Source: Bacteroidota bacterium (GTDB lineage: Bacteria > Bacteroidota > Bacteroidia > UKL13-3). Taken from it: a stretch of DNA of 64,000 bases. The translations under genes and the position numbers were made by a program. Shown in pieces: positions 1 to 64,000 of the stretch (the first letter of the stretch is position 1; every line of letters begins with the position of its first letter). The stretch is from assembly GCA_947457395.1 (NCBI GenBank), contig CANGVA010000003.1, positions 78,825 through 142,824 on the forward strand. Reading direction: 5' to 3'. Under the pieces are notes generated by a model that made no database searches, was not told the origin of the DNA, and saw only the letters and a list, made by a program, of their open reading frames with translations.

Positions 1-192
1 GTTATTCAATCACTGAAGAACCCTATTATCTCTGTTATTTTAATGGACTGTTCAGGTAAAACTATTCTGCAATTAAATGATATTGGTAATGAAGGGGAAT
101 TAGATATCAGCGAGGTTGCTGATGGTATGTATTTACTAAAAGTAAGTACTGCCCAAACCAATGAAATAAAGAAAATTTTGATAAAGCATTAA
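1..192 (+). CDS. 3' end of a T9SS-secreted protein (type-A Por C-terminal sorting domain); 5' part lies outside the window
   Basis: Frame 1 translates to ...DISEVADGMYLLKVSTAQTNEIKKILIKH*, the typical Por_Secre_tail ending (G.Y.LKV... K-rich terminus); stop TAA at 190-192. Confidence 0.6.
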   Translation, partial: VIQSLKNPIISVILMDCSGKTILQLNDIGNEGELDISEVADGMYLLKVSTAQTNEIKKILIKH

Positions 193-200
193 GCCGGCCT

Positions 201-3200
201 ATGAAACAACTCTTCCTCTACTCACTTCTATTTACAGTTTCCGCTAACCTTGCACTTGCTCAGAATATATTTTCAGGAGAGCCGGTGCAGGTTACCGGCA
301 CTATGAATAGTTTTACCACAGCAGCTGCAGCCAATTCTACCTACCGAAGGATTACTACCACAACAGGAAATCCTACGGATGGAAGAGGTCAATGGGTTAA
401 AACCTATAACGCACAGCCAACAGGTGGAGATGTAACCAATACAAATATGCCCGGTGGCTCGGGTGGTGGCTTTTTATTTATTTCAGGACCTCCATCCAAC
501 AGGTTTCAAAATAAATGGGTTTTCTCAGGAGTTGGTCAGGCCAAATTAGATACGATCAATTCAATCTCAGCCTATAATTTTGGTCAGGATATGGGTTTGA
601 ATATGGCCACTCCGGGTAGATACACTTTTGTGTTTAATGATTGTGGTTATACAGCAACCAATGCCTTTTTTTATGTGGGTTACACACAAAATCAGCCGGT
701 GCAACTAAGCGGAGCAGGCATGCAGTTGCTGCAGAATGGCAGTGTTCAGGTACAAATATCAACTTCATCAACACCTTCCGCAACGGAAAGGGTATTTATC
801 AGGTATACACTCAATAACAATTTTGGTACCTCTTCGGGTAGTAGTATTATTCAGTGTTCTTCTATAAACAGTCCTAAAGATACGCTTTGGCAGGCAAATA
901 TTCCTGCGGCTTCTGCAGGAAGTAGCGTAAGCTATTATTTTTTCACATCAACGCTTTCGGCAGCGCAACTAAACGCTCTTAATGAAACGGGTAAGTCTTT
1001 ATGTGCAATTAGCGTTGCAGATAATAACGGATCAAATTTTCAGTATAGTTTTGTTCCAAAATATAATGTGGTATTTAGGATAAATATGGCTGCATTTGCA
1101 TGCACGCCATTCGATTCTATAACCTTAACAGGTAATCAGCAGGCATTAGGAAACTGGATTACATCAAGAAGATTAAAGCCTGTCGGTTCTATATTCTCAG
1201 ATACACTTTTGCTTGATTCAGGTAATTTGTTGGAGTATAAATTCAGATACCACCGCAATGGCCTAGCAAACTGGGAGGGAACATTTTCTACTACTAGTGG
1301 CAACAGAGAGTTAAGAGTTTCAAGAGATACTATATTACCTGCTTTTTGCTTCGGTCAGCAGCAGGCCTGCCCCGCTTTCATTCCTCCCTCACAGATTACC
1401 TTTAGGGTAGATTTAAGCAGAGGTTCACCGGATGTGCAGGGAAGAATATTTGTGATGGGTAATTTTACCCAACAGCCATGGCAACAAGGAGCATTGCGGT
1501 TATTCCCTGTTGCAGGTAAACCCGGACAATACGAAAGAACGATAACTACGTGCAGAGATACGTTATTGTATAAGTTTATAAATGGAGATAGTAGTGTTAT
1601 TGCCAACGCTGAAAGTTTTCCTTCACCATCCCAGCGCACCTGCGTTGTGCCTGCATCAGGAGGAGGGTTTAATAGAAGATTTATTAGGAATGATAGTTTG
1701 CCTGCTGTTTTGGACTTCATGTTTGATAGTTGTATGGCGGCACCTGTTTTACCGAAACTTAAGATTGTATTTGAAGTGAACCTAGAAAAGCAGAAGTGTG
1801 CATTACCTGACTCTGTATGTTTGGTGGGTAACAGTGTTTTTTTGGGTGGTTGGGGAAGTGGCAGAAAAATGACCAGAATACCAGGAACCAATCGCTATAT
1901 AGATTCTTTGCAAATAGATTCAGGACTAGTTTTGCAATATAAATTCAGAGCCCATCGCAATGGGCAAAGTATCTGGGAGGCTGATTTTATGACTCCGAGT
2001 AAAAATAGAGAGCTGCTGGTTAACGGTAACCTAAAAGCAGGTCCTTTCTGTTTTGGAGAAACAGCCAATTGTCCTTCAGGAAATCCTCCGTCTGCAGTAA
2101 AATTCAGAGTTGACTTATCGGATATAATTCCGGATGCTCAGTCAAGGGTATTTGTTATGGGTAATTTCACACAGCCCCAATGGCAGGGCGGTGCACTAAG
2201 GATGCAAGTGGTTTCCGGAAGGCCTGGCTTTTTTGAGCTTACCACACAGGTTTGTGTTGATACTATTTTTTATAAATTCATCAATGGCGATAGTTCAATT
2301 GTAGCAAATGCTGAATCATATCCTGATCCTAATCAGAGAGGATGTTTGATAAGTAATGGACTTGGAGGATTTAACAGAATGCTTGTGAGAAATTCGACAA
2401 ACCTAACGGAAGTAGAATATTTATTTAATAAATGCAGTAAAAAAGAAGAGGCTCAAATCAGTAATCCCGTTCCCACTATAGTTTGTGGTAATGGTATTGT
2501 TACGGTGCAATATAGTTTACGTTTTGCGCAATACACAGATACGATATTCACCATAGAAATCTCAGATACATCAGGAAGCTTTACTCAACCTGTAAATGCC
2601 GGAACAGTTAAGTTGTTTAATCAAACCGGTCAAACCAATCTTGCCATTCCGGCCCCTGCTTTCTCAGGAAAATACTGGATTAGACTTGTTTCTCCTGCAA
2701 GAAGTATTATCAGTTCTGCAATGGAAATCACTAGAAGGTCATCTGTATCAGTTGGCACAATAAGTGGGGCATCTTTTGTAAGAAAGAATGCAATTCACCC
2801 GTATCAAACAACTTTACCTCAAGGCTCAACAGCTATTTGGGAAGTTACCGGAGGTTTAATTCAAACTGGCGGAGGAACGGATAAGATTACCGTACAGTGG
2901 ATGAATGATGGATTACACAGCATCAAGGTAAAAGCCAATGATACCTGTAGTAATCAAACGCAGCTAACTGTTTCAGTTTGTCAGCCGGTAGGTGCAGACA
3001 GTATTATAGGACCAAGACAAGTTAAGCCTGCAGATACGGTTACTTATGAGGCCGCCAATAAATCATTTAGTGTTTACTTATGGCAGATAAGCAGTAATGG
3101 TAAATTAATCAGCGGTGCAGGAACCCCGCAAGTAAAAGTTATCTGGCAAAACGGCACATCCGGTAATGTCAGTGTTTATCCTCCTGAACCGTGTGTTGAT

Positions 3201-3479
3201 ACCTTAAGCATAGCCGTTAATATTGGATCAACCGGAGTGCAACAAGTGCAAAATCATGCAGTATCAATTTACCCAAATCCTTTTACTGATAAAATTTATT
3301 TCAGCGGATTAACCAACCAAACAAATGTCACCATTAAAGGCATAACAGGTGTAATTCATCAAGTGGTATATCATCAGGAGAAAGGCTTCATTGAAACGCA
3401 CATGCTGCCTGCAGGTGTTTATTTTTTAAACATCAGCACTGAATCTGGTTTGCAAATATTTAAATTGATAAAACTTTAA
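201..3479 (+). CDS. Large secreted multi-domain T9SS cargo protein with a conserved N-terminal domain of unknown function, tandem CBM20-like (starch-binding-like) repeats, a PKD/Ig-like region and a C-terminal T9SS sorting domain
   Basis: ATG start followed by signal peptide (MKQLFLYSLLFTVSANLALAQ). Repeated ...LGNW...EYKFR.HRNG..W motifs resemble CBM20/CBM25 starch-binding modules. C-terminus SIYPNPFTDKIYFSGL...GVYFLNI...LIKL = Por_Secre_tail. Confidence 0.7.
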   Translation: MKQLFLYSLLFTVSANLALAQNIFSGEPVQVTGTMNSFTTAAAANSTYRRITTTTGNPTDGRGQWVKTYNAQPTGGDVTNTNMPGGSGGGFLFISGPPSNRFQNKWVFSGVGQAKLDTINSISAYNFGQDMGLNMATPGRYTFVFNDCGYTATNAFFYVGYTQNQPVQLSGAGMQLLQNGSVQVQISTSSTPSATERVFIRYTLNNNFGTSSGSSIIQCSSINSPKDTLWQANIPAASAGSSVSYYFFTSTLSAAQLNALNETGKSLCAISVADNNGSNFQYSFVPKYNVVFRINMAAFACTPFDSITLTGNQQALGNWITSRRLKPVGSIFSDTLLLDSGNLLEYKFRYHRNGLANWEGTFSTTSGNRELRVSRDTILPAFCFGQQQACPAFIPPSQITFRVDLSRGSPDVQGRIFVMGNFTQQPWQQGALRLFPVAGKPGQYERTITTCRDTLLYKFINGDSSVIANAESFPSPSQRTCVVPASGGGFNRRFIRNDSLPAVLDFMFDSCMAAPVLPKLKIVFEVNLEKQKCALPDSVCLVGNSVFLGGWGSGRKMTRIPGTNRYIDSLQIDSGLVLQYKFRAHRNGQSIWEADFMTPSKNRELLVNGNLKAGPFCFGETANCPSGNPPSAVKFRVDLSDIIPDAQSRVFVMGNFTQPQWQGGALRMQVVSGRPGFFELTTQVCVDTIFYKFINGDSSIVANAESYPDPNQRGCLISNGLGGFNRMLVRNSTNLTEVEYLFNKCSKKEEAQISNPVPTIVCGNGIVTVQYSLRFAQYTDTIFTIEISDTSGSFTQPVNAGTVKLFNQTGQTNLAIPAPAFSGKYWIRLVSPARSIISSAMEITRRSSVSVGTISGASFVRKNAIHPYQTTLPQGSTAIWEVTGGLIQTGGGTDKITVQWMNDGLHSIKVKANDTCSNQTQLTVSVCQPVGADSIIGPRQVKPADTVTYEAANKSFSVYLWQISSNGKLISGAGTPQVKVIWQNGTSGNVSVYPPEPCVDTLSIAVNIGSTGVQQVQNHAVSIYPNPFTDKIYFSGLTNQTNVTIKGITGVIHQVVYHQEKGFIETHMLPAGVYFLNISTESGLQIFKLIKL
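1060..2436 (+). repeat. Internal tandem duplication inside CDS 201..3479: two ~680-nt units (1060-1745 and 1765-2436), each encoding two CBM-like modules
   Basis: Protein segments YNVVFRINM...YKFRYHRNGLANWEGTFSTTSGNRELRV...FRVDLSRGSPDVQGRIFVMGNF...YKFINGDSSVIANAESFP and KIVFEVNLEK...YKFRAHRNGQSIWEADFMTPSKNRELLV...FRVDLSDIIPDAQSRVFVMGNF...YKFINGDSSIVANAESYP align at roughly 55-60% identity by eye. Confidence 0.7.
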
Positions 3480-3490
3480 AAAATGAACCT

Positions 3491-5602
3491 ATGAAATTAA
3501 AATTACTTCTATCAAAGGTTAATTGTTTAACCTTGTTGCTTCTATTTGTATTTTGCTCCTTGCATCTTCATGCACAAAATATCTTTTCAGGAGAACCTGT
3601 TCAGGTAACCGGCAGTATGAGTAGCTACGGTACATCAGCAGCAGCCAATGCTACCTACAGAAGAATAACTACTACTATTGGCAATCCAACGGATGGCAGA
3701 GGGCAGTGGGTTAAAACTTACAATGCCCAAGTAACGGGTGGTGATGTAACAAATGCCAATATGCCGGGAGGAGGCAGTGCAGGTTTTCTTTTTATATCCG
3801 GTCCTGCTGCAAATCGTTTTCAGAATAAGTGGGTATTCAGTAACATTGCTCAGGCCCGCAAAGACTCCGTCAATATTGCTGATGCTTATAACACAGGTCA
3901 GGATATGGGATTAAATATGAGCACAGCTGGCAGGTATACATTTGTATTTAATGATTGTGGATATACCAGTGTTAATGCTAGATATTATGTTGGCTATACT
4001 TTGAATATTCCCGTGATACCAACAAACGTCTCGCAAAGCATACAAGCTAATAATAGTGTACTTGTAAATATTACTACTTCTGCTGCGCCATCTCCGGGTG
4101 AACGTGTATTTGTTAGATTTACTAGTGCTGCAACTTTTGCATCTACTAGCACCACTAACATTGTAGAGGCAATATCAACCAATGCACCAGCTAATACAAC
4201 CTGGCAGGCAACTATTCCTTCGCAGGCTCCAGGTACCTCAATCAGGTATTATGCGTTTACTTCTACGTTACCTCTTTCCCGTTTAAATCAGCTAACTGAA
4301 TTAGACAGAACATTGTGTTGCCTACAGGTAAATGATAATGGTGGAAATAATTATATTGTTGCTTTTGCACCTAAATTCAATGTTACATTCTCGGTTGACG
4401 TTACGAACAGTAATTGTTCAGGCATAGATTCCGTTACGATTACCGGTTCTGTTGCCGCTATGTCAATTTGGGGCAACGGACACAGACTTAATAGGGTAGG
4501 AACAACAAATGTTTATAACAGGACATTGCAACTTGATTCAGGAGTTGCGGTTGAGTATAAGTTTCGTTTTCACAGGAATGGTGCTACTAATTGGGAAGGC
4601 ACCTTTTCAACACCTTCAGGAAACAGAGAATTGGTTCCAATCAAAGATAGTACGCTTAGCACACCTTGCTTTGGTACTACATCTGCATGTGTAGCAATTC
4701 CTCCTCCATCTAATATAACATTTGCAGTTAATTTAACCGGACAGTCACCAGATCCGCTTGGTAGAATTTATGTAATTGGTAATTTTGGAACAGCCACCTG
4801 GATAAGTGGTGCTATACGTATGACTCCTATTGCAGGTTTGCCAAATCACTTTCAGGCTGTAGTGAACAATGTTTGTCCTGCTTCGTTTGAGTATAAATTT
4901 GTTAATGGAGACAGTTCGGTAATTGGTAACCAAGAAAGCTTCCCAAATCCTGCACAACGCGCATGTGTTATAAGCAATGGCTTTGGCGGATTTAATCGCG
5001 TTTATACTAGGGTTAATGCCAATCCGGTGCTGTTAGGGTTTGTATTTAATGCATGTAATACAGCACTTCCTGTTCAGTTTATAAGTATATCGGCCATTCG
5101 CAAAGGGGCAGGTGCAATAATTAATTGGACAACTGCATCCGAAACCAATAATAGGGGTTTCTTTATTCAAAGGTCAATTAACGGTGTTGATTTCGAAGAT
5201 ATGGGATTTGTTGAAGGTTCCGGTGAAAGTAAGACTCAAAGAAACTACTCGTTCCATGATAAGGATGCCAATCAAATTAGTTATTACAGAATTAAGCAGG
5301 TAGATTTTAATGAAACCTACGCTTATTCAAAGATTGTAACATTAGAAGCGCTCACTTCGGATTTAAATTTGGGTGTATACCCAATTCCTTTTAAGGACAA
5401 TGTGAAAATTCACTTCAATGAGGAGATTGATGGTAATATTTCATGGAGTCTATATAATACCAGTGGCATGCTGCTGCAAGAAGGTGAGCATGCTAAAACA
5501 AATTCATTTGAGTTGAGCGGCCTGGCTAACTATCAGGCGGGCGTCTACTATTTGAAAGTAATGTGTAACAAGGTTACTAAAACAGTTAAGTTAATTAAAT
5601 AA
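3491..5602 (+). CDS. Paralog of the preceding gene: secreted T9SS cargo protein with the same N-terminal domain, one copy of the double CBM-like unit, and a Por C-terminal sorting domain
   Basis: Signal peptide. N-terminal ~300 aa nearly collinear with ORF 201..3479 (QNIFSGEPVQVTG.M.S....AAAN.TYRRITTT.GNPTDGRGQWVKTYNAQ...). C-terminus LNLGVYPIPFKDNVKIHF...GVYYLKV...KLIK. Confidence 0.7.
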   Translation: MKLKLLLSKVNCLTLLLLFVFCSLHLHAQNIFSGEPVQVTGSMSSYGTSAAANATYRRITTTIGNPTDGRGQWVKTYNAQVTGGDVTNANMPGGGSAGFLFISGPAANRFQNKWVFSNIAQARKDSVNIADAYNTGQDMGLNMSTAGRYTFVFNDCGYTSVNARYYVGYTLNIPVIPTNVSQSIQANNSVLVNITTSAAPSPGERVFVRFTSAATFASTSTTNIVEAISTNAPANTTWQATIPSQAPGTSIRYYAFTSTLPLSRLNQLTELDRTLCCLQVNDNGGNNYIVAFAPKFNVTFSVDVTNSNCSGIDSVTITGSVAAMSIWGNGHRLNRVGTTNVYNRTLQLDSGVAVEYKFRFHRNGATNWEGTFSTPSGNRELVPIKDSTLSTPCFGTTSACVAIPPPSNITFAVNLTGQSPDPLGRIYVIGNFGTATWISGAIRMTPIAGLPNHFQAVVNNVCPASFEYKFVNGDSSVIGNQESFPNPAQRACVISNGFGGFNRVYTRVNANPVLLGFVFNACNTALPVQFISISAIRKGAGAIINWTTASETNNRGFFIQRSINGVDFEDMGFVEGSGESKTQRNYSFHDKDANQISYYRIKQVDFNETYAYSKIVTLEALTSDLNLGVYPIPFKDNVKIHFNEEIDGNISWSLYNTSGMLLQEGEHAKTNSFELSGLANYQAGVYYLKVMCNKVTKTVKLIK

Positions 5603-5630
5603 GAATTAATAAATTTCAATATTTAACTAA

Positions 5631-5661
5631 AAACACCTGACTGATTCAGTCAGGTGTTTTT
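5631..5661. terminator. Bidirectional intrinsic terminator between convergent genes
   Basis: aaacacctgactg-att-cagtcaggtgttttt: a 10-13 bp perfect GC-containing stem with a 3-nt loop, an A-tract on the 5' side and a T-tract on the 3' side. Lies 29 bp after the stop of 3491..5602 and ~95 bp after the end of 5756..6841 (minus). Confidence 0.65.
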
Positions 5662-5755
5662 AGTTTGAAGGTAGAGTGAATTTAAATCCATGAAAAATAA
5701 GTGCAATTTTATTTTTTAATATGTAAATGTATTCACTGCGATAATTTTCATCCTG

Positions 5756-6841
5756 TTAAAACTTGTATACAAAATCAAGATAAGGAAGCGTTACATTTCT
5801 GGTATCAGGATCAGGTGCAATATTAACTACTGCAAAATCAATGCTGATTGCATTACTTGGCATAAAGCGTAAGCCAAGTGATAAAGCAGTTGAGTAAAAA
5901 TTCTTCTTTTCGTATACAGATTCCATCCATTCACTCCCGGTTCCGCTGGCTCGCAGCACTTGTCTATTATAACCTGCTCTTGGAATCATCCAGTTTTCTG
6001 TAACCAAAGAAATTTTCTTTGATATCCTTGTCATGCCATTTATGGTAGCTATGGGTCCTGGTGTAGCACTGTATTTATTATCAAAGCTGGCAAAGCCATA
6101 ACCTGCGCCAAGGGTAATATTGTGCTCGGTAGAACCATAGGTAGCGAGGCCATAGGCAACCCCTGCGCTTAGTCCCATTTCACTAAGAAAGGATTGGGTA
6201 AATAATATACCTGCACCGGTATAAAAACGTTCGGTTAGTTTAAATGATACTTTCGGAGTGATATAAAACAGAAAAGGTATTACAACACCTCCTCCAACAG
6301 TGAGGTTATTGGTTATCCCCACGTTGACCGAGTTGCCTATGATATAGGCATTTTGAAAATAGCCTTCTTTCTTTTTTAACGGAATAGCACTGGGTGCAAA
6401 AAAGTAGCGGGTAGCATTGGGATTGGCAAACCAAATACTACCTTTTCTGCTTGCAAATAAAGAGTAAGATGTAATTTTACTTATCATATTTACCGGGAAG
6501 GAGATGATGCCAGCAGAGCCTGTTTTAAGAAATACAACGCCACCGTTTAAACCAATCATTTCCCCTATATAGGTTTTCCCATTGGCAGCCTCAATCACTA
6601 TTTTGTCTTCGAGTTTATTAATATCTATTTCTTTAACTTCTTTCACAGCAATGGCAACCCTGCCTAAATTAAAATCATAAATAGCAACAGAGTCTGATTG
6701 TTGGTAATCAAGCAAACCATAAATTGTAGAGCCATCATTGAGTAATAAGGTGACTACAGATAAACCTATACTATCCGCTGATTGTCCCTTTGTAGCTAAG
6801 TTAGATATAGTTAGAAAAAATAAAGTAATTATCAGGCGCAT
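5756..6841 (-). CDS. Hypothetical secreted protein (N-terminal signal peptide; Gly/Ala-rich, possibly beta-rich)
   Basis: ATG start; MRLIITLFFLTISNLATKGQ signal peptide. No motif recognised. Confidence 0.5.
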   Translation of the reverse strand: MRLIITLFFLTISNLATKGQSADSIGLSVVTLLLNDGSTIYGLLDYQQSDSVAIYDFNLGRVAIAVKEVKEIDINKLEDKIVIEAANGKTYIGEMIGLNGGVVFLKTGSAGIISFPVNMISKITSYSLFASRKGSIWFANPNATRYFFAPSAIPLKKKEGYFQNAYIIGNSVNVGITNNLTVGGGVVIPFLFYITPKVSFKLTERFYTGAGILFTQSFLSEMGLSAGVAYGLATYGSTEHNITLGAGYGFASFDNKYSATPGPIATINGMTRISKKISLVTENWMIPRAGYNRQVLRASGTGSEWMESVYEKKNFYSTALSLGLRFMPSNAISIDFAVVNIAPDPDTRNVTLPYLDFVYKF

Positions 6842-7020
6842 ATATTTTCTTTAGCTTGGTTTTTATAAAAAAACCAGAACAGTTTAGTGTTTCAAAAGTA
6901 TATATAAGTATTTTTCAATTTCATGATTTCCATCATCATAATTTCTTTACTATACTTATGAAAAATATCAATCAGTAAGGTCCTGCAAACAGCTAGTTGA
7001 TTTGTTATTTTTGATAAACG

Positions 7021-8232
7021 ATGAAGGAGGAACTCTTACATTTTATTTGGCAAAGCAAGTTGCTTGCAGGAAATAAACTATTCACAACTAATGGTGAGCC
7101 TATTCAAATAATCAAGCAGGGTATATATAATAAAGATGCAGGACCTGATTTCCTCAATGCACGTATAAAAATTGGTGGAACAGAGTGGGCAGGCAATCTG
7201 GAAATGCATATTCATTCCTCAGAATGGCTGCAGCACCGCCATCAAAATGACCGAGCCTATGATAATGTTATTTTACACGTAGTCTACCATCATGATAAAC
7301 CTGTTTTAAACAAACATGGGCAAGAATTACCTACACTTGAATTAAAAGAACTGCTCCAACCTGCACTCATCAGAAAGTATACATACCTCCTTCAGAACAA
7401 GCATACCATAGCCTGTGAGACTATTTTTAGATTACCTGATCCTGTAAAAACAAATCTTTGGCTAAGCAGACTATTAATTGAGCGTCTTGAACATAAATGT
7501 AATTATCTGAACGATTTATTAATCAGAACAAATCAAAATTGGGAGCAGAGTTTTTATTTGTTTACTGCAAGGTACTTTGGTATGAAAACAAATGCACAGC
7601 CTTTTGAATGGCTTGCAGAACGCATACCACTTATTGCTTTAGCTAAACATAAGGAGAGACCTGAGCAAATATTGGCAATGCTTATGGGAACTGCAGGATT
7701 GATTGATGAAACGAAGCAGCCAGATTTGCAGGCTGAATTCTTATTTCTTCAGCATAAGTATCATCTGGAAGCCTTGCCTAGACATGTCTGGAAATTTTCA
7801 CAAACAAGACCGGCTAATTTCCCAACAGTTCGTATTAAGCAATTTGCTGCCTTGATTCATGAGTCATCACATCTTTTTTCAAAGGTGATGCAGGTAAGAG
7901 ATGTATGTGAGTTGGAGGAACTCTATACTGTTACTGGCGAGTCAAAACTCAGTAGACAATCCATTCAACTAATACTAATCAATACCAGTATACCTGCTTT
8001 ATTTTTATACGGAAAAAAAATGAATAAGCCCGAGTTATGTGAAAAGGCACTGTCTTTTATAGAAGAATTGAACGCAGAACAAAACGCAACCATTCGATTT
8101 TGGGCATCTAAAGGGCTTAAGGCTCAAAATGCAGCACAAAGTCAGGCATTATTGCAACTTAATCAGTACTATTGTACTCAATTAGCCTGTTTGACATGCA
8201 TGTTCGGACAAAATATTTTATTAAATGAATAG
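7021..8232 (+). CDS. DUF2851 family protein
   Basis: N-terminus MKEELLHFIWQSKLL...GPDFLNARIKIGG..WAGN.EMHI.SSEW..H.H..D..Y.NVILHVV matches the conserved start of Bacteroidota DUF2851 proteins as I recall them. Length ~400 aa is typical. Confidence 0.65.
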   Translation: MKEELLHFIWQSKLLAGNKLFTTNGEPIQIIKQGIYNKDAGPDFLNARIKIGGTEWAGNLEMHIHSSEWLQHRHQNDRAYDNVILHVVYHHDKPVLNKHGQELPTLELKELLQPALIRKYTYLLQNKHTIACETIFRLPDPVKTNLWLSRLLIERLEHKCNYLNDLLIRTNQNWEQSFYLFTARYFGMKTNAQPFEWLAERIPLIALAKHKERPEQILAMLMGTAGLIDETKQPDLQAEFLFLQHKYHLEALPRHVWKFSQTRPANFPTVRIKQFAALIHESSHLFSKVMQVRDVCELEELYTVTGESKLSRQSIQLILINTSIPALFLYGKKMNKPELCEKALSFIEELNAEQNATIRFWASKGLKAQNAAQSQALLQLNQYYCTQLACLTCMFGQNILLNE

Positions 8233-8791
8233 ATTAATTATTCTTAGTTTTTTTATCCTACCCTTGGCAGCTGTTTGTCAGCCTGCCTTGTACTTTTATA
8301 ATGCGCAAGTCAACAAGATCATTGTAGCAAAACCCGGTGATCAGCTCGTGGTAATGTATAAAGGATACAACAACCAGACTGAATTTTATAGAGAAATTAT
8401 TACAGAGATTACAGACAGTACGGTAACGCTTGGTAATAACTATAACCATGCAAATAATTTTATTAGCAGGGGTCAAAAGCGAAAAGCAGAGAAATTAGGA
8501 CCCAATTTTAAAGTTATTGCCATTAAAGATATTGTTGCTTTCAGAAGAATTGGTGTAGGTAGTATACTAACAAAATCTGTATTGCAGATTGGGTCGGTGC
8601 TAGGTTTAGTCGTTTTAGCTGAAGACGTCTTTGAATCATCTAGTTTTAGTTCATCAGAAAAATTTCTAATTACATTTGGTGCAGGCTTAGCAACCAAGGT
8701 TCTTTTAACCATATTATTCCCGGAAGGCGTGAAGTATCAAATGAGTGATGGTTGGCAATCATCTTCGGTTAAACCGCAAACAGCCAGATAG
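8225..8791 (+). CDS. Hypothetical secreted/membrane protein (signal peptide; hydrophobic C-terminal half)
   Basis: ATG overlapping the upstream stop by 8 nt; MNRLIILSFFILPLAAVCQ signal. Confidence 0.45.
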   Translation: MNRLIILSFFILPLAAVCQPALYFYNAQVNKIIVAKPGDQLVVMYKGYNNQTEFYREIITEITDSTVTLGNNYNHANNFISRGQKRKAEKLGPNFKVIAIKDIVAFRRIGVGSILTKSVLQIGSVLGLVVLAEDVFESSSFSSSEKFLITFGAGLATKVLLTILFPEGVKYQMSDGWQSSSVKPQTAR

Positions 8792-8839
8792 CCGGAGCCA
8801 AGATATTAATTGAAATCAAATTTGGATACATTTGTAAAC

Positions 8840-9055
8840 ATGGAAAAAATCAAATACTTCTTCGAAAAGCATGCTTTTGGTGTATGCACCTATATCGGGG
8901 ATAAGTTTGGCATTTCTGTTTCCCGTATCAGGCTTTATTTTATATATACATCTTTCATAACCATGGGTTCGCCTATCATATTTTATCTTGTTGCTGCTTT
9001 CTGGATTAATCTAAGAAAGTATATCAGAAGTAATAAAACAATCTGGGATTTATAA
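8840..9055 (+). CDS. PspC-domain membrane protein (phage-shock protein C family)
   Basis: MEKIKYFFEKHAFGVCTYIGDKFGISVSRIRLYFIYTSFITMGSPIIFYLVAAFWIN matches the PspC domain (G.C.G.A..FG.....R..F). The ORF-track start at 8810 is TTG and the first ATG is at 8840. The stop overlaps the HK start (TAATG at 9053-9057). Confidence 0.6.
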   Translation: MEKIKYFFEKHAFGVCTYIGDKFGISVSRIRLYFIYTSFITMGSPIIFYLVAAFWINLRKYIRSNKTIWDL

Positions 9056-10191
9056 TGCCGAATTTATTCAAAGCATTTTATTACGTAAAGAAACCCGGTA
9101 TTATTTTCGCATTTTTATCGGTGTATATTGTTGCAGCTTTTAGTTGGTGGACCTACTCTCATATTCGATCTGCGCAAAGTCTGTCTGCCATGCACACTCA
9201 AAAACTGGAGCTGATGTGCTACAAGGCAACACTGGAGTGCAACGGTACAGTAGCGCAGGAGATGATTAGGGATACAATAGCATTTAAAACTTTCTTTGAT
9301 GCCAACTGGCCAGAACTTGAAGTTGTTTTTGATCAAAATTTAAATCCGCTCGAGAATTACATGATTAGGCCCCGTAAGGAATCATATATTCAAATAGATA
9401 AAAAGTTTGATCGAAAGATAAATATGTACCTCATGGAAGGTGTAGTAATGGTTTTCATTCTATTTTGGGGTATTGTATGGATTTACCGTTCATTACTTTC
9501 ACGGCTCATGCTAAATCGCTGGCAAAATAATTTTCTACTCTCGGTTACCCATGAATTAAAAACACCACTGGCTTCTATTAAACTTTATCTGGAAACTTTA
9601 TTGAAACGCGATTTAAGCAGAGAGCAAGCCCAGGTTATGATTACCAATTCCATTAGTGATGTAAATCGCTTAAAAGATCTGGTTGATAATATTCTTATAG
9701 CAACTCAACTTGACAGCAAACGTTATACGCTTAATAAAGTCAATATCAATATGAGTGAGGTGGTATCTCAATGTATTGAAAAGTATGCTCTACCCAGAAA
9801 TTTAACACAGCGCCTCATTTGCCAGATACAGGATGATATTTATATGATGGCTGATCAACTGGCAATTGAAACGGTTGTGGTTAATTTGCTGAGCAATGCC
9901 AATAAGTATTCACCGGCCGAAGGTTTGATTACCGTGAAACTGAATATGAGTGAGAATAAGGATAACGTGATATTGAGTGTATCCGATGAAGGGAATGGCA
10001 TTAGTGAAGCAGATAAAAGAAACCTGTTTAATAAATTTTTCCGTATTGGTGATGAGAGTGTCAGAAAAACAAAAGGAACAGGACTTGGCCTCTTCATTGT
10101 AAAAAATCTGTTAAACCTTATGCAGGGCGAGATAGTTGTAAAAGATAACCAACCTAAAGGGACTATCTTTGAACTATCATTCAAAGCATAA
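9055..10191 (+). CDS. Sensor histidine kinase (HisKA + HATPase_c), two N-terminal TM helices
   Basis: H-box LSVTHELKTPLASIKLYLETL; N/G boxes NLLSNANKYS, GTGLGLFIVKNL. Confidence 0.85.
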   Translation: MPNLFKAFYYVKKPGIIFAFLSVYIVAAFSWWTYSHIRSAQSLSAMHTQKLELMCYKATLECNGTVAQEMIRDTIAFKTFFDANWPELEVVFDQNLNPLENYMIRPRKESYIQIDKKFDRKINMYLMEGVVMVFILFWGIVWIYRSLLSRLMLNRWQNNFLLSVTHELKTPLASIKLYLETLLKRDLSREQAQVMITNSISDVNRLKDLVDNILIATQLDSKRYTLNKVNINMSEVVSQCIEKYALPRNLTQRLICQIQDDIYMMADQLAIETVVVNLLSNANKYSPAEGLITVKLNMSENKDNVILSVSDEGNGISEADKRNLFNKFFRIGDESVRKTKGTGLGLFIVKNLLNLMQGEIVVKDNQPKGTIFELSFKA

Positions 10192-10194
10192 ATC

Positions 10195-10890
10195 ATGATT
10201 AGAATATTACTGGTAGAAGATGAAGAACATCTTTATCATGCCCTAAAACTTAATCTAGAACTGGAGGGGTACACCGTAGTGCTTGCAACAGACGGGAATA
10301 GCGCAGTGAAAGCATTTAGAGAGCAGAAGTTTGACTTGGTTATTCTTGATATTATGCTTCCTGAAATGAATGGACTGATGGTATGTGAGCACATCAGACT
10401 TCACGATAACGATGTACCAGTACTTTTTCTTTCGGCCAAGAATACACCTGCCGATCGTATACAAGGATTGCGTAAAGGCGCAGATGATTATTTAACCAAA
10501 CCTTTTGATTTAGAAGAGTTGCTGCTACGGGTAAAAAAGTTAATTGAGAAAAGTCAAAAATATCAGCACGTTGAAGCAGGCAAGCTAGCTTCTGTATATA
10601 CATTTGGTAAGAACAAAATAAATTTTGAAAGTTATGAGGCCGTTGGAGTAAATGGAAGAGTAGATTTAACCAAAAAAGAAATATTGCTTATGAAGTTGCT
10701 TATCGAGAATAAAAATCAGGTTGTAAGCAGAGAGCATATTCTAAAAGTAGTTTGGGATTACACGGTTATACCTAATACACGTACAATCGACAATTTTATT
10801 CTTGCACTAAGAAAATATTTTGAAGACGATCCAAGAAATCCTCGTTATATTTTATCACAAAGAGGTGTTGGATACAAATTTGTTGATTAA
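10195..10890 (+). CDS. OmpR-family response regulator (receiver + winged-helix DNA-binding domain)
   Basis: MIRILLVEDEEHL...FDLVILDIMLPEMNGL...KPF; C-terminal LSQRGVGYKF winged helix. Confidence 0.9.
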   Translation: MIRILLVEDEEHLYHALKLNLELEGYTVVLATDGNSAVKAFREQKFDLVILDIMLPEMNGLMVCEHIRLHDNDVPVLFLSAKNTPADRIQGLRKGADDYLTKPFDLEELLLRVKKLIEKSQKYQHVEAGKLASVYTFGKNKINFESYEAVGVNGRVDLTKKEILLMKLLIENKNQVVSREHILKVVWDYTVIPNTRTIDNFILALRKYFEDDPRNPRYILSQRGVGYKFVD

Positions 10891-10891
10891 A

Positions 10892-11248
10892 TTAAAACGG
10901 CCACCAGCGAGGCTTGTCAGATTTTATTCCAATATATACTCCGTCTTTTCTTAACTCTGTCGGATACGTTTCTACATAATCTCCCTGCATTCCTTTACCT
11001 GTTTTGGCATCGTATTTATATCTGTGAACCGGGCAAACCACCATTCCTCTCTCACACCAGCCACCCATACCAAATCGTGCTCCGGCATGCGGACATTTAT
11101 CATCAACTGCAAAATAACCTAGCTCTGTTCGGGCCATGCATAATCGCTTACCGTCAATTTCAATGGTACGAGTTGTATTGAGTTGCTGCGGTTCTGCACC
11201 ATGCTTACTAAAATCATATACTTTATACCAGATAATTCTTTTACTCAT
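10892..11248 (-). CDS. Rieske [2Fe-2S] domain protein (NirD-like small ferredoxin subunit)
   Basis: Two Rieske boxes, CPHAGARF and CPVHRYKYD. Confidence 0.75.
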   Translation of the reverse strand: MSKRIIWYKVYDFSKHGAEPQQLNTTRTIEIDGKRLCMARTELGYFAVDDKCPHAGARFGMGGWCERGMVVCPVHRYKYDAKTGKGMQGDYVETYPTELRKDGVYIGIKSDKPRWWPF

Positions 11249-11250
11249 GG

Positions 11251-11697
11251 TTATTGTTGAAGCGGTGTTAAGATGAGTTTCATTTGCATGCTCGACTGGT
11301 CATTTTTCATTATTAGAATGAGCGTATCATTAATGAGCTTTTCAATTGGTATAATCTTATCTGTTTTTTTGCCTTCTTTCTCCGTAATAAAACGAATGGA
11401 TTTTCCTTCCAGCTCCCATTTTCCTTCTGTTTTGGCTACCGCATTGCCGGTTAGGTAACTGCCATCATCATTAAATACATGGATATTTTTTTTGAGTACA
11501 TCGGTTATCAGCGTTTTTGTTACCTCTTGCATATTACCTTGCAGGGTATCACTTTGAACCAGCGATTGTGATTCATTCATAAAAACAACATCACTTACCT
11601 GCCAGGCTTGGCAAAGCATCTTTTCCTGCTTATTGCTGCATGAAATCATATACATGCATGCAATGCAGCATGTCCATAGTATTATGTTCTTTACCAT
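11251..11697 (-). CDS. Hypothetical lipoprotein
   Basis: Signal with lipobox-like MYMISCSNK; co-directional with and 2 nt upstream of the Rieske gene. Confidence 0.5.
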   Translation of the reverse strand: MVKNIILWTCCIACMYMISCSNKQEKMLCQAWQVSDVVFMNESQSLVQSDTLQGNMQEVTKTLITDVLKKNIHVFNDDGSYLTGNAVAKTEGKWELEGKSIRFITEKEGKKTDKIIPIEKLINDTLILIMKNDQSSMQMKLILTPLQQ

Positions 11698-11732
11698 ATT
11701 TAAATGTGAATATTAAATCTCCTCAAAAAAAG

Positions 11733-11740
11733 TATTTTTG
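11733..11740 (+). promoter_or_regulatory. Candidate Bacteroidota -7 promoter element (TAnnTTTG) upstream of pgk
   Basis: tatttttg lies ~30 bp upstream of the pgk ATG. No clear -33 TTTG partner was found. Confidence 0.25.
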
Positions 11741-11769
11741 CCCAACTTTTACATAAATAATTTATTGCC

Positions 11770-12984
11770 ATGCAAACTGTTGATCATATCTCATTTACAG
11801 GGAAAAAAGCCCTTATTCGTGTTGATTTTAATGTTCCGCTTGATAAAAAAACATATGAGATCACAGATGATGCGCGTATAAGGGCAACCATACCTACAAT
11901 AAAAAAAATTTTGGCAGATGGCGGCTCATGCATCCTCATGTCACACCTCGGCAGACCTCTCAAAAAATTAAAGGAAGATGGCTCTGTTGATTATGATAAA
12001 CATACACTGAAGCATACCGTTAACCGCACTGCTGAGTTGTTGGGGGTTCCGGTAAAATTTGCTGAAGATTGCATGGGCCAACAAACAGCACAAATGGCAG
12101 CAGCATTGAAACCGGGAGAGGTATTACTTCTTGAAAACGTGAGATTATATAAGGAAGAGGAAAAAGGAGATGTTGAGTTTGCACGCAAGCTGTCTTCCTA
12201 CGGAGATGTATATGTAAATGATGCATTTGGAACAGCTCACCGAGCCCATGCATCTACTACAGTAGTTGCGCAATTTTTTCCTAAAGCCAAATGCTTTGGT
12301 TATGTAATGGCCAGAGAAATTGAAAATGCCGAGAAAGTGATGAAAAACGCAGCCAGACCTTTTACCGCCATTACAGGTGGTGCAAAAGTTTCCGATAAAC
12401 TTCTCATATTGAATAATCTAATAGACCGGGTTGATAACCTTATTATTGGCGGTGGTATGGCATATACTTTTTTAAAGGCAATGGGATATGAGATTGGTTC
12501 CTCTTTATGTGAGGATGATAGATTGGATTTGTGTTTATCATTGATTAAAAAGGCAGAAAGCAAGGGCGTAAAACTGTTGCTGCCGGAAGATTCAGTTGTG
12601 GCTGATGCCTTCTCTAACGATGCCAACCATAAAGTATGTGATAATAAAATGATTGAAAAAGGCTGGATGGGCCTGGATATTGGGCCAAAGGCCATCGAGG
12701 CAAATAACGCAGTTATCAGGGCTTCAAAAACCATTTTATGGAACGGGCCAATGGGTGTGTTTGAAATGAGTAATTATGAAAAAGGTACTAAAGCAGCAGC
12801 CATTGCAGTTGCTCAGGCAACCGATGATGGTGCTTTCTCACTTATAGGTGGGGGAGATAGTGCCGCAGCAGTTGCTAAATTCGGTTTTGAAAGCAAAGTA
12901 AGTTATGTTTCTACAGGAGGAGGCGCATTGCTTGAGTATTTTGAAGGTAAGGAGTTGCCGGGTATAAAAGCCATTCTTAATTAA
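11770..12984 (+). CDS. pgk: Phosphoglycerate kinase
   Basis: Full-length PGK signature: [34 protein letters not shown]. Confidence 0.95.
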
Positions 12985-13005
12985 AGTACTAAGTTGTTCC
13001 GATAA

Positions 13006-13368
13006 ATGCTAAACCTACTCAGATATAAATATGCAATGCTCTGGGCAGGATTTATTTTGTTTGCAACCATTGCCAATACAGGTACATTGGAGCAATTAAG
13101 TTTAGATAGTTTATTTGCTTTTGATAAACCCATACATCTGATTTTGTTTGCTGTTCAAACCCATTTAATCATTATTGCACAGGCATCACCAGTTAAACAA
13201 CAAATCAGAATTGCTGCTGCAATTGCCGGAGTTTACGGTATTTTAACCGAAGTAATGCAGGGATGGCTAACACTGAGCCGTACATTTGATTACTTTGATA
13301 TGCTGGCTGATTTTATTGGTTGTCTGTTGCTATACATCTGGCACATGCGTAAGCTTAAAAAAGTATGA
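13006..13368 (+). CDS. Hypothetical small membrane protein (possibly VanZ-like)
   Basis: Three or four hydrophobic segments; stop overlaps the next start (ATGA at 13365). Confidence 0.4.
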   Translation: MLNLLRYKYAMLWAGFILFATIANTGTLEQLSLDSLFAFDKPIHLILFAVQTHLIIIAQASPVKQQIRIAAAIAGVYGILTEVMQGWLTLSRTFDYFDMLADFIGCLLLYIWHMRKLKKV

Positions 13369-14009
13369 GCACGCATTATATTCAGGTTAAAAAAACTGCA
13401 CGGTATTTTACCATCGGTACAATACAACCAGGTACCACAGAGGTTTGGTTTGTTTTACACGGATATGCCCAGCTGGCAGCAGATTTTATTAAACACTTTG
13501 AATGCCTTGATAATAGTCATCGCCTGATTATTGCCCCTGAAGGTCTGAATAAATTTTATGCCAAAGGCTTTGGAGGGAAGCCTGCCGCATCGTGGATGAC
13601 AAGTGAAGACCGCATCCATGAAATAGCGGATTATATTGACTACCTGAATCAGCTTTCTGAATCTCTTAAACTGCCATCTAGCAGTATCAAAGTTATACTA
13701 CTGGGTTTTTCTCAGGGAGTTGCAACAGCCTCCAGGTGGGTGGCTAGCGGCAGTGTTTCATTTGATCATTTCATTGTATGTTCCGGTGAAATTGCGGCCG
13801 AGATGCAGCAACCTGTGCACCCCATGTTATTAAAAACTCCGATAACATATATTACCGGTAATGCAGATAAATTAATTTCGCAAGAAAAGCTTCAGGCGTA
13901 TACCAAACTTATGAAAGCTTTGAATGCCCGTATCATTACTTTTGAGGGTGGACATGTCATTGATGAGCAGAGTGTGCTGCAGGTGGCTAATAATGGATTT
14001 GCACAATAA
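13365..14009 (+). CDS. Alpha/beta hydrolase, phospholipase/carboxylesterase family
   Basis: Nucleophile elbow LLGFSQGVATA (GFSQG); size and layout match the PF02230-type esterases. Confidence 0.7.
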   Translation: MSTHYIQVKKTARYFTIGTIQPGTTEVWFVLHGYAQLAADFIKHFECLDNSHRLIIAPEGLNKFYAKGFGGKPAASWMTSEDRIHEIADYIDYLNQLSESLKLPSSSIKVILLGFSQGVATASRWVASGSVSFDHFIVCSGEIAAEMQQPVHPMLLKTPITYITGNADKLISQEKLQAYTKLMKALNARIITFEGGHVIDEQSVLQVANNGFAQ

Positions 14010-14051
14010 CTTTCACAAGCTTACTTTTACGGCTGATAACATTTTTATATC

Positions 14052-14798
14052 ATGACACTTTTAACTGGAAAAAATGCATTGGTAACAGGTGCCACCAGAG
14101 GCATTGGCAAGGGTATAGCACTTAAACTTGCACAACAAGGAGCAAATATCGCTTTTACGTTTGTTAGTTCTGTAGAAAAAGCAAGGGCTTTTGAAGCCGA
14201 ATTGGCTGCACTTGGAGTAAAAGCAAGAGGTTTTCAAAGTAATGCAGCAGAGTTTGCTGAAGCGGATAAAATTGTAGATGAAATTGTGAAGGATTTCGGA
14301 TCACTGGATATATTGGTAAATAACGCTGGTATTACCCGTGATGGTTTGCTCATGCGAATGACAGAACAGCAATGGGACGAAGTTATGAATACTAACTTAA
14401 AATCAGCTTTTGCATTAACCAAATCCGCTATGCGCCCGATGATGAAGGCCAAGGCAGGTTCTATTATCAATATTACATCTGTTGTAGGCATTACCGGTAA
14501 TGCAGGACAGGCTAATTATGCTGCTTCTAAAGCCGGGATGATTGGATTTACCAAATCTGTTGCCAAGGAGCTAGGATCACGCAATATTCGCTGCAATGCC
14601 ATTGCTCCCGGTTTTATTGAAACCGAAATGACAGAGGCTTTAACAGCAGAGGTTCGTGCAGAGTGGACCAAAGGCATTGCGCTGAAGCGTGGCGGATCTC
14701 CTGAAGATGTGGCAAATTGTGTACTATTCCTTGCATCCGATCTCTCAGCTTATATCAGCGGCCAAACCATCAATGTTTGTGGTGGTATGGTTATGTAA
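14052..14798 (+). CDS. fabG: 3-oxoacyl-[acyl-carrier-protein] reductase (SDR)
   Basis: TGATRGIGKGIA, NNAGITRD, YAASKAG, IAPGFIETEMT; high collinearity with FabG. Confidence 0.8.
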   Translation: MTLLTGKNALVTGATRGIGKGIALKLAQQGANIAFTFVSSVEKARAFEAELAALGVKARGFQSNAAEFAEADKIVDEIVKDFGSLDILVNNAGITRDGLLMRMTEQQWDEVMNTNLKSAFALTKSAMRPMMKAKAGSIINITSVVGITGNAGQANYAASKAGMIGFTKSVAKELGSRNIRCNAIAPGFIETEMTEALTAEVRAEWTKGIALKRGGSPEDVANCVLFLASDLSAYISGQTINVCGGMVM

Positions 14799-14821
14799 TG
14801 GATTTTTGCTAAAGCAAGTTC

Positions 14822-16915
14822 ATGTTTCTAAGCACTGAATTATCTGCATGGCTTATTATTCCTTCATTGCTGGTTGCAATAACCGGTGCATGGATTTTAT
14901 ACCGTAATCATAAATTTGAATTTACTGACAGGTTCTCGCGCTGGTTAGATAAGCTTTTATTGTTTATAAGATTTGCAGGACTTTTTATTCTTTGTTTACT
15001 CATCCTTGGCCCGCTATTTAAATGGATATCTTCCAAAACAGAAAAACCTTATATCATTCTTGCGCTGGATAATTCTCAGTCTGTTTTAGCGGTGAAAGAT
15101 TCGGCTAAGGTAAGACAGGCCATTGTAAAATGGAGAGACGAATTGACCGAAGAACTTGAATCTGATTTTGAGGTACGCACTTTTTTATTCGGAAAAAAAA
15201 TGAGTGCAGGTATTCAACCGGATTTTAATGATAAGCAAACGGATATAGCAAATGTATTTAAGGAGATTAATCAAACATTTGATTGGAGAAATACAGGTGC
15301 AGTGGTTCTGGCAACAGATGGTATTTATAATGAAGGTAGTAACCCATTATATGCAGCGGCTGATCTGCGATCGCCAGTTTATGCTGTTGCATTGGGAGAT
15401 ACCGTTCAGCAAAGAGATATCATTATTCAGCAGGTTAGGCACAACCAATTAGTTTATGCAGGTAATATTTTTCCTTTAAGTATTGATCTGCGTGCCTTTG
15501 GATACCAGGGTGCTGCAGCAACCCTAAATGTTAAACACAACGAGCAGGTCATACATAGCAAAGTTATCAATATAGACCGGAGGCAATTTTTTAATACCAT
15601 TCAGCTTGATGTTGAAGCTGGGAAGGAGGGAACACAGCATTACATTATTACAGTTACACCGCTGAGAGGTGAAGCCTCAATTGCAAACAACCGCTATGAT
15701 GTGTTTGTGCAGGTAATAAACGGAAAGCAAAAGATTAAGATTGTTGCATTGGCTTCTCATCCTGATATAGCTGCGCTGCGTAACAGCATAACAGATAATG
15801 AGAATTATGAAGTCAGTGTGCAGTTTGTCAATCAAAATGAAGCAATAAACCTAACTAAAGATATCAGTTTGATGGTATTGCATCAACTACCGGGTCCGCG
15901 TGGCGAAGGTGCTATGCTTATGCGTCAAATCAATGATCAGAAAATTCCTGTTTGGTATATTTTGGGTTCGCAAACCAATCTTTCTATATGGAACCAAATA
16001 GAGAATGGTTTAGTAATAGAATCGGGCCGAATGGGTAGCAATGATGCCCAGCCTATAGTTCAGAATACATTCGCATCGTTTATCTTAAGCACGGAAGATG
16101 CAGAAAGAATTTCAAAATTTCCGCCATTGCTTACACCTTTTGGTAATTATATCATCCGATCAGAGGCAGATGTATTACTCAAACAGCAAATAGGTTATGT
16201 AAAGACAGATTATCCATTGTGGTTTTTTACCAGATCAGAAGGCGTTAGAAAAGGATTTGTTTGCGGAGAGGGGATATGGAAATGGCGGTTGTGGGATTAT
16301 CAGCAAAGTAAACAGCAAACGTTTAATGCACTTATTGGCAAAACAGTTCAATATCTTGCTGTGAAAGACGATAAAGGACGATTCAGAGTAAATCACCATA
16401 AAAGATTTAGTGAGGCTGAATCTGTGATATTTGATGCCGAAGTTTATAATGAAAGCTTTGAACTTATCAATACATCAGATGTACAGATGGTTATTACTGA
16501 TAGCAGAGACAAACAATTTCAGTATACATTCAGTAAAAACGGAAAAGGTTATCAGTTAAATGCAGGGTTAATGCCTCCCGGAAGCTATAGCTTTATAGCA
16601 AAAACCTTAGCCGGCAATAAAAACGAAACAGTAAAGGGCCAGTTTGTTGTTGCCCCCCTTCAGGTAGAGTTTCTTCAAACTACAGCCGATCATCAGCTAT
16701 TACGTGAGCTTTCCTCACAATCTGGAGCCGCATTATTTTACCTGACAGAACCCAAACAACTTGCTAAAGCCATAAGGGATAATGAGAATATTAAACCGGT
16801 AGTTTATAAACAGGAAGAAATTAAAAACTGGATTAATCTGAATTGGATTTTCTTTTTGATCATTGCTCTATTTGGTGTGGAGTGGTTTATCAGAAAATGG
16901 AACGGTGCGATATAA
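14822..16915 (+). CDS. VWA-domain membrane protein (N-terminal TM helices, MIDAS-containing vWA domain, C-terminal TM)
   Basis: ILALDNSQSV (DxSxS MIDAS motif) follows two N-terminal TM helices. C-terminal hydrophobic segment WIFFLIIALFGVEWFI. Confidence 0.6.
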   Translation: MFLSTELSAWLIIPSLLVAITGAWILYRNHKFEFTDRFSRWLDKLLLFIRFAGLFILCLLILGPLFKWISSKTEKPYIILALDNSQSVLAVKDSAKVRQAIVKWRDELTEELESDFEVRTFLFGKKMSAGIQPDFNDKQTDIANVFKEINQTFDWRNTGAVVLATDGIYNEGSNPLYAAADLRSPVYAVALGDTVQQRDIIIQQVRHNQLVYAGNIFPLSIDLRAFGYQGAAATLNVKHNEQVIHSKVINIDRRQFFNTIQLDVEAGKEGTQHYIITVTPLRGEASIANNRYDVFVQVINGKQKIKIVALASHPDIAALRNSITDNENYEVSVQFVNQNEAINLTKDISLMVLHQLPGPRGEGAMLMRQINDQKIPVWYILGSQTNLSIWNQIENGLVIESGRMGSNDAQPIVQNTFASFILSTEDAERISKFPPLLTPFGNYIIRSEADVLLKQQIGYVKTDYPLWFFTRSEGVRKGFVCGEGIWKWRLWDYQQSKQQTFNALIGKTVQYLAVKDDKGRFRVNHHKRFSEAESVIFDAEVYNESFELINTSDVQMVITDSRDKQFQYTFSKNGKGYQLNAGLMPPGSYSFIAKTLAGNKNETVKGQFVVAPLQVEFLQTTADHQLLRELSSQSGAALFYLTEPKQLAKAIRDNENIKPVVYKQEEIKNWINLNWIFFLIIALFGVEWFIRKWNGAI

Positions 16916-16920
16916 CTGGG

Positions 16921-17643
16921 CTATAAACTCATCATTTCTTTAAATTTTACTGATTGCCTCCGCGAAACCTCAACCTTGGTTCCGTCTTTCATTAGGATAA
17001 TAAAACCCGCATTAAAAAATGGCTCAATCTTATCTATATAACGAAGGTTAATAATCTGCTGGCGGTTGGCTCTGAAAAACATACTTGGCGATAATCTTTC
17101 GTCAAGCGCATTGAGAGTTTTATGAATGAGTGGGTGGTATTCATCGAAATAAATTTTTGCATAGTTACCTGCTGATTCTATCACCCTGATATTTTCCAGT
17201 TTTACAAACCAGCATTTTTCCCCATCTCGGATGAATACCTGATCTTTATCTCCTAACTGATTTTTCTGGCTATCGGCAGAAATATCGGCAAGTTCTTTAT
17301 TAACACGCGCAATACCATCTCTTAATCTTTCCGTTTGTATTGGTTTCAGCAAATAATCCAATGCATTAACCTCAAATGCTTTGATGGCAAACTCATTATA
17401 AGCAGTTGTAAAGATTACACATGGTGTATCTATGAGTTCTTCTAGTAGTGCAAAGCCATTTTTTTCGGGCATCTCAATATCCAGAAAAAGTAAGTGCGGT
17501 TTAAGTCTTTCTATCAACTCAACTGCTTCATCGGCATTTCCCGCTTCACCTATAACATCAATTTCAGGAAAATCCTTAAGTAGATTTTTAAGGCCTTCGC
17601 GGGCTAGTCTTTCATCGTCTACAATAATTGTTTTAATGCTCAT
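16921..17643 (-). CDS. LytTR-family response regulator
   Basis: Receiver domain (IIVDDERLAREGL...LFLDIEMP) plus a C-terminal LytTR DNA-binding domain. Confidence 0.85.
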   Translation of the reverse strand: MSIKTIIVDDERLAREGLKNLLKDFPEIDVIGEAGNADEAVELIERLKPHLLFLDIEMPEKNGFALLEELIDTPCVIFTTAYNEFAIKAFEVNALDYLLKPIQTERLRDGIARVNKELADISADSQKNQLGDKDQVFIRDGEKCWFVKLENIRVIESAGNYAKIYFDEYHPLIHKTLNALDERLSPSMFFRANRQQIINLRYIDKIEPFFNAGFIILMKDGTKVEVSRRQSVKFKEMMSL

Positions 17644-18668
17644 GCAGGTAAAATTATTTCAGTAAGTACCGTATTGTTTGCTGTATTTGAAATTCCAAAA
17701 CTTGCTTTTTCATCAAATAAAATCTTTAGCCTTTCAATGGTATTGACTAAGCCTACACCCTGATGGTAGGCTTTAGGCTGATAGACACCTGTGTTTTCAA
17801 TACTGATGTGTAAATGATTACCAAGTCGTTTGGCTGACAGGTTGATGATTCCGCCTTCTTTGCTTGCTGAGATGCCATGTTTAACAGCATTTTCAACAAG
17901 CGTTTGCAGCATCAATGGCGGAACCATACATAGCATGGCTTCTTCTGTAGTTTGTAATACAAATTTTAGTCTTGTATCAAAACGTATGGTTTCTATAGCT
18001 ATATAATCTTTAACCGTTTGCAATTCATCTGCTAGTGATACTGTTTTTTGATTGCCTTTATGAAGTGAACTGCGCAACAAACCGGAAAGTTGATTTATTG
18101 CGTTTTTAGCCATTTCAGGGTTTAAGTCAACCAGTGTACGGATGCTGTTTAATGAATTGAAAAGAAAATGCGGATTGAGTTGTGTTTTTAGGTTATTATA
18201 CTGTGTTTCTTTTACTGCAGCCTCAAGCTGGTAATAATCTCGCTCTGCTTTAAGTGAGCGTTCCCAATATTGAAATAGGTGATAGATGAGAACCCATAGC
18301 AGAACATATTTACCAAAATTGAAAAAGTATGGCATAACCAGTTCAAACGAAAGGGGTATTTCCTGGAATACGGGCAGCAAGAAACGATCTAAACCAATAT
18401 TACTGATTGATAAAACAACCGTCATTACTGCAATAGCCCAGATTAGTCTGGGTATGAGTTTATAAAGTGGCAGTGCCAGCCAGTTTGTTTTAAGCAGAAA
18501 GTTGCGATATAAATGGGTGATGGCAACACCTAAAATTAAATTGATGGCACCGTTGATAAACAGATTTGAATGGTAGCCAAGTATGTTACCATAGCTAATG
18601 ATTTCAATAACATTAAAAAGTGTCCATCCACCCAGTTGGCAATACCAATATAATCGAGCCTTGTTCAT
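17640..18668 (-). CDS. Sensor histidine kinase with N-terminal multi-TM sensor domain (LytS/His_kinase family)
   Basis: LNPHFLFNSLNSIRTL (His_kinase H-box) and a HATPase region. The ORF-track start at 18674 is TTG and the first ATG is at 18668. Overlaps the regulator gene by 4 nt. Confidence 0.8.
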   Translation of the reverse strand: MNKARLYWYCQLGGWTLFNVIEIISYGNILGYHSNLFINGAINLILGVAITHLYRNFLLKTNWLALPLYKLIPRLIWAIAVMTVVLSISNIGLDRFLLPVFQEIPLSFELVMPYFFNFGKYVLLWVLIYHLFQYWERSLKAERDYYQLEAAVKETQYNNLKTQLNPHFLFNSLNSIRTLVDLNPEMAKNAINQLSGLLRSSLHKGNQKTVSLADELQTVKDYIAIETIRFDTRLKFVLQTTEEAMLCMVPPLMLQTLVENAVKHGISASKEGGIINLSAKRLGNHLHISIENTGVYQPKAYHQGVGLVNTIERLKILFDEKASFGISNTANNTVLTEIILPA

Positions 18669-18675
18669 CCTCAAT

Positions 18676-18858
18676 TCAGACTTTTTTCTTTTCAGAAGAG
18701 GTGGGGAATCGATTTATCGGCCCGCCTAATGCAAGTTCTGCTGAGCAGTTTTGCTCTTTAACTGTGCAGTCTGCTTTTTCTTTCTTCTTTACTTTGGTGC
18801 ATGTCTTAAACTGAAATACTCCAAATCCCAGTATAATAATTGCGCTCATCAATTTCAT
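18676..18858 (-). CDS. Small hypothetical protein (60 aa) with an N-terminal hydrophobic segment and a Cys/Lys-rich tail, encoded immediately upstream of the LytS-like kinase
   Basis: MKLMSAIIILGFGVFQFKTCTKVKKKEKADCTVKEQNCS...; stop 1 nt from the 18674 alternative start of the kinase ORF. Coding status uncertain. Confidence 0.3.
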   Translation of the reverse strand: MKLMSAIIILGFGVFQFKTCTKVKKKEKADCTVKEQNCSAELALGGPINRFPTSSEKKKV

Positions 18859-19059
18859 AATTTTGGTGTTTTATGGTGTGGTAATTGATTTCGAAACTAA
18901 CAGATAATTTTTATTATTTAGTCGTTTTTCCGTTTTCGGCAACATTATCGGATAAACGGAAAAACCCCTGACTTTATTTTAGGTCAATTAAGGCTGCTTG
19001 TGGAGAATGGAATTTGATTGACACGCAATTACATGCCATTTTTGAAAGAAAAGACCCCT

Positions 19060-20475
19060 ATGGAAAACAAACATTCACAACTGTATAGCATCATTATTGT
19101 ATTTTTTTTCTGGGGTTTTATTGCCTCTTCCAACGGAATTTTCATTCCCTTTTGCAAATCACATTTTCAGTTAAACCAGTTTCGTTCTCAGCTAATTGAT
19201 ATGACTTTTTATGGCGGCTACTTTGCAGGATCGCTGATTCTATATTTATATGGGCTATTGAGCGGCAAAGATTTGTTGAATAAAATTGGTCTTAAAAAGG
19301 GTATTGTATATGGTTTATTACTTTCCGCGTTGGGCTCCCTGGCAATCATCCCATCGGTTCATGCAGGTTCTTACCCAATGATACTCACCGCATATTTCAT
19401 CATTGCATTGGGCTTCTCTTTGCAACAAACCTGTGCTCAACCCTTTGTTGTAGCTTTGGGAGCAGTTCAAACAGGTGCGCATCGTTTAAACCTGGCAGGT
19501 GGTATTAACTCACTTGGAACAACTGTTGGTCCGGTGGTGGTGAGTTATTTTTTATTTGGCGCCATTGATTCTCCTGCTTCTTCAGCCTCTATAACTTCCA
19601 TTAGTGGCCTGTATGCAGCTGTTGCACTGCTTTTTGCGGCAATGTCTGCATTTTTTGGTTTTTCATCTTTGCCCTCACTAACTAATGATGAACAAATAGA
19701 AAAAGGTGCAGGTGCGCTAGCTTATCCGCATCTGGTGCTAGGTATGCTGGCAATTTTTGTGTATGTGGGTGTTGAGGTAAGTATTCAAAGCAATATGGGT
19801 GCGTTGTTGGCATTGCCAGAATTTGGAGGGTTTGTTGAATCAGGCATTTCGCCTTTTATTTCTTTATACTGGGGCAGTTTAATGATTGGCAGGTGGACCG
19901 GTAGTATTACTATTTTTAATCTCAGTGGCTTTAAAAAGATATTGGCTCAAGTTGTTATTCCGCTGTTGGCATTTGCTGTTGTGTTGGGTGCCAATGCATT
20001 GCACGGCTATCAGGTGTCGGGTATGCTCATGTACATACCTGCCATTGCCTGCCTTATCGTTATCAATGTAATTTGGGGTGATAACCAGTTTAAATCACTA
20101 ACTGCCTTTGCCGCTCTGGGCATAGCTGGCATGATAATCGGTTTATTCAGCACAGGTACGCTTGCCATGTATGCTTTTGTAAGCGGTGGTTTGGCCTGCT
20201 CAGTGCTTTGGCCCTGCATTTTTAGTATTGCCATAGCAGGCTTAGGAAAATATACTTCGCAGGGATCTGCATTTTTAATTATGATGATTGTGGGCGGTGC
20301 AGTTATTCCCCCTGTTCAGGGTTTGCTGGCCGATATGCCTTCAGTGGGTATTCATGCCTCTTACTGGGTTGCTGTATTGTGCTTTATGTATTTGGCATGG
20401 TATGGTATAAAGGCTAAACAGTTGCTTGATAAGCAAGGCATTTCTTTAGATACGGGTTCGGCCTCCGGCCATTAA
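19060..20475 (+). CDS. MFS sugar:H+ symporter, FucP/GluP (fucose/glucose-galactose permease) family
   Basis: Twelve predicted TM helices. N-terminus FFFWGFIASSNGIFIPFCKSHFQL..FQ.QLIDMTFYGGYF is typical of the FucP/GluP subfamily. The ORF-track start at 19018 is TTG and an in-frame ATG is at 19060. Confidence 0.75.
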   Translation: MENKHSQLYSIIIVFFFWGFIASSNGIFIPFCKSHFQLNQFRSQLIDMTFYGGYFAGSLILYLYGLLSGKDLLNKIGLKKGIVYGLLLSALGSLAIIPSVHAGSYPMILTAYFIIALGFSLQQTCAQPFVVALGAVQTGAHRLNLAGGINSLGTTVGPVVVSYFLFGAIDSPASSASITSISGLYAAVALLFAAMSAFFGFSSLPSLTNDEQIEKGAGALAYPHLVLGMLAIFVYVGVEVSIQSNMGALLALPEFGGFVESGISPFISLYWGSLMIGRWTGSITIFNLSGFKKILAQVVIPLLAFAVVLGANALHGYQVSGMLMYIPAIACLIVINVIWGDNQFKSLTAFAALGIAGMIIGLFSTGTLAMYAFVSGGLACSVLWPCIFSIAIAGLGKYTSQGSAFLIMMIVGGAVIPPVQGLLADMPSVGIHASYWVAVLCFMYLAWYGIKAKQLLDKQGISLDTGSASGH

Positions 20476-20541
20476 TTTAAACTTAATCAGGTAATAACAA
20501 AAGTATTGCCTACCTTTGCGCCTCAATTTTTTTAGGTGCTC

Positions 20542-22353
20542 ATGCAACAAAACATTAGAAACATAGCCATCATTGCCCACGTTGACCACGGCAAAACAAC
20601 ACTGGTTGACAAGATTTTACATCAAACCAAACTTTTCCGTGAAAATCAGGAAACAGGAGAACTTATTTTAGATAATAACGACCTGGAGCGCGAACGCGGG
20701 ATTACCATTTTGGCTAAAAATGTATCGGTTAGATACAAAGACGTAAAAATTAATATTATTGACACACCGGGCCACGCGGATTTTGGCGGTGAGGTAGAGC
20801 GTGTATTAAATATGGCTGATGGCGTATTGCTGTTGGTAGACGCGTTTGAGGGCCCTATGCCCCAAACCCGTTTTGTGCTGCATAAAGCCCTTTCATTGGG
20901 CAAGAAACCAATTGTGGTTATTAATAAGGTAGACAAACCTAACTGTAGGCCGGATGAGGTTCATGATGCAGTTTTTGATTTGTTTTTTAATCTGGATGCT
21001 ACAGAAGAGCAATTAAATTTTCATACCATTTACGGAAGCTCAAAAATGGGCTGGATGGGAAGAGATTGGAAAACACCTACAGAAGATTTTACTGCATTGC
21101 TTGACGATATAATTGAGCAAATACCTCCTCCGGTGGTTCATGAAGGTACGTTGCAAATGCAAATTACCTCACTTGATTATTCTTCATTCACCGGTCGTAT
21201 TGCAGTAGGCCGTCTGTTAAGAGGTTCACTAAAAGTAAATCAGCCGGTTTCTTTGGTTAAGCGTGATGGTTCCATACAGAAAAGCCGTGTGAAGGAGTTA
21301 TATACATTTGAAGGATTGGGCCGTGCTAAAGTTGAAGAAGTAAAGGCTGGTGACATTTGTGCGGTTTTTGGTATTGAAGGTTTTGAAATTGGTGATACCA
21401 TTGCTGATTTTGAAAACCCTGAAGGCTTAAAACCAATTGCCATAGATGAGCCAACCATGAGCATGTTGTTTACCATTAATAACTCTCCGTTTTTTGGCAA
21501 AGAAGGTAAGTTTGTAACCAGCCGCCACCTTAGAGATCGTCTGGAGAAAGAAACTGAAAAGAATCTGGCATTAAAACTGGAAGATACCGACTCACCTGAT
21601 GCCATTCTGGTATATGGTCGCGGTATTCTGCACTTGTCTATTCTGATTGAAACCATGAGGCGTGAAGGGTATGAATTGCAGGTTGGTCAGCCACGTGTAA
21701 TTGTAAAGGAAATAGATGGTGCAAAATGTGAACCAATAGAGATTTTAACAGTAGATACACCTGAAGAATCTGCAGGAAAAGTTATTGAGTTGGTTAGCCA
21801 GCGCAAAGGTGAGTTATTGGTTATGGAGCCTAAAGGTGATTTACAACATCTTGAATTTAGTATTCCATCTCGCGGCATTATTGGTCTAAGAAATAATATT
21901 CTCACAGCCACTGCCGGTGAGGCCATTATGGCACATCGATTAAAAGGATATGAGCCTTGGAAAGGGCAAATCCCATCCCGTCTGGCAGGCGTATTAATCA
22001 GTGGTGACAAAGGAACGGCAACAGCCTATGCCATTGATAAGTTGCAGGATAGAGGTCGTTTCTTTATTGAACCGGGTGATGAGGTGTATGAAGGACAGGT
22101 TGTGGGTGAGAATATCAGACCCGATGATATGGTTTTGAATATCATACGAGCCAAACAACTTACCAATTTTCGTGCAGCAGGTAGTGATGATAATGTTAAA
22201 ATTGCACCAAAAATTAATTTTTCGTTGGAAGAGTGCATGGAATATATCCAGGAAGATGAATACGTTGAGATAACTCCAAAATCCTTAAGGTTAAGAAAGA
22301 TATTGTTGAATGAAAATGATCGCAAGCGCGCCAAAAATGCGGCATTGGCTTAA
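20542..22353 (+). CDS. typA: Translational GTPase TypA/BipA
   Basis: [39 protein letters not shown]; full-length collinearity with BipA. Confidence 0.95.
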
Positions 22354-22383
22354 GATGTAGTTGACATATTTGATGATAAAAAA

Positions 22384-22419
22384 GAACCCCGGCAGAGTTA
22401 AGGCCGGGGTTTCTTTTTT
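22384..22419 (+). terminator. Intrinsic terminator after typA
   Basis: gaaccccggc-agagttaag-gccggggtttcttttttc: GC-rich 10-bp stem followed by a T-tract. Confidence 0.7.
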
Positions 22420-22532
22420 CTTGGTTGTTACACCAATACCCACAATTATGAAAAAAATTAACTCTAATTACTCAGCAAACATATGGTGAAAAAATTTTAA
22501 CAAAAACAGTTATTGATTTTTTACATTCGTTT

Positions 22533-23426
22533 ATGCAGCACACAATAAAATTAAAAAGTAACCACGGCTTTGAATGGATTGATTTGGTTGAGCCTACCGA
22601 TGAAGAACTCCAAGCCATGGCTAGTGCATATAAACTGCATCCGGCAGCTGTGCAGGATTGTTTGCAACCGGAGCATTTACCAAAGTATGAGTTAATAGAG
22701 GATGTGCAGTTCATGATTTGTCGCTACTATGATAGCGAGTGCCCCAAAAATGCAGATTCTATTCGGCTGATAAGTCGTAAGCTGGCTATTTTCTGGGGAA
22801 AGGATTTTATCATAACTGTTCACCGTAAATCTTTTGAAGCATTTGATGAGGTGGCTGGTCGCGCACATACGATTGATCAACCTTATGTGCTGGTGTGTAA
22901 GTTGGTTAAAGCCTGCCTTCAAACGTATGAAGAGCCACTGCAAAAACTGGATACTGAAATTGATTTTTATGAAAGCCGTATCTTTTTAAAAAAACGCATA
23001 CCCGATTTACTAAAAAACCTTTATTTTATTAAACGCAAAACTTATGTTATCAGGCGTATATCTAATCTTAGCAAAGAGATTCCGGAAAAACTTGGCACCA
23101 ACAATAAGCGCATACCTGCTTATCAGGATCTGAAAGATTACTACATCAAACTAGATACTGTGATAGAAGAGGTATATGACAGTATTAACAGTTTAATGAA
23201 TATTTATATTTCACTCTCGTCTCAACGCACCAATGAGGTTATGCGCACCTTAACTGTGTTTACTGCTTTTTTTCTGCCTCTAACATTTATTGTGGGTGTT
23301 TATGGCATGAACTTTCATTACATGCCAGAACTCAATCACCCATCCGGCTACCCAATTGTTCTGGGCCTTATGCTGCTCATTACCCTGTTCATCTGGATTT
23401 GGTTTAAAAGAAAAGGCTGGATGTGA
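22533..23426 (+). CDS. corA: CorA-family Mg2+/Co2+ transporter
   Basis: Two C-terminal TM helices with the signature YGMNF (GVYGMNFHYMPEL). Confidence 0.85.
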   Translation: MQHTIKLKSNHGFEWIDLVEPTDEELQAMASAYKLHPAAVQDCLQPEHLPKYELIEDVQFMICRYYDSECPKNADSIRLISRKLAIFWGKDFIITVHRKSFEAFDEVAGRAHTIDQPYVLVCKLVKACLQTYEEPLQKLDTEIDFYESRIFLKKRIPDLLKNLYFIKRKTYVIRRISNLSKEIPEKLGTNNKRIPAYQDLKDYYIKLDTVIEEVYDSINSLMNIYISLSSQRTNEVMRTLTVFTAFFLPLTFIVGVYGMNFHYMPELNHPSGYPIVLGLMLLITLFIWIWFKRKGWM

Positions 23427-23538
23427 GTTGTTTATGTTGAGGTGAACAAAACAATCTGCTTGAAATTAAACTAACAAATGCTTTGGTTTTATCCGACAGA
23501 TAACTTTATTTTCGCCTCCTGATAATTTTTTTTATCCT

Positions 23539-24678
23539 ATGAATTTTGAATTAACCGAAGAACAATTAGCTGTGCAGCAGGCAGCAAGAGATTTTGCCCA
23601 AACAGAATTATTACCCGGAGTAATTGAGCGTGATGATAAACAGGAGTTTCCGTATGAGCAGGTGAAAAAGCTTGGCGAACTTGGATTTATGGGTATGATG
23701 GTAGATCCGAAGTACGGAGGTTCAGGTATGGATACGATTTCCTATGTATTGGCTATGGAAGAACTTTCAAAAGTTGATGCATCTGCCTCAGTAGTGGTAT
23801 CGGTTAATAATTCTTTGGTATGCTGGGGTATTGAAACTTATGGCACCGAAGAACAAAAACAAAAATACTTGGTACCAATGGCAAGCGGCAAGGTGCATGG
23901 AGCATTCTTGCTGTCAGAGCCTGAGGCGGGTAGTGATGCTACTTCTCAACGCACAACAGCTGAAGATAAAGGAGATTATTACTTATTAAACGGAACCAAA
24001 AACTGGATAACCAACGGAAGTACTGCCACTTATTATCTGGTCATTGCCCAAACCGATGTAGATAAGAAGCATAAAGGCATAAATGCATTTATTGTAGAGA
24101 AAAGCTGGCCGGGTGTTACAATAGGAAAAAAAGAAGATAAAATGGGTATACGCGGAAGCGATACGCATTCTATTATGTTTACCGATGTAAAAGTGCCAAA
24201 AGAAAACAGAATTGGCGAAGATGGTTTTGGATTTAAGTTTGCTATGAAAGTATTAACCGGTGGCCGCATTGGTATTGCTGCGCAAGCCCTGGGTATTGCC
24301 AGCGGTGCCTATGAATTGGCATTAAAATATTCTAAAGAGCGCAAGGCTTTTGGTAAAGAAATTATGCATCACCAGGCCATACAATTTAAACTTGCTGATA
24401 TGGCCACACAAATAGAAGCAGCACGTTTATTGTGCTTAAAAGCTGCGGCATTGAAAGATGCAGACCAAGATTATGCATTAGCCAGTTCTATGGCTAAAGT
24501 ATTTGCATCAGAAACAGCTATGTGGGTTACAACGGAGGCTGTACAAGTGCATGGTGGATATGGTTATGTGAAGGAATACCATGTTGAGCGATTGATGCGC
24601 GATGCAAAAATTACACAGATATATGAAGGCACATCAGAGGTGCAACGAATCGTAATATCGCGAGAGATACTAAAATAG
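23539..24678 (+). CDS. Acyl-CoA dehydrogenase (short/medium-chain type)
   Basis: ACAD N, middle and C-terminal domains; catalytic region YEGTSEVQR. Confidence 0.9.
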   Translation: MNFELTEEQLAVQQAARDFAQTELLPGVIERDDKQEFPYEQVKKLGELGFMGMMVDPKYGGSGMDTISYVLAMEELSKVDASASVVVSVNNSLVCWGIETYGTEEQKQKYLVPMASGKVHGAFLLSEPEAGSDATSQRTTAEDKGDYYLLNGTKNWITNGSTATYYLVIAQTDVDKKHKGINAFIVEKSWPGVTIGKKEDKMGIRGSDTHSIMFTDVKVPKENRIGEDGFGFKFAMKVLTGGRIGIAAQALGIASGAYELALKYSKERKAFGKEIMHHQAIQFKLADMATQIEAARLLCLKAAALKDADQDYALASSMAKVFASETAMWVTTEAVQVHGGYGYVKEYHVERLMRDAKITQIYEGTSEVQRIVISREILK

Positions 24679-24698
24679 GAAAAGTTAAATTGTTAAAT

Positions 24699-26426
24699 AT
24701 GAATTCACCACACACAACCAACCGCTCAACTCTAAAAACCTTTATTTCTAAAAGCGTTCAAAAAACTCTCTTAAAGTTACCTTCTGCCTGCAGATTAGGG
24801 TTGTTATTTATTTTACTTAGTTATTTAACATCTTGTAGTTGGATTTTAATCCCAAGAAAGCAAAAAGTAAACTTTCAAACCGAAAACAAAGATTCAAAAG
24901 TATTTATACGCAATGAGTTGGTTGGTAAAGGCAAATCGTTTACTGCAAAACTAGATAAATTCGGAGTCCAGCAGGTTATTATTAGAACCCCCGATTGTAA
25001 AGATGCATTTGACGTAATTGTACCTGTTAAAAGAACAGTGGCAAGACCATTATTGGTTATACTGAGTTATGGTTTCTTTGTGTATCCTGGTCTTGTGGAT
25101 ATGTATATAGAAGATGATAAGTTTTTCCCGTATAATAAATATATACCATTGAAATCAGGTAACCTGCTTGAGAAAAGAAGCAATAACCAAAAATATGTAA
25201 AGCTGGAGGCAATCAAACTTAAGATTGATGATAAGAATAAAGATATCAGATATATAGATGATGTAGAATATACCACTCATCCTAATATCATCAAGGATAT
25301 TGAAGCAAGAGAGCTTGAGTTCTTTTCAGATGAGCGGAAAAGAGAACAAAAAGAGGCTGCTAAAGCTGCTAAAAGGAAGAAAACTGCGAAAGAACAACTC
25401 GTGTCGGAATCAGACAAAAATGAAGTTCATTATGACGACACCAAATTTTCAGAAATGGTATTCAATACCTTGAAAACTACCGGTTATATTGATACAGTTA
25501 ACAAGGTTTTTCAAGACAATAACAACACCGTTTACCTTGAAGGCGTGATAAAAAAATCGCATTTGTATGAAATAGAAACAAACTTCGCTTCTTTCTATAA
25601 AACTAAACTAAATATTACCTGGTATATTTTGAATAGTTATGGAGAGAAACTTGATTCGCAAAATTTTTGGAGCTATTCAGGTAATTTCCCTGGCTTATTC
25701 CTTGCTAAGGATAAGAGCTACCAAATGTATGCAGATGCTGTTGACTTTTCTTACTTTACCTTATTAAAGAGCGAACAATTTCAAAAGTATCTTGCAGTTG
25801 ATTCCAATTATTCAATCAACGATCAGGTGCTTACTTTAAAAAAACCTACCAAAGTTGTTAAAGAGATTGGTGATGCAACAGCTGCTGCAGTTTCAATTAA
25901 GCGCAGTGACAAAGGACATGGATCTGGCTTTGCCATCACGCATGATGGTTATATTTTAACAAACTATCATGTTATTGCTGGAGATTATGCCGGCAGACCA
26001 GATGATATTAAGGTTGTGCTGTCTGATGGCGAAGAAATTCCTGTTAATGTGGTCAGGTATAACAAGGCAAGAGATTTAGCCTTACTTAAAGTTGAGAAAA
26101 ATTTTGATGTTGTTTTTGAATTGAAAGGCGAGAAAAGCTATAAAAAGCTATCAGAGATTTATGCAGTGGGAACTCCTAAATCACTTGAGTTGGGTCAATC
26201 TGTTAGTTTAGGAATTCTGTCTAATGAGCGCAAAGTAAACAGTGGAAGCATGCTGCAGGTAAATATGAGTATTAACCCCGGTAATAGCGGTGGTGCTCTA
26301 TTTGATAAGGCGGGTGCTCTGCATGGGGTAGTTACTTCTAAATTGGTGGGTTTTGCTACAGAAGGTGTGGGATTTGCTATACCCTCATATCTTATACCTA
26401 GCTATCTAAATTTAAAAGTTGACTAG
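24699..26426 (+). CDS. Trypsin-like (S1) serine peptidase with a ~380-aa N-terminal domain of unknown function; probable lipoprotein
   Basis: C-terminal catalytic triad context: TNYHVI (His), RDLALLKVE (Asp), NPGNSGGALFD (Ser). N-terminal lipobox-like LLSYLTSCSW. The central KR-rich stretch ERKREQKEAAKAAKRKKTAKEQ is predicted coiled-coil/basic. Confidence 0.7.
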   Translation: MNSPHTTNRSTLKTFISKSVQKTLLKLPSACRLGLLFILLSYLTSCSWILIPRKQKVNFQTENKDSKVFIRNELVGKGKSFTAKLDKFGVQQVIIRTPDCKDAFDVIVPVKRTVARPLLVILSYGFFVYPGLVDMYIEDDKFFPYNKYIPLKSGNLLEKRSNNQKYVKLEAIKLKIDDKNKDIRYIDDVEYTTHPNIIKDIEARELEFFSDERKREQKEAAKAAKRKKTAKEQLVSESDKNEVHYDDTKFSEMVFNTLKTTGYIDTVNKVFQDNNNTVYLEGVIKKSHLYEIETNFASFYKTKLNITWYILNSYGEKLDSQNFWSYSGNFPGLFLAKDKSYQMYADAVDFSYFTLLKSEQFQKYLAVDSNYSINDQVLTLKKPTKVVKEIGDATAAAVSIKRSDKGHGSGFAITHDGYILTNYHVIAGDYAGRPDDIKVVLSDGEEIPVNVVRYNKARDLALLKVEKNFDVVFELKGEKSYKKLSEIYAVGTPKSLELGQSVSLGILSNERKVNSGSMLQVNMSINPGNSGGALFDKAGALHGVVTSKLVGFATEGVGFAIPSYLIPSYLNLKVD

Positions 26427-26453
26427 CAATGATACTAGCTCGATTGTTAATAG

Positions 26454-26486
26454 AAAAGGCTGTCCACATAGGGCAGCCTTTTTTAT
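26454..26486. terminator. Probable bidirectional terminator between convergent genes
   Basis: aaaaggctgtcc-acata-gggcagcctttttt: imperfect 11-bp stem with flanking A- and T-tracts. Confidence 0.45.
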
Positions 26487-26508
26487 GCAAGCTAAAAGAT
26501 AGCATTAC

Positions 26509-27450
26509 TTATGATGTTTGACCACCTAAATGATGCAGCATATCTTTGGTCATATTATCTAAATCAAATTCAGGTTTCCAACCCCAGTGATTGCGTGCCT
26601 CGGTATCGTCAATACTGGCAGGCCAGCTATCTGCAATGGCTTGTCTGAAATCCGGCTTATAGCTGATGGTAAACTCAGGAATGTGCTTGCGAATAGACGC
26701 TGCAATCTCTTCCGGATCAAAACTCACGCCTGCTATATTATAGCTGCTGCGTATTTTTACTTTTTCTGCAGGTGCTTCCATGAGTTCAATCGTGGCGCGC
26801 AAAGCGTCCGGCATATACATCATAGGCAAAACAGTTCCTGCTTTCAAAAAGCATTCATAGGTTTTGCTTTTTAAAGCTTCATGATAAATATGCACGGCAT
26901 AATCCGTGGTGCCTCCGCCCGGAGCAGATTTGTATCCAATTAATCCGGGATAGCGCAAACTCCTCACATCTACACCATATTTCTGATGATAATACTCGCA
27001 AAAACGCTCGCCTGCTTGTTTGCTTATGCCGTAAATGGTATTAGGCTCCATTACGGTGTATTGAGGCGTACTAACCCTTGGTGTAGTGGGGCCAAATACA
27101 GCAATGGAACTTGGCCAGTATAATTTCTTTATCAGTCCTTCCTTGGCAGCATCCAAACCGTTAAACAATCCCTGCATGTTCAGGTCCCAGCCCAGCTTTG
27201 GATTTTTTTCAGCTGTGGCCGAAAGCAGTGCGGCCAGCAGGTAAACCTGTGTAATGCCATGCTTTTTTATAATGGCATACATGTTTTCTTTGTCCATTAC
27301 ATCCAGCAATTCATAAGGACCTTCAGCTTGTGCAGGTGCTTTTATATCAGAAGTAACAACATTGTTGGTACCAAAAATTTTTCTGAGTTCTGTACTCAAT
27401 TCGGTACCAATTTGTCCGTTGGCACCAATAATTAAAATCTTTTCAGCCAT
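26509..27450 (-). CDS. tdh: L-threonine 3-dehydrogenase, SDR/UDP-glucose-4-epimerase-like type (NAD-dependent epimerase/dehydratase family)
   Basis: ILIIGANGQIGTEL; SSIAVFGP; YGISK (YxxxK); YPGLIGYKS.PGGGTTDYAV; KYECF. Collinear with the archaeal/bacterial short-chain TDHs as I recall them. Confidence 0.75.
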   Translation of the reverse strand: MAEKILIIGANGQIGTELSTELRKIFGTNNVVTSDIKAPAQAEGPYELLDVMDKENMYAIIKKHGITQVYLLAALLSATAEKNPKLGWDLNMQGLFNGLDAAKEGLIKKLYWPSSIAVFGPTTPRVSTPQYTVMEPNTIYGISKQAGERFCEYYHQKYGVDVRSLRYPGLIGYKSAPGGGTTDYAVHIYHEALKSKTYECFLKAGTVLPMMYMPDALRATIELMEAPAEKVKIRSSYNIAGVSFDPEEIAASIRKHIPEFTISYKPDFRQAIADSWPASIDDTEARNHWGWKPEFDLDNMTKDMLHHLGGQTS

Positions 27451-27580
27451 TGATTGTGCTTAAGCGGGTGTAAAAATAGAACTATTTTGGATTTAGGCCA
27501 TTAAATTATCTGCACATTTATGCCAACCTGAGCCTGATTTTATAACTACGTGTAAATGCCTTAATATTGAGGTGTTAAAA

Positions 27581-28885
27581 ATGCCTTACCTTATTCAAAG
27601 TTTTGATAAAACCACTACAACCATTGGTAGCTTAGTAGAACCTGAGCGCTACCGTGATTTATGGAACCTGCCTTTACATAAGCCAATTATTGCAAGAGGT
27701 GCCGGCCTGTCATATTGCGCTGCTTCTGCAGGCAATCAATGCGTGTCAGTAGATATGCGAAACTTTAACCGCATACTGTCTTTTGATGAAATTAACGGAA
27801 TAATAACCGTAGAGGCGGGTATACCTGCGGGGGAGTTAAATAATTTTCTGATTGGGAAAAACTGGGTTTTGCCAGTGCTTCCCGGTTATCCTGCCATTAC
27901 CATTGGGGGTTGTATTGGGTTTAATGTGCACGGCAAATCACAATACAAAGTTGGTACGTTTATCAATTGGGTAAAATCTATCACCTTATTTCATCCCGAT
28001 ACAGGTTTGCAAACATGCACACCTGATACTGAATTATTTCAATTAACGGTTGGTGGCATGGGCCTTACGGGTATTATTATTTCGGCTACCATTGCATTAA
28101 AAAAAATAGACGGGAACCTCATGTCAATTCAGGCAATGAAGGTGCCGGAGATACAAACCGCTGTGGAGGTAATGGCAACAAAAGCTGAAGAGTATGATTA
28201 TATTTATGCATGGAATAATTTTAACCTAAGGGGTAAGCATTTTGGAAAGGGCATTGTATACCTTGAAAATCATTTACCTGACAGAAAGGAATTAAACCCT
28301 AAGCCATACATCAATAAACTAAATAGATTTAAAAAAATTCCTGTGTTGTATAATGGCCTTACGGTAAAAACCATGAATCGGGTTTATGAATTGATGGATG
28401 CCTTGCAACCCAGGCAACGCGTAATTGATTTGGTGCAGGCTTCATTCCCAATTTATAACAAGGAATTATACTATTATTTTTTTGGTAAAAAAGGGTTTAG
28501 GGAGTACCAAGTGATATTTGATTTAGATAAATGGCAGGCTGCTGTTGCTGAAATTCAGAAGATCATAGCTCAAATGAATATGCCAATTGCATTAGGATCA
28601 TTAAAAATATTTAAAGGGGAGCCTCACAATATCAGTTTCTCAGGCAGCGGACTCTGTGTTACCATTGATGTGCCTAATAACAAAAAATCGATTTCTTTTT
28701 TTGAGGCATTAGATAAAATTACTTTAAAATATGGAGGCATCATTAACTTAAGTAAAGACAGCAGAGCTGATGCCAATTTGGTTAAACATTGTTTCCCGCA
28801 TTATGAACAGTTTAAGCAGGGAATCCATCGGCATGACCCCAACCAGTATTTTGGAAGTGAAATAAGAACCAGATTAGATTTATAA
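27581..28885 (+). CDS. FAD-dependent oxidase homologous to DprE1 (decaprenylphosphoryl-beta-D-ribose 2'-oxidase; FAD_binding_4)
   Basis: RGAGLSY..., LPVLPGYPAITIGGCIGFNVHGKSQ, LFQLTVGGMGLTGIIISATIALKKI and C-terminal INLSKDSRADANLVKHCFP...F align motif-for-motif with M. tuberculosis DprE1 ([69 protein letters not shown]), recalled from memory. The ORF-track start at 27572 is GTG and the first ATG is at 27581. Confidence 0.8.
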   Translation: MPYLIQSFDKTTTTIGSLVEPERYRDLWNLPLHKPIIARGAGLSYCAASAGNQCVSVDMRNFNRILSFDEINGIITVEAGIPAGELNNFLIGKNWVLPVLPGYPAITIGGCIGFNVHGKSQYKVGTFINWVKSITLFHPDTGLQTCTPDTELFQLTVGGMGLTGIIISATIALKKIDGNLMSIQAMKVPEIQTAVEVMATKAEEYDYIYAWNNFNLRGKHFGKGIVYLENHLPDRKELNPKPYINKLNRFKKIPVLYNGLTVKTMNRVYELMDALQPRQRVIDLVQASFPIYNKELYYYFFGKKGFREYQVIFDLDKWQAAVAEIQKIIAQMNMPIALGSLKIFKGEPHNISFSGSGLCVTIDVPNNKKSISFFEALDKITLKYGGIINLSKDSRADANLVKHCFPHYEQFKQGIHRHDPNQYFGSEIRTRLDL

Positions 28886-29628
28886 TGAAACAGGCAGCAA
28901 TTATCATTGGAGCAAGCTCAGGCTTAGGACGCGCATTGGCAGAAGCAATTGCCCGCACAGGCACGGATGTAATAATGAGTGCCCGCGCAGAACAGGAACT
29001 ACAAATTTTGGCCACCCATTTGCGCATCCGTTACCAAATACAGGCAGAGGTTATTCCGTTAGATCTAGCTACCCTTACTACAGCAACTGCTAAAAACTAT
29101 GTTGATCAATGTTTTGAAAAAATGCCACACTGTTCTCAGGTGTATATTACTGCAGGCATTATAGATGAGCTGGATAAAGGAACCGAGGCTGTTGATTATT
29201 TGCCTAAACTTATGCAGGTAAATTGCATGGGCATAAGCTATGTGATGAATGCGTGTTGCCAATGGTTGCAAAATCGGTCAGCCAATATTACCCTTATCTC
29301 TTCCATAGCGGCCATCAGGCCCCGTGGCTCCAATATTGCCTACAGCGCTTCTAAAATTGCACTGGAGTATATGGCATTGGGTTTGAGGCATCATTTTGCG
29401 CAAAGCCCATTGCGCATTCAGGTATACAGGGCTGGTTATATGGAAACCGCTTTAAGCACAGGTAAGAAATTATTGTTTCCTGTTGCAAAGCCTGAGCGTG
29501 TTGCCCGTGTTTTGATTAAAAACAGACATAAAGATACAGGCTTGATCTATGTGCCGGTATTCTGGCTACCTTTATCGTGGGTGCTGCAATATTTGCCTTG
29601 GTTTATATTTAAAAAACTGAAATTTTAA
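28885..29628 (+). CDS. Short-chain dehydrogenase/reductase homologous to DprE2 (decaprenylphosphoryl-2-keto-ribose reductase)
   Basis: Rossmann IIGASSGLGRALA and YSASKIAL (YxxxK). The C-terminal tail LIYVPVFWLPLSWVLQYLPWFIFKKLKF closely parallels the DprE2 tail ...[28 protein letters not shown]. Start overlaps the upstream stop (TAATG at 28883-28887). Confidence 0.75.
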   Translation: MKQAAIIIGASSGLGRALAEAIARTGTDVIMSARAEQELQILATHLRIRYQIQAEVIPLDLATLTTATAKNYVDQCFEKMPHCSQVYITAGIIDELDKGTEAVDYLPKLMQVNCMGISYVMNACCQWLQNRSANITLISSIAAIRPRGSNIAYSASKIALEYMALGLRHHFAQSPLRIQVYRAGYMETALSTGKKLLFPVAKPERVARVLIKNRHKDTGLIYVPVFWLPLSWVLQYLPWFIFKKLKF

Positions 29629-29644
29629 TTACTTTTCCCCCTTC

Positions 29645-30373
29645 ATGAGCAAGTCCAATATCAGTATATTTTTTCCGGTTTATAATGATGAGCGCACCGT
29701 GCAGGCTGTTACAGAAAAAGCACTGGCTTTTGGTAAAGAGTGTGCCGGTTTGTTTGAAGTCATTATTATAAACGACTGCAGTCCGGATAATTCAGGAAAA
29801 ATTGCAGATACATTAGCCCTCACTTATCCAAATGTGCGCGTCATACATCATCCAAAAAATATGGGCTATGGCGCAGCAGTAAAATCTGGTTTGGGTGCAG
29901 CCCAATATGAATATGTCTGTTTTACCGATGGTGATGATGAGTATGATATGGAAGAATTTAAGAAACTCATCAAGCTGAAAGACTATTACGACCTTATAAT
30001 TACCTTTCGCTACAAAAAGATTTATTCCAATAAAAGGATTTTTATTTCTTATATCTACAATCGTTTGCTGCGATGGATATTCAGAACCAACTTTCGTGAT
30101 ATTAGTACTGGTTTACGCCTGGTGAGGAAAGATATATTAGCTGATATAAACCTGATAACAGATAGTCCGTTTATTGGCGCAGAGCTTACTATTAAAACTA
30201 TGCTAAAGGGCTACAGAGTGGGCGAAGTAGGCATACAAACATTTCCGCGTAAATTTGGTCAGGGCGCATCTACCAGCTTTAAAAATATTATGCGCACCAT
30301 TAAAGATATGCGTAAGGTATATCGCGAAATATTTTCAGACCATTATGATTTGCCTAAGAACAGGCAACGATAA
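29645..30373 (+). CDS. GT2-family polyprenyl-phosphate glycosyltransferase (DPM1/DPG-synthase-like; soluble, no TM anchor)
   Basis: IFFPVYNDE, IIINDCSPDNS, TDGDDEY (DxD), MGYGAAVKSG. No hydrophobic C-terminal segments. Confidence 0.8.
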   Translation: MSKSNISIFFPVYNDERTVQAVTEKALAFGKECAGLFEVIIINDCSPDNSGKIADTLALTYPNVRVIHHPKNMGYGAAVKSGLGAAQYEYVCFTDGDDEYDMEEFKKLIKLKDYYDLIITFRYKKIYSNKRIFISYIYNRLLRWIFRTNFRDISTGLRLVRKDILADINLITDSPFIGAELTIKTMLKGYRVGEVGIQTFPRKFGQGASTSFKNIMRTIKDMRKVYREIFSDHYDLPKNRQR

Positions 30374-30384
30374 ATTAATATATT

Positions 30385-31029
30385 ATGAATTACGACCGTA
30401 TTTACGAATATCGCTTTAAGGATGTTGACCGTGAGAAAAAACTCATGACATGGAAAGAGATTGCTACTTTCATATATAATAAGCTGGATAAACCAAAACG
30501 TATGCTTGATCCTGCTGCAGGGGATTGTGAGTTTATTAATCAGATTGCCTCGGAAGAACGCTGGGCGGTTGATATGAGTGAAATAACACCTAAAATGGCG
30601 CAGCAAGGTATTAAGGTAATCACAGGTAATAATTTAGAAGTAGACTTACCCGAAAATTATTTTGATGGGGTTTTTATCTCCAATTTTTTAGAGCACTTGC
30701 ACAGCCAGGAGCAGGTTGCATTTTTTCTGGAGCGCATGTATAAAGCCATCAAACCCGGAGGGCGTATTGCCATCATGGGACCCAACTTTAAATATACCTA
30801 CAAATATTATTTTGATTTTGCTGATCATACTGTGCTGCTTTCTGAAGGCGGAGTTGCCGAGCATTTGTATGGTGCAGGTTTTAATCCCATTGAAGTGCAC
30901 CCAAAATTTTTGCCATTATCATTTAAAAGCAGGTTACCTGTAAATGCATTTTTGGTGCGTACCTATTTAAATATGCCCATGGTTTGGCCTATTATGGGTA
31001 AGCAATTTTTACTCATTGGTCAGAAGTAA
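30385..31029 (+). CDS. Class I SAM-dependent methyltransferase
   Basis: Motif I region LDPAAGDCEF; post-I/II DGVFISNFLEHL, KPGGRIAIMGP. Confidence 0.7.
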   Translation: MNYDRIYEYRFKDVDREKKLMTWKEIATFIYNKLDKPKRMLDPAAGDCEFINQIASEERWAVDMSEITPKMAQQGIKVITGNNLEVDLPENYFDGVFISNFLEHLHSQEQVAFFLERMYKAIKPGGRIAIMGPNFKYTYKYYFDFADHTVLLSEGGVAEHLYGAGFNPIEVHPKFLPLSFKSRLPVNAFLVRTYLNMPMVWPIMGKQFLLIGQK

Positions 31030-31069
31030 AGTTGCCGTAGTAATGCATTTTTTTTAATACTAACGCAAC

Positions 31070-31681
31070 ATGAATATAGCAATTATCGGAACAGGAAATG
31101 TTGGCGGTGCATTGGCTACTGCCTGGGCAGCCAAAGGTCATCATATTTTTCTCGGTGTGCAGGATCTCAATCAGTTTAAGGGTAGGGATTTGCTCAAGAA
31201 TCAACAAACACAGGCATGCTCCATTGCAGAAGCAGTGGCTAAGGCAGATGTGATATTAATGGCCATACCGCCTCAGGCCATTTTTGGTGTGTTAGAATTA
31301 ATGGGTGATGTAACAGGTAAAACCATAATTGATGCCACCAATGCCGTGAGGCTGGCCCCCGATCCCTATAAAACCGTATATCATTGCCTGGCCGATAAAA
31401 CCAAAGCAGATGTGGTAAAATGTTTTAACAGTACCGGTTTTGAAAACATGCTTAATCCGATTTATAATGGGCAAGGCATTGATATGTTTATGGCAGGCGA
31501 TAGTGATAAGGCTAAAGCTATAGCAAGTATTTTGGCAAGCGATGCAGGTTTTGGATCATGTATGGATTTTGGCAAGGCTGATAAGGTTGAACTCTTGGAA
31601 AAATTTGCCCTATCATGGATAAATCTGGCTATTATGCAGGGCCATGGTCGCAACATGGCGTTTAAAGTGGTGCGCAGGTAA
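31070..31681 (+). CDS. NADP-dependent oxidoreductase, F420-dependent-NADP-reductase (FNO/Npd)-like Rossmann protein
   Basis: MNIAIIGTGNVGGALA dinucleotide-binding start; ~200 aa; resembles the FNO/pyrroline-5-carboxylate-reductase-like NADP_oxidored family. Confidence 0.6.
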   Translation: MNIAIIGTGNVGGALATAWAAKGHHIFLGVQDLNQFKGRDLLKNQQTQACSIAEAVAKADVILMAIPPQAIFGVLELMGDVTGKTIIDATNAVRLAPDPYKTVYHCLADKTKADVVKCFNSTGFENMLNPIYNGQGIDMFMAGDSDKAKAIASILASDAGFGSCMDFGKADKVELLEKFALSWINLAIMQGHGRNMAFKVVRR

Positions 31682-31722
31682 GCAACTGCCATCTTGTTTC
31701 AAGTAGTTTTAAAAGAACAGAA

Positions 31723-33333
31723 TTATTGTGCAACCTTAAATCCATCATTGATATCAGAGGTGCGCAGCATTATTTTATCTGCAATGTAATACGTGCAAGG
31801 AAATTGATCCCAGCACAGGTTGTTTGATTGTACCACAAAAACAGGAAACTGATTGATTTGACTTTGTGTGAGTGTATGCTGAGGATAGCGTAGCGGCTTT
31901 ATAAGAGTAATTTTATCTTGGTTATGCCAAATAAGCCAGCATAGCATCAGCGCCACTACTCCCATATATGCTTTACGTGCCATGTTAAATGCAGGTAATG
32001 TATATTGAGACAAGGCTATGCCCATCATCACCACCATATATCCGTACATAAAACGCATATGTGGTCCGCTGTTAAATAACATGAACCAGCCTGCAAGTGC
32101 TGCCAGTGTTTGTATCGGAAAAGATTTTTGTTTAATGGAGATAATCAGCAGGCTCAGCAAAGATGCAACAAACGCTAAAACCATTCCCTTATTAAACAAG
32201 TCGAGTTGATTAAACCAAACCGGCACCCATTGCTCATATGAGAGCTGTGCTGTTTCATAAATATTGGAATAAGGTATGCGTCCCCATCCTTTTAAAACTA
32301 TTTTATCATATTCAAAGTACGAAGCAGGCACTTTCCAGTCTACCTGAAATAGATCTATCTGATTAAATGGATAAAGGAGGAAACCGCCACGTACCACATT
32401 ACCTGCAAGCCATGGCAGCAGCCAGATGCAGCCAAAAACAGCAATTATGGAAACATACAACCAAACCTGTTTGCTGCTGCGCAAGTACCAGAGTAATATT
32501 ATAATTAGAAACACCAGCAGCAAGGCCGTTGCCTTGATTGTGATGCCCCAAAATATCAGCAATGAAATAATGAGGCTGTAAAAGCCTTTTGATGCGTTGC
32601 TTTGTCTGCTCTCCAGGAATAAGTCAAAGCAAAGAAAAATAATACCGGTGATAACAATATCAGGTGTAACGCTGCCAATAAAAGCAGTTTTTACAGTAAG
32701 CAGCAGGAATAAAATAACAGGCACCCTGAACAAACGTTGTTTGGTTTCAAACACATTACGACTAAAATAAATCATGAGCAACACGTACCAAACACCGTTA
32801 AGTACATACACAGATTGCACGTCCATGTTGCGTAAACCGAAAAATGCCTGTAGATGAAACCACCAGTTATTATTTACAAGTGGACGGTTAAAATTACCAA
32901 TGCCAGGTAGCAGTTTGTAATACTCAGACCATTTAATGGCCTGCAGGTGGTAGTCCGCAATATCGCCCGACCCCGGCTTTATGGCTACGCTGATAATTGC
33001 TGTAAGCAGCAGCAGCAAATTAAACCATATGCTTTTGCGAATGCGATACATCAAATCGGGCAACACACTTATCATTTGCTTTTGGCAGGCTGTAAGTGAC
33101 GCGGTGATAAAAATCCAGACTACAACATGACAGCGCCAGTCAATTGGAATGATAAAATGAAGCAGTGAAACGATGCATGAAATAACAGCAAATCCAATAA
33201 TAACCACCAGTGGTGAGCGCAAGTGCCAGGGCTCGTGCTCCCCTGTAAGTTTCATGATAAACAGAATGGTTGTTACTCCTGCAGCATAGCCAATTATAGA
33301 GGCATAGAGCATGAGTAGCAAAACTTCCAGCAT
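31723..33333 (-). CDS. Polytopic integral membrane protein (>=12 predicted TM helices), possible GT-C-type glycosyltransferase or polymerase-like protein
   Basis: 536 aa, almost entirely hydrophobic helices with one sizeable loop; no family motif recognised. Immediately downstream (4 nt) of the YfhO gene. Confidence 0.5.
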   Translation of the reverse strand: MLEVLLLMLYASIIGYAAGVTTILFIMKLTGEHEPWHLRSPLVVIIGFAVISCIVSLLHFIIPIDWRCHVVVWIFITASLTACQKQMISVLPDLMYRIRKSIWFNLLLLLTAIISVAIKPGSGDIADYHLQAIKWSEYYKLLPGIGNFNRPLVNNNWWFHLQAFFGLRNMDVQSVYVLNGVWYVLLMIYFSRNVFETKQRLFRVPVILFLLLTVKTAFIGSVTPDIVITGIIFLCFDLFLESRQSNASKGFYSLIISLLIFWGITIKATALLLVFLIIILLWYLRSSKQVWLYVSIIAVFGCIWLLPWLAGNVVRGGFLLYPFNQIDLFQVDWKVPASYFEYDKIVLKGWGRIPYSNIYETAQLSYEQWVPVWFNQLDLFNKGMVLAFVASLLSLLIISIKQKSFPIQTLAALAGWFMLFNSGPHMRFMYGYMVVMMGIALSQYTLPAFNMARKAYMGVVALMLCWLIWHNQDKITLIKPLRYPQHTLTQSQINQFPVFVVQSNNLCWDQFPCTYYIADKIMLRTSDINDGFKVAQ

Positions 33334-33338
33334 GGTTA

Positions 33339-35783
33339 TTAGCTCTTTTGTTCGGTTTTTCTTCTCCTGAAAAAGGTAAATCCACCCGCAACTACAATCC
33401 CACCATATAAAATAATGGAAGCAAACATTGAAACACGTTCACCCGTTTCTACAACCTCAGGCTCAAACACAAATTCAATGCGATGTTTACCTGCAGGCAC
33501 TTTCATGCCGCGTAATACATAGTTACAGCGAAGATGTTCTGCTGCATTGCCATCAATTGAGGCCTTCCATCCTTTATCGTAGTAGATTTCAGAAAATACT
33601 GCCAGGTTATCCGAACTGCTGTTCGATTCATAAACCAGTTTGTTGGGCGCATAACTTAGCAGTTTAATAGATGATGTAGAATCTGCCGTTGGATTGAATC
33701 CTTTAAGCATTTCAGCAAAACGTTTATCAACCAATGCAGTAGTTTTTGTATTGATTGTTTTAAGTGAGTCTATTTCTGCATCCGCATTATCAACCATCAT
33801 CAGGTTGCTAATAAACCACGCGTTGCCATTTGCTTCCGGATTGGCTTGAGCAAACAAATTATTGGCACTATCACCTACTATAAAGTATTTAACATTGAGC
33901 ATATTAAAAGCCTGCATATTCCCGCGTGATAAGTGAAACTCTATTAATTCCTGATATCTCCGCATTTTAGCGCCATGATATCCGCCAATGGATTTATGCC
34001 AATAGGAGGTGAGGGCATCCTGATCCAGGCGTTGCGTAGTATTGTATACACGGTAATGAATATCTTTATCCTGCAAAATCATTTCATCGGCTTGTGATTT
34101 TGGAAAGGAAGCTTCCAGATTTTTCTTCTTGGTTTCAAAATCTGAATCGTTTAGGTAACGTTTGTCAACGCCCCACAAGTCAATAACAATAAGACCTAAC
34201 AAAACACCCACAAATAATTGCTGCTTCACTTTTCCGTTCAGATAAAACCATATAAGGGTGAATGCAGCACCTATAAACAGTAATGACCTAAGTGCATCCG
34301 CTTTTAGTAAGGCTTCACGGTCCTTAACGATCGATTCTCTAAGCCATTCAGGCAGGCGGTCGTCAACCGGTGAAATGAAGTTAAGAAAAAGATCAGGCAT
34401 AAATGAAAAAACTGCGCATAGCCCCCCAACAATATAAAAGCTGTACAGTAAGGGTTTTTTCAAATCGGCCGGCTTTATTTTTCCTGAAAGCAAATCGCGC
34501 AAGGCAAGCAGGGCAAGCAGCGGAAATGTTGTTTGGGTAATGCACAGAATAAAAGTTACCGAGCGGAATTTGTTATACAAAGGAAAGTTATAGAAGAACA
34601 AATCCGTTAGTGTCATAAAATTTTTGCCCATGGAAAGCATGATGGCCAATACAGAAATGGCCAGTATCCACCATTTTTCAGGCCCTTTGATAACAAATAA
34701 GCCTAGCACAAACAGAAAACAAATGATGGCGCCATAGTATATGGGGCCGGCTGTAAATGGCTGGTCACCCCAGTAAACAGGCATACCCTGAATGATTTGC
34801 TTTGCATTAGGAACCCCGTTTTGCTTTAAGATTTTATAGGTTTCGGATGAGGTGCTGAGTTCTGCCGAACTGGAGCCGCCATAAAAATTAGGGATGAGCA
34901 GGGTAAATGGTTCTGCAACACCATTGCTCCATTGCAGGGCATAATCTTTATCCAATCCGGAGGAGGCAATAGCGGCATTACCTTCGCCTGTAGCCGTTTT
35001 GGTAAGTTCTGATTTGCCACGTATACTATACTTGCCATATTCTTCTGTTGGTAGCAGATTGTTGGCGCCTGTTGCCACACCAACGGCTGCGGCAACAGCC
35101 AGAAATACACCGCAAATAAGTAAGTGTGCGATCTTTTTGTCTTTGGCTGCAATCACAATCTCGGCTATCATCCACACGCCAATCAGAATCATTAGGTAAT
35201 AGGTTATTTGCAAGTGGCCTGCAGCCAGCTGTAGCGATAAAGCAATACCTGTGAGCAAGGCCCCGATAAGCCTGTTTTTGCGTAAAGTATAGTTGATACC
35301 TGCAAGCACCAGAGGCATAAAGGCAATGGCATTGCCTTTGCCTACGTGCCCTGCATCTATATTGATGAGGTTAAAAGAGGAAAACATAAATGCCAGACTT
35401 CCTGCAATGGCCAGCCAGGGCGAGACCTCGAAGGTTAGCAATAAGATATAAAAGCAAATAAACAACAGAAACATCGTGTCTACCGGGTTAGGTAAAACCC
35501 GGCTAATAAAATCACTTACCGTTGATGTGAAGTTGTTTTTATAAGATGGCCCGATGAGATAGGTGGGCATGCCGCTAAACACAGAATTGGTCCAAAAAGT
35601 GCGCTCTCCGCTTGCCTTTTGATATTGTGCAATTTCATTGTAGGTAGCTTGCCATTGCTGCACGTCATGTTGTTTTAGTGCTTTCCCTGAAAGTAACGGA
35701 TTAAAATAAATGATAATGGCAGTAAGGGCAATGATAATGGCAGCCAGATGAGGAAACCATTTTTTCTGCAAAAGTGAATTCAT
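33339..35783 (-). CDS. YfhO-family membrane protein (GT-C fold; polyprenyl-phosphate-sugar-dependent periplasmic glycosyltransferase family)
   Basis: N-terminus MNSLLQKKWFPHLAAIIIALTAIIIYFNPLLSGKALKQHDVQQWQATYNEIAQYQKASGERTFWTNSVFSGMPTYLIG matches the conserved start of Bacteroidota YfhO-family proteins (...QHDI.Q..G...EI..YR..TGEE.LW.NSMFGGMP.YL) as I recall them. ~800 aa, multi-TM N-terminal half with a large C-terminal soluble domain. Confidence 0.7.
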   Translation of the reverse strand: MNSLLQKKWFPHLAAIIIALTAIIIYFNPLLSGKALKQHDVQQWQATYNEIAQYQKASGERTFWTNSVFSGMPTYLIGPSYKNNFTSTVSDFISRVLPNPVDTMFLLFICFYILLLTFEVSPWLAIAGSLAFMFSSFNLINIDAGHVGKGNAIAFMPLVLAGINYTLRKNRLIGALLTGIALSLQLAAGHLQITYYLMILIGVWMIAEIVIAAKDKKIAHLLICGVFLAVAAAVGVATGANNLLPTEEYGKYSIRGKSELTKTATGEGNAAIASSGLDKDYALQWSNGVAEPFTLLIPNFYGGSSSAELSTSSETYKILKQNGVPNAKQIIQGMPVYWGDQPFTAGPIYYGAIICFLFVLGLFVIKGPEKWWILAISVLAIMLSMGKNFMTLTDLFFYNFPLYNKFRSVTFILCITQTTFPLLALLALRDLLSGKIKPADLKKPLLYSFYIVGGLCAVFSFMPDLFLNFISPVDDRLPEWLRESIVKDREALLKADALRSLLFIGAAFTLIWFYLNGKVKQQLFVGVLLGLIVIDLWGVDKRYLNDSDFETKKKNLEASFPKSQADEMILQDKDIHYRVYNTTQRLDQDALTSYWHKSIGGYHGAKMRRYQELIEFHLSRGNMQAFNMLNVKYFIVGDSANNLFAQANPEANGNAWFISNLMMVDNADAEIDSLKTINTKTTALVDKRFAEMLKGFNPTADSTSSIKLLSYAPNKLVYESNSSSDNLAVFSEIYYDKGWKASIDGNAAEHLRCNYVLRGMKVPAGKHRIEFVFEPEVVETGERVSMFASIILYGGIVVAGGFTFFRRRKTEQKS

Positions 35784-36023
35784 GTGTTTTTGTTTAAATT
35801 GGGTTAAACACCCCTATTTAGCTGAAATAGCGGGTTTTCTGTTGCCGAATATATGTTTTGTCTGTTAACCCGCAAAATATGATAAAAATCAATCATAAAA
35901 TTAATGTTTGTATGAATGTCAAAATAGGGTAAAATGGATGTAAACAAAACATACGGGCCCATGGAATTAACTTTATTTGCACCCACTAAAATTAACCCGA
36001 TTCATTATATCCAATCTAAGTCA

Positions 36024-37316
36024 ATGAAAAAACTATTACTTCTTTTAACAGCCGTCTTGTTCATCAGCCAATTACATGCCCAAAATGTCGATTCAGTTTC
36101 GATGGGAGGCGGAACAACTGCTTATCCTTTGGATGTGTATTATAATATTACCACCGGATCCAAGGATACAGCAAGAAATAACAACTGGCATATTGCGTTC
36201 TCCGTGCGTAATGCACAGCCACCAATGAATGTATTACTTGCTGCTACCGTGCGCATCAATATGGCTCGTGGGGTTACGGTATACAAATCAAACCAAGGTC
36301 CTGATTCCTGGTCCAGTTTTGATACGACTAACTGGAGAAACTGGAATGTGGTTAGAGATAGCGACACATCATGGGATGTTGGAGCCTTAAATCAGGGAAG
36401 AACCAATGGGTTTGATTTCGGCTGGGGAGACTACAATATGAATACGCACCATATTGATGGAAAAGTGATCTACCTTTTCGCAATTAGAAATGGTAGCAAT
36501 ACCGTATTTAAGAAACTCATGATTAACCAGCTTACCCGCGATACGGCTTGGAACTTTACTTTTGCTAATCTAAACAATACAGATAGCAACAATGTGCGTT
36601 TTAACAAGGCTGCTTATACCGGTAAAATGTTTGCGTATTATAATTTATTTACTAAAACTTTATTTGATCGAGAGCCATTAAGAGCCAATTGGGACTTATT
36701 GTTTACCCGCTATCATGCTAGGGTAAATTACCTAGGCTCCGATACTTTTTATAATGTAACAGGTGTACTAATCAATCCTACAAATGTGATGGCTGCCCGT
36801 GTTTCAGGTCTACAGCGTGATAGCGTTAATCGTAGCAAAGTTACAGCATACATTTCTATCATTAATACCATTGGTTGGGATTGGAAAGTTTCTCCTATGG
36901 GTCCGCCAACACCATCATGGCCTATTGTTGATACATTGGTGTTTTTTGTAAAAAAGGGCAATCTTATTTATAAATTGTTATTTGACAGATTTGATGCAAA
37001 TCCTAATATGATTGTTTTCAACAAATCATCTATAGATGTTACTTCGGTAAGTAAGGTAAGCAATCCTGTTGCAAGTGTATTGGCGTATCCCAATCCTGCC
37101 AAGACGGATGTAACCATCAAGGTTATAACAGAGGCCTATAATGCCCGTCTTTCAGTTATTGATATAACCGGGAAAACTGTTTACCAAACATCCATGGAAG
37201 TTGCAGACGATGGTTTTCTCTCACAAGTTAAGACCGATCAAATAAGTAAAGGTATTTACTTTTATCATGTAGAAACCCCGATAGGAATGGTAACCGGCAA
37301 ATTTATTGTGGAGTAA
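36024..37316 (+). CDS. Secreted HmuY-like (putative heme-binding) family protein with T9SS C-terminal sorting domain
   Basis: Signal peptide MKKLLLLLTAVLFISQLHAQ (the upstream ORF-track start lies beyond it). NNNWHIAFS and ANWDLLFTRY motifs parallel the downstream lipoprotein and resemble the HmuY WDIAF-type motif. C-terminus LAYPNPAKTDVTIKV...GIYFYHV...KFIVE. Confidence 0.55.
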   Translation: MKKLLLLLTAVLFISQLHAQNVDSVSMGGGTTAYPLDVYYNITTGSKDTARNNNWHIAFSVRNAQPPMNVLLAATVRINMARGVTVYKSNQGPDSWSSFDTTNWRNWNVVRDSDTSWDVGALNQGRTNGFDFGWGDYNMNTHHIDGKVIYLFAIRNGSNTVFKKLMINQLTRDTAWNFTFANLNNTDSNNVRFNKAAYTGKMFAYYNLFTKTLFDREPLRANWDLLFTRYHARVNYLGSDTFYNVTGVLINPTNVMAARVSGLQRDSVNRSKVTAYISIINTIGWDWKVSPMGPPTPSWPIVDTLVFFVKKGNLIYKLLFDRFDANPNMIVFNKSSIDVTSVSKVSNPVASVLAYPNPAKTDVTIKVITEAYNARLSVIDITGKTVYQTSMEVADDGFLSQVKTDQISKGIYFYHVETPIGMVTGKFIVE

Positions 37317-37364
37317 TCCTACTTGGAAAATATTTTTTCATATGGTTTAAAAACAACACTCACC

Positions 37365-39362
37365 ATGTTTTGCATGGTGTTTGTTGTTTTTGTGCCCTCT
37401 ATGGCACAGCAAGCGGACACCGCAAAAAGTAAGCAATTAGATGATGTGGTGATAACGGGGCAGTATGGCGAAAATTCCCTTTCGCAATCGGTTTACAGGG
37501 TAAAGGTAATTGGGCAAAAAAGAATTGAGCAGCAAGGTGCAGTTAACCTGCGTGATTTGTTAAACAATGAACTGAATATGCGTATAAACAACGACCCCGC
37601 ACTGGGTAGTGGTTTAAGCATTCAGGGCATCAATGGGCAAAACATAAAAATTATGATTGATGGTGTGCCCATTATTGGTCGTGAAGGAAATTTTATCGAT
37701 CTCAATCAGCTTAATCTAAATAATATTGAACGAATAGAAGTAGTTGAAGGGCCCATGAGTGTGAGTTTTGGAACCGATGCACTGGGCGGTGTTATTAATC
37801 TTATTACAAAGAAATCATACAAGCATCAGGATCAACTAGGAGCCAAAATATACTACGAAAATATTGGGCAGTATAACCTGAATTTATTTACAAGTATCTA
37901 TTTGAACAGAGAATGGCGTTTGGAGGTAAACGGATCAAGAAACTTTTTTGAAGGCTTTGCTCAAAATGAGGATTCACGCGTAAAACTATGGAAGCCACGC
38001 ACACAATATTTTGGAGATTTAAGTATATCTAAAAAATATTCTAACTCATCGCTCCGTTTAACCGCTAGTATTTTGGATGAGAAGGTTACCAACAGAGATT
38101 CCGGAACCATTACACCTTATAGCGCATACGGAATAGATCAGTATTATTACACCAGAAGGGCATCAACTGCGGTATTTTATGAGCGAAAACTTTTTAGCAA
38201 CCATTCACTACATGTAGTGGCCGCCTACAACCATTACAGGCGCATTGTAAATACTATTAGAAAAGATCTTGTTACACTGGAGGAATCGCTGATACCTGAA
38301 GCTCACTTGCAGGATACAGGTTACTTTAGTAATATAATGAGTAGAGGAACATTCTCCAGAAATAAGGATAAGGCTAAATATAATTATCAGTTTGGTTATG
38401 AAGCAACGCATGATCAGTTTAACGGTAGCCGCATTGCTAATGGTAGTCAATCTATTACAGATATCAGTGGTTTTGCCAGTATGGAACTTAAGTTCTTTCA
38501 GCGGCTGCTGGTTAGGCCCGGAATACGTCTAACCTATAACAGTAAGTATCAGGCCCCGCTTATACCTTCGATAAATATTAAATGGGATATTCGCTCGGAC
38601 CTAAGCCTTCGTGCTTCCTTCGGAAGAGGATTCAGATCACCTACGTTAAAGGAATTGTATTTAAGCTTTACAGATCCTGCACACAATATTAAGGGTAACC
38701 CAGATTTAAAAGCTGAAACGCAAAATAATTATCAGGTAAGTCTAACACACCAGCATAGAATGCAGGACCAAATGCTTAAAATGGATGTCGCATTTTTTTA
38801 CAATGAAATCTTTAACAAAATAGATTTAGTTTTATTAAACAGCACCAATGTGGAGGCACGTTATTCATCCATCAGTGATTTTAGAAATGTCGGTACTAAT
38901 GTTACAGCTGAATATGTGGCACCAGATTATGCAGTGAGTTTGGGCTATGCACTCATAGGTATCAATAATACTTTTACCAATCTATTGGAGTCTGACAAGT
39001 ATTTTACAACCCAGGAGTATCGTTGTAATGCGCGTTATCTGATTCGAAAAATCAAAACGCAGATTTCATTGTTTTATAAGTATAATTCCCGCATGCAGCT
39101 ATTTCAATATAATATTAACGAAGGGCAGGTTAGAACCGGTTTTATTCAAGGATTTGCTTTGTTTGATTTAACAGCAGGCAGAAGTTTTTTTAAACAAAAA
39201 CTGGCTATTCAAACTGGCATAAAAAATATATTGGATGTGCTCAATGTTCAGGCCAGTTTAGTTACTGGTCCGCATGCACCGGCTGGAAACAACGCTGCAG
39301 TAGCAATGGGTAGAACTTACTTTTGTGCAGTTCAATATCAATTAAGTATAGATAAGCGATGA
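37365..39362 (+). CDS. TonB-dependent outer-membrane receptor (HmuR-like)
   Basis: Signal peptide, plug-domain motif IEVVEGPMSVSFGTDALGGVINLITK, and a C-terminal beta-barrel. The ORF-track start at 37323 is TTG and an in-frame ATG is at 37365. Confidence 0.85.
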   Translation: MFCMVFVVFVPSMAQQADTAKSKQLDDVVITGQYGENSLSQSVYRVKVIGQKRIEQQGAVNLRDLLNNELNMRINNDPALGSGLSIQGINGQNIKIMIDGVPIIGREGNFIDLNQLNLNNIERIEVVEGPMSVSFGTDALGGVINLITKKSYKHQDQLGAKIYYENIGQYNLNLFTSIYLNREWRLEVNGSRNFFEGFAQNEDSRVKLWKPRTQYFGDLSISKKYSNSSLRLTASILDEKVTNRDSGTITPYSAYGIDQYYYTRRASTAVFYERKLFSNHSLHVVAAYNHYRRIVNTIRKDLVTLEESLIPEAHLQDTGYFSNIMSRGTFSRNKDKAKYNYQFGYEATHDQFNGSRIANGSQSITDISGFASMELKFFQRLLVRPGIRLTYNSKYQAPLIPSINIKWDIRSDLSLRASFGRGFRSPTLKELYLSFTDPAHNIKGNPDLKAETQNNYQVSLTHQHRMQDQMLKMDVAFFYNEIFNKIDLVLLNSTNVEARYSSISDFRNVGTNVTAEYVAPDYAVSLGYALIGINNTFTNLLESDKYFTTQEYRCNARYLIRKIKTQISLFYKYNSRMQLFQYNINEGQVRTGFIQGFALFDLTAGRSFFKQKLAIQTGIKNILDVLNVQASLVTGPHAPAGNNAAVAMGRTYFCAVQYQLSIDKR

Positions 39363-40375
39363 TTAAAGTTAGATATACCGCATATATGTTGACAATGGCT
39401 ATTTTCTTTTCATCATGTGAGAAGGAGGAAGTGCCCATTAAATTACCACCTAAAGATCATAATGTTGGTATGATGAGCGTTGATTTAGGCACAGAATACG
39501 ATAAGCAGGTTTATATTAATCTTGACTCAGGAATAGTTCAATCAGTAGATAATAATTTATGGGATCTAAGTTTTGATGCAGCACCGGAAGGTTTTGCTAT
39601 TTATATAAATGGAGGCAAGAATGTGTTGGTAGCAAATACCGGTAGCACAGATTTTTCTGATATCAGAATCACTTCTGAGTTAAATTGGCGCTGGGATGAG
39701 TCTTCAGGCAATCCGGATTCACTTGCGTTGAGCAATTGGTGTAATCTGCATAATCGCAGATCATATGACAGTGTTTATGTTATCGATAGGGGAATGGGAT
39801 CAAGCAATGCCAATAATTATTTTAAGTTTAAGATAATTGCTGTGACACCGCAGAAGTATGTTATTTCAGTTGCAGATATGAAGGGCAGATTTATTAAAGA
39901 AACAAATGTTTATAAGTCTCCTGATAAGATGCTGGTATATTTTTCATTCGATAACGGGGGTACATATCATAATTTTGAGCCCTCTATTCACCAATGGCAT
40001 TTTAAGTTTTTACGTTACCGGTGGGTTTATTATGAATTTACCCCACCGCTGCTGTATCAGGTTACAGGTGTTCATTTAAACAAACGAATGTTTGATGTAG
40101 CGGTAGATAGTACACTCCAGTTCTACGATATTAAGTTCGACCACTCCTTGAGTCCTACACTTTGTTATTCAAATGACAGGGATCAAATCGGGTTTGAATG
40201 GAAGTATCCTGATTTTACACCAAATGGTGTGCGCTATCGAACCAGAAGTTATATTAATTACTTTTTAAGACACCAGCACATGCATGCAACCGTTTATAAA
40301 CTTCGTTTTCTCGATTTTTATGACGATAAAGGAAATAAGGGCTCGCCACGGTTTGAATTCCAGCTACTGCATTAA
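39359..40375 (+). CDS. HmuY-like family lipoprotein (paralog of 36024..37316)
   Basis: Lipobox MAIFFSSCEKEE. NNLWDLSFDA and HQWHFKFLRY parallel the NNNWHIAFS and ANWDLLFTRY motifs of the upstream T9SS protein. Start overlaps the receptor stop (ATGA at 39359-39362). Confidence 0.5.
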   Translation: MIKVRYTAYMLTMAIFFSSCEKEEVPIKLPPKDHNVGMMSVDLGTEYDKQVYINLDSGIVQSVDNNLWDLSFDAAPEGFAIYINGGKNVLVANTGSTDFSDIRITSELNWRWDESSGNPDSLALSNWCNLHNRRSYDSVYVIDRGMGSSNANNYFKFKIIAVTPQKYVISVADMKGRFIKETNVYKSPDKMLVYFSFDNGGTYHNFEPSIHQWHFKFLRYRWVYYEFTPPLLYQVTGVHLNKRMFDVAVDSTLQFYDIKFDHSLSPTLCYSNDRDQIGFEWKYPDFTPNGVRYRTRSYINYFLRHQHMHATVYKLRFLDFYDDKGNKGSPRFEFQLLH

Positions 40376-40406
40376 ACATTATGCACAGTAGGTTAGCAAT
40401 GCTTGA

Positions 40407-41666
40407 TTATTTGATACGTAAACGAACATCCACCAGTCTTGTTTTATCAGTAGATACAATGGTGAATTCAAACTTTTCAATTTCAATAATTTCACCTCGT
40501 CTGGGTATATTTTCATACCTGGCAAGAATGTAGCCACCCAAGGTTTGGTAATCACCTTCAGGTATATGGAGGCTGTATTTATCGTTCAGGTAATCTATTT
40601 CAAGGCGGGCATTAAATAGAAATTCCTTTTCGCTGAGTTGCTTTTCGGTAAGTTGCTCCACATCATGCTCATCTTCTATCTCACCAAAAATTTCTTCCAT
40701 AATATCTTCAATGGTTACGATACCTGCAGTAACACCTAGTTCATCAACCACCAGTGCAATACTTTTTCTTGAGCGTGTAAAAATATTCAGAAGTTCATTG
40801 GCAGCCATCGTTTCCGTTGCTATTTCTATTGGTATTAGAATGGAACGAATGGTCTGTGGTTTTTTAAACAGATCTTTCTGGTGCACGTAACCAATTATAT
40901 GGTCTACATTGTTGTTATGCACAAGGATTTTTGAAAGTCCTGTATTCACAAATTTCATATACAAGTCATCAACACTTGACTGTATGGAAATACTAACCAG
41001 TTCTGTTCGGGGGGTCATGCAATCACGTACCTTCACATTGGCAAAATCCAGTGCGTTCTTAAAAATCTCTGTATCCACATCTGCATCTTCGTCCAAATCT
41101 TCTACGCTGTCTGAAATATACTGGTCTAAATCTACCTTGCTAAAAACCGGTGTATTTTCGGTAAAATTTAATTTAAATAAATTGTTCAGAATAAACTTTG
41201 CTAGCCAGGTAATAAAATGCACCAATGGCCAGAACAGATAATATGTGAGCAAGAAAGGAACAGCCAGCACGCGCAATACAATATCAGGGTTTATTCTGAA
41301 TAGAGCCTTAGGAATAAACTCACCCATCACCAAAACAATAATAGTGGATACAACAGTTGATATAAACAATAGCAGAAATTTCTTCTCCGCAATACCGGGT
41401 AATATATCATGTAGAATGGGGTCAAGAAAAGCACCCATATAAATACCATATAAAACTAAGCCCAAATTATTGCCAACAAGCGTGGTGCTTATGAAACGTG
41501 AGGGATTGCTTACAAACGGTGATAGTATTTTAGCTGATAAGCTACCTTGCTTGTTTCTTAGTTCAATCAGCAACTTATTTGCGGTTATAAATGCAATTTC
41601 AATTCCGGAAAAAAACGCAGAAATGAGGATGCTAATAGTGATGATAAGAATGGTGTTTGAATCCAT
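40407..41666 (-). CDS. CorC/HlyC-family transporter-associated protein (DUF21-CBS pair-CorC_HlyC; hemolysin/GldE-like)
   Basis: N-terminal DUF21 TM domain (AFFSGIEIAF), CBS pair, and a C-terminal CorC_HlyC domain. The ORF-track start at 41675 is TTG and an ATG is at 41666. Confidence 0.8.
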   Translation of the reverse strand: MDSNTILIITISILISAFFSGIEIAFITANKLLIELRNKQGSLSAKILSPFVSNPSRFISTTLVGNNLGLVLYGIYMGAFLDPILHDILPGIAEKKFLLLFISTVVSTIIVLVMGEFIPKALFRINPDIVLRVLAVPFLLTYYLFWPLVHFITWLAKFILNNLFKLNFTENTPVFSKVDLDQYISDSVEDLDEDADVDTEIFKNALDFANVKVRDCMTPRTELVSISIQSSVDDLYMKFVNTGLSKILVHNNNVDHIIGYVHQKDLFKKPQTIRSILIPIEIATETMAANELLNIFTRSRKSIALVVDELGVTAGIVTIEDIMEEIFGEIEDEHDVEQLTEKQLSEKEFLFNARLEIDYLNDKYSLHIPEGDYQTLGGYILARYENIPRRGEIIEIEKFEFTIVSTDKTRLVDVRLRIK

Positions 41667-41702
41667 GAGTTTCAAAAATAAGGTAAGCGGCTCAATTAAT
41701 CA

Positions 41703-41882
41703 CTATGGCTTTCCATCACCTTTTTTCCTGCGATAATAAAATATTACTCCAAACAGGATGGCCATGATAAAATATAAATAGCCCTTATCTTTCATTACAT
41801 GTTCAAAAATGCTAATATAAATACCAACCAGAAATGATGATATTGCCAGCACCAGCCAATTATAGAAAATGATGCGTTTCAT
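41703..41882 (-). CDS. Unannotated small membrane protein ORF (59 aa, two predicted TM helices), not in the ORF track because it is under 60 aa
   Basis: MKRIIFYNWLVLAISSFLVGIYISIFEHVMKDKGYLYFIMAILFGVIFYYRRKKGDGKP. Its ATG overlaps the TGA of the upstream lipoprotein gene (ATGA at 41879-41882). Confidence 0.3.
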   Translation of the reverse strand: MKRIIFYNWLVLAISSFLVGIYISIFEHVMKDKGYLYFIMAILFGVIFYYRRKKGDGKP

Positions 41883-42421
41883 GGTTTCTTTAAGTTGATG
41901 GTTCCCCTGATTTTGAAAATCTTGTATTCTGTAAACTCAGTATTGGACTCAAGTCCATCGCCTAGTATAATCTGATCGGGAGTGGTAATGCGAATAAATT
42001 TATCGGTATAAATCTTTTGTGTGGTTTCATCCCAGGTAAGTAATTCTGTTCTCAGCGTATCGCCTTTATTATTAACCAAGATTACATCATCCCGCGCCAC
42101 CATCTTACGCTCTCGATCGAGGCGGATGGCATATTTGGATTTAAGATAACTTTCAACTTTTTTATTTTTATTTAAGAAGTAGGCAGTCATACCTTGCTTC
42201 ATAACGGTTTCATTTCTCTCTTCATTGGCATAACGCTCCATCATGGGTGCAAAAATTTTGGCCTTAACATAACCGGAGTCGGTATAATTAATAACCATAT
42301 TTTTACCTGTTTCCAGCGGCATGTTTCTGCGATCTGTCATCACCTTCACTTTATCCGCATCATTAACACCACAGGCAGCCGTTAAAAAAAAACCAATTAC
42401 AATTAGTAGCGATTTAGTCAT
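41879..42421 (-). CDS. Hypothetical lipoprotein (possibly LptC/OstA-like fold)
   Basis: Lipobox IGFFLTAACGV. The ORF-track start at 42463 lies upstream of the likely ATG at 42421. ~180 aa with a beta-rich, LptC-like composition; the family assignment is weak. Confidence 0.45.
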   Translation of the reverse strand: MTKSLLIVIGFFLTAACGVNDADKVKVMTDRRNMPLETGKNMVINYTDSGYVKAKIFAPMMERYANEERNETVMKQGMTAYFLNKNKKVESYLKSKYAIRLDRERKMVARDDVILVNNKGDTLRTELLTWDETTQKIYTDKFIRITTPDQIILGDGLESNTEFTEYKIFKIRGTINLKKP

Positions 42422-43682
42422 ACTTATAGCGGGTAAACCACTTGTCGCTAACTGAAACACCAAGTGTAAATCTGAAATATTCTTCTTGAATTAACCCAAC
42501 TTTAGTGGTGCCGCGCATGAGGTATTCAAAACCAATGTTTAGTTTGTTTCTTGATTTACCAAGCGGCAGGCCAAGACCAACAGACAGGCCCAGATTGCCA
42601 ATATTTTCACCGTCAATCTTAAGGCTGCCGTTGTTATATCTGATACCAGCACGGTATTCAACCCTGCTGAAATAATTTTTAAAATCGAGATAATTGGGTA
42701 CCCAAGATCCGCCTGCATTTATGCCAAAAGAATTAAACAATGAATCGCTGGATCCAAAGATTCTGTAATCACTCCATTGGGTATAATTTGCCTCTGCACC
42801 CACAAACCATTTATCTTTTTTATTTAAGCCAATACCCAAAGCGTATGATGCAGGTAAAATAATATTACCTGAAATATTGTTGCGATAATCAATGGTATCA
42901 ACCACTCCAATTAAGCCGCCAATACCCATCGATTTAACAAAAAATTCACGTTGTGCGCTTAGATTACTTTGTTGCATTATGCTTCCGGCAATAATTACAC
43001 GGTAATTGGTGTCTTTTAGGTTATGCTGGTATTGAAAACTATATTGAAACTGAAAATCTCCGGCAATAATGCGGTTCTGATTTTCAATATTGAATCGCTT
43101 AAATTCACTAGGAATAATTAGCGTTTGCGTGTTTTCAAGTGTTCCAAAAATATAGGAAGCCTGTATACCGGCAGAGAACCCCTTGAACAATGAAATTCCT
43201 GTACCTCCGTAAAAACGGGTTAACCCGCCCATACCTTTTTGTTTAATGGTAGCAGTATAATCAGGAAAAATAGCTTTGCTGCTCACGTCATAACCCATAT
43301 TGCTATATGGGTCTAAGCCAAATCCAAATCCCCATTTTAACTTGTATGAAAGAGGAAAGGCAATTCTGAAATAGCTAAATGAATAACTTTCAACTGGTGA
43401 TGAGCTGGTTGCATTGGTTAGTGTTCCGTTGCTATATTCTGCACCAGCCTCAATAACTGTTTGCAGCAAGCTGCCATAGGAGGCAGGATTGGTTGAGTTT
43501 ATTTCAAACGGATTATTTAGCGTAAGGCTTAACTGGCCCATGCCAAATTGTTTAACTGTACCGCCAAAATGCTGTTCCCCGATACCAAAGGCAGAATATG
43601 GCGAACGGGTGAAATTTTGTGCCATCGCTGCAAGTGGTATAGCAATCATACAGAAAACCAGCCTAATGGCATTATTTAACAT
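42414..43682 (-). CDS. Hypothetical outer-membrane beta-barrel protein (porin-like)
   Basis: Signal peptide MLNNAIRLVFCMIAIPLAAMAQ; an SPYSAFGIGE motif; alternating amphipathic strands; C-terminal aromatic residue. Confidence 0.5.
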   Translation of the reverse strand: MLNNAIRLVFCMIAIPLAAMAQNFTRSPYSAFGIGEQHFGGTVKQFGMGQLSLTLNNPFEINSTNPASYGSLLQTVIEAGAEYSNGTLTNATSSSPVESYSFSYFRIAFPLSYKLKWGFGFGLDPYSNMGYDVSSKAIFPDYTATIKQKGMGGLTRFYGGTGISLFKGFSAGIQASYIFGTLENTQTLIIPSEFKRFNIENQNRIIAGDFQFQYSFQYQHNLKDTNYRVIIAGSIMQQSNLSAQREFFVKSMGIGGLIGVVDTIDYRNNISGNIILPASYALGIGLNKKDKWFVGAEANYTQWSDYRIFGSSDSLFNSFGINAGGSWVPNYLDFKNYFSRVEYRAGIRYNNGSLKIDGENIGNLGLSVGLGLPLGKSRNKLNIGFEYLMRGTTKVGLIQEEYFRFTLGVSVSDKWFTRYKYD

Positions 43683-44400
43683 TGTAATGGAGTATTTGGT
43701 TAAGTCCTTCCAACACAAGATTGGGGGCAGCAAATATGTTGTTTTTTAGCTGTTTCTGCAAAATACCTGCATTGCCACCGCAAAGTAGGGTTTGCAGTTC
43801 CCGATAGGTTTCTTCATAACGGCTGATGCGCCCATTTATTTCATCAATCAACCCAAAATAGGCTCCGGCAAGCAGGCAAGCAGCGGTGTTTTTACCTGTA
43901 ATTTGTTCAGGTATCTGCCACTCAGGAAGCGGTAGGCGTTGTGTAAAGGTTTGCATGGCGCGCAGGCGCATGTGCAAACCGGGCGAAATAGCACCTCCTT
44001 GATAATGTCCGTCAGCAGTTAACAGATCATATGTAACACAGGTGCCACTATCAATTACCAATACCGGCTTATCCGGATGCCTTGCCTTTGCCCCTGCAAT
44101 ACCAGCAAGTCTGTCGGCTCCTAGTGTTTGTGGAGTTTCATAATCGTTGATGAATGGCAACGGGGTATGAGCGGAAAATATCAGACAAGGCAAGGGAGCA
44201 AGTAATTTCTGAATAAGATTGGAATCAACCGATACAGAACTGATGATGGCAACGGATGCATTATGCAGGTGCGCTGTTATGTTACTTACATCGATTAGTG
44301 GCAGCACATGTAAGGATGCAAGCTCATTGCCGTTAAAATGTGCAAGTTTGATGAGTGTATTACCTGCATCTACCACCAATGTGTGTTTTATTGCAGCCAT
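43672..44400 (-). CDS. coaX: Type III pantothenate kinase
   Basis: LVVDAGNTLIK (DxGNT), GADRL, VIDSGTCVTYD. Confidence 0.85.
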   Translation of the reverse strand: MAAIKHTLVVDAGNTLIKLAHFNGNELASLHVLPLIDVSNITAHLHNASVAIISSVSVDSNLIQKLLAPLPCLIFSAHTPLPFINDYETPQTLGADRLAGIAGAKARHPDKPVLVIDSGTCVTYDLLTADGHYQGGAISPGLHMRLRAMQTFTQRLPLPEWQIPEQITGKNTAACLLAGAYFGLIDEINGRISRYEETYRELQTLLCGGNAGILQKQLKNNIFAAPNLVLEGLNQILHYNVK

Positions 44401-45197
44401 GTAATTTCTTTATTACTGAAATTTGTAACAGTTTTACCGGTTTGTACGCGTAGGCTGCCTTCTTCATTAATACCCATAGGAATGCCCTCTTCCGGTTCTT
44501 TATCTATTAAAAAGCGAGTTTGCAAACCTTTACGGTACATAACTTGTTCGTAAGCAGCAATAAGTGCTCCCAAATCCTGCATATACATTTTGTTAATGCT
44601 GCGCTGCAAGCAATTAATCAATAATTTTAGCAGGGATTTTAGCTCATAATTTGCACCGGTTAGCTGTGCCAAGGATGTGGCATTGCTGCTTGTAAAATGT
44701 GTTTGGTTTATATTCATCCCAATGCCGCAAATGCTTTGCCTGATAAACTCTCCCTGCAGGCTGTTTTCTATTAGTAAGCCGGCAATTTTTTTATCACCCG
44801 CATATATATCATTTGGCCATTTGATGCTTGCCTGCCCATTGGCATATGCAGAAACGAATTCATGCACGCCTAAACTTAATGCCAGGTTTATTTTTACTTG
44901 TTCCTGCGCATGTAGGTTGTGTGGGAATAATACTATGCTTACCGTAAGATTCAGATCTTTTGCTGCTTCCCACTTATTTTCTCCCTGACCCCTTCCTGCA
45001 TATTGGTAATGAGCACAAATAACCGCTCCGTCATCACAGGCGCCCCGCTCGCATAAGTGTTTGGCTATGTTATTGGTAGAATCTGCTTCATCTAGCCAAA
45101 TGACAGAAGATCCAATGTGATGTTGCAAAATGTTTACCTTTGCAGCCAAAGATAGAAAAAATGGCGAAGAAAGAACCTGCAAAAAAGAAAGCAGCAC
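44388..45197 (-). CDS. birA: Biotin--[acetyl-CoA-carboxylase] ligase (BirA, catalytic domain only)
   Basis: WLDEADSTNN, YAGRGQGENKW, KWPNDIY.GDKKIAGLLIE. The ORF-track start at 45197 is GTG and overlaps the divergent rsfS ORF; the true start is probably further in (for example TTG at ~45149). Confidence 0.75.
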   Translation of the reverse strand: MLLSFLQVLSSPFFLSLAAKVNILQHHIGSSVIWLDEADSTNNIAKHLCERGACDDGAVICAHYQYAGRGQGENKWEAAKDLNLTVSIVLFPHNLHAQEQVKINLALSLGVHEFVSAYANGQASIKWPNDIYAGDKKIAGLLIENSLQGEFIRQSICGIGMNINQTHFTSSNATSLAQLTGANYELKSLLKLLINCLQRSINKMYMQDLGALIAAYEQVMYRKGLQTRFLIDKEPEEGIPMGINEEGSLRVQTGKTVTNFSNKEITWLQ

Positions 45198-45634
45198 CTA
45201 AAAAAACAGCAGTAAAAAAAGTAAGTACCAAGCCCAAAGCAGAGCGACCCAAAACAAAGAAAGTTGCAGATGTTACTACCTATAGCAGCATGGCACTTGC
45301 AAAGGCTGTGGCACAGGGTATGTTTGAGTTAAAGGCAGAAGACATTAAGATACTGGATATGCGAAACATTGATAAGGCATCAGCTGACTTCTTTGTTATT
45401 TGTCATGCAAAATCAGATAAACAGGTGGAAGCTATTGGTGATTCAGTAGAAGAAGAAGTTTTTAAAATATTTAAAGAATGGCCGTGGCACCGTGAGGGCT
45501 ATGAAAATTTGGAGTGGGTGTTATTGGACTATATAGATGTGGTGGCGCATATTTTTCAGCAGGAAAAGCGCGAGTTTTATGCAGTAGAGGAACTGTGGGG
45601 CGATGCCGTAGATATCCCTTTTGAGGGAAAATAG
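45161..45634 (+). CDS. rsfS: Ribosome silencing factor RsfS (Iojap family) with a Lys/Ala/Pro-rich N-terminal extension
   Basis: Core DIKILDMRNIDKASADFFVICHAKSDKQVEAIGDSVEE...WVLLDYIDVVAHIFQQEKREFYAVEELWGDA matches the RsfS/DUF143 fold. It is preceded by MAKKEPAKKKAAPKKTAVKKVSTKPKAERPKTKKV. The ORF-track start at 45140 is TTG. Confidence 0.8.
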   Translation: MAKKEPAKKKAAPKKTAVKKVSTKPKAERPKTKKVADVTTYSSMALAKAVAQGMFELKAEDIKILDMRNIDKASADFFVICHAKSDKQVEAIGDSVEEEVFKIFKEWPWHREGYENLEWVLLDYIDVVAHIFQQEKREFYAVEELWGDAVDIPFEGK

Positions 45635-45884
45635 ACGAATGAAGCGATATGCGAGAAACGAGAAAACAGAAGAAAGATCGATGCGCTAAAAGAGCAGAGA
45701 AGTGTGAAACGAAATTCAATGCTGAAATTTGAATGTAAATAGTGCGGTTGTGAACTTTGAACGGCTAAAACTTAACAGCTGATTCTAAATTAACCCATAA
45801 AAAGCCGATCATACAACCTTTCAACCTTGTTGTCTTCTAACCTTCTAATTTTCCCTTCCCCTTAATTTTATTATTTTCGTTGCA

Positions 45885-47048
45885 ATGACTACAGAGCAGC
45901 AACTTGAATTGTCTATTGTAATGCCTTGCCTAAATGAGGCTGAAACAATTGGTGCATGTATTGAAAAAGCAATACGTTACTTAAATCAGCATCATATTAG
46001 GGGAGAAGTAATTGTTTCTGATAACGGAAGTACCGATGGCTCCATTGCTATTGCCGAAAGGCTTGGCGCCCGTGTGGTGCATGCTACTGAAAAGGGTTAT
46101 GGCAGCGCATTGATGTATGGGATAGAAGCAGCATTTGGCAAATATGTAATCATGGGTGACTCGGATGATAGCTATGATTTCTCTGCTCTCAATCCTTTTC
46201 TTATAAAACTACGTGAAGGTTACGATTTGGTGGTAGGCAACCGCTTTAAAGGCGGAATTGGCAAAGGTGCCATGCCTTTTCTGCATAAATATTTAGGTAA
46301 TCCGGTCTTGTCATTTATTGGCAAATTGTTTTTTCATTCACCTGTAAATGATTTTCATTGTGGTTTACGCGGCTTCAGACAGGATATCGTCTCGCTGTTA
46401 AATCTCCGTACCACGGGCATGGAGTTTGCTAGTGAGATGATTGTGAAAGCAAGCTTATTTAAGTTGCGTATCTGCGAAGTGCCAACTACGTTGAGTGTGG
46501 CTGGTCGTAGCCGCCCACCGCACCTGCGCACTTGGCAAGACGGCTGGCGGCATCTACGCTTTTTACTTATTTACAGTCCGCGCTGGCTTTTTTTATATCC
46601 CGGAATATTGTTGATGCTAACCGGTATGCTATCAGGCGGATTTATTATGAATGGCCCTGTTCATTTGTTTAATATTTATTTTGATACCAACACCTTGCTT
46701 TATTCAGGAGCTGCTGCCATTATTGGTTTTCAGTTAATGGTGTTCGGAATTTTTACGCGCAGGTATGCCATTCAAACTGGATTAATGCCCGACCAAAAAA
46801 CAATTTCTCTGGTAGAAAAATGGCTAACTCTGGAACGAGGAATTGTAGTTGGTGTGCTCATTACCCTTGCCGGTGTTGCAGGTTCTGCTTACTCTTTGTA
46901 TCTATGGGATCAGGTTGATTTTGGAACACTGGAATATTCTTCAATTCTGCGTGTTGTTATACCATCGGTTGTTTTTATTATTCTGGGCATTCAAACCATT
47001 TTCTCAAGTTTCTTTTTAAGTGTGCTTTCCCTTAACCGCAAGCGATGA
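45885..47048 (+). CDS. Membrane-anchored GT2 polyprenyl-phosphate glycosyltransferase (GtrB/ArnC/DPM-synthase-like, with C-terminal TM helices)
   Basis: LSIVMPCLNE, VIVSDNGSTDGS, MGDSDDSYDF (DxD), GYGSALMYG. Four hydrophobic helices in the C-terminal 150 aa. Confidence 0.8.
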   Translation: MTTEQQLELSIVMPCLNEAETIGACIEKAIRYLNQHHIRGEVIVSDNGSTDGSIAIAERLGARVVHATEKGYGSALMYGIEAAFGKYVIMGDSDDSYDFSALNPFLIKLREGYDLVVGNRFKGGIGKGAMPFLHKYLGNPVLSFIGKLFFHSPVNDFHCGLRGFRQDIVSLLNLRTTGMEFASEMIVKASLFKLRICEVPTTLSVAGRSRPPHLRTWQDGWRHLRFLLIYSPRWLFLYPGILLMLTGMLSGGFIMNGPVHLFNIYFDTNTLLYSGAAAIIGFQLMVFGIFTRRYAIQTGLMPDQKTISLVEKWLTLERGIVVGVLITLAGVAGSAYSLYLWDQVDFGTLEYSSILRVVIPSVVFIILGIQTIFSSFFLSVLSLNRKR

Positions 47049-47593
47049 AGGCGTTTGATTACTGGCTGCAAAAAAAAAGAATTGCACAGGCTGCGGCATT
47101 TATTAATACAGGCGCTCATGTGTTAGATATTGGTTCATATGATGGCGCACTCTTTAAGCAACTGTACGATAAAAATATTACTGGAGCTGGCGTAGATCCT
47201 CTGGCTAAAACGGCCGGTTATGGCCATTACCGCTTGGTAAAGGGTTTATTTCCACAGGCATTTCAACCCGATGAGTTGTTTGATTGTATTACCATGCTGG
47301 CTGTTTTGGAGCATATTCCGGTAGGGGAGCAGCCTAAACTTGCCCAAGCCTGCCACCAACACCTGAAACCAAAAGGCAGGGTAATTATTACGGTTCCTGC
47401 GCCACAGGTAGATTATATATTGGCAGTTTTGCGCTTTTTGCGCATCATAGACGGCATGTCGCTGGAGGAGCACTATGGCTTTAAAACAACAGATACCCCG
47501 CACATTTTTTCTTCACCTCTATTTAAACTCCTCAGCCACAAAACATTTCAGTTTGGGCTTAATCATGTATTTGTATTTGAAAAAGTATCATAA
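47045..47593 (+). CDS. Class I SAM-dependent methyltransferase (paralogous in type to 30385..31029)
   Basis: VLDIGSYDG (motif I), FDCITMLAVLEHI, KPKGRVIITVP. Start overlaps the GT2 stop (ATGA at 47045-47048). Confidence 0.7.
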   Translation: MKAFDYWLQKKRIAQAAAFINTGAHVLDIGSYDGALFKQLYDKNITGAGVDPLAKTAGYGHYRLVKGLFPQAFQPDELFDCITMLAVLEHIPVGEQPKLAQACHQHLKPKGRVIITVPAPQVDYILAVLRFLRIIDGMSLEEHYGFKTTDTPHIFSSPLFKLLSHKTFQFGLNHVFVFEKVS

Positions 47594-47633
47594 AGGTCTT
47601 TTCTTTACAACTTATTATTAAGCAGCAAGTATT

Positions 47634-49064
47634 GTGAGCAATTCAATTAAAGTAGCAGTTATTGGTGCCGGTCCTGCCGGTATCACAGCTGCATATCAAT
47701 TAAGCAAAGAAATATCATCGGTTGATATATATGAGGCCAGCTCGTCTGTTGGGGGCCTTGCCAAGTCGGTTGAGCTATGGGGGCAAACTGTTGATATTGG
47801 TCCGCACCGTTTTTTTAGTAGCGATACAAGAGTAAACTCTTTATGGCTAGAGGTTGTAAAAGAAGACTATGCTATGGTAAACCGCCTTACGCGTATCCTC
47901 TATAAAAACAATTTATATTTCTATCCAATTAAAGCACTTGACGCGCTTAGTAAACTGGGCCTATTTGAAGCAGCACGCTGTATGCTTAGTTTTGGTCTGG
48001 AAAGAATATTGCCAACCAAGGATAAGAGTACGTTTGAAGGATGGGTGCGCAGCCGCTTTGGGAAAAGGCTCTATGAAATATTTTTTAAAACCTACAGCGA
48101 AAAACTTTGGGGTATTCCCTGCAATGAACTGGATGCTGATTTTGCAGCACAACGCATTAAAAAACTCTCCTTGTGGGAGGCGGTAAAAGCGGCACTGTTT
48201 GGTGATAAAGATAAAAAGCACAAAACGCTGGTGGATGAATTTGCTTACCCATTGCAGGGAACAGGTATGGTTTATAATCGGATGGAGCAGCTGATTAAAG
48301 AAAAAGGTGGCAAAGTATTTTTAAAAACACCTGTAAAGCGTGTGATTGTTGAAGGTGGCATGGCCAAGGGGCTTGAACTGGAAAACGGTGAGATAAAATA
48401 TTACGACCATATTATTTCTTCCATGCCACTTACGCTGCTGGTAAGTCGCATTGATGAAGCACCCCAGCAAATAAAAAGTCTGAATGCACAACTGCGTTTC
48501 AGAAATACCATTATTGTTTTTGTTGAGGTAGATGCAACCAATTTGTTTGAAGACAATTGGCTGTATGTGCATTCAACAGATTTACGCACCGGGCGTATTA
48601 CCAATTTCAGAAACTGGGTACCTCAATTATATAAGGATAAAAAAACCAGCATACTTGCTTTGGAATACTGGTGCTATGACGAAGATGATTTCTGGAAATG
48701 GACAGATGAACAGTTGAACAATTTAGGTATGGAGGAAATACGTAAAACCGGATTAATTGGCGAGGCAAATATTTTACATGCACATACGTATCGCATACCA
48801 CGTTGTTATCCTGTATACTCAAAAGGGTACAAAGAAATTCTGAGCCCTGTTGAGCAATACCTAAGCAGCATTCAGCATCTACATGTAATTGGCCGATATG
48901 GTGCGTTTAAGTATAACAACCAGGATCACTCCATTTTAATGGGTATGCTGGCAGCTGAAAATATTTTAAAGCATACCAAGCACAATCTTTGGGAAATAAA
49001 TACTGATTACGAAAGTTATCAGGAAAGTTCAGTTATTACTAAAACCGGGCTGGTAAAAAAATGA
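47634..49064 (+). CDS. FAD-dependent oxidoreductase of the UDP-galactopyranose-mutase (Glf)-like / amine-oxidase-like family
   Basis: N-terminal KVAVIGAGPAGITAAYQL...IYEASSSVGG (FAD Rossmann). FGKRLYEIFFKTYSEKLWGIPCNELDADFAAQRIKK parallels the E. coli/Klebsiella Glf segment [33 protein letters not shown], recalled from memory. C-terminal GRYGAFKYNNQDHSILMG. GTG start at 47634 (no upstream in-frame ATG). ~100 aa longer than bacterial Glf. Confidence 0.6.
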   Translation: MSNSIKVAVIGAGPAGITAAYQLSKEISSVDIYEASSSVGGLAKSVELWGQTVDIGPHRFFSSDTRVNSLWLEVVKEDYAMVNRLTRILYKNNLYFYPIKALDALSKLGLFEAARCMLSFGLERILPTKDKSTFEGWVRSRFGKRLYEIFFKTYSEKLWGIPCNELDADFAAQRIKKLSLWEAVKAALFGDKDKKHKTLVDEFAYPLQGTGMVYNRMEQLIKEKGGKVFLKTPVKRVIVEGGMAKGLELENGEIKYYDHIISSMPLTLLVSRIDEAPQQIKSLNAQLRFRNTIIVFVEVDATNLFEDNWLYVHSTDLRTGRITNFRNWVPQLYKDKKTSILALEYWCYDEDDFWKWTDEQLNNLGMEEIRKTGLIGEANILHAHTYRIPRCYPVYSKGYKEILSPVEQYLSSIQHLHVIGRYGAFKYNNQDHSILMGMLAAENILKHTKHNLWEINTDYESYQESSVITKTGLVKK

Positions 49065-52003
49065 GTAAGAAAAACACAAGTAAACCGGCCGCTGAGCCGG
49101 TAAAAACAGTAAGTGATCAGGAGCTTACTTTTTTGTTTGTTTCAAAAGGTACTGCTTCAGATGCCAACCTGATTGCTCAGGCTATATTAAAGGTGCGAAC
49201 CGAAGCCTCATTGGTAGTAATGGATTGGAGTTGTGATGCAGAAACCCAACAGGCTATTGCTGCACTCAGAGAGAAAGGACGCTGTCATGTAATAAAAAAT
49301 ATGGATGAGTGGCAGCAACACGCGGGGCAAGTAGTTTATGTGGTAGATGATGCTGCTTCATTTAATCCGCAAGCAGTAGTAACCTGTTTTGCTGCACAAA
49401 AAAAATCGTTCACACATACAGATGCAGTTTATGCAGGTGAGTTTAACAAACAGTCGGGTAAGTTACCGCTTTCTGTTTTTCAAAAAGCAGGTATTGGTTT
49501 ATACAATTTACTGGCTTCAATGCTGCTGCCTGCAGGCATCAAAGATTTTACACATCCATTTATATTTTTTGGCAAGGATGCAGCATTAAAAGGTATTACA
49601 TCCGGTCATACCAAAAGTATCTCCGTTTGCAGCAGGCTGGCTTATTTGCAAACACCTTTCATATCATTAAACCTTACAGGCAAAGAACATCCTTATCGAA
49701 AAGTTCGTTTTAATGTAATTAGCAGCAATATACTGGCCCCGCGCATTAGCTGGTTTATTAAAGATCCGTTGGTGCGTTACGGTGTAGAAGATGCCGCAGG
49801 TTATCAGCCATTATACCGTTTGCTTTTTGTGGCCTTTTTTCTGTTTGCATTTATTGCCATGCCATACTTGAGTCAGGATTTTGGTATTACATGGGATGCA
49901 AAGCGCCACAATCAATATGGCTATCAGATGCTCAATTATTTTACCTCATTTGGCAGTGATTCTACCGCATTATCTGCTACATCACCCATTCAGGAGTTTA
50001 GATACTACGGTGAGCATTTCAATGTAATCAGTGCATTTTTTAATACTTATTTTGGTGTGCTGGGTGAGTTTGAAATGCGCCATTTGCTTAATGCTTTGTA
50101 TGGATTGCTGGCCATGTTATTTGCAGCATTGGCTGCCAAAGAAATCACCTCCTGGCGTGGAGGCTTTTTTGCTTTTGTATTGATTTTTTGTAGTCCCGTA
50201 TTTTTCGGACACAGCATGAATAACCCAACGGATATTCCTTTTGCAGCGGGTTCTGCTATGGCACTTTATTATTTATTAAAGGTGCTTAAAAATTTACCTG
50301 CACCAACATTATCGCATCTGGTATGGTGTGCAGCAGGTATAGGCATGGCCATCGGATCTCGTGTGGGTGGCATCATCTGGTATGCCTACACCGGTTTGTT
50401 TCTTGGCTTGGCATGGTTGTTTATTGCAAAGAAAGATGGCATGGGTAAAGCCATTAAAATGATTTGGCCTTATGCACGTATCTTATTGCTTATCGTGATT
50501 ATTGGTCACTTGGTTGGTATTTCCTTATGGCCGTTTGCCCAGCAAAAACCATTTACCAACTGGTATGAGGCACTTAAAAAATCAACTGAGGGTGCTTACT
50601 TTACCTATAACCATGAATTATTTGAAGGTGTTCGGATGTACATGGCCAACGTGCCCTGGTATTATTTGCCTAAGTTTATTTTTATTAATACACCGGAAGT
50701 GGTTTGGGCCGGTTTGCTTTTACTCGTGCCGCTTATCTGGGTTTTAAAGAAAACGTATACCCGCTGGTACCTCATTGGTGTGGTATTATTTGTTGCAATA
50801 TTTCCTATAGCTTATGCTGAGGTTCAGAGCATGTATTATTATAATGGCTGGAGGCATTATCTGTTTGTATATCCGCCAATTGTGGTGTTGGCTGCTTGTG
50901 GCTGGGATGCCTTGGGCGCTGTTATCAGAAATAAAATGGCATCACATCTTGCATTGGCAGGCGTGCTGGTTTTAAGTATGCTTCCGGTTTCGTGGATGAT
51001 TGCCAATCATCCCAACCAATGTGTGTATTTTAATACCCTTAGTGGCGGAACCCGGGCAGCTTATGGTAAATACGAAATGGATTATTACTCTAACTCATGC
51101 CGTGCCGCAGCAGAATGGCTTTCCAAGCAAGAGCCCAATAAAAAATTACTGGTAGGCATCAATAATGAACCACTTACTGCATCCTACTATGCCAATAAGT
51201 TTAATCCCAATATGGAGTTCAGGTGGATGCGAGAGTATGAGGAACAAAAAATCCCTTGGGACTATGCTATCCTAACCTCACGCACATATTCTTCAAAAGA
51301 GTTGGCTAATGGAGCATTCCCTCCTAAAGGAACTGTTTATACAGTTGAAGCAGATGGCATGCCGCTGGCGGCTGTTGTTAAAAGGGAAAATGACTGGATG
51401 CCCAAGGGGTATCAGGCATTTGAAGCCAGAAATTATGATACCGCACTTATCTGTTTTAGGAATGCCGAAGCCTACAACCCAAAAGATGAAGAGGTTTTTC
51501 GCATGCTGGGTTTAACTTTCATGGCGATGCGTAATGCAACAGAAGCCACCAGAAGTTTAAATAAAGCCATTGATATATATCCTGAAAATTACATGGCATG
51601 GTCGGCTCTGGGCTTGGTAGAAATTAACCTAAATAAAAATCCGGATAAAGCTATTGAATATTTTAGAAAAGCCAATGAGTATAAGTTTAATTATACCGAT
51701 GCATACTATTACACAGCCATGGCATACTATCAGAAAAAAGATTTTTCTGAAGGAATAAAATATCTGGAGATGGCAGTAAAACGTGGCGGTGGTAGTGTGG
51801 CTGATGTTTATTATAATCTTGGACTCGGCTATTTTAATACAGGCAGTTATAAAAAAGCGGAAGACAACATGATACTAGCACTTACGCTGGAGCCTAACAA
51901 TGCTATGTCATACCGCTTACTTGCAGAAGTGTTTAGCAAACAAGGTAAAAATGCCGAAGCTGAGGAGTGTATGAGAAGATATGCAGCACTGGGTGGAAAA
52001 TAA
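49061..52003 (+). CDS. Large membrane glycosyltransferase-like protein: N-terminal cytoplasmic GT-A-like domain, GT-C-like multi-TM core (ArnT/PMT-type topology) and C-terminal TPR repeats
   Basis: aa ~1-240 soluble (VVYVVDDAASF resembles a DxD region). aa ~250-650 has >=10 TM helices, with Asp-containing first loop YLSQDFGITWDAKRHNQYGY. aa ~770-980 has tandem TPR-like repeats (AEAYNPKDEEVFRMLGLTF..., AIDIYPENYMAWSALG..., YYNLGLGYFNTGSYKKAEDN...). Start overlaps the upstream stop (ATGA at 49061-49064). Confidence 0.6.
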   Translation: MSKKNTSKPAAEPVKTVSDQELTFLFVSKGTASDANLIAQAILKVRTEASLVVMDWSCDAETQQAIAALREKGRCHVIKNMDEWQQHAGQVVYVVDDAASFNPQAVVTCFAAQKKSFTHTDAVYAGEFNKQSGKLPLSVFQKAGIGLYNLLASMLLPAGIKDFTHPFIFFGKDAALKGITSGHTKSISVCSRLAYLQTPFISLNLTGKEHPYRKVRFNVISSNILAPRISWFIKDPLVRYGVEDAAGYQPLYRLLFVAFFLFAFIAMPYLSQDFGITWDAKRHNQYGYQMLNYFTSFGSDSTALSATSPIQEFRYYGEHFNVISAFFNTYFGVLGEFEMRHLLNALYGLLAMLFAALAAKEITSWRGGFFAFVLIFCSPVFFGHSMNNPTDIPFAAGSAMALYYLLKVLKNLPAPTLSHLVWCAAGIGMAIGSRVGGIIWYAYTGLFLGLAWLFIAKKDGMGKAIKMIWPYARILLLIVIIGHLVGISLWPFAQQKPFTNWYEALKKSTEGAYFTYNHELFEGVRMYMANVPWYYLPKFIFINTPEVVWAGLLLLVPLIWVLKKTYTRWYLIGVVLFVAIFPIAYAEVQSMYYYNGWRHYLFVYPPIVVLAACGWDALGAVIRNKMASHLALAGVLVLSMLPVSWMIANHPNQCVYFNTLSGGTRAAYGKYEMDYYSNSCRAAAEWLSKQEPNKKLLVGINNEPLTASYYANKFNPNMEFRWMREYEEQKIPWDYAILTSRTYSSKELANGAFPPKGTVYTVEADGMPLAAVVKRENDWMPKGYQAFEARNYDTALICFRNAEAYNPKDEEVFRMLGLTFMAMRNATEATRSLNKAIDIYPENYMAWSALGLVEINLNKNPDKAIEYFRKANEYKFNYTDAYYYTAMAYYQKKDFSEGIKYLEMAVKRGGGSVADVYYNLGLGYFNTGSYKKAEDNMILALTLEPNNAMSYRLLAEVFSKQGKNAEAEECMRRYAALGGK

Positions 52004-52056
52004 GATTGAGAGAACACTGCATAAATATTTCAAACCTAACAACACGAAATCATCAC

Positions 52057-53001
52057 ATGCAACAAGTAACAGGTAAGCGAATACTGCTCGTAATTATTAA
52101 CTGCATTATTCTGCTTAGTTTGTACGCACAAGATACCTTGCCAAAGGTTACTTCAGGAAAAGTAGAGCGCATCAGTAATTTTAAATCAGGATTTATCACA
52201 CCACGTCATATTGATATCTGGGTTCCTCCGGGCTATCCGGATTCAGGTAAATATGAGGTTTTATATATGCATGATGGACAAATGCTATACGACTCTGCCA
52301 ATACATGGAATAAGCAGGCATGGGAAATAGATAAAGTTGCTACAAAACTTATGCAATCAGGCAGGGTTAAGAACTTTATTGTTGTGGGGATTTGGAATGG
52401 CGGGCAAACCCGACACAGTGATTATTTTCCGCAGAAACCATTTGAGCTTCTCCTCAATAACACAGAACGTGATACCATTACCTCACAATTACAAAGTGCC
52501 GGGCGCATAACAACAGTATTTAAACCACAATCAGATAATTATTTGAAATTTATTGTGAATGAGTTAAAACCGATGATTGATAAAAGCTATGCAGTATATA
52601 CAAAACCGGAGCATACATTTATTGCAGGAAGTAGCATGGGCGGGTTAATTTCTTTGTATGCCGTATGCGAGTATCCGGAAGTATTTGGTGGTGCAGCATG
52701 TTTATCTACGCATTGGCCAGGCACGTTTAATGTTTTAAATAATCCGTTTCCATTAGCCATGCAGCTTTATCTAACAACGCAACTGCCCGATTCCAAGGAT
52801 CATCGTATTTATTTTGATTTTGGCAACCAGACGCTGGATGCACTATACCCACCTTTACAGAAAAATGTGGATGATATCATGCGCGCAATGAAATATAATC
52901 AAACCAACTGGATTACCTATTTTGATGAAGGTGCCGAACACAGTGAGCGTGCGTGGCGAAATAGATTGCATCTGCCGCTACTGTTTTTATTTTCGAGGTA
53001 G
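52057..53001 (+). CDS. Alpha/beta hydrolase (putative esterase family, enterochelin-esterase/esterase-D-like)
   Basis: Signal peptide; nucleophile elbow FIAGSSMGG (GxSxG); catalytic His near the C-terminus (EGAEHSERAW). Confidence 0.7.
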   Translation: MQQVTGKRILLVIINCIILLSLYAQDTLPKVTSGKVERISNFKSGFITPRHIDIWVPPGYPDSGKYEVLYMHDGQMLYDSANTWNKQAWEIDKVATKLMQSGRVKNFIVVGIWNGGQTRHSDYFPQKPFELLLNNTERDTITSQLQSAGRITTVFKPQSDNYLKFIVNELKPMIDKSYAVYTKPEHTFIAGSSMGGLISLYAVCEYPEVFGGAACLSTHWPGTFNVLNNPFPLAMQLYLTTQLPDSKDHRIYFDFGNQTLDALYPPLQKNVDDIMRAMKYNQTNWITYFDEGAEHSERAWRNRLHLPLLFLFSR

Positions 53002-53131
53002 TTTTTACAGCACTAATTCATACATCAGCCAAAACCCTCAATTCCTTTTTAAGTACCCCTATTATGCGAATTGGTTTAATTCCTCATTGAACTGCAAACA
53101 ATTCCTATATTCGTTTGCATTAAATTATCTT

Positions 53132-54469
53132 ATGAATAAAAAGTTGGGTTTATTGGATTGTATCATGCTTATCATGGGCAGTATGATTGGGTCAGGAATT
53201 TTTATTGTACCTGCTGCCATGAGCCGCGATTTACAATCGCCTGCTATATTGCTTTTGGCATGGGTTGTTACGGCCTTTATTACAGTAATCGCTGCTTTGA
53301 ATTATGGTGAACTTTCTGCCATGATACCTAAAGCAGGAGGTCAATATGTGTATTTGCAACGAGCTTATAATAACTTATTTGGATTTTTATATGGATGGAC
53401 TCTTTTTGCCGTTATTCAAACCGGCACCATAGCTGCTGTTGCTGTTGCATTTGCCAAATTTACCGGAGTTTTTTTGCCAATTATTTCTGATAAGGTAGTG
53501 TTGCTTGATTTAGGAATGATACAGATACAATCGCAACAAGCTCTTGCCATGCTTGTGATATGGATACTTACCATTTTTAATTTTTTACCTGTTAAAAACG
53601 GAGCCATACTTCAAAATACATTCACCTTTACAAAAATTGGTGCCATTGTATTTCTGTTGTTGGCAGGCCTGTACCATTTGTATGGCAAAGGAATGCAACC
53701 CATTTCTTATGCGCTTCCTTCCGGTAATATTTCTTACTGGGGCTTATTTTGTGCTGCACTGGTTGGCTCCATCTTCTCTGCAGATGCATGGAACAATATA
53801 ACGTTTACAGGAGGAGAGATTGCGCAACCACAACGAAATTTACCTCTATCACTGCTCATAGGCACACTCAGCGTTACTGCCTTATATGTTTTTATTAACT
53901 GGATTTATATCGGGGTATTACCTTTTGATGCCATAGAGCATGCTCCTTCAGACAGGGTAGGCACCTTACTATTGCAAACGGTTATGGGCGATATAGGCAT
54001 GTATGTAATGGCTGCATTTATTATGATTTCTACTTTCGGCTGCATCAATGGTATTACGTTATCCGGTGCAAGGGTTTATTATGCTATGGCACTTGATGGA
54101 TTGTTTTTTAAACGTGCGGCAACAAAGAATATTAACGATTCTCCGCAGGCTGCTCTGGTTATGCAGGCTATTTGGACCAGCATATTAACGCTTAGTGGCT
54201 CATACAGTGATCTGCTGGATTATGTGGTTTTTGCTGTGCTACTTTTTTATATACTCACTGTTGCCGGGATATTTATTCTCAGAAAAAAGGAGCCGCATAC
54301 CATAAGACCTTATAAGGTTTGGGGTTATCCTTACCTTCCTGCATTATATATAATGCTGGCCATGTTTGTATGCCTGAGCTTACTAATTTTTAAGCCTTTA
54401 TATACCTATCCGGGGCTTGCCATAGTCCTTGCAGGTATTCCTATATATTATCTGATTCGTAAAAAGTAA
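53132..54469 (+). CDS. APC-superfamily amino acid permease
   Basis: Twelve TM helices; GSMIGSGIFIVPA signature. The ORF-track start at 52922 overlaps the upstream gene; ATG at 53132. Confidence 0.85.
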   Translation: MNKKLGLLDCIMLIMGSMIGSGIFIVPAAMSRDLQSPAILLLAWVVTAFITVIAALNYGELSAMIPKAGGQYVYLQRAYNNLFGFLYGWTLFAVIQTGTIAAVAVAFAKFTGVFLPIISDKVVLLDLGMIQIQSQQALAMLVIWILTIFNFLPVKNGAILQNTFTFTKIGAIVFLLLAGLYHLYGKGMQPISYALPSGNISYWGLFCAALVGSIFSADAWNNITFTGGEIAQPQRNLPLSLLIGTLSVTALYVFINWIYIGVLPFDAIEHAPSDRVGTLLLQTVMGDIGMYVMAAFIMISTFGCINGITLSGARVYYAMALDGLFFKRAATKNINDSPQAALVMQAIWTSILTLSGSYSDLLDYVVFAVLLFYILTVAGIFILRKKEPHTIRPYKVWGYPYLPALYIMLAMFVCLSLLIFKPLYTYPGLAIVLAGIPIYYLIRKK

Positions 54470-54562
54470 TCACTACTTTTTACCCAATTAGGGTCTTCCG
54501 GGGATGATTCTTTTCTATACCTGATAAAATTTTATTTGCAATGGTTTTAATTCGCAGTAAAG

Positions 54563-55651
54563 ATGGGAATAAAGAAGCTCTTTTTTATTTTATTGCATGC
54601 CATTGTCTTTGCTGCAAATGCACAACAGGATTCGTTGCGTAGTGTTTTTAGTTATGGGGCAACCCTTCATAAGGGCTTTATTTTTGCCCATAGCAGGGAG
54701 GTACAAAATACAGCCAATTCTTATCCTACAGGTTTTCAAATAGACTTTAACTGGCAACTGGCTGATGCCAAAACCTGGAATACTTGCTATTGCTATCCAA
54801 AAACCGGATTTTTTATCCAGTACTTTAATTTTGACAATCAGATTTTGGGCCATGCCATTACCACAGCCGCGTTCATTGAACCATATTTTTCTTTTACGAA
54901 TCGCATCAATATGGCATTAAAGGCAGCAGCAGGATTATCTTATTTAACCAATCCGTATCATCCCGTAAATAATCCAAGCAACTTGTCATATAGTTTACCG
55001 GTTACCGGTTTTGTTTCATTGGGTTTGGGTGCTCACATTAAACTTTCGCAGCGTTTAAATATGAGTGCATATGTTCATTATAACCATGTATCTAACGGGG
55101 GTATCAAAGACCCGAATAAAGGTGTAAACTGGCCAACGGCTGCTTTGGGTATAGACTATAAGCCTATTGCAGCAGTTCTTCCTGTGAGGGAAAAAATAAG
55201 ATATAAAAACTATAAGGGTAAGCCACCCCGCTTGGATATTAGTGCATTTTGGTCGAGCAAAACGGTTCAGGCAGGAGAGAAGGATAGATGGATGATTGGA
55301 GGAGTAGCTGCGCAGATGAGCAAGCAAATCGGCATATTTAATGCACTTACCTTCGGAGCGGAATGGAATATAGATAATTCACTCAGGGAAAGACTCAAGC
55401 GCGATGGGAAAACCGATATAAGCAATCAGCGGATGGCTATTACCGGTGGTCATGAATTTTTAATGGGTAAGATTATTTTTAGTCAGCAACTGGGTATTTA
55501 TCTATTTAACCCAAGTGGATATTTTGATCCGGTTTTTCAACGTTATGGATTATGGTATCGATTTACCGAGCATTGGGGTGTGGGCATGAACGTGCTGGCA
55601 CACCGGCAGGTTGCCAATTTCCTTGATTTCAGGTTAGTTTATAGTCTTTAA
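54563..55651 (+). CDS. Acyloxyacyl hydrolase / PagL-like lipid A deacylase family outer-membrane protein
   Basis: Signal peptide; beta-barrel-like alternating pattern; His-x-Ser-Asn-Gly catalytic motif in YVHYNHVSNGGI. Confidence 0.55.
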   Translation: MGIKKLFFILLHAIVFAANAQQDSLRSVFSYGATLHKGFIFAHSREVQNTANSYPTGFQIDFNWQLADAKTWNTCYCYPKTGFFIQYFNFDNQILGHAITTAAFIEPYFSFTNRINMALKAAAGLSYLTNPYHPVNNPSNLSYSLPVTGFVSLGLGAHIKLSQRLNMSAYVHYNHVSNGGIKDPNKGVNWPTAALGIDYKPIAAVLPVREKIRYKNYKGKPPRLDISAFWSSKTVQAGEKDRWMIGGVAAQMSKQIGIFNALTFGAEWNIDNSLRERLKRDGKTDISNQRMAITGGHEFLMGKIIFSQQLGIYLFNPSGYFDPVFQRYGLWYRFTEHWGVGMNVLAHRQVANFLDFRLVYSL

Positions 55652-56241
55652 GGCTTGTTGCGTTCGCCTGCAGTTATTGCAATGGATAAGTTATTTTCTA
55701 CTGGCACCTTTGGGCAAGAATAGCGATGGCTGTGCGCACAATATGGATAGTAGCTTAGGTTAAAATCTACTTCGGTTTCAGATGCGTTGGGTGAGTAGGA
55801 TATATCCAGATAACGACCTCCTTCATAAGTTTCTTTGCCATTGGTAGCATCTGCAAAAGGAACAAAAAGTATACGTTGTGTACGCATTTTTTCATTCTGA
55901 TATCCAATTAATGAGTAGGCTATTCCGTTTAGGGTAAAATTGAGCTGCGCAGCTTGGAAGTAAGGCCTGAAATCTCCGCGTGAATGGGGCAATTCAATAG
56001 CACCAGTATTGGGCAGCCAAAGTACTTTTGCTTTTACTTTAAAATGTTCATCGGGTGCAAAATGAAAGATTCCATTAAATGAAAGACGCTCTGAAGCATC
56101 TAATGGAGTTTGTGTGCTATCTGAGAATGTAGCGGCATATTGCTTATGCTGTTTTGTTACGGATTGGATATACGCCTTATCAGTTTTGTTGCAACCAATT
56201 AAAACGGGTAGCCATGCAAGTGCCAGAATAATTTTATTCAT
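55648..56241 (-). CDS. DUF1684-domain lipoprotein
   Basis: Lipobox VLIGCNK. C-terminal YEGGRYLDI...DFNLSYYPYCAHSHRYSCPKVPVENNLSIAITAGE matches the DUF1684 NPYCAY...CP...N motif. Confidence 0.6.
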   Translation of the reverse strand: MNKIILALAWLPVLIGCNKTDKAYIQSVTKQHKQYAATFSDSTQTPLDASERLSFNGIFHFAPDEHFKVKAKVLWLPNTGAIELPHSRGDFRPYFQAAQLNFTLNGIAYSLIGYQNEKMRTQRILFVPFADATNGKETYEGGRYLDISYSPNASETEVDFNLSYYPYCAHSHRYSCPKVPVENNLSIAITAGERNKP

Positions 56242-57166
56242 TTATTTCAATTTCCTGCGATTGCAATACATCCTTATTAGTTGCGCTGTTTCGATGCACA
56301 AAGGCTAGAATTTTTGTGTGTTTTTTCGTGATAATAAAGCGAGGTCTGTCGGAAGGGATATTATATAAGTAACGTTTTTTAATTACCCTGCCGGCTGTAA
56401 GTGTGATGCCTGATTTATTCAATAATTCACCTGTATAAAGCGTAAACATATCACGTAATACATGGTTGTGCACGTAAGCTGAATCAAACTTTTGTGTAAT
56501 TATTCCATCTACAACGGTTTGGTATTCTTGCACATCAATCATACTGTCCTCCAGTAGCATCACACTTAAATAATTGGAGTCGGTTTGTGCCTGTGTATAG
56601 TGCATACTCACCTCAATCAGGATTTGATTAGCAGCAGCAGGCAGCTGCTTTATTTCAAGATTTACCGGAGTGGTGAGGGCGTCACGCTCTTTTATTTTGG
56701 CATTCCATATTGTTCGGTCGGTTAAGATTGCCAACTGATCAGTAAATTTTACACGGTCAACACTGCCGCGCGGAAGTGAGTTAGGAGTACCTATTATTTG
56801 TTCACAAATAGCTTTTCCTGCGTCTGTTCTAAAGTCCTGCTTGCTTATAAATGGAGTAGTAACCGGATCTACAAAAGATCCCAAAGCTGAAATATTAGGA
56901 TGAATTACTACTAAATTTAATCTGCCTTGTAATTCAGTTTTAGTAGCTAGAGCAATTTTGGTTGCATCCGGACAATTTGGACATTTTACTCCTGATATAT
57001 CCTCCAGCAGTGTGATTTTTCGTTGAGGTGCCGGAATATTATTATCTATATAGGTGGTATCAAATAATATTTTAGGCGGGTTATAATCTATAAATGGTGG
57101 TTCTTCTTCGCAGCTGCTAAAAAGCACCAACGCCATACCCCATGCAAGCAGATTTAATCTTTTCAT
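56234..57166 (-). CDS. Hypothetical lipoprotein (possibly Omp28-related)
   Basis: Lipobox LVLFSSCEEE; CPNCPD Cys pair; ~300 aa. Confidence 0.45.
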   Translation of the reverse strand: MKRLNLLAWGMALVLFSSCEEEPPFIDYNPPKILFDTTYIDNNIPAPQRKITLLEDISGVKCPNCPDATKIALATKTELQGRLNLVVIHPNISALGSFVDPVTTPFISKQDFRTDAGKAICEQIIGTPNSLPRGSVDRVKFTDQLAILTDRTIWNAKIKERDALTTPVNLEIKQLPAAANQILIEVSMHYTQAQTDSNYLSVMLLEDSMIDVQEYQTVVDGIITQKFDSAYVHNHVLRDMFTLYTGELLNKSGITLTAGRVIKKRYLYNIPSDRPRFIITKKHTKILAFVHRNSATNKDVLQSQEIEINE

Positions 57167-57175
57167 TTGTCAAAT

Positions 57176-58852
57176 TTAAAAATTTGTTGTCAAAGTAATT
57201 CGGCCCCCGCTAAAAGCAGGCTCTATGCGGCAAACACCACCGGTGCAATTAACACCCTGGGGCTGCTTTAAAAATGCCACGGTTAAGCGTGATGTTTTAT
57301 AAGTGTAGGCAGCAAAAAAGTTGTAGTAATGAATAAACTCAAACTTTTCGCCTGGTCCAGGTTTATTGATGGTGCCATGTTCGATATTTATCAAATCACC
57401 TGCTGCAAACGACCAATGAGGTGCAATATTATATTCAATCAATGCATTCACAAACTTGCCAAGATCCTGATTGGTATGCATATATTGCCACTCAAACCTT
57501 AAAGAGCGCGTAGAATTAAACTTATAGGTAAATTCACCAAACGGAGTAATGGCATTAACATAAGGTGCTTTCTCCTGTGGTTTGCCCTCAAACAGTACCT
57601 GATTATATCCGATAAATTGAATGCCTGCCATCATTTTAAATGCAGAGGTAAATTTATAAGTTGCGTCTATATAAAACTCGCTGAATAAGCGCGTTGTGCT
57701 ATCCCATTTAATTTCAGGTATGGCGTTTTTAAAATTAACTCCGCTAAGCATATTAACTGCAGATGTGTTTACATTCATGGCAAACTTTTTATTTGGCTTG
57801 AATGTAATTTCAAGTTGTGCGGCATTTTCACCAAGCTCCTGCACCACTGAGTTATAGCGAGCCAGTAATCTATACGTATTTTGGCGTGTTAGTGCAGGTA
57901 AATAGTTAATTACTGCACTATTAGGGAAAGGTTGTATTTCTAATGGATTAACACGTAACGGATACGTTTCAATTCTGCGTATTTGACCATTGATACCAAG
58001 ACCTTTTGTTGCATAAGAAAGACTCGCATAATAAACGTTGCCTCCTTTTTTAACTAATGTATTGCTGTAATCTAAAATTGCTTCGGGCGACTTATTGCAA
58101 TACTCCAGATAGAGTGTAAACTTTTTGTAGTTGAGTGTATTATAGATATTCCAAGAATACACATTATATGTAGGATTAAATCTTTTCTCAAGTGCATAGC
58201 CATTAATTGTATTAGCAATTTGGCTCATGGTGTTCTGGTCGAGTGTTCTATTTACCAAGGAAGCTCCCATATCCAAAATGGCATTTTCTGAAACAGGTAA
58301 ACGGTATTCTACATTGCCTCCTTTGATAACAGGCTCTCTGAAATCAAAGCGGAATTTTTGTCTGCCTGTAAATGCTTTAATGCGTAAGTTTTCATTCGGG
58401 GTATAAACAATGCGTGCCCCTTGAATTGCAAAATCTATACCTATGTTACGATCTTCGTATGCACGAAAGATGAGGCCAGTACCAAACTGATCGTAAAAGT
58501 AACCTCCTGTGATACTGAATTTATCTATCTCCTTTGTTATTTCCCAATAGCCCAGTCCCTGATTTGTATATGCCTGAAAAGGATTGAATAGCGGAGAATT
58601 ATTGAATAAATCATAACGAACAGTAAAGTTAAAGCCATGCAGTTTATAATTCATAAAGAGCCATGCTTCTGTAGATGACTTTTCTCTCAAATACTGTGTA
58701 GTGTTAGCTCCAATTCTATCATCACGCATATAGAATTGTGTATTCATCTGAAAATTGCCTGAAAATTGACCTTTGTCTGTTAACTCGCCTCCTTGCTGTG
58801 CTTTCAAGGTGAAAGAAGCAAGCATTAGCGCAACAACATAAATTTTTCTCAT
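57176..58852 (-). CDS. Hypothetical outer-membrane beta-barrel protein
   Basis: Signal peptide MRKIYVVALMLASFTLKAQQ (upstream ORF-track start is non-ATG). Alternating aromatic/hydrophilic strand pattern throughout; terminal Phe. Confidence 0.5.
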   Translation of the reverse strand: MRKIYVVALMLASFTLKAQQGGELTDKGQFSGNFQMNTQFYMRDDRIGANTTQYLREKSSTEAWLFMNYKLHGFNFTVRYDLFNNSPLFNPFQAYTNQGLGYWEITKEIDKFSITGGYFYDQFGTGLIFRAYEDRNIGIDFAIQGARIVYTPNENLRIKAFTGRQKFRFDFREPVIKGGNVEYRLPVSENAILDMGASLVNRTLDQNTMSQIANTINGYALEKRFNPTYNVYSWNIYNTLNYKKFTLYLEYCNKSPEAILDYSNTLVKKGGNVYYASLSYATKGLGINGQIRRIETYPLRVNPLEIQPFPNSAVINYLPALTRQNTYRLLARYNSVVQELGENAAQLEITFKPNKKFAMNVNTSAVNMLSGVNFKNAIPEIKWDSTTRLFSEFYIDATYKFTSAFKMMAGIQFIGYNQVLFEGKPQEKAPYVNAITPFGEFTYKFNSTRSLRFEWQYMHTNQDLGKFVNALIEYNIAPHWSFAAGDLINIEHGTINKPGPGEKFEFIHYYNFFAAYTYKTSRLTVAFLKQPQGVNCTGGVCRIEPAFSGGRITLTTNF

Positions 58853-58929
58853 AATTGGGTTAAATGGCCCGACAATTATATGCATATTAAACAATATTCT
58901 ACTGATTATCTTATCTGTTTTAAAGCTAC

Positions 58930-61900
58930 TTATTCCTTCATTAATTTTAATTGAGTGGATATTTGCTCGCTATAAACAGTGATGACGTAAAGACCATTTT
59001 TAAGTTCACCAATTTTTAGTTCAACTTTACCGGATTCATTGCCCGGTCCATCAGCTACTTTTTTACCTTTAAAATCCGTTATATACCAGTATTGAATTGA
59101 TTTATCACACTCAATAACAACATTTGTTGATGCAGGGTTTGGATAAATCATAACGTTTTTCTTGGCGGCATACCTATCAATCAACCCGGTTGAAAAACTA
59201 TTTTTTAGCTGCAGGCTAAATGTATCAGTTGAAATACGCTGATAATTGCCAGTTGTTGCTACAACGCGCCAACTGCCATTATATGTTTTACCCTGACCAA
59301 CACCAATTGAAAGTGCAAGTGTGCGCAGCTGCTGATTATTTAACACAAGTGTGGTATCATTTCCTCCGTTGCCTGATGCACTTTTATAATCGGGTGTTGC
59401 AAATAAACCGCTACTATCTGTTTTATCCAATTCCAGAGAATAGGTTGGCAAGGATACAATGGGCAAATTTATACTACGCTGCCACTTAAAGATTAATTGC
59501 GTTGCAGGCATGGTGTCAATATTCACTACACTATTGTCTGTTGGTAGCAGTAATGAATAAACTTCAAGTGAGTCATTTGTTTTAATATCTATCGGATAGC
59601 GCGGAATAATTTGATAGCCGTCAAACTGAAATGGTGCAAACATGCTTGAGCTTACTTGATTTCCAATGCCTGTCACCGAAAAAATGGAAGCTTTCGGTAG
59701 TGGCTGTCCTGCTACTGCAGATGTGCTCAGTATTCTAATTATTAATGTGTCAGTTGTTCCAACTTTAACAACTTTTACAGAGGAATTTACCGTGGGCCAG
59801 TTACTTCCTGCAGGAGCTGTAACAAACCTAAGCCGGTTTAACTGCACAAGTTTATTTTCTGTTGATTCATTTAGCGTATTTACTACTTCAGCCTTTTGAA
59901 GTTGTCGTGAATCGGTGAGTTTTATTACTGTATCCAGATTTTGAAAAACGGCAAGTCCTCTTTGCGTCCCAACCATTCCGCTAATCTGTAAACTATCGCC
60001 TTCCATAGGCGTGTAGCCAAATTTATTTGCAGGACTAATAATTTGAATACCTCCGCTACCATCGGCAAGCATAAAACTTAATCCATTAAATGTTTGATTA
60101 AATCCATAAACAAGTCCTCGGATGGTGGCTTCCTTATTTAAGGAATCTACAACTCCGGTTATCGGATTTGTTTTGTTGATGCTGCCAATGCTAAAAAAAG
60201 GCGATAGTGGCTTGGAAGCAACCTGAAGGCTTGCTGCAGAACTATACACAGAGTCAAAATCTTCTACTACCCATGCACTCACGAAATACTTTTTTGAATT
60301 ACTCAATCCGGATACCGTTACAAAATTACTGTCTGCTTTATAAATGCAGTAAGCCAAGCTGTCAAACCTGTATGTGCTGCCGTTTTTAAATACAGGCGAT
60401 GCAATAATGGAAACTATACCTGCAGTTTGAAGGCCGTGATTAATAATGGTGTCTTCCTTTAAGAAAAGGATGGTAGAATATTTTGTATTGTTATAACCCA
60501 CAGGTTTTTGCCAGGTAATTCGTGCGCTTGTGGATGTAAAAGGTGTACTTGATAATTGAAATACAGGTTGGGGTAAGGGGACTTGTTGCGTAAATGAGGA
60601 GGTGGTAGCTTGTGAATATGCGGAATCTGCATCATTCACAATCAGTATCAGTATATGATATCTCTTTGCGTTTTGTAAGCCGAAAACAGTTACCTGTTGT
60701 AAATCGGTTTTGGCAATGCAAAATGCAGCTCCATCATTTTGATAAATGGTGCCTGCACCAATAACGTTATTAGCCTGATAACGTGAAACGGAAACAGTGG
60801 GTACCTGCACGTTAATATTACTATCAGCTTTTATAAAAACCAATACGCTGGAAGCAGCAGCATTATAGGCAGCCGGCAATGTCCATGAAATTTGCGTACT
60901 TGTAACCAAATCTCCAGTAAATGAGATATTGCTAACCGGTTGTGGTACACTTGCTGTTTGAAAAGAATCACTACTGATTATTGAATACGCAGAGTCGTTG
61001 TCTCTTGCTGCATAACCAATAAGATGATACCAGGTAGCCTGATTTAATCCGCGTAAAAAAACATGGTTACTATCACCTTTATAAATACATTTTGCTGCAC
61101 TATCAAAAGGATATCGGCTGCTCTGGGTTGAAAGGAGATCATCTGACGCAGTAAATCTTCCAGGAGACTGATTAAGGTTGCCTGCTGCAGGTGCCGATCC
61201 TGCTTTAAGAAACAATAGCATGGTTTGCGCACTATCTGCATAGCCAATGGGCTTTGACCAGTTTATTATTGCTTGCTGCCTACCGATTTGACTAAAGGAA
61301 AAAGTAGGGATGGGATTTGGTTTGGGTATAACAGATGATGGTGTTTTAAATGTGATTGTAAAGTTATCAATAGCCAGGGCATCATCATTACCTGCCACAT
61401 TTACATCAAACCAGCGCAGGTATAAAGTATCGCCATTATTTAAGGTTAAACTACCTATTTCAATACTACTGTAAATTCGCTGATTCGCTGTATCGTTTCC
61501 ATTCTGAGCTCCGGCTGGAGTAGTACTGCCAAATCTTTTAGACACCAGATTCAGACGTGAGTCTTTTGTCCAAGTTCCATTGGCTGTTAGCAAACCGCCA
61601 TTATTAATACCATAAAAAAATTCAGAACTATCAGGTGTAGTTCTGCTTCCACCTGTTCTCCATTGCTCCATGATAAAATTAAGCTCAACAGCATTAATGG
61701 TATTGCCGGTTTGATTGATATAGCGAGCTCCGATATTACTCAGTACACTTCCACTAGATAAACTGCCGAGTGCACGGTCAAACGCATTGGTATTGCCATA
61801 GCTATAGGTGTTACCTGTTGCAGCAGAACCAATATCTGCCGCATAAGTAGTATTGGCACTTGTGCCTGTTTCGGCAAATAGCCAACCATCCGGCAAGGGC

Positions 61901-62037
61901 AATGAGGCCACTCCAATTCTGGCAAGTGAGTCCATGTTGTTAACATAAGCTGTGCCTGGCTGTAGGATGCTTACCTGTGCAAACATCTGAAACGGAATGA
62001 AGGTAAATAAACTGCCAAATATTAGGATGATTCTCAT
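58930..62037 (-). CDS. Large (~1035 aa) T9SS cargo protein with repeated Fn3/Ig-like modules and a Por C-terminal sorting domain
   Basis: Signal peptide MRIILIFGSLFTFIPFQMFAQ. Three modules of the form W.KP.GY...A.....L.FLK..S. C-terminus VMIYPNPASTNVVIECD...GLYVITV...KLMKE. ATG at 62037 lies within the ORF-track ORF. Confidence 0.7.
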   Translation of the reverse strand: MRIILIFGSLFTFIPFQMFAQVSILQPGTAYVNNMDSLARIGVASLPLPDGWLFAETGTSANTTYAADIGSAATGNTYSYGNTNAFDRALGSLSSGSVLSNIGARYINQTGNTINAVELNFIMEQWRTGGSRTTPDSSEFFYGINNGGLLTANGTWTKDSRLNLVSKRFGSTTPAGAQNGNDTANQRIYSSIEIGSLTLNNGDTLYLRWFDVNVAGNDDALAIDNFTITFKTPSSVIPKPNPIPTFSFSQIGRQQAIINWSKPIGYADSAQTMLLFLKAGSAPAAGNLNQSPGRFTASDDLLSTQSSRYPFDSAAKCIYKGDSNHVFLRGLNQATWYHLIGYAARDNDSAYSIISSDSFQTASVPQPVSNISFTGDLVTSTQISWTLPAAYNAAASSVLVFIKADSNINVQVPTVSVSRYQANNVIGAGTIYQNDGAAFCIAKTDLQQVTVFGLQNAKRYHILILIVNDADSAYSQATTSSFTQQVPLPQPVFQLSSTPFTSTSARITWQKPVGYNNTKYSTILFLKEDTIINHGLQTAGIVSIIASPVFKNGSTYRFDSLAYCIYKADSNFVTVSGLSNSKKYFVSAWVVEDFDSVYSSAASLQVASKPLSPFFSIGSINKTNPITGVVDSLNKEATIRGLVYGFNQTFNGLSFMLADGSGGIQIISPANKFGYTPMEGDSLQISGMVGTQRGLAVFQNLDTVIKLTDSRQLQKAEVVNTLNESTENKLVQLNRLRFVTAPAGSNWPTVNSSVKVVKVGTTDTLIIRILSTSAVAGQPLPKASIFSVTGIGNQVSSSMFAPFQFDGYQIIPRYPIDIKTNDSLEVYSLLLPTDNSVVNIDTMPATQLIFKWQRSINLPIVSLPTYSLELDKTDSSGLFATPDYKSASGNGGNDTTLVLNNQQLRTLALSIGVGQGKTYNGSWRVVATTGNYQRISTDTFSLQLKNSFSTGLIDRYAAKKNVMIYPNPASTNVVIECDKSIQYWYITDFKGKKVADGPGNESGKVELKIGELKNGLYVITVYSEQISTQLKLMKE

Positions 62038-62051
62038 AGCTTTCAAATTAA

Positions 62052-63020
62052 ATGATTATTTGGTTAATATTGAGGGTCGTATTACTTCATAATATACACT
62101 CCTTTCCAATGACAGAAACCATAAAGTCAAAATGGTACTACCAGCTATTAGCAGCGCCACTATTGCTGCTGATGATGTTGCCTTTGTCCTTACTTTATTT
62201 GCTGTCAGACATGCTTTATTATATCATGTACTATATGATTGGTTACCGAAAAAAAGTTGTTTATACCAATTTGCACAATGCTTTCCCTGATAAGTCGGCT
62301 GCTGAAATTGATGCCATTGCAAAAAAATATTACCGTTATTTAATTGATTTGATGATTGAAACTTATAAAGTTGTAAACCTAAGTAAAAGGGAATTAAAAA
62401 GAAGATGCACCTATGATGAGGCTTCAGTGCAACTGATAGATTCCTTTTATCAAAATAATCAGAGTGTAATTATGGTATTGGGCCATTGGGGTAATTGGGA
62501 GTGGGGTGGCCATTCCTTTATGATGCATCATCCCTATCCATCCTATGTGTTATATCACCCCATTAAAAATCCGTTTTTTAACTGGCTTACAGCCAAAATT
62601 CGTATGCGTTTTGGCATGAACTTGCTCAATATGCATCTTGCTGCAAAAAAAATGATTGCCCTGCGCAAGCAAAGAACCATCACTGCATTTATAGCAGATC
62701 AAACTCCTTCCAATCCTAAGGATGCGCTTTGGCTCACGTTTCTTAGCCAGCCAACTCCCGTGCTAACCGGTGCGGAATTTATGGCAAAGAAATTAAACTT
62801 TCCTGTTGCTTATGCATCGGTAAAAAGATTACGTAGGGGTTATTATCATGTTTCTTTTAAGCTGGTAACTGATAATCCTGCTGCAACATCTGAAAATGAA
62901 ATCACAGAAAAATATACAAGGTTGCTGGAACAAGATATCATCAGTTGTCCTGAAACATGGTTATGGAGCCACAGGCGTTGGAAGCACAATCCTCCAACTA
63001 GTGGTGCTGCTGAAAAATAA
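62052..63020 (+). CDS. Lipid A biosynthesis acyltransferase (LpxL/HtrB lauroyl/myristoyl acyltransferase family)
   Basis: N-terminal TM helix and HWGNWEW-type region; overall LpxL-like collinearity (GHWGNWEWGG, FIADQTPSNPKDALWLTFLSQPTPV). The start may instead be the ATG at 62109. Confidence 0.65.
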   Translation: MIIWLILRVVLLHNIHSFPMTETIKSKWYYQLLAAPLLLLMMLPLSLLYLLSDMLYYIMYYMIGYRKKVVYTNLHNAFPDKSAAEIDAIAKKYYRYLIDLMIETYKVVNLSKRELKRRCTYDEASVQLIDSFYQNNQSVIMVLGHWGNWEWGGHSFMMHHPYPSYVLYHPIKNPFFNWLTAKIRMRFGMNLLNMHLAAKKMIALRKQRTITAFIADQTPSNPKDALWLTFLSQPTPVLTGAEFMAKKLNFPVAYASVKRLRRGYYHVSFKLVTDNPAATSENEITEKYTRLLEQDIISCPETWLWSHRRWKHNPPTSGAAEK

Positions 63021-63999
63021 AAGTAGGAGAGATGCGATCCATTTTATCGGATATTTTCTTTAGTGCCTTGGGTACCTGCAGGCGTATGCCAAAGTAAACA
63101 GAACCACTGGCAATAAAATAAGTAAGTTTAGATTGGTTACCAAGTGGCATGTTGTATGCATCAGCCATGGAGGTTAAGCCGGCATAAAAGCGGTTTCCAT
63201 TATAGCCAATACCAAACCTAGATAAGGCACGTGGTAATATTACCCAACGGCTACTCCCCGAATTATATTCAAGAAAAAGTTCCTGATATTGACTGGTTGC
63301 TCCCAAGCAAATGGAGCCCGTTATAAAAAATCGCTGAAAAAACACCAGTGTGTGTGAGTAACCCGGTAATAAGGATAAACTGTAAAAATTACCATCTTCA
63401 AAACGTGAGCGTAGTTCATAAAAATTATTGATTCCTTTTGGCACAATAGCCGAATCGCTTCTGATACTGAAATATGATAATGACCCATTTAGTAAAAATG
63501 AGCCTGCACTTTTTTTCTGTATTTCATTCTGCACAAAGGTAGATCGGTATGAATATTTCTTATGATTAAATATATAGTATGCGTTTCCTCCAATACTAGT
63601 TGTACTTATGTCTGCACGCATCGGAAAATTATCGCCATAGGCTTCTACCAGTGCAGGAAATCGTTTATAGTTTTCCAGATAATATCCGGAGTAGTCAGAG
63701 TAATACAAATTAAACCCAAATTTTTTTCCGTAGCTATTTAATTGTAAGTTTAAGTAATCCGTTTTTCCTCTTTTTTCAGCCTGTGTGTTTTTTAATCCTA
63801 CTGAAAAAGCAAAACCTAACCACTTATGCATAAAGCGTAAACCAAAATTTATACTTTCATTGGGTTCAAATGTTAAAACACGTTTATCCTGTACCTCAAA
63901 ATGATTGCGTGAGTTATAAAGAAATCCTGTAAGCTGTATCAGATTTGTTTTGTCATCTACATAGGTAGCACGTGTATATTTTATTCCTTTCTTATTCAT
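62998..63999 (-). CDS. Hypothetical protein, beta-rich (possible outer-membrane protein). The start at the window edge may be truncated
   Basis: Long ORF with ATG at 63997-63999, 1 nt from the window end. Aromatic-rich alternating pattern; C-terminal Phe-rich end. Confidence 0.4.
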   Translation of the reverse strand: MNKKGIKYTRATYVDDKTNLIQLTGFLYNSRNHFEVQDKRVLTFEPNESINFGLRFMHKWLGFAFSVGLKNTQAEKRGKTDYLNLQLNSYGKKFGFNLYYSDYSGYYLENYKRFPALVEAYGDNFPMRADISTTSIGGNAYYIFNHKKYSYRSTFVQNEIQKKSAGSFLLNGSLSYFSIRSDSAIVPKGINNFYELRSRFEDGNFYSLSLLPGYSHTLVFFQRFFITGSICLGATSQYQELFLEYNSGSSRWVILPRALSRFGIGYNGNRFYAGLTSMADAYNMPLGNQSKLTYFIASGSVYFGIRLQVPKALKKISDKMDRISPTFIFQQHH

Positions 64000-64000
64000 G

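Follow-up and report, generated by a model that had tools for sequence, protein, structure and literature searches.

A predicted GT-C glycosyltransferase of the LIC_10190 family between YfhO and a putative lipid-linked-sugar donor cassette in a Bacteroidota bacterium

In a 64,000-nucleotide stretch of Bacteroidota DNA (the window), a YfhO-family gene is followed at once by the gene of a large polytopic membrane protein, and the two run head-on into a cassette of donor-synthesis genes. What is the second membrane protein, and which of the two uses the sugar of the facing cassette? The features of the locus are as follows.

33339..35783, minus strand: YfhO-family GT-C glycosyltransferase, 814 aa
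33334..33338, minus strand: spacer TAACC, 5 nt, from the YfhO stop codon to the LIC start codon (direct sequence reading)
31723..33333, minus strand: LIC_10190-family (NF047510 / PF26626) membrane protein, 536 aa, predicted GT-C fold (called LIC here)
31682..31722, no strand: convergent intergenic region, 41 nt, from the end of the donor cassette to the end of LIC
31070..31681, plus strand: NADP oxidoreductase (F420_oxidored / NpdG-like Rossmann protein), 203 aa (PF03807, E 4e-16)
30385..31029, plus strand: class I SAM methyltransferase, 214 aa (PF08241)
29645..30373, plus strand: soluble GT2, 242 aa, of the polyprenyl-phosphate-sugar synthase type (DPM1 / ArnC / PpgS-like; PF00535, E 5e-28)
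28885..29628, plus strand: short-chain dehydrogenase (SDR), DprE2-like, 247 aa (PF00106)
27572..28885, plus strand: FAD-dependent oxidase, DprE1-like, 437 aa (NF053785)
26509..27450, minus strand: NAD-dependent epimerase/dehydratase-family gene, 313 aa (PF01370)

An earlier note, made from the sequence alone, had described a tightly spaced pair convergent with donor-synthesis genes, and this arrangement was borne out: the uncharacterised polytopic 536-aa partner starts 5 nt past the YfhO stop codon, a spacing that implies co-transcription. In an intrinsic terminator scan, terminator-like sites in the spacer were not above chance, and no terminator-like hairpin was called in the 41-nt convergent region. 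Scans for sigma-70 promoters and intrinsic terminators gave the same counts as shuffled controls; such scans do not model Bacteroidota promoters. No intergenic small ORF was seen at the locus.

The upstream gene encodes a YfhO-family GT-C protein, as the note had held. As a whole, the protein scores 57 bits against PF09586, above the Pfam gathering threshold of 28.5, with the best stretch confined to residues 704-781. PF09586.17 is a precomputed annotation on all 120 YfhO homologues listed, graded 'weak' in the locus annotations. The architecture comprises an N-terminal polytopic domain, a periplasmic beta-rich domain (~575-775) and a C-terminal TM helix, with an invariant D40 after TM1; the structure model likewise predicts a GT-C protein with a polytopic N-terminal and an extracytoplasmic C-terminal domain. 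Characterised YfhO members transfer sugar from Und-P-sugar to teichoic acid, and we know of no teichoic acid synthesis in Bacteroidota. A July 2026 preprint proposes, by prediction only, that Bacteroidota YfhO is an O-oligosaccharyltransferase (O-OTase).

For the downstream protein the note had seen no recognisable family, which turned out to be wrong, since NF047510 and PF26626 both match. LIC scores 204 bits against NF047510 (curated cut-off 100), covering model positions 3-424 of 424, and PF26626.1 is annotated on 66/66 LIC homologues; our local copy of Pfam gave no match. The family is very large, about 7700 clusters at 50% identity, and spans Bacteroidota, Cyanobacteria, Chloroflexota, Acidobacteriota and Leptospira, the source of its name; a literature search for 'LIC_10190' returned zero papers. 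Against the PDB, the single LIC sequence found nothing at E<=10, and a 45-sequence profile found only a chance match to a riboflavin transporter (E 0.19). When the LIC and YfhO profiles were compared with hhalign, no relationship emerged (Prob 0.2%); the two are therefore not sequence-detectable paralogues. Profile matches of LIC to the PMT_2-like GT-C of two other loci (L083/L084; Prob 6.5%) and to a 558-aa polytopic protein of sister-clade loci (Prob 6.7%) are too weak to serve as evidence. The modelled structure of LIC has a GT-C fold, with ArnT among its top structural matches.

A hand-made topology places ~14 TM helices in LIC. The predicted periplasmic loop 119-171 is conserved and carries a GDIADYH motif (D124, Y128, H129), within which D124 is invariant; a second conserved loop spans 317-378, P424 and R427 are also conserved, and a small C-terminal domain, predicted to be periplasmic, has conserved C507 and C513. 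Mean conservation is 0.58-0.82 in the predicted periplasmic loops versus 0.23-0.35 in the cytoplasmic ones. The conserved Asp loop follows the fourth helix, whereas in canonical GT-C proteins it follows TM1, and ~three N-terminal helices lie beyond the canonical core. The equation of D124 with the EL1 Asp is tentative, drawing on two weak matches to the PMT_2-like protein, one by hhalign (Prob 6.5%) and one by BLAST.

Because LIC is polytopic, has those extra N-terminal helices outside the GT-C core and lies in a locus with no dedicated flippase encoded nearby, it might be thought a flippase, Wzy-type polymerase or WaaL-type ligase for a lipid-linked sugar, not a glycosyltransferase. Neither its sequence nor its fold matched Wzy polymerase, WaaL ligase or MOP-MATE flippase, and we rejected these roles on fold and family evidence; a function of this kind is very improbable. 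Of the three options that the note had left for the partner, the fold evidence thus picks the second GT-C over the flippase and the polymerase.

The facing cassette resembles known donor pathways in part. Its GT2 matches the NCBIfam models for Dol-P-hexose transferase, ArnC, AglJ and PpgS, aligns nearly full-length to the PDB entries for ArnC (residues 5-218) and Dol-P-Man synthase (5-213), and by eye has no TM segment. The DprE1-like protein scores 231 bits against NF053785 (DprE1), under the equivalog cut-off of 500, and the SDR 77.6 bits against NF053786 (DprE2), under the cut-off of 250. The former aligns full-length to M. smegmatis DprE1 (4aut, E 4e-35) and keeps the K of 'KDSR'; by eye, no signal peptide was evident at its N-terminus. 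The NADP oxidoreductase is an optional member, found in L002 and not in L001, and the methyltransferase accompanies LIC-associated GT2 genes (95-98% identical copies in L001/L002; 67-72% identical copies beside the sister-clade GT2). On its right-hand side the variable locus is bounded by the conserved 313-aa gene, 74-96% identical copies of which flank LIC loci in each of the three Bacteroidota context types. Among ORFs >=120 aa at 17.6-45.2 kb we found no GtrA, MATE or Wzx flippase and no PPPRS/UbiA gene, so this locus falls short of the classical three-component set.

These features set the cassette apart from the mycobacterial DPA pathway (DprE1/DprE2 with Emb/Aft). The scanned region has neither an Rv3806c-type PPPRS nor a phosphatase, and the BTZ-target Cys of the mycobacterial enzyme aligns with a Thr, as read by eye. 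Given the lack of a PPPRS in that region and the sub-equivalog DprE1 and DprE2 scores, the canonical D-arabinofuranose pathway was rejected. With a GT2 as the enzyme that begins donor synthesis, ribofuranose is probably not the sugar.

Together, the DprE1-like, SDR and GT2 genes form a portable donor module, a trio seen in Bacteroidota and in a CPR bacterium. Its order is kept in 6/6 other loci inspected (L083-L088), one from a CPR bacterium; the SDR always comes directly after the DprE1-like gene, and the GT2 is 67-69% identical to that of the window in L083-L085. A PMT/PMT_2-type GT-C stands beside the trio in three of the six (L084, L086 and L083, the last by way of a homologue at 53-55% identity), each of which also has a methyltransferase there. 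L085 and L087 have a possible GT-C as neighbour, an uncharacterised membrane protein or one without a family, and L088 has no GT-C-type protein beside the trio. No PF09586 gene occurs within 8-9 kb of the trio in these six loci. Homologues of the oxidase, known by name and not by gene context, also come from Nitrospiraceae and Acidimicrobiales MAGs; a literature search combining DprE1, DprE2 and Bacteroidetes returned zero papers.

Which protein, then, is the partner of which? YfhO lies directly upstream of LIC in 21/74 evaluable homologous loci, all of them Bacteroidota and most with common flanking synteny, so the pairing that the note had proposed does not hold as a general rule. The note had staked its proposal against two outcomes, a confident match of the partner to an unrelated transporter family and a lack of co-occurrence with YfhO; the lack of any transporter-family match speaks for the proposal, and the partial co-localisation with YfhO speaks against it. 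A sister-clade genome has its YfhO on its own, about 33 kb away from LIC. In an NJ tree, the window LIC is nested in a clade in which LIC converges on a GT2 that lies no more than two genes away (19 loci) and on the same methyltransferase (11 loci). For this subclade, the more consistent partner of LIC is the convergent GT2 (plus methyltransferase) cassette and not YfhO, and presence of the cassette co-varies with LIC subtype, not with YfhO sequence. The sister-clade GT2 is only ~20% identical to that of the window, so the clade-level link is to a GT2 and a methyltransferase, not to the exact module seen here. GT2 genes of the sister-clade type also lie close to LIC in two MAGs, one of Pelobacteraceae (position -1) and one of Bryobacterales (position -4). 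Linkage of LIC to a donor is not universal, as the YfhO-adjacent clade has 20 LIC genes, all of them without a GT2 next door.

YfhO is also far more conserved than LIC (87% versus 77% identity in L001; 60-65% versus 25-30% in the YfhO-adjacent clade), and is best read as a separate, phylum-wide housekeeping GT-C that is a non-obligate partner of LIC. These data favour, at a probability of roughly 0.6, a locus of two unrelated GT-C-fold glycosyltransferases, transcribed together, in which LIC serves the convergent donor cassette as its cognate periplasmic transferase and YfhO is a housekeeping enzyme apart from it.

A different assignment, to which this genome by itself would lend itself equally, would have YfhO consume the cassette's lipid-linked sugar, as YfhO, GtlB and PgfM do with CsbB, GtlA and PgfS in Firmicutes, and LIC take its donor from elsewhere in the genome. 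Characterised YfhO proteins do operate with GT2 polyprenyl-P-sugar synthases, YfhO here sits within the same convergent locus as the cassette, and the LIC genes of the YfhO-adjacent clade, having no GT2 nearby, are evidently able to draw on distant donors. However, YfhO keeps 60-87% identity in genomes without the cassette, and it stands alone in L081/L082; the trio elsewhere has no PF09586 gene within reach and, in 5/6 loci, a PMT/PMT_2-type or uncharacterised membrane protein at its side; and it is LIC subtype that the GT2/methyltransferase cassette tracks. We therefore consider it quite unlikely that YfhO is the consumer.

The adjacency of YfhO could also be a synteny relic without function, with LIC and the cassette working independently of YfhO, as an ArnT/ArnC-like system for the modification of lipid A, the LPS core or some other lipid or polysaccharide. 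Against this, the spacing of YfhO and LIC is 0-9 nt in 21/21 adjacent loci even as LIC diverges to 25-30% identity, and adjacency is found in three LIC sublineages, one of them nested in the non-adjacent clade. Neutral synteny is not expected to preserve a translational-coupling distance, and we regard a relic as unlikely.

LIC as the cassette's transferase has partial parallels among known systems. The Pgf locus of Streptococcus mutans also combines a GT2 synthase (PgfS), an epimerase (PgfE) and two polytopic GT-C proteins (PgfM1, PgfM2), and the YfhO and GT2 of the window match the NCBIfam models for PgfM1/PgfM2 and PgfS weakly (24-42 bits, equivalog cut-offs 500-1500). Both Pgf GT-C proteins are YfhO-like, whereas the second one here belongs to an unrelated family, and PgfE acts on a nucleotide sugar instead of the lipid-linked sugar proposed for the window. 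With ArnC/ArnD/ArnT the locus shares a GT2 that aligns to ArnC, a GT-C whose predicted structure has ArnT among its top matches and, in our model, chemical modification of the lipid-linked sugar before flipping; it differs in having no ArnA/B/D/E/F homologues and in using redox epimerases in place of a deformylase.

In three-component systems (GtrA/GtrB/GtrC; CsbB/GtcA/YfhO; PPPRS/MATE/GT136 of Citrobacter), as described in excerpts of PMC11127046, a cytoplasmic polyprenyl-phosphate-sugar synthase, here the GT2, likewise adjoins a GT-C with a periplasmic active site, and in the Araf variants presented there DprE1/E2 homologues diversify the lipid-linked donor, an auxiliary epimerase as here. 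Those systems have a dedicated flippase, which we did not find at this locus, and the locus has two GT-C genes, one from a family without detectable sequence similarity to solved structures or significant profile matches to YfhO or PMT_2-like alignments. The DprE1/E2-like pair is joined here to a GT2 synthase and not to a PRPP-dependent UbiA-type PPPRS, a combination absent from the systems described in the same excerpts.

Most likely, then, LIC uses the lipid-linked sugar of the facing cassette to decorate a cell-envelope glycan; that its donor is polyprenyl-phosphate-linked is putative, from the type of the convergent GT2. On the cytoplasmic face, the soluble GT2 would charge undecaprenyl phosphate with a sugar taken from a nucleotide sugar. 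The DprE1-like FAD oxidase and DprE2-like SDR would act on this lipid-linked sugar to reverse the configuration of one hydroxyl via a keto intermediate, at C-2 by analogy with DprE1/E2, and the methyltransferase would probably O-methylate the sugar. Once a flippase had moved the donor across the membrane, LIC would transfer the sugar to a periplasmic acceptor through its conserved loop (D124, Y128, H129) and R427, the candidate catalytic residues. The tight coupling of the two genes suggests that LIC and YfhO act on the same envelope glycoconjugate, to which LIC would add a lineage-variable decoration. Such a donor route, with DprE1/E2-like epimerisation of a GT2-made sugar on the lipid carrier, was not described in the literature searched. 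A bolder composite, which we think doubtful, is that LIC_10190/PF26626 is a new, very large GT-C family and LIC decorates a YfhO-attached general O-glycan with a methylated sugar; the GT2 would have made the undecaprenyl-phosphate sugar, and the DprE1/E2-like pair would have set its stereochemistry while it was still on the lipid carrier.

These results give a fold and a plausible function to a large family that is named only "membrane protein" in databases; if confirmed, this would make a new CAZy GT family, as with GT136 in 2024. The portable donor module suggests that lipid-carrier epimerisation is not confined to PRPP-derived pentofuranoses. Moreover, YfhO, at present the candidate for the O-oligosaccharyltransferase long missing from Bacteroidota, has a variable GT-C encoded immediately after it, which makes YfhO and LIC a concrete two-gene target for glycoproteomics.

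Two minus-strand reading frames in the window face a plus-strand block of genes with the makings of a donor cassette.

Features of the YfhO locus (window coordinates)
33339..35783, minus strand: ORF, YfhO-family protein, 814 aa
31723..33333, minus strand: ORF, LIC_10190-family membrane protein (LIC), 536 aa
27572-31681, plus strand: donor cassette, comprising (by family matches) a DprE1-like FAD oxidase, a DprE2-like SDR, a soluble GT2, a class I methyltransferase and an NADP oxidoreductase

Direct reading of the sequence gives a spacer of 5 nt (TAACC) between the YfhO and LIC ORFs. Homologues are numerous, with at least 7987 for YfhO (the best 120 being full length and 59–100% identical) and 7734 clusters at 50% identity matched by the LIC profile, of which 4066 reach E ≤ 1e-30 and nearly all are full length. 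Because of these numbers, a chance origin is excluded for both ORFs, and the reading frames are genuine. An earlier note had reported a tightly spaced YfhO gene and 536-aa partner convergent with donor-synthesis genes; that observation is confirmed, and the interpretation attached to it is partly supported.

The same note took the partner to have no recognisable family, which does not hold. NCBIfam NF047510, which bears the name "LIC_10190 family membrane protein", scores 204 bits on LIC (E 3e-60; cut-off 100), and PF26626.1 is precomputed on 66 of 66 homologues. A local Pfam-A search of LIC (31723-33333, minus strand) returned no family; the local copy seems older than the PF26626 model, which probably explains the earlier description. 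Literature searches found the name LIC_10190 in no paper, and the family is uncharacterised. Structural matches of an AF2 model built from 45 sequences (pLDDT 91.7, pTM 0.93) included no transporter, Wzy, WaaL or SEDS protein. Of the proposed roles of flippase, polymerase or second GT-C (membrane glycosyltransferase fold), only the last is favored by the predicted fold: LIC is a second GT-C, and its family is named yet uncharacterised. Two divergent LIC_10190 paralogues can occur in different contexts within a single MAG (L015 and L066 in one, L056 and L060 in another), with about 36–38% and about 25–27% identity to the window LIC.

A hand-built topology, based on AF2 helices, hydropathy and charge, predicts about 14 TM helices and places the two termini outside. 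In this topology, all highly conserved stretches are in periplasmic loops (119-171, with mean conservation 0.77; 216-224; K267; 317-378; 423-427) or the C-terminal domain, which carries conserved C507 and C513, while cytoplasmic loops score 0.23–0.35. Invariant residues are D124, Y128, H129, W135, G144, G317, W333, W373, P424 and R427. The predicted pattern fits an active site on the periplasmic side. Canonical GT-C enzymes have a conserved loop after TM1, whereas the GDIADYH loop of LIC follows the fourth helix. LIC matches a PMT_2-like GT-C weakly (BLAST E 2.7e-4 in a small database; hhalign Prob 6.5%), and these matches suggest an offset of ~85 residues, which would place GDIADY opposite that protein's GDTSTY after its TM1; helices 1–3 may then be an N-terminal add-on.

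To what extent do YfhO and LIC travel together? We gathered 80 genomic loci encoding LIC homologues and clustered their ORFs. YfhO is directly upstream of LIC in 21 of the 74 loci with upstream sequence, with a spacer of 0–9 nt in every one. In a neighbor-joining tree of LIC proteins, the loci fall into three types by context.

Context types of LIC loci
Context 1, clade of 20 loci (25–30% identical to window LIC): YfhO, LIC, then a conserved epimerase-family gene; no GT2
Context 2, clade of about 25 loci (34–43% identical): no YfhO inside 10 kb; LIC convergent with GT2
Context 3, window plus L001, L002 and L005: nested inside clade 2, yet with YfhO upstream

The context 2 cassette contains two nucleotide-sugar SDR epimerase/dehydratases, in whose place context 3 carries the DprE1-like/SDR pair, and usually the window's methyltransferase (67–72% identical). 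In one clade 2 genome, a single contig carries LIC and, about 33 kb away, a partnerless YfhO (61% identical). GT2s of the clade 2 family, which share about 20% identity with the GT2 of the window, are neighbors of LIC in two further MAGs, one from Pelobacteraceae (position -1) and one from Bryobacterales (position -4). Identities of L001 to the window are 87% for YfhO, 95% for the methyltransferase, 92% for GT2 and 77% for LIC. Across clades, YfhO is 60–65% identical versus 25–43% for LIC; LIC is much less conserved than YfhO, the methyltransferase or the epimerase-family flank. Judged from these identities and contexts, LIC behaves as a variable gene that determines specificity, its subtype tracking the donor cassette, and YfhO as a housekeeping gene. 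Tight coupling to YfhO is kept in three LIC sublineages, making a shared pathway plausible, though the pairing as such is only partly conserved.

Other genes recur around these loci. Many sister-clade loci encode, between the SDR genes and the epimerase-family gene, a 540–560 aa polytopic protein with no Pfam match (L048:12616-14292; same cluster, c17, in L011, L015, L020, L021, L022, L028, L034 and L069). Its hhalign comparison with the LIC profile was insignificant (Prob 6.7%). This protein might act as the missing flippase or as a further transferase. The window encodes an HtrA-like serine protease (24690-26426, plus strand) with an N-terminal extension of ~380 aa that gave no family match. 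Its homologue in the YfhO-adjacent clade (L037-L054; 39–41% identical) lies downstream of the epimerase-family gene, after one to three tandem copies of a 510–536 aa protein with no Pfam match; in the single copy examined, the N-terminus is hydrophobic and may be a signal or anchor.

YfhO itself passes the Pfam YfhO model (57 bits, threshold 28.5), with good alignment limited to the C-terminal 78 residues, and D40, directly following TM1, is invariant across 25 homologues. A July 2026 preprint (10.64898/2026.07.27.740950) reports Bacteroidota-wide conservation and predicted essentiality of YfhO and, from in silico arguments only, proposes it as the missing O-oligosaccharyltransferase of phylum-wide protein O-glycosylation. 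This proposal is not secure, because Porphyromonas gingivalis lacks YfhO (same preprint) yet apparently O-glycosylates, as the available text of a study characterising its O-glycoproteome indicates (PMC8729774). Divergent from YfhO (35934-40375, plus strand) are genes for a T9SS-sorted protein (Por_Secre_tail), a 679-aa ORF labelled 'TonB' from length alone, and a 338-aa protein of unknown function; these three are also kept upstream of YfhO in L001/L002 and the YfhO-adjacent clade (35–86% identity).

Within the donor cassette, inspection of the translated GT2 by eye shows no TM segment. Nearly all of the GT2 aligns with ArnC and with Dol-P-Man synthase, and its NCBIfam hits include Dol-P-hexose transferase, AglJ, ArnC and PpgS. 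Alignment of the FAD oxidase with DprE1 spans the whole protein (E 4e-35) and conserves the K of KDSR; the score is 231 bits, where the equivalog cut-off is 500. The NpdG/F420_oxidored-like NADP oxidoreductase at the cassette end (31070-31681, plus strand) is present in the window and L002; it is missing from L001 and hence dispensable for the donor module. Among ORFs scanned from 17.6 to 45.2 kb, we found no PPPRS (PRPP-dependent polyprenyl phosphoribose synthase)/UbiA, phosphatase, MATE or GtrA gene.

A locus with two GT-Cs has its closest precedent in the Pgf genes of S. mutans, which comprise a GT2, an epimerase and two YfhO-like GT-Cs; window proteins match Pgf NCBIfam models weakly. By analogy, the logic of the locus would be that of three-component periplasmic glycosylation, as in GtrABC, CsbB/GtcA/YfhO, and the PPPRS/MATE/GT136 systems in the available text of Kelly et al. 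2024 (PMC11127046). The locus differs in four respects: its synthase is a GT2, its GT-C belongs to a family not yet described, it encodes no flippase, and a second GT-C (YfhO) is co-transcribed. In the same available text, DprE1/E2 homologues are documented as auxiliary epimerases only downstream of a PRPP-dependent synthase, and the authors state that they are aware of no further epimerases in systems for side-chain glycosylation. No account of a GT2-initiated, DprE-type module for lipid-linked epimerisation emerged from our literature searches.

We also examined the context of six more distant DprE1-like homologues (40–53% identity), in Bacteroidota and a CPR (Daviesbacteria) MAG.

Loci with DprE1-like, SDR and GT2 genes (the trio)
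L083:8261-13237
L084:8273-13225
L085:5648-10383
L086:4149-14261
L087:6175-12077
L088:8001-10809

The order DprE1-like–SDR–GT2 is kept in all six, GT2 being 67–69% identical in the three compared (L083-L085); a methyltransferase accompanies it in L083, L084 and L086. Membrane or family-less proteins adjoin the trio in five of six loci: PMT/PMT_2-type GT-Cs in L084 and L086, a 471-aa protein 53–55% identical to L084's in L083, an uncharacterised 638-aa membrane protein in L085, and family-less 404-aa and 437-aa proteins of unspecified nature in L087. L088 has no GT-C-type or membrane protein beside the trio, and no YfhO gene lies within 8–9 kb of it in any of the six. Because gene order is kept while the neighboring GT-C families vary, the trio is a portable donor module, often found beside GT-C-type proteins of differing families. 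The most economical reading is that the convergent LIC is the window's cognate GT-C for the donor cassette, and its functional tie to that cassette is stronger than its tie to YfhO.

Follow-up and report, generated by a model that had tools for sequence, protein, structure and literature searches.

Four adjacent, co-directional open reading frames on the + strand of an uncultured Bacteroidota genome raise the question of whether they make up a route by which a furanose is produced as a nucleotide sugar, loaded onto a polyprenyl phosphate and delivered outside the cytoplasm. The four genes lie within a 64,000-nucleotide stretch of DNA that was analysed as a whole and is referred to here as the window. 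They encode a GT2 glycosyltransferase (45885-47048; 387 aa), a SAM-dependent methyltransferase (47045-47593; 182 aa), a flavoenzyme (47634-49064; 476 aa, GTG start) and a large GT-C/TPR protein (49061-52003; 980 aa).

Organization and conservation of the locus

The tight packing reported in the initial annotation was present as described, with ATGA stop/start overlaps at 47045 (GT2/methyltransferase) and 49061 (flavoenzyme/GT-C). Translational coupling of all four genes, in contrast, held for two of the three junctions only, the methyltransferase and flavoenzyme genes being separated by a 40-nt spacer with no overlap. The GT2 gene is preceded by a 250-nt intergenic region, and the next gene downstream, an esterase, most likely starts at the ATG at 52058. 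Consensus promoter and terminator scans returned sites no more numerous than in shuffled sequence. Chance does not account for the arrangement: all four genes recur in identical order on one metagenome contig (L086), where the large protein is 79% identical to that of the window, and smaller sets drawn from the four are found in dozens of loci.

The GT2 (45885..47048, + strand) is a candidate polyprenyl-phosphate sugar synthase made of a cytoplasmic GT-A domain and four C-terminal transmembrane helices (segments at residues 235, 271, 313 and 348). It matched Pfam PF00535 (3.7e-28) and, among NCBIfam models, AglJ (2.7e-36, the top match), Dol-P hexose transferase (4.5e-22), PpgS (2.3e-18) and ArnC (5e-8), all of these falling under their equivalog cut-offs. 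Its best match in the PDB, and best structural relative, was Pyrococcus furiosus DPMS (5mlz, 1.1e-12), with ArnC and GtrB also matched. DPMS, AglJ, PpgS, ArnC and GtrB are polyprenyl-phosphate glycosyltransferases throughout. Orthologues 67-72% identical to the GT2 carry the PF26629 GT2_TM_C domain, and the motifs NE, DNGSTD, DSD and D-F-H-C-G-L-R-G-F are kept across 14 orthologues; comparison of the transmembrane domain with GtrA revealed no similarity. The NCBIfam and PDB matches, together with the four transmembrane segments, support the original assignment of a membrane-anchored, DPMS/AglJ/ArnC-like enzyme of the polyprenyl-phosphate-sugar synthase type. P. furiosus DPMS and archaeal AglJ are polyprenyl-phosphate hexose synthases that share its architecture of a GT-A domain and four transmembrane helices; unlike AglJ itself, the GT2 scores under the AglJ equivalog cut-off (125 against 325 bits).

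The second gene (47045..47593, + strand) encodes, as initially proposed, a small class I SAM-dependent methyltransferase (Pfam Methyltransf_23, 6.1e-17). The protein is soluble, no transmembrane segment having been found in it, and comparison with the PDB yielded no informative relative. This gene sits between those for the GT2 and the GT-C/TPR protein in 10 loci, and a divergent 201-aa Methyltransf_23 protein occupies the same slot in 6 others. Far from being the optional part it had been taken for, the methyltransferase belongs to the core of the gene set, since 16 of the roughly 19 informative loci carry one. Co-conservation of the GT2 with the large membrane protein likewise held up, the two being adjacent in ~15 of the 19 informative loci. 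The flavoenzyme moves in and out of the set more readily: it adjoins the GT-C/TPR gene in L086, L087, L088, L090 and nine genome loci, and most loci with the other three genes have no flavoenzyme adjacent to them. At one distant locus (L112), and at that one only, its place is taken by a canonical Glf (TIGR00031, 326.5 bits; cut-off 303.75), followed in the same operon by a small ArnC/PpgS-like GT2 and a GT-C/TPR homologue.

A flavoenzyme related to UDP-galactopyranose mutases

The third gene (47634..49064, + strand) encodes an FAD enzyme of the NF005548/PRK07208 family and a candidate long-form, eukaryote-like pyranose-furanose mutase. The protein scored 550 bits against NCBIfam NF005548 ("hypothetical protein"), over the cut-off of 389; this is a large, unnamed bacterial family whose closest resemblance is to the fungal and parasite enzyme. 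As a single sequence, it aligned over its full length to the UDP-galactopyranose mutases (UGMs) of Trypanosoma cruzi and Aspergillus fumigatus with an E-value of 3.7e-22, and a profile compared with the PDB matched TcUGM (7.4e-30) and AfUGM (2e-29) at full length, with PPOX reaching only 3.6e-10. The top 34 Foldseek matches to its AF2 model (pLDDT 84.7) were all eukaryotic UGMs (TM 0.78-0.83; 0.80-0.83 for the A. fumigatus and T. cruzi type), followed by PPOX at ~0.70. Residues H58, Y97, F150, Y154, W159, R174, W309, Y311, R321, Y392, R421, Y427 and N429 of the flavoenzyme are invariant in 36 homologues; retained are the UGM His-loop histidine, both essential arginines (R182/R327 equivalents), the phosphate-binding tyrosines with the equivalents of Y419/Y453/N457, and the uridine-pocket Tyr/Phe/Trp. 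The mutase-like character first noted thus stands by sequence, fold and catalytic residues, and the concern that the protein might be an amine oxidase or desaturase unrelated to sugar-nucleotide mutases was not borne out.

The resemblance has its limits. Identity is ~20%, the flavoenzyme family has an invariant C-terminal tail of ~27 residues of its own, and two UGM substrate-contact positions are altered, invariantly so (AfUGM Q107 to K100 and N207 to V200). In view of these two changes, UDP-Galp may not be the substrate. Similarity to bacterial Glf extends over no more than the first ~170 residues, and neither the score of 21.2 bits against Pfam GLF nor that of 40 bits against TIGR00031 reaches the respective cut-off of 26.3 or 303.75.

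Domain structure of the 980-residue protein

The product of the fourth gene had been described as a GT-A/GT-C/TPR fusion. A GT-A-derived domain, a GT-C core and TPR repeats are all present, with the correction that the N-terminal GT-A domain is degenerate. This cytoplasmic domain (residues 1-245; 49061..49795, + strand) is modelled by AF2 as an alpha/beta fold over residues 22-240 (pLDDT 80-90) and was matched by hhalign to a profile of small 242-aa GT2s (98.8%, E 8e-17). Neither DxD nor DxxSxD is conserved in it, N149, D162 and K115 are, and some homologues have a weak PF00535 match left. The domain is probably non-catalytic and, speculatively, may couple the GT-C transferase to donor synthesis. 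The GT-C transmembrane core (residues 246-650; 49796..51010, + strand) carries an invariant W278-D279 pair in its first extracytoplasmic loop. The enzymes matched by its fold all use polyprenyl-P(P)-linked donors; ALG12, AglB and ArnT scored equally well, and no specific family was therefore assigned.

After the last transmembrane helix comes a conserved alpha/beta domain (residues 651-778; 51011..51394, + strand), with AF2 secondary structure at pLDDT >85 and many invariant residues, including the NHPN..VYF, DYY, NNE and W722..R724 motifs, which by analogy with known GT-C topology would be periplasmic. The C-terminal TPR domain (residues 779-980; 51395..52003, + strand) comprises about six repeats, matched by Pfam TPR_2 (4.7e-19), TPR_1, TPR_16 and others, modelled as helical repeats at residues 779-976 and accompanied by TPR matches in the PDB; it too is predicted to lie in the periplasm. 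TMTC1-4 and the PMT O-mannosyltransferases combine a GT-C with TPR or MIR domains; unlike them, the 980-residue protein adds a cytoplasmic pseudo-GT2 domain. It has no MIR domain, and no TMTC chain stood among the structural matches listed for it.

Proposed pathway, alternatives and related systems

We lean, with somewhat better than even confidence, towards a system for furanosylation outside the cytoplasm on the "lipid-monophosphate donor + GT-C" model, proceeding through UDP-Galf to polyprenyl-P-Galf. Homology, context and the conserved catalytic residues suggest that the flavoenzyme acts as a soluble, reduced-flavin pyranose-furanose mutase on a nucleotide sugar, most likely converting UDP-Galp to UDP-Galf. 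On the cytoplasmic face of the membrane, the four-helix GT2 would then load the sugar of this nucleotide onto polyprenyl (undecaprenyl) phosphate, and the methyltransferase, judging from its conserved position, might act in the cytoplasm on either the sugar itself or its lipid-linked form. The lipid-linked sugar would next be flipped, no flippase gene being present in the operon, and the GT-C core could transfer it, by way of D279, to an acceptor, perhaps a protein or a glycan, held by the periplasmic alpha/beta and TPR domains. Every domain call behind the hexofuranose route of the initial annotation is supported, the furanose and the identity of the sugar being what we infer. Our searches of the accessible literature returned neither a polyprenyl-P-Galf donor nor a description of such a four-gene system.

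The genomic surroundings of the flavoenzyme were surveyed in 82 loci. A GT-C-like polytopic membrane protein, from at least five different families, lay within three genes of it in 41, GtrA was directly upstream in 10, and GalE (over the TIGR01179 cut-off) accompanied it in 9. These counts bear on an unlikely reading in which the GT2, methyltransferase and GT-C/TPR protein use polyprenyl-P-Man or -Glc, possibly methylated, and the flavoenzyme only feeds UDP-Galf to cytoplasmic Leloir transferases working on the same glycan. That most loci have the full set of these three genes but no flavoenzyme next to them agrees with it, as does the production of Dol-P-Man or Dol-P-hexose by the nearest characterised relatives of the GT2. 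However, half of the flavoenzyme's loci place it beside GT-C-like proteins or GtrA, often with no Leloir glycosyltransferase nearby; its stop codon overlaps the GT-C start in the window; and the order in L112 is Glf, small GT2, GT-C/TPR.

It is rather improbable that the same machinery handles another sugar, with a mutase for UDP-L-arabinopyranose, UDP-GalNAc, UDP-GalA or a GDP-6-deoxyhexose, for instance, supplying the furanose of the lipid-linked donor in place of Galf. The two altered substrate contacts point in this direction, as do UDP-glucose dehydrogenase genes beside or near the flavoenzyme in 6 loci (L003, L016, L022, L048, L073 and L080) and GDP-mannose 4,6-dehydratase genes in 3 (L003, L022 and L031); GalE-type enzymes, moreover, also interconvert UDP-Xyl and UDP-L-Ara. 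Yet among the sugar-nucleotide neighbours GalE is both the commonest and the one most closely linked (the gene order being GalE-GtrA-flavoenzyme), no UDP-xylose synthase was identified, and a canonical Glf holds the equivalent position in L112.

Ring contraction after loading, from polyprenyl-P-Galp to polyprenyl-P-Galf and paralleling DprE1/DprE2 on decaprenyl phosphate, is very doubtful. The order GtrA, flavoenzyme, GT-C mirrors the mycobacterial Rv3789-DprE1-DprE2-AftA, several loci of this kind lack a nearby GT2, and the invariant lysine at the uracil-contact glutamine and the family's own tail would fit. Against this stand the invariant uridine-pocket aromatics and diphosphate-binding Arg and Tyr residues of UGM, every one of them kept, the failure to detect a transmembrane or amphipathic anchor in the flavoenzyme, and the want of a precedent. 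Finally, we give very little credence to a redox enzyme of the amine-oxidase/PPOX/phytoene-desaturase superfamily acting on the polyprenyl carrier or a sugar hydroxyl, for although the best Pfam match is Amino_oxidase (7.8e-21), source annotations read 'protoporphyrinogen oxidase' or 'FAD-dependent oxidoreductase' and PPOX folds match, UGMs are the better match by sequence as well as by fold, and none of the UGM-specific catalytic residues varies.

The favoured UDP-Galf route has its closest counterparts in three-component glycosylation. Like GtrA/GtrB/GtrV of Shigella and Salmonella, CsbB/GtcA/YfhO and ArnC/ArnEF/ArnT, the operon pairs a (here predicted) membrane-anchored GT2 loading a monosaccharide onto polyprenyl monophosphate with a GT-C that transfers it outside the cytoplasm, and the GtrA neighbours of flavoenzyme relatives recall the GtrA-type systems. 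Unlike these systems, it brings a mutase and a methyltransferase in addition and no flippase gene, its GT-C forms one polypeptide with a degenerate GT2 domain and TPR repeats, and its GT2, with four transmembrane helices of the DPMS/PF26629 type, differs from GtrB. A parallel furanose route, also claimed for cluster A of the same window, was not established: that cluster lacks a UbiA-type synthase, although it has DprE1/DprE2-like genes and a small GT2. Pentofuranose three-component systems consist of a PPPRS, a MATE flippase and a GT136 GT-C (Kelly et al. 2024, PMC11127046), in a paper that also summarises the mycobacterial DPA pathway (UbiA/Rv3806c, DprE1/E2, Rv3789, Aft/Emb) and makes no mention of mutases or hexofuranoses. 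In both, as proposed here, a GT-C delivers a furanose from a polyprenyl-monophosphate donor, and auxiliary enzymes set the identity of the sugar. Their donor, however, is made by a UbiA-type synthase that uses PRPP, with epimerisation taking place on the lipid, whereas the present operon, devoid of a UbiA-type gene, is predicted to start from a nucleotide sugar by way of a flavin mutase and a GT2.

Layout of the operon and identity of its flavoenzyme

Four ORFs on the + strand make up the operon: gene 1, encoding a GT2 of 387 aa (45885-47048); gene 2, a SAM methyltransferase of 182 aa (47045-47593); gene 3, a flavoenzyme of 476 aa (47634-49064); and gene 4, a GT-C/TPR protein of 980 aa (49061-52003). 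The initial annotation had described all four as translationally coupled, which holds for genes 1 and 2 and for genes 3 and 4, each pair overlapping at an ATGA, but not for genes 2 and 3, which lie 40 nt apart. Gene 1 is preceded by a non-coding stretch of 250 nt, and the gene downstream of the operon, whose start is most likely at 52058, encodes a secreted PF00756 esterase. Scans for sigma-70 promoters and terminators, which are unsuited to Bacteroidota, returned sites no commoner than in shuffled sequence. Identical or near-identical proteins are known from MAGs of uncultured Bacteroidota/Sphingobacteriales, where they are labeled 'glycosyltransferase family 2 protein', 'FAD-dependent oxidoreductase' or 'protoporphyrinogen oxidase', and 'tetratricopeptide repeat protein'.

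Three further genes of the window were observed alongside. The ribosome silencing factor RsfS (45140-45634) bears a Lys-, Ala- and Pro-rich N-terminal extension of ~50 residues (MQPKIEKMAKKEPAKKKAAPKK...) that resembles a histone-H1-like tail. Approximately 2.5 kb 3' of the operon, a homologue of the PagL-family lipid A 3-O-deacylase (54563-55651; PF09411, 3.6e-10) hints that the neighbourhood is concerned with outer-membrane and LPS remodelling. Finally, the 485-aa product of 19018-20475, for which nine TM segments are predicted and Pfam gave no match at E <= 1e-5, may be a further transporter or glycosyltransferase-like membrane protein.

Gene 3 belongs to the NCBIfam family NF005548 (PRK07208.1-4; 550.4 bits against a cut-off of 389, aa 6-470), which is named 'hypothetical protein' and carries no functional label. 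In Pfam, Amino_oxidase ranked first. Its suggested membership of the PF03275-like Glf family was borne out in part only: the protein remained under the PF03275 threshold (21.2 bits vs 26.3), as it did under that of NCBIfam TIGR00031 (40 bits vs 303.75), but its best matches among solved structures were the UDP-galactopyranose mutases (UGMs) of Trypanosoma cruzi (TcUGM) and Aspergillus fumigatus (AfUGM), with which it aligned end to end (3.7e-22 as a single sequence; 7e-30 as a 36-sequence profile). Similarity to bacterial Glf was limited to approximately the first 170 residues, and protoporphyrinogen oxidase (PPOX) matched at ~1e-10. The AlphaFold model of gene 3 (pLDDT 84.7) displays the predicted three-domain fold of UGMs; its top 34 PDB matches in Foldseek were AfUGM or TcUGM (TM 0.78-0.83, E ~1e-30), followed by PPOX (TM ~0.70).

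Residues were mapped by HMM alignment in A. fumigatus numbering and their invariance was judged over 36 sequences. Invariant in the gene 3 family are the histidine of the His loop (AfUGM H63, gene 3 H58), both essential arginines (R182, R174; R327, R321), the phosphate/sugar ligands (Y419, Y392; R447, R421; Y453, Y427; N457, N429) and the uridine-pocket aromatics (Y104, Y97; F158, F150; W167, W159; W315, W309; Y317, Y311). The family departs from AfUGM at Q107 and N207, replaced by an invariant lysine (K100) and valine (V200), respectively, and at N163, where it carries S/T, which we take to be the residue of bacterial Glf. It further differs from eukaryotic UGMs in having an invariant C-terminal tail of ~27 residues (WEINTDYExYQESSVITKTGL; aa 450-476, 48981-49061), modeled at low confidence over aa 457-463, possibly a peptide through which the enzyme docks onto a membrane partner. 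Thus, the mutase-like character first attributed to the flavoenzyme stands up to full-length alignment, fold and catalytic residues; far from being unrelated to sugar nucleotide mutases, the protein is closest to UGMs. It is predicted to catalyze a redox-neutral pyranose/furanose interconversion with reduced FAD.

The glycosyltransferases and the methyltransferase

Gene 1 matched PF00535 (3.7e-28, 99 bits), and its top NCBIfam matches were polyprenyl-phosphate glycosyltransferases throughout (AglJ at 2.7e-36, the haloarchaeal Dol-P hexose transferase, mycobacterial PpgS and ArnC), with every score below the respective equivalog cut-off (AglJ 125.5 bits vs 325, PpgS 66 vs 370, ArnC 32 vs 529). 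Among solved structures the Pyrococcus Dol-P-Man synthase came closest (1.1e-12), ahead of ArnC and GtrB. Both its nucleotide-binding and its DxD motifs are preserved in gene 1, NE, DNGSTD, DSD and DFHCGLRGF being kept in 14 orthologues; orthologues are 67-72% identical and contain PF26629 (GT2_TM_C). Four C-terminal hydrophobic segments (aa 235-366) are consistent with membrane anchoring. Family matches, motifs and C-terminal TM helices all agree with the earlier reading of gene 1 as a GT2 of the polyprenyl-P-sugar synthase type. The idea of a built-in GtrA-like flippase was rejected for the four-TM domain, which does not resemble GtrA (hhalign probability 0.9%). Gene 2, likewise called correctly from the outset as a small SAM methyltransferase, is a soluble class I enzyme (Methyltransf_23, 6e-17) with no informative relative among solved structures.

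The model of gene 4 is of high confidence (pLDDT 87.9) and falls into four parts: an alpha/beta domain (aa 22-240), a polytopic core (aa 246-650), a second, strongly conserved alpha/beta domain (aa 651-778) and approximately six TPRs (aa 779-976). The GT-C core and C-terminal TPRs of the initial annotation were thus both found; its N-terminal GT-A domain, in contrast, is degenerate, as aa 22-240 are homologous to small soluble GT2s (hhalign 98.8%, E 8e-17) and conserve N149, D162 and K115 but not the nucleotide-binding and DxD motifs. The core is modeled with a GT-C_A fold and scored above the cut-offs of both PMT_2 and PMT, the latter barely (PF02366, 23.5 vs 22.7). Across 42 sequences, W278-D279 is invariant in the first extracytoplasmic loop, eight residues past TM1 (aa 250-271). 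The fold and the adjacent GT2 point to a polyprenyl-phosphate-linked donor for gene 4, and because of the topology of the matching GT-C structures its second alpha/beta domain and TPRs should be periplasmic. Exact look-up returned no locus with an identical 980-aa protein.

In distant relatives of gene 4, a genuine GT2 is fused to the protein or encoded immediately upstream. At ten loci collected around such homologues (L126, L133, L137, L161, L131, L136, L150, L151, L154 and L164), the GT-C-core relatives are 640-720 aa long, mostly without TPRs, and the GT2, small and apparently intact, is either an N-terminal fusion or the product of the directly upstream gene. This arrangement points to descent of the degenerate N-domain of gene 4 from a synthase and a transferase that were paired in an ancestor.

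Gene neighbourhoods in other genomes

Among 80 metagenome loci around relatives of gene 4, the four-gene order was repeated in one (L086). The 387-aa GT2 adjoins the GT-C/TPR gene in ~15 of the 19 orthologous loci with enough upstream sequence, so that GT2 and large membrane protein, whose failure to co-occur would have spoken against a common module, are co-conserved. A small methyltransferase separates the two in 16 loci, ten of which have the 182-aa type and six a divergent 201-aa Methyltransf_23 protein, and the flavoenzyme adjoins GT-C/TPR, usually divergent, in L087, L088 and L090. These counts identify GT2, methyltransferase and GT-C/TPR as the core; of the gene set proposed initially, these three recur together whereas the flavoenzyme stands beside them in few of these loci. 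No single locus is more telling than L112 (6974-11726), where a bacterial Glf of canonical type (TIGR00031, 326.5 bits vs a cut-off of 303.75) precedes a small ArnC/PpgS-like GT2 of 234 aa and a GT-C/TPR homologue of 973 aa. By its gene content, L112 is an operon analogous to that of the window in which a textbook UDP-Galp mutase replaces the long-form flavoenzyme. It was the only one of 165 loci to pair a canonical Glf with a GT-C/TPR homologue, and its GT-C has no close relative among the collected proteins.

A scan of 185,579 species-representative genomes gave matches to the flavoenzyme family in at least 566, and its members are ~60-70% identical across MAGs labeled Bacteroidota, Leptospirales, Chlorobiales, Myxococcota, Acidobacteriota and others, some of these bin labels being doubtful. 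From 80 genome loci around the flavoenzyme and five earlier ones, 82 were usable. A GT-C-like polytopic membrane protein is encoded within three genes of the flavoenzyme in 41 of the 82, of the GT-C/TPR type in 23 and otherwise a PMT_2 protein or an unassigned 8-11-TM protein, some of the latter being weakly similar to the GT-C core by profile. GtrA lies directly upstream of the flavoenzyme homologue in ten loci, and GalE (TIGR01179, 401-454 bits vs a cut-off of 262) is present in nine, typically in the order GalE, GtrA, flavoenzyme. Besides GalE, UDP-glucose 6-dehydrogenase is encoded next to or near the flavoenzyme in six loci (L003, L016, L022, L048, L073 and L080) and GDP-mannose 4,6-dehydratase in three (L003, L022 and L031). 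These neighbours leave UDP-Galp as no more than the likeliest substrate, and a mutase acting on another nucleotide sugar is a less probable rival to one that makes UDP-Galf. An SDR at the Leptospirales loci was considered as a UDP-xylose synthase, which would point to L-Araf, and proved instead to be the GDP-mannose 4,6-dehydratase.

Proposed pathway and comparison with known systems

Domain identities, conserved mutase catalytic residues, the GT-C fold and gene linkage are best explained if the NF005548/PRK07208 enzymes form a second class of bacterial UDP-sugar mutase, one of eukaryote-like type, that feeds a polyprenyl-P-Galf donor undescribed to date. We infer the chemical steps, sugar, topology and acceptor as follows. 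The gene 3 mutase would form a UDP-furanose, most likely UDP-Galf, which the GT2 of gene 1 would place onto polyprenyl phosphate; the methyltransferase would modify the sugar or an intermediate; and, upon export of the lipid-linked sugar by a flippase encoded outside the operon, the GT-C core of gene 4 would pass the sugar, in the periplasm, to an acceptor that the alpha/beta and TPR domains hold. Neither the operon nor, judged by size and TM count, its surroundings in the window showed a small flippase (GtrA, SMR or MATE). Less probably, the GT-C would use a pyranose donor, the mutase serving cytoplasmic transferases. We consider it improbable that NF005548/PRK07208 proteins, rather than being nucleotide-sugar mutases, contract the ring on the carrier, turning polyprenyl-P-pyranose into polyprenyl-P-furanose, as a comparison with the order of the mycobacterial genes GtrA(Rv3789)-DprE1-DprE2-AftA might suggest; DprE1/DprE2 remodelling would then have a flavin counterpart, beside GtrA and GT-C, in hundreds of species of many phyla. 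A non-mutase redox role, as amine oxidase, PPOX or desaturase, was rejected because UGMs surpass these enzymes in sequence, fold and catalytic residues.

In periplasmic glycosylation, polyprenyl-monophosphate donors are established for hexopyranoses and L-Ara4N and, as of 2024, for PRPP-derived pentofuranoses. If the UDP-Galf reading is true, the route from nucleotide sugar through a flavin mutase to a lipid-linked hexofuranose would define a new donor class, and functions would be gained for the large NF005548 family and for a conserved Bacteroidota GT-C/TPR protein labeled only by its repeats. Of the bacterial proteins compared here, those of the flavoenzyme family come closest to eukaryotic UGMs, and the family thus bears on the origin of these enzymes, targets for drugs against fungi and trypanosomatids. 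Since Galf is, to our knowledge, absent from mammals, Galf surface glycans are potential antigens. The openly accessible literature yielded no lipid-linked Galf donor, no work on PRK07208 and no system of UGM, GtrA and GT-C; an earlier description of this operon type may exist in subscription journals, which lay outside the search.

Within the window, cluster A (27572-35783), initially read as a candidate parallel furanose route, encodes on the + strand an FAD oxidase resembling DprE1, an SDR resembling DprE2, a soluble GT2 of 242 aa, a methyltransferase and an F420-type reductase; on the - strand it encodes two polytopic membrane proteins, one with 9 TM segments (536 aa) and one of the YfhO family (814 aa). 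The DprE1- and DprE2-like genes are both under their equivalog cut-offs, no UbiA-type synthase was seen in the cluster, and a furanose product is not established. The lack of such a synthase raises the possibility that a GT2-made lipid-linked sugar is epimerised on the lipid, and cluster A may remodel a lipid-linked sugar. By sequence comparison, the degenerate N-domain of gene 4 derives from the family of the small GT2 of this cluster.

The operon shares its logic with the three-component pentofuranose systems described in 2024 (PPPRS, MATE and GT136; PMC11127046), in which all lipid-linked furanoses stem from PRPP via UbiA-type synthases and epimerases, and where mutases and hexofuranoses are not mentioned. 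Unlike these systems, which rely on a UbiA-type polyprenyl phosphoribose synthase, the operon encodes no PF01040 protein. In a Bacteroidota MAG (L001, 8001-15235), the genes after that of the flavoenzyme encode a PMT_2 GT-C, another polytopic membrane protein, a prenyltransferase of the UbiA family, a methyltransferase and a HAD phosphatase; here a mutase module appears to lie beside a PPPRS-type pentofuranose module. As to gene 4, structural matches did not single out PMT over ALG12, AglB and ArnT, and the protein lacks the MIR domain of PMT; its combination of GT-C and C-terminal TPRs may be comparable with that of the TMTC protein O-mannosyltransferases. The overall logic is further common to the Gtr/Arn three-component systems. 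Gtr-type systems possess a dedicated small flippase which this operon lacks, yet GtrA accompanies the homologues of its flavoenzyme in the ten other loci.

Follow-up and report, generated by a model that had tools for sequence, protein, structure and literature searches.

A probable TMTC/ArnT-like glycosyltransferase with an apparently inactive GT2 domain at its N-terminus in Bacteroidota

The gene and its neighbours

The window is a 64,000-nt stretch of a Bacteroidota contig, and all features described below lie on its + strand. The gene of interest (49061..52003, ATG start) encodes a 980-aa protein, named only “TPR repeat protein” in the source databases, with three parts: a soluble N-terminal domain (N-domain; residues ~1-240), a GT-C membrane core with an attached periplasmic domain (250-778) and six TPR repeats (779-976). 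AlphaFold2 models the full-length protein with a pLDDT of 90.6 and a pTM of 0.87, placing an alpha/beta domain at residues 22-212, two amphipathic helices within 217-238, 11 membrane helices at 250-649, a periplasmic alpha/beta domain at ~660-775 and 12 TPR helices at 779-976. This is a real, widespread gene, with at least 586 relatives in GTDB species genomes; the core alone matches 5621 cluster representatives. The 79 loci kept for analysis are all labelled as MAGs, mostly of Bacteroidota or Bacteroidia.

The gene lies in one operon with an intact GT2 gene upstream and genes for a methyltransferase and a UDP-galactopyranose mutase (UGM)-like flavoprotein between the two. The stand-alone GT2 (45885..47048, 387 aa) is assigned as a polyprenyl-phosphate sugar synthase from its matches to Pfam PF00535 (3.7e-28), to NCBIfam AglJ (2.7e-36, although under that model's cut-off) and a dolichyl-P hexose transferase model, and to P. 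furiosus DPMS (5mlz, 1.1e-12, the best PDB match), as well as from its motifs, DSD (at the DxD), DNGSTD and GNR. Its C-terminus is hydrophobic, with ~4 TM helices read by eye, and it probably makes the lipid-linked donor. The SAM-dependent methyltransferase (47045..47593, 182 aa; Pfam Methyltransf_23, 6.1e-17) shares its first 4 nt with the GT2 gene. The FAD-dependent UGM-like protein (47634..49064, 476 aa) matches NCBIfam PRK07208.1-4 (550 bits) and Pfam Amino_oxidase and NAD_binding_8, with eukaryote-type UGMs as its best PDB matches (4dsg, 3.7e-22; 3uka); its stop likewise shares 4 nt (ATGA) with the ATG of the 980-aa protein.

Orthologs of the GT2 gene lie directly upstream of many family members, and the order GT2, (methyltransferase), GT-C gene recurs in about half of the loci examined. 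The UGM-like gene adjoins homologs only in the subclade of the 980-aa protein. In many genomes of the nearest subclade an adjacent GT2 is absent (L001, L005-L010, L019, L064 and L065), and there we assume that the synthase partner is encoded elsewhere in the genome. No flippase gene is evident near the 980-aa protein.

Membrane core, periplasmic domain and TPR repeats

The GT-C membrane core (49808..51007, residues 250-649) is delimited by Pfam, AlphaFold2, Foldseek and hydropathy. Pfam PMT_2 (residues 325-481) and PMT (319-480) score above their cut-offs (30.9 bits against 26.1 and 23.5 bits against 22.7, respectively), and the best membrane match by Foldseek is ArnT (5ezm/5f15, 5e-7; 5ezm, 4.9e-7) over 599 columns. 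With 11 TM helices, the core falls within the 8-13 expected of a polytopic GT-C core and shares similarity with known GT-C enzymes. A first-pass annotation, made from the sequence alone, had proposed a GT-A-like, GT-C-like and TPR architecture with at least ten TM helices and at least four TPRs; all three domain calls are borne out, and the counts become 11 and six. That annotation had also pointed to acidic residues in the first GT-C loop (YLSQDFGITWDAKRH, residues 269-283). The first periplasmic loop indeed carries the motif S271-x-D273-x-G275-x-T-W278-D279-x-K-x-H283-N-x-Y286 (49871..49918), in which S271, G275, W278, D279 and Y286 are conserved in all 118 homologs, H283 in 117 and D273 in 88. 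Asp279 is the candidate catalytic residue, consistent with the conserved acidic residue that GT-C enzymes have in their first extracytoplasmic loop.

After TM11, a periplasmic alpha/beta domain (51008..51394, residues ~650-778) is defined by the AlphaFold2 model, with strands and helices at 663-774 and pLDDT mostly >85, and by conservation, its invariant residues including N658, G662, G663, E672, Y675, Y676, W722 and R724. The six TPR repeats that follow (12 helices; 51395..51988, residues 779-976) are recognized by Pfam, AlphaFold2 and Foldseek. Many Pfam TPR families (TPR_1, TPR_2, TPR_16 and others) match residues 780-976, and consensus-TPR designs and the OGT TPR domain are retrieved by Foldseek at 1e-9 to 1e-7. 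The odd number of TM helices places the C-terminus, and with it the TPRs, outside the membrane, so that they are predicted to be periplasmic. Residues 250-778 are best explained as an ArnT/PMT/TMTC-type GT-C enzyme.

Fold, ancestry and degeneration of the N-terminal domain

The cytoplasmic N-domain (49118..49696, residues ~20-212) has a GT-A fold: its model (pLDDT 90.7) fits the alpha/beta/alpha sandwich expected of such a fold, built on a mixed central sheet of ~7 strands, and resembles solved GT2 enzymes. DPMS (5mm1, 5e-8) heads the Foldseek matches, followed by ArnC and GtrB; WrtF is also among the matches. Residues 1-249 have no Pfam match, including to PF00535, even at E<=10. PF00535 is still matched by 5 of 51 N-domains in the family (best, 2.8e-11), an SpsA profile match spans the DxD region, and hhalign aligns 216 columns with the operon's GT2. 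In a MAFFT alignment the N-domain can be matched along its whole length to the intact GT2 domains that some relatives carry joined to this GT-C/TPR core; the PF00535 scores of these domains are 77-93 bits, and their matches to ArnC and GtrB reach 2.6e-15 and 1.7e-12, respectively. The linker to TM1 forms amphipathic juxtamembrane helices (49709..49774, residues 217-238; 217-222 and 226-238 in the AlphaFold2 model), which align with the RLKWxxFI helix of the intact fused GT2s and correspond to JM2 of GtrB-type enzymes, while residues 139-155 align with JM1. The role of such helices has been described for GtrB (PMC12698845). The N-domain is best explained as descending from a polyprenyl-phosphate GT2 synthase of the GtrB/ArnC type, fused to the GT-C core while still active.

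None of the six canonical GT2 motifs scored is present. The first-pass annotation had likened VVYVVDDAASF (residues 91-101) to a GT-A DxD region, and the strand V94-V95-D96-D97-A98-A99-S100 (49340..49360) is indeed homologous in position, aligning with the DSD of the operon's GT2 and the LDADM of the intact fused domains; at the DxD itself, which in active synthases of this type coordinates Mg/Mn and the diphosphate of the nucleotide sugar, the protein reads D96-D97-A98, the second Asp being replaced by Ala. These columns vary across the 118 homologs, with D45/E26/Y16 at position 96 and N28/D26/E15 at position 97; at position 98 the six most frequent residues (A22, T21, I13, V11, P9, K8) do not include Asp. 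The protein has A-G-E-F where intact domains have the G-S-R with the phosphate-binding Arg, and two motif-bearing segments, N-x-GKG-x-A and GWAHDVE, are deleted. Neither nucleotide-binding motif, P-x-Y-N-E or (V/I)-D-D-G-S-x-D, is intact, the latter leaving D55, S57 and D59 as a remnant; the acidic residues that persist in the domain are D55, D59, D96-D97 and D162. GtrB catalysis requires D94/D96, Q98 and R122, of which R122, with a basic pocket, binds the polyprenyl-phosphate head group and is described as universally conserved (PMC12698845); none of these has a counterpart in the N-domain. The nucleotide-sugar, metal and phosphate-binding motifs are thus lost while the GT-A fold and juxtamembrane helices are kept, which suggests a pseudoenzyme, apparently an inactive copy of a GT2 donor synthase. 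Of 343 sequences surveyed for these motifs, 78 have no such domain, 12 carry an intact or intermediate one and 253 a degenerate one.

The first-pass annotation had left open either a degenerate GT-A module or a self-contained synthase-transferase, and the motif losses favour the former. That the N-domain is instead an active, non-canonical synthase, with the protein making and using its own donor across the membrane, is highly unlikely. It has the fold of a donor synthase and retains D96-D97, D162 (104/118), Y148-N149 and K114-K115; GT-A enzymes independent of metal are known, and WrtF is described as functioning with neither metal nor cationic residues (PMC12595478). However, the canonical motifs and two of the segments that bear them are gone, nucleotide- and metal-site columns vary freely, the counterpart of GtrB R122 is missing, and the same operon encodes an intact GT2. 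A self-contained design does appear to exist in the family: the available flanks of the three intact-fusion loci (the upstream flank being short in two) showed no separate GT2 gene, nor was a flippase gene seen near these relatives. A methyltransferase gene lies directly downstream in two of the three, and a Methyltransf_23 gene adjoins both sampled intact-fusion homologs with called genes. This minority may be self-contained synthase-transferases; on the best reading, the 980-aa protein is not one of them.

It is unlikely, though less so, that the N-domain is a functionless relic or inert spacer, kept only since its removal would disturb TM1 insertion. It is the least conserved part of the protein (mean column conservation 0.36, against 0.65 for the GT-C core and 0.59 for the TPRs), its dN is 2-2.5 times higher, and clades of ~805-aa proteins (L072-L076, L078; 54 sequences scored as ‘none’ in one count) manage without it. 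Yet its dN/dS of 0.21 (0.088 for the GT-C core and 0.082 for the TPRs, at dS ~0.3) indicates clear purifying selection, the fold has been kept across at least 250 diverged sequences, enough for a pLDDT of 90, and K115 (110/118), N149 (110/118) and D162 are near-invariant. Its length is also tightly kept: apart from eight, every complete ORF recovered from related loci has an N-terminal extension of 234-299 aa. Very remote is the idea of a generic Rossmann-like or nucleotidyltransferase-like domain with a coincidental likeness to GT2: sequence intermediates connect the N-domain to genuine GT2 domains that join the same GT-C core at the equivalent point, the top structural matches are specifically polyprenyl-phosphate GT2s, juxtamembrane helices included, and the intact fused domains with their end-to-end alignment contradict a non-GT-A identity. 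The first-pass annotation had allowed for a plain spacer lacking a GT-A fold, or a core from a family other than glycosyltransferases; the GT-A fold, and the ArnT and PMT_2 matches of the core, speak against both. The combination of a pseudo-GT2 with a GT-C/TPR protein appears to be undescribed.

Proposed mechanism and known systems

We consider it probable that the protein is a periplasmic TMTC/ArnT-like glycosyltransferase with a pseudo-GT2 N-domain, whose donor is made in trans by the upstream GT2. What we infer within this reading is confined to three points: which sugar is transferred, which acceptor receives it, and what the pseudo-GT2 does, probably docking or lipid handling. In the periplasmic glycosylation system proposed here, the 980-aa protein would act as the transferase and the DPMS/AglJ-like GT2 would furnish its lipid-linked sugar donor in trans. 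As suggested by a polyprenyl-P GT2 gene that is either adjacent or fused, the GT-C core would take the sugar from a polyprenyl-phosphate carrier; the periplasmic TPRs, placed as in TMTC proteins, would probably choose the acceptor, most likely a protein, and the methyltransferase and UGM-like flavoprotein presumably shape the sugar. The dead domain may be kept for docking the stand-alone synthase or for holding polyprenyl-phosphate at the cytoplasmic face, either of which would tie the making of the donor to its use or aid recycling of the carrier. The stand-alone GT2 (DPMS-like) and the fused ancestor (ArnC/GtrB-like) belong to different subfamilies and might not interact.

More tentatively, the N-domain could be a pseudoenzyme adaptor that assembles with the DPMS-like synthase, or uses its juxtamembrane helices to hold undecaprenyl phosphate, free or with the sugar attached, forming a trans-membrane machine for synthesis, flipping and transfer. 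If so, the family with its intact-fusion relatives would provide the first natural single-polypeptide system in which a lipid-linked donor made at one membrane face is used by a GT-C domain at the opposite face, and a handle on how such donors are flipped.

GtrB, ArnC and DPMS share with the N-domain the GT-A fold, strand order and two membrane-interface helices; the N-domain differs in lacking the DxD, the Q98 and R122 equivalents, and the DDGSxD, GKG and QCGFK motifs. GtrB is a homotetramer, and where GtrB and ArnC have a C-terminal TM hairpin, the 980-aa protein has a whole GT-C enzyme. ArnT and the PMTs resemble it in the multi-spanning core, the conserved Asp of the first periplasmic loop and the periplasmic domain after the last TM helix; ArnT has 13 TM helices against 11 in the model, both lack its extra GT-A and TPR domains, and the MIR domain of PMTs is absent from it.

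In architecture it resembles the eukaryotic protein O-mannosyltransferases TMTC1-4/TMEM260, with 11 TM helices, a cytoplasmic N-terminus, an acidic EL1 motif, a long TM7-TM8 loop, non-cytoplasmic (lumenal in TMTC) C-terminal TPRs and ArnT as nearest solved structure (PMC7801869), the topology of our protein being read from its odd TM count. Its EL1 motif is S-x-D-x-G-x-T-W-D rather than the DD of TMTC, the TMTC signature DUF1736 (PF08409) is not among its Pfam matches, and it is bacterial, with a cytoplasmic GT-A domain that TMTC and TMEM260 both lack.

GtrA/GtrB/Gtr-type, CsbB/GtcA/YfhO and PgfS/PgfM1 systems share the logic of a cytoplasmic GT2 making a polyprenyl-P-sugar that is flipped and used by a GT-C enzyme outside, with GT2 and GT-C genes as neighbours. 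Unlike in these three-component systems, the GT-C protein here carries a second, dead GT2 (live in some relatives), a GtrA-type flippase gene is missing from the vicinity, and a methyltransferase and a UGM-like flavoprotein are added. Mycobacterium tuberculosis Ppm1, a polyprenyl-P-mannose synthase, offers a precedent for fusing a donor synthase to a polytopic membrane domain; that membrane domain is Lnt-related rather than GT-C, and the synthase domain is C-terminal and active.

Tripartite architecture and a GT-A fold at the N-terminus

The target ORF (49061..52003, + strand) has an ATG start and encodes 980 amino acids, exactly as placed in the first-pass annotation. Its product has a tripartite architecture, in which a soluble N-terminal domain (N-domain, residues ~1-240) precedes a GT-C core and C-terminal tetratricopeptide repeats (TPRs). 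The full-length AlphaFold2 model, of high confidence (pLDDT 90.6, pTM 0.87), contains 11 membrane helices (residues 250-649), with a long first periplasmic loop and a second long loop between TM7 and TM8, followed by a periplasmic alpha/beta domain (residues ~660-775) and 12 TPR helices (residues 779-976). Pfam recovers PMT_2 (325-481) and PMT (319-480), both over their gathering scores, and numerous TPR families across 780-976. Foldseek results for the full-length model are dominated by TPR matches; ArnT (5ezm/5f15), the best membrane-protein structural match (5e-7, 599 columns), is ranked only 20th, and the top 50 contain no TMTC or TMEM260 structure. The GT-C-like core of at least 10 TM helices and the C-terminal TPR-like repeats predicted earlier are thus both borne out. 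Because the N-domain is cytoplasmic and the membrane helices are odd in number, the TPRs must be periplasmic. Residues S271, G275, W278, D279 and Y286 of the first periplasmic loop are invariant, and Asp279 is a candidate catalytic residue.

Single-sequence methods fail on the N-domain: residues 1-249 alone have no Pfam match, even at E≤10, and kinship with glycosyltransferase family 2 (GT2, GT-A fold) emerged only from a family profile, intermediates and structure. The AlphaFold2 model of the domain is confident (pLDDT 90.7, pTM 0.85), and in it seven main strands alternate with helices before a pair of amphipathic helices. Its first Foldseek match in the PDB is P. furiosus DPMS (5e-8), followed by ArnC and GtrB, all polyprenyl-phosphate GT2 synthases, and the generic GT2 enzymes SpsA, TarS and GpgS rank below these. 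The N-terminal regions of 51 homologues were aligned; the resulting family profile matches SpsA over the DxD region (E 0.0076) and the separate GT2 encoded upstream of the target over 216 columns (hhalign, E 4.5e-5), and 5 of the 51 N-domains still match the GT2 Pfam family, PF00535 (best 2.8e-11). The segment VVYVVDDAASF, originally proposed as a DxD-like region, lies on the DxD strand in every one of these alignments. The N-domain is a GT-A fold descended from a polyprenyl-phosphate GT2, and the confident model and top structural matches uphold its initial description as GT-A-like.

Loss of catalytic motifs in a domain under purifying selection

Aligned with MAFFT, the N-domain covers the full length of the intact fused GT2 domains of relatives and has lost their catalytic motifs. 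IPCYNE is replaced by FVSKG, VDDGSxD by MDWSCDA, IGSRE by AGEFN and DTQCGFKLY by DFTHPFIFF, while NxGKGxAL and GWAHDVE are deleted. The first-pass annotation had asked for both a complete GT-A fold and a metal-binding DxD; the fold is there, and the DxD is not (VDDAA where intact domains have LDADM). Catalysis by GtrB requires D94/D96 of the DxD, Q98 and a phosphate pocket around R122, a residue described as universally conserved (PMC12698845); the target N-domain has no counterparts of D94/D96, Q98 or R122. When 343 sequences were scored by regular expression for six GT2 motifs, 253 proved degenerate (0-2 of 6) and 12 were intact or intermediate, the domain being missing from the other 78; the target scores 0/6. 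Pocket columns vary freely across 118 full-length homologues (position 96, D45/E26/Y16; position 98, D outside the six commonest residues; position 55, S/T/V/D). K114-K115, Y148-N149, P157, D162 and the JM helices are retained. A midpoint-rooted NJ tree does not separate one degeneration event from several.

The N-domain is under purifying selection rather than decaying: in the L003/L004 pair of related loci (dS ~0.3) its dN/dS is 0.21, against 0.088 in the GT-C core and 0.082 in the TPRs. This is the sole usable, unsaturated pair; in comparisons of the window with its closest relatives, dS is saturated (above 1.3) or undefined. Among the complete ORFs from related loci, all except eight carry an N-terminal extension 234-299 aa long.

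These data bear on several readings of the domain. That it is unrelated to GT-A is contradicted by the intermediates that link it to true GT2s. It could instead be an active, non-canonical synthase, metal-independent GT-A enzymes being known (WrtF is one); the 0/6 motif score and the variable pocket columns make this unlikely, and the same two observations fit the degenerate GT-A module that was one of the alternatives offered on first pass. Judged from its sequence, the N-domain is, with high confidence, catalytically dead. We disfavor the view that it is merely an inert relic, given its dN/dS and its retained fold. A catalytically dead N-domain may rather persist as a docking or lipid-handling module, a role that we infer with moderate to low confidence.

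Operon context and neighboring genes

The target is linked in an operon to an intact synthase, an assignment based on gene overlaps and synteny. Upstream on the same strand lie genes for a 387-aa GT2 (45885-47048), a 182-aa methyltransferase (Methyltransf_23; 47045-47593, overlapping the GT2 gene by 4 nt) and a 476-aa FAD protein (47634-49064), whose TGA shares bases with the target ATG in an ATGA overlap. A scan for sigma-70 promoters and terminators, which does not cover Bacteroidota promoters, performed no better than on shuffled sequences. Between window positions 43600 and 57200, no obvious flippase gene, of GtrA type or other, accompanies the GT2/GT-C pair.

The stand-alone GT2 is DPMS/AglJ-like (best PDB match 5mlz, 1.1e-12), and the fused lineage is ArnC/GtrB-like; the probable trans synthase therefore belongs to a different subfamily and is not a split-off copy. 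The same difference rules out the converse origin, in which a recent duplication of the operon GT2 would have given rise to the N-domain. Among solved structures, the FAD protein is closest to UDP-galactopyranose mutases of the eukaryotic type (T. cruzi 4dsg, 3.7e-22; A. fumigatus 3uka), a likeness that hints, speculatively, at a rearranged sugar such as a furanose. The FAD gene is linked to the GT-C gene only within the target's subclade, either co-directionally with the ATGA overlap or divergently, which suggests a clade-specific switch of donor sugar.

A scan of GTDB genomes identified at least 586 relatives of the target. The 79 loci retained all carry a MAG label, for the most part of Bacteroidota or Bacteroidia; the best, at 79% identity, comes from a Sphingobacteriales MAG. 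The order GT2-methyltransferase-FAD-target occurs in the window, L004 and L011, and a divergent FAD gene accompanies the target in L001, L005-L010, L019, L064 and L065. Many loci have GT2-methyltransferase-target, others GT2-target, and L021 and most more distant loci have no partner genes within the flanks examined. The Methyltransf_23 gene is the commonest recurring partner of the GT-C/TPR family, lying upstream in many loci with degenerate N-domains and directly downstream in two sampled intact-fusion loci with called genes (L082, 5582-6301; L083, 6750-7538).

Other genes in the window were also noted. The gene for the ribosomal silencing factor RsfS (45140-45634, +) encodes an N-terminal extension of ~55 residues very rich in Lys, Ala and Pro (…KKEPAKKKAAPKKTAVKKVSTKPKAERPKTKK…), with Pfam RsfS spanning only residues 56-153; its start is uncertain (TTG at 45140, ATG seven codons downstream). 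An esterase-family ORF (51967-53001, +; Pfam Esterase 1.9e-27) is listed with a GTG start overlapping the final 37 nt of the GT-C gene, and a later Met ahead of a hydrophobic, signal-peptide-like stretch (MQQVTGKRILLVIINCIILLSLYA) looks the more plausible start. A further gene (54563-55651, +), 2.5 kb downstream of that for the GT-C, encodes a predicted outer-membrane protein of 362 aa whose residues 60-196 form a PagL (lipid A 3-O-deacylase) domain.

Intact fusions and parallels with known systems

A search with the GT-C core alone (residues 250-780) against 1.84 billion representatives returned 5621 cluster representatives at E≤0.001. In a minority of the sequences gathered, the GT-C/TPR core is preceded at the same place by a fully canonical GT2; among these are the proteins P0154, P0164, P0171, P0215 and P0217 and that of L081 (6251-9292; Saprospiraceae MAG, OZ244935). 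Their intact domains score 77-93 bits against PF00535, and that of L081 matches ArnC (2.6e-15) and GtrB (1.7e-12). No separate GT2 gene was seen in the available flanking DNA of any of the three intact-fusion loci (L081, L082 and L083, the upstream flank being short in the latter two). The six proteins are candidate single-polypeptide synthase-transferases; the self-contained synthase-transferase initially offered as an alternative for the target is unlikely there (0/6 motifs) and suits some of its relatives. In an NJ tree of the core, intact-fusion relatives form one clade, outside that of the target. A sister group (L072-L076 and L078, ~805-aa ORFs) is without the N-domain, having only ~65 aa ahead of TM1, and no GT2 or methyltransferase gene was found in its available flanks (up to ~7 kb).

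Pairs of GT2 synthases and GT-C transferases act on O-antigens, teichoic acids, lipid A and proteins; to our knowledge, their coupling across the membrane is still poorly understood, as is the means by which the donor is flipped. The family provides a natural series on one GT-C/TPR core (intact fusion without a nearby synthase gene; apparently dead fusion with a synthase in trans, as in the window; no fusion), which makes coupling, channelling and pseudoenzyme function directly testable. Each component of the target is of an already known kind. What appears to be new is the GT2-GT-C-TPR fusion, above all its conserved pseudo-GT2 form: a search of the literature, incomplete in its coverage, yielded neither a GT2-GT-C(-TPR) fusion nor a GT-C bearing a pseudo-GT2, an absence that is weak evidence.

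The target is laid out like the eukaryotic TMTC O-mannosyltransferases as described in PMC7801869: both have 11 TM helices, acidic residues in EL1, a long loop joining TM7 to TM8 and ArnT as nearest structure, and the TPRs, lumenal in TMTC, are non-cytoplasmic in the target. The TMTC-specific DUF1736 signature is missing from the target. By analogy with TMTC, TMEM260 and OGT, the TPRs may select a periplasmic protein acceptor. Source annotations name the family only “TPR repeat protein” or “tetratricopeptide repeat protein”; with 5621 cluster representatives for its core, it is a large bacterial counterpart of the TMTC/TMEM260 architecture and points to envelope glycosylation by an uncharacterised route, possibly acting on proteins, in Bacteroidota of fresh water and soil.

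Follow-up and report, generated by a model that had tools for sequence, protein, structure and literature searches.

The 64,000-nucleotide stretch of Bacteroidota DNA analyzed here, hereafter the window, contains a gene for a flavoenzyme of 476 amino acids (47634..49064, + strand) that resembles UDP-galactopyranose mutase (UGM) and is a member of the NCBIfam family NF005548/PRK07208. The best explanation, to which an even chance is given, is that this protein is a cytoplasmic FAD-dependent nucleotide-sugar mutase with the architecture of the eukaryotic UGMs, which would convert a pyranose to a furanose, likely UDP-galactopyranose (UDP-Galp) to UDP-galactofuranose (UDP-Galf), and feed a co-transcribed pathway. 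Because the operon holds lipid-carrier-dependent enzymes for cell-surface glycosylation, the most likely role of the flavoenzyme is to supply that pathway with a furanose sugar donor. The initial annotation had described a Glf-like enzyme that is either a distinct mutase subfamily or a related oxidase, and this description is supported, with a catalytic site that is nearly whole.

The open reading frame at 47634..49064 (+) is present as first described, with 476 codons and a GTG start (47634..47636, +). The dinucleotide-binding (Rossmann) motif for FAD, GAGPAG (47664..47681, +), is invariant in the family alignment (A1). Since an in-frame TAA is located at 47619-47621, 15 nt 5' of the GTG, this codon is the sole canonical start before the motif, and a start further upstream is ruled out. 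A downstream ATG start is ruled out as well, since the earliest in-frame ATG encodes M81 and the Rossmann motif would be lost. The earlier statement that there is no in-frame ATG therefore holds upstream of the Rossmann motif and not beyond it. Homologues are 471-478 amino acids long, have 5-12 codons between the start and IGAGPAG, and use ATG as their start codon in at least 63 of 79 loci. In the nearest relative, which is 85% identical (locus L006), the homologous codon, exactly at the position of the window GTG, is ATG, and public gene calls of the identical protein use the same start. Compared with E. coli Glf (367 amino acids), the window protein is 109 amino acids longer, and approximately 97 of its residues are opposite gaps in the alignment. 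The greater length with inserted segments, the GTG start and the very short N-terminal lead had all been noted before and are real. They are ordinary for the protein's own family and are not anomalies.

Membership of NF005548 (PRK07208.1-4, 'hypothetical protein', FAD-dependent oxidoreductase) is clear: the protein scores 550.4 bits where the cutoff is 389, and its residues 6-470 cover positions 5-475 of the 488-position profile. The family comprises 1560 clusters (50% identity) at E <= 1e-30, with relatives across many phyla at 60-70% identity. The AF2 model of the flavoenzyme (pLDDT 84, pTM 0.85) has the three-domain fold with the eukaryote-specific inserts of the AfUGM/TcUGM type, and the best 34 Foldseek matches are eukaryotic UGMs throughout (TM 0.77-0.81). 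In addition, the family profile gives full-length matches to TcUGM and AfUGM (3e-30 to 6e-30), versus 7e-13 for bacterial UGM and 1.5e-10 for protoporphyrinogen oxidase (PPOX; 3i6d). Counted against the mutase reading is the identity to solved UGMs, which is only 20-23%, as for the eukaryotic enzymes AfUGM (Aspergillus fumigatus, PDB 3ute/3ukh) and TcUGM (Trypanosoma cruzi, 4dsg). The C-terminal tail (48975..49061, +) is family-specific, largely invariant in close homologues and modelled at low confidence. Solved UGM structures contain no equivalent of this short tail, which is unlike the three-helix C-terminal extension of AfUGM.

The classical bacterial UGMs (E. coli 1i8t, K. pneumoniae, D. 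radiodurans 3hdq; TIGR00031/PF03275) are approximately 100 amino acids shorter than the window protein. To classical Glf and to the Campylobacter jejuni UDP-GalNAc mutase (4mo2), the profile match is confined to the N-terminal ~165 residues, and the window protein scores far under the family cutoffs. The classical model TIGR00031 gives 40 bits against a cutoff of 303.75, over residues 6-176 only, and Pfam GLF (PF03275) gives 21.2 against 26.3 bits; these low scores are counted against the mutase reading.

PPOX folds score close behind UGM, which is counted against the mutase reading, and phytoene desaturase is also near in fold. Pfam assigns only Amino_oxidase (PF01593; 75.3 bits against a threshold of 19.8, residues 15-372) and NAD_binding_8 to the window protein. 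These results would suit a member of the amine-oxidase/PPOX superfamily with true redox chemistry at its flavin, which would oxidize a sugar hydroxyl, as in the first half of a DprE1/DprE2-like epimerisation, or desaturate a lipid. This alternative is considered rather improbable. In contrast to the members of that superfamily, the window protein has a UGM-like active site and a context of glycosylation instead of haem. Protoporphyrinogen oxidase (HemY) itself, which is the label that JGI gives to cluster mates and for which a weak PPOX profile match speaks, is effectively refuted. PPOX identity is ruled out by the family cutoffs, as TIGR00562 gives 41.7 bits against 97.85, PRK11883.1-1 gives 54.6 against 517 and PRK11883.1-5 gives 49.5 against 560, and the neighbourhood contains only glycosylation genes and no haem genes.

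The roles of the active-site residues and the equivalences between the E. coli enzyme (EcUGM) and AfUGM are tabulated in PMC3322874, and their conservation was counted over 113 family representatives with 31-52% identity to the query. The universal UGM residues H56, Y151, W156, R170, R278, Y311, R340 and Y346 of EcUGM correspond to H58, Y154, W159, R174, R321, Y392, R421 and Y427 in the window protein, and each is kept in 105-112 of the 113 representatives. For AfUGM H63, R91, Y104, F158, Y162, W167, R182, W315, Y317, R327, Y419, R447, Y453 and N457, the equivalent residue occurs in 101-112 of the 113. The conservation of the active-site Arg, Tyr and His residues, which the initial annotation had singled out for checking, is high, and the lack of catalytic residues that it had considered is not observed, with all eight universal residues present.

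These residues are distributed over several motifs. The 'histidine loop' GPHRFFS (47799..47819, +) contains H58 (AfUGM H63; His in 112 of 113 representatives) and F61, the equivalent of AfUGM F66 and a eukaryote-type residue; the loop itself has the GPH of many bacterial UGMs and not the eukaryotic GGH. The uridine/UDP-binding motif FGKRLYEIFFKTYSEKLWG (48057..48113, +; residues 142-160) shares 9 of its 19 residues with E. coli Glf VGEDLYQALIKGYTEKQWG, among them the EcUGM active-site residues Y151, T152 and W156, which bears out the parallel to the Glf substrate-binding region drawn earlier. Its F150, Y154, S155 and W159 are equivalent to F158, Y162, N163 and W167 in AfUGM and to L147, Y151, T152 and W156 in E. 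coli; at the position of N163, the family has Ser or Thr, like bacterial UGMs. The equivalent of mobile loop I, DADFAAQRIKK (48132..48164, +), contains R174 (AfUGM R182, EcUGM R170; Arg in 105 of 113). In WLYVHSTDLRTGRITNFRNW (48558..48617, +), W309, Y311 and R321 are equivalent to AfUGM W315, Y317 and R327 and are found in 108, 108 and 112 of 113 representatives, respectively. CYPVY (48804..48818, +) holds Y392, the phosphate-binding Tyr (AfUGM Y419; 106 of 113), and GRYGAFKYNNQDHSILMG (48891..48944, +) holds R421, Y427, N429 and Q430, which match AfUGM R447, Y453, N457 and Q458. Of the eukaryote-type active-site markers, F66, R91, W315, Y317, N457 and Q458 have equivalents in the window protein (F61, R84, W309, Y311, N429 and Q430), whereas the GGH loop and the N207 and Q107 positions differ. 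Where bacterial UGMs have His, Val/Thr and Asn, the window protein has Phe, Trp and Tyr, as in the eukaryotic type. Two differences from AfUGM are counted against the mutase reading: N207, which contacts the galactose 4-OH, is V200 in the window protein and Ile or Val across the family, and Q107, a uracil contact, is K100 and variable in the family.

The retained uridine-binding motif favours a UDP-sugar as the substrate. The same flavin-dependent pyranose/furanose mutase chemistry could act on another nucleotide sugar, e.g., UDP-GalNAc, UDP-L-arabinopyranose, UDP-galacturonate or a deoxy-hexose, which is possible and clearly less probable than galactose. However, N457, W315 and R327, which touch galactose in AfUGM (PMC3322874), are conserved in the family. 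In addition, orthodox GalE is the commonest identifiable sugar-nucleotide neighbour: among 76-77 genome loci, a true GalE is near the family gene in 12 loci, at 439-454 bits for TIGR01179, well above the cutoff of 262.

In the window, the bacterial flavoenzyme gene, unlike those of eukaryotic UGMs, is part of an operon with a GT2, a methyltransferase and a GT-C. The first gene encodes a GT2 glycosyltransferase of the polyprenyl-phosphate type (45885..47048, +; 387 amino acids; Pfam Glycos_transf_2, PF00535, 99 bits) with a cytoplasmic GT-A domain and approximately four C-terminal TM helices. Its best PDB match is the Dol-P-Man synthase of Pyrococcus furiosus (5mlz, 1e-12), followed by ArnC and GtrB sll0501, and it scores under the cutoff of the NCBIfam models for AglJ, Dol-P-hexose transferase and PpgS. 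By homology only, it corresponds to the polyprenyl-phosphate glycosyltransferase of a Gtr-like system. It is followed by a small SAM-dependent methyltransferase (47045..47593, +; 182 amino acids; Methyltransf_23, 62 bits), the flavoenzyme gene and a gene for a GT-C fold glycosyltransferase (49061..52003, +; 980 amino acids), which corresponds to the GT-C transferase of a Gtr-like system. This last protein has an N-terminal part of approximately 240 amino acids without assignment, approximately eight TM helices with PMT_2 (30.9 bits, cutoff 26.1) and C-terminal TPR repeats of many Pfam TPR families; PMT is also matched (23.5 bits, cutoff 22.7). The GT2 stop and the methyltransferase start overlap (ATGA), as do the flavoenzyme stop and the GT-C start (ATGA), and the gap between methyltransferase and flavoenzyme is 40 nt; the four genes form a translationally coupled module. 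No GtrA flippase gene is found in the module, and PF04138 is not identified in the TM helices at the C-terminus of the GT2. The lack of GtrA and galE in the window operon is counted against the mutase reading. Ahead of the GT2 gene, no promoter motif of the Bacteroidota type is evident by eye. The GC content of the module is 0.40-0.43 versus 0.36-0.42 in the flanks, and base composition gives no sign of recent horizontal acquisition.

Across the 76-77 genome loci, GtrA adjoins the family gene in 9 loci and a polyprenyl-P-type GT2 is near it in 11. In 11 of 76 loci, the family gene has an orthologue of the window-type GT-C/TPR protein as its neighbour, and large polytopic membrane proteins occur at most three genes away in 51 loci. 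Of 83 such membrane neighbours that were scanned, 21 belong to PMT_2, the most frequent family. For the neighbours of approximately 530 amino acids with a putative GT-C fold (alignment A3), a profile search against PDB gave no match and NCBIfam recognised only one, as 'LA_3751/LA_3752 family putative glycosyltransferase'. In a Chlorobiales locus (L002), the family gene is flanked by methyltransferases, and no classical glf occurs within 10 kb of the family gene in 80 loci. The neighbourhoods are heterogeneous, which is counted against the mutase reading.

The flavoenzyme is also fused to other proteins, namely to GtrA (P0132, P0143 and P0241), to Methyltransf_23 (P0248), to LPG_synthase_TM (P0220) and to long polytopic membrane domains in which no GT2 is recognised (P0169, P0226 and P0255). 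Other partners are GT2, GT2 together with PMT_2 (in one protein of 1409 amino acids) and an SDR epimerase/dehydratase. Three fusions, with GT2, SDR and GFO/IDH/MocA partners, were re-scanned and gave 633-683 bits for NF005548. The SDR and GFO/IDH/MocA partners could serve as the reductase half of a redox enzyme. GtrA, GT-C, a flavoenzyme and an SDR occur together in the mycobacterial DPA locus, and the similar set found here echoes that locus, which also fits redox chemistry. The fusions to GtrA, to the polytopic domains and to LPG_synthase_TM would also fit a mutase that acts at the membrane and converts polyprenyl-P-galactopyranose made by the GT2 into polyprenyl-P-galactofuranose before flipping. 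Such an enzyme would still require the phosphate-binding Arg and Tyr residues, and related folds (PPOX and phytoene desaturase) act on lipophilic substrates. Nevertheless, a lipid-linked substrate has a low probability: the full uridine-binding set (Y97, F150, Y154, S/T155 and W159) is kept as in UDP-binding UGMs, no membrane segment is predicted in the flavoenzyme, and no precedent was found in the literature search.

For the preferred nucleotide-sugar mutase, the most likely reaction would be the conversion of UDP-galactopyranose to UDP-galactofuranose with reduced flavin. The flavin N5 would attack C1 and displace UDP, after which ring contraction and re-attack by UDP would give the furanose. 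The Dol-P-Man-synthase-like GT2 may then load the furanose onto polyprenyl phosphate, and the lipid-linked sugar would be flipped across the membrane, presumably by GtrA in those relatives that have it. The GT-C/TPR enzyme would pass the sugar on to an acceptor in the periplasm, either a glycan or a protein, and modification of the sugar would be the task of the small methyltransferase.

The same logic is present in known three-component systems, i.e., GtrA/GtrB/GtrC, the Und-P-pentofuranose systems with MATE and GT136 (PMC11127046) and mycobacterial DPA with GtrA (Rv3789) and Aft/Emb. In these systems, a synthase in the cytoplasm produces the polyprenyl-phosphate monosaccharide, which a small flippase carries across the membrane, and a GT-C transfers the sugar outside the cytoplasm, with auxiliary enzymes that diversify the furanose donor. 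The known furanose systems start from PRPP (Ribf, Araf and Xylf) and use DprE1/E2-type epimerases, whereas the proposed system would obtain a hexofuranose from a UGM-like flavoenzyme together with a GT2 that depends on a UDP-sugar. Neither Galf nor a mutase nor FAD is mentioned by Kelly et al. 2024 (PMC11127046), and the FAD-dependent oxidoreductases in a PNAS commentary belong to the PRPP-based pentofuranose systems. Full-text literature searches found no paper on PRK07208, no activity data for a family member and no account that pairs a UGM-like enzyme with GtrA or a GT-C, and neither a lipid-linked galactofuranose donor nor a hexofuranose three-component system was found in the searchable literature. 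The negative results on activity data and on the lipid-linked donor are counted against the mutase reading. Tentatively, the family could be the hexofuranose counterpart of the pentofuranose three-component systems: a eukaryote-type UGM-like mutase would make UDP-Galf or act on polyprenyl-P-Galp, a DPMS-like GT2 would make polyprenyl-P-Galf and GT-C enzymes would add the furanose to periplasmic glycans or proteins in Bacteroidota, Leptospirales, Chlorobi, Acidobacteriota and Myxococcota. The GT-C of the window, with its TPR repeats, has a layout like that of TMTC proteins.

UGM is a drug and diagnostic target, and galactofuranose is, to our knowledge, absent from mammals. As far as we know, the biology of bacterial UGM has so far rested on the Glf type of approximately 380 amino acids. 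The family described here is labelled in databases as 'hypothetical', 'FAD-dependent oxidoreductase' or, wrongly, 'protoporphyrinogen oxidase'. If the mutase reading is true, it would be a second, eukaryote-like mutase lineage in bacteria. The recurrence of GT2, GtrA and GT-C proteins as neighbours or fusion partners leads to a testable prediction, namely a polyprenyl-phosphate-linked hexofuranose route to extracytoplasmic glycosylation, which would be a parallel to the arabinan pathway of mycobacteria and to the pentofuranose systems. For the window gene, an ordinary member of a very large uncharacterised bacterial family, the finding mainly means an improved annotation.

The open reading frame at 47634-49064 on the forward strand encodes a UDP-galactopyranose mutase (UGM)-like flavoenzyme of 476 residues, starting with GTG. 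The initial annotation treated the GTG start, the short lead into the FAD-binding motif and the length as oddities and reported that an in-frame ATG is absent. The start and length themselves were recovered as described, and an identical 476-residue protein with the same start is present in public collections. An in-frame TAA at 47619-47621 (+) makes the GTG at 47634 the sole canonical start ahead of the GAGPAG FAD-binding motif (47664-47681, +). The absence of an ATG therefore holds for this region but not for the whole reading frame, where codon 81 is the first in-frame ATG. Within the family, all of these features are ordinary. Family reading frames open 5-12 codons ahead of IGAGPAG at the loci examined (n = 79), so that few residues usually precede the Rossmann motif. 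ATG is the start in at least 63 of these 79 loci, and a relative with 85% identity (L006) has ATG at the very codon that is GTG in the window, indicating a simple ATG-to-GTG change at the usual family start. The flavoenzyme exceeds Escherichia coli Glf, the classical bacterial UGM (367 residues), by 109 residues, but among the best 120 of more than 7900 relatives (65-93% identity; search of 5.8 billion proteins) nearly all have 470-479 residues.

The flavoenzyme belongs to NCBIfam family NF005548 (PRK07208.1-4, "hypothetical protein"), scoring 550 bits (cutoff 389), with residues 6-470 aligned to positions 5-475 of the 488 in the profile. This is a huge, catalogued and uncharacterised family. 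A scan with one genome per species yielded at least 554 family loci, of which 80 (60-85% identity) were retained for locus analysis; these come from Bacteroidota, Leptospirales, Chlorobi, Acidobacteriota, Myxococcota, Planctomycetota, Hydrogenedentota and other groups. In addition, 1.84 billion representative proteins were scanned in full, giving 1560 clusters at E <= 1e-30. Public names for cluster mates differ: NCBI uses "FAD-dependent oxidoreductase [Sphingobacteriales bacterium]" and JGI/IMG "protoporphyrinogen oxidase". The latter label is doubtful, since the protoporphyrinogen oxidase (PPOX, HemY) model TIGR00562 gives 41.7 bits against a cutoff of 97.85, and judged by sequence this annotation is probably wrong. 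With the PPOX cutoffs missed, a PPOX function has a negligible probability. The bacterial UGM model TIGR00031 also stays below its cutoff (40 bits versus 304), so by curated tests the protein is neither a classical Glf nor HemY. Pfam assigns only the superfamily-level Amino_oxidase (75 bits) and NAD_binding_8 domains, with GLF under threshold at 21 bits.

The closest solved structures are eukaryotic UGMs, with 20-23% identity to solved UGMs. In a single-sequence search, Trypanosoma cruzi UGM (4dsg) was matched at 3.7e-22 and Aspergillus fumigatus UGM (AfUGM) at about 1e-20, compared with 1.5e-9 for bacterial UGM, over the N-terminal 170 residues only, and 5e-9 for PPOX. A profile of 48 family sequences gave 2.6e-30 and 5.5e-30 for the T. 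cruzi and A. fumigatus enzymes, both full length, whereas bacterial UGM reached 7e-13 and PPOX 1.5e-10. The flavoenzyme probably acts like a UGM and resembles the eukaryotic type in architecture, but falls outside the curated family of bacterial UGMs.

In UGMs, N5 of the reduced FAD attacks the anomeric carbon and UDP leaves, after which the sugar ring opens and recloses as a furanose and UDP re-attacks. The residues required were compared in a MAFFT alignment of 113 family sequences (the query and 112 representatives, 31-52% identical to it) with AfUGM, T. cruzi UGM and E. coli Glf, using the residue equivalences of van Straaten et al. (PMC3322874). UGM active-site residues are kept almost universally, as shown by 15 AfUGM positions (window residue and number of the 113 sequences in brackets): H63 (H58, 112), R91 (R84, 108), Y104 (Y97, 112), F158 (F150, 105), Y162 (Y154, 107), W167 (W159, 107), R182 (R174, 105), W315 (W309, 108), Y317 (Y311, 108), R327 (R321, 112), E373 (D351, 109 as D or E), Y419 (Y392, 106), R447 (R421, 111), Y453 (Y427, 105) and N457 (N429, 101). 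Q458 (window Q430) is invariant in the alignment of 48 family sequences. Among the AfUGM residues with assigned roles are R182 and R327, which place the diphosphate and the sugar, the phosphate-binding Y419 and Y453, and the uridine-binding Y104, F158, Y162 and W167 (PMC3322874); all eight equivalents are kept in the family. The proposed Glf-like substrate-binding segment, FGKRLYEIFFKTYSEKLWG (48057-48113, +; residues 142-160), was confirmed; 9 of its 19 residues are identical in E. coli Glf VGEDLYQALIKGYTEKQWG, among them active-site Y151, T152 and W156. Several markers that separate eukaryotic from prokaryotic UGMs are also present (F66 rather than His, R91, W315, Y317 and Q458), whereas the family resembles bacterial UGMs in its GPH loop and in having S/T at the N163/T152 position. 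Two positions are exceptions to the conservation: that of N207, which contacts the galactose 4-OH in AfUGM and is Phe in bacterial UGMs, is I/V in the family, and that of Q107, a uracil contact, is variable (K100 in the window).

The inserted segments noted in the initial annotation are largely eukaryote-type architecture. About 97 residues have no counterpart in E. coli Glf (189-200, 243-252, 276-286, 346-351, 362-391 and the tail, 448-463 and 465-476), and about 69 of these, all but the tail, coincide with segments also found in AfUGM. The 29-residue C-terminal tail (48975-49061, +; residues 448-476; WEINTDYxxYQExxxITxxGL) has no counterpart in solved UGM structures; it is largely invariant among close homologues, has low confidence in the predicted model, and may serve in partner binding or as a lid over the active site. 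Given the conserved catalytic and UDP-binding residues, the flavoenzyme is read as a UDP-sugar pyranose/furanose mutase, in line with the distinct Glf-like subfamily suggested initially. A genuine redox function, in an epimerisation of the DprE1/E2 kind, is rather unlikely.

In the window, the flavoenzyme gene comes third in a run of four genes with the same orientation. It is preceded by a GT2 glycosyltransferase (45885-47048, +; a GT-A domain with C-terminal TM helices) and a SAM methyltransferase (47045-47593, +), whose start overlaps the GT2 end by ATGA and which lies 40 nt from the flavoenzyme gene. The latter overlaps, again by ATGA, a gene for a 980-residue membrane protein (49061-52003, +) with a PMT_2/PMT (GT-C) core and C-terminal TPR repeats, a layout similar to that of TMTC; no Pfam family matches its N-terminal ~240 residues. 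The GT2 is of the polyprenyl-phosphate glycosyltransferase type, its closest solved relative being Pyrococcus furiosus dolichyl-phosphate mannose synthase (5mlz, 1e-12), with ArnC and GtrB next. Base composition of the module is unremarkable. Genes unrelated to it lie on both sides, with coaX, birA and rsfS upstream and genes for an esterase, an amino-acid permease and a PagL-like protein downstream. The PF00756 Esterase reading frame (51967-53001) has a listed GTG start 37 nt inside the GT-C gene end, and a later ATG (MQQVTGKRILLV..., signal-peptide-like) is more likely the true start. RsfS, the ribosome-silencing factor (45140-45634; listed start TTG), has a ~50-residue Lys/Ala/Pro-rich N-terminal extension. 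Its reading frame runs into the region of the GTG listed as the start of the divergent birA-like gene (44388-45197), so that either listed start, or both, may be over-extended. The PagL (lipid A 3-O-deacylase) domain protein (54563-55651) lies ~2.5 kb downstream of the module.

Fusion proteins among the 1560 clusters join the flavoenzyme to GT2 (P0162), GT2 and PMT_2 in a single 1409-residue protein with ~15 TM segments (P0164), GtrA (P0132, P0143, P0241), an SDR epimerase/dehydratase (P0163), GFO/IDH/MocA (P0174), Methyltransf_23 (P0248), LPG_synthase_TM (P0220), PglD_N (P0252) and long polytopic domains of 7-10 TM without a Pfam match (P0169, P0226, P0255). Three that were re-scanned with NCBIfam (P0162, P0163, P0174) score 633-683 bits on NF005548. 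Since GT2, methyltransferase and GT-C all recur as covalent partners, there is strong evidence that the four window genes serve one pathway. That the flavoenzyme is fused directly to GtrA and to membrane domains would also suit a mutase acting on a lipid-linked sugar, which is nevertheless rather unlikely.

Neighbourhoods at 76-77 loci are heterogeneous, but with a clear theme. In 51 loci, large polytopic membrane proteins (>=380 residues, >=5 predicted TM helices) are encoded no more than three genes away, frequently as a set of two or three; PMT_2 was assigned far more often than any other family (21 of 83 scanned), DUF2079 occurs in 2 of the 83, and one member of a recurrent unannotated cluster is an NCBIfam "LA_3751/LA_3752 family putative glycosyltransferase". 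A GT-C/TPR protein of the window type adjoins the flavoenzyme gene in 11 loci, mostly divergently; orthologues in 9 other loci are 45-67% identical, and the eleventh cluster member (L062) just 21%. Polyprenyl-phosphate-type GT2 genes are near in 11 loci, GtrA directly adjoins in 9, true GalE (TIGR01179, 439-454 bits; cutoff 262) is near in 12 and UDP-glucose dehydrogenase in 5; classical glf was found within 10 kb in none of the loci surveyed. Four loci (L041, L034, L024, L065; Leptospiraceae, Leptonemataceae, Spirochaetaceae) share the order polytopic membrane protein, GalE, GtrA, flavoenzyme, with an additional downstream polytopic protein in L041 and only the last three genes in L065; this arrangement includes a divergent UDP-glucose 6-dehydrogenase, and one membrane protein of the set matches the LA_3751/LA_3752 family. 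A Bacteroidota locus (L035) carries a second UGM-like/amine-oxidase paralogue (6791-8458, -; 555 residues, E 1e-16 to T. cruzi UGM) ~1.5 kb from the family gene, beside GT2 and polytopic membrane genes.

The GalE neighbours favour conversion of UDP-Galp to UDP-Galf, and a UDP-sugar mutase most probably of this specificity is given about an even chance; a mutase for another nucleotide sugar is unlikely, though less so than the lipid-linked and redox alternatives. The GT2 would attach the furanose to polyprenyl phosphate, and the lipid-linked sugar, once flipped, would serve the GT-C enzyme as donor; the methyltransferase would modify the sugar. The analysis establishes family membership, the predicted fold, the conserved residues, the operon layout and the recurrent linkage, while the reaction, the sugar and a lipid-linked furanose donor are inferred. 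The operon is similar to Gtr-type three-component systems and to the pentofuranose systems of Kelly et al. (PMC11127046), but the latter start from PRPP and have no UGM-like enzyme, whereas the window operon has one. No paper on PRK07208 or on a lipid-linked galactofuranose donor was found in a literature of incomplete coverage, and earlier work is possible. For the window locus, the gain is an improved annotation rather than a surprise. The natural fusions P0164, P0169, P0226 and P0255 are possible expression targets for the whole pathway. For the family, a testable hypothesis emerges, in which bacterial eukaryote-type UGM-like mutases would feed a polyprenyl-phosphate/GT-C hexofuranose pathway.
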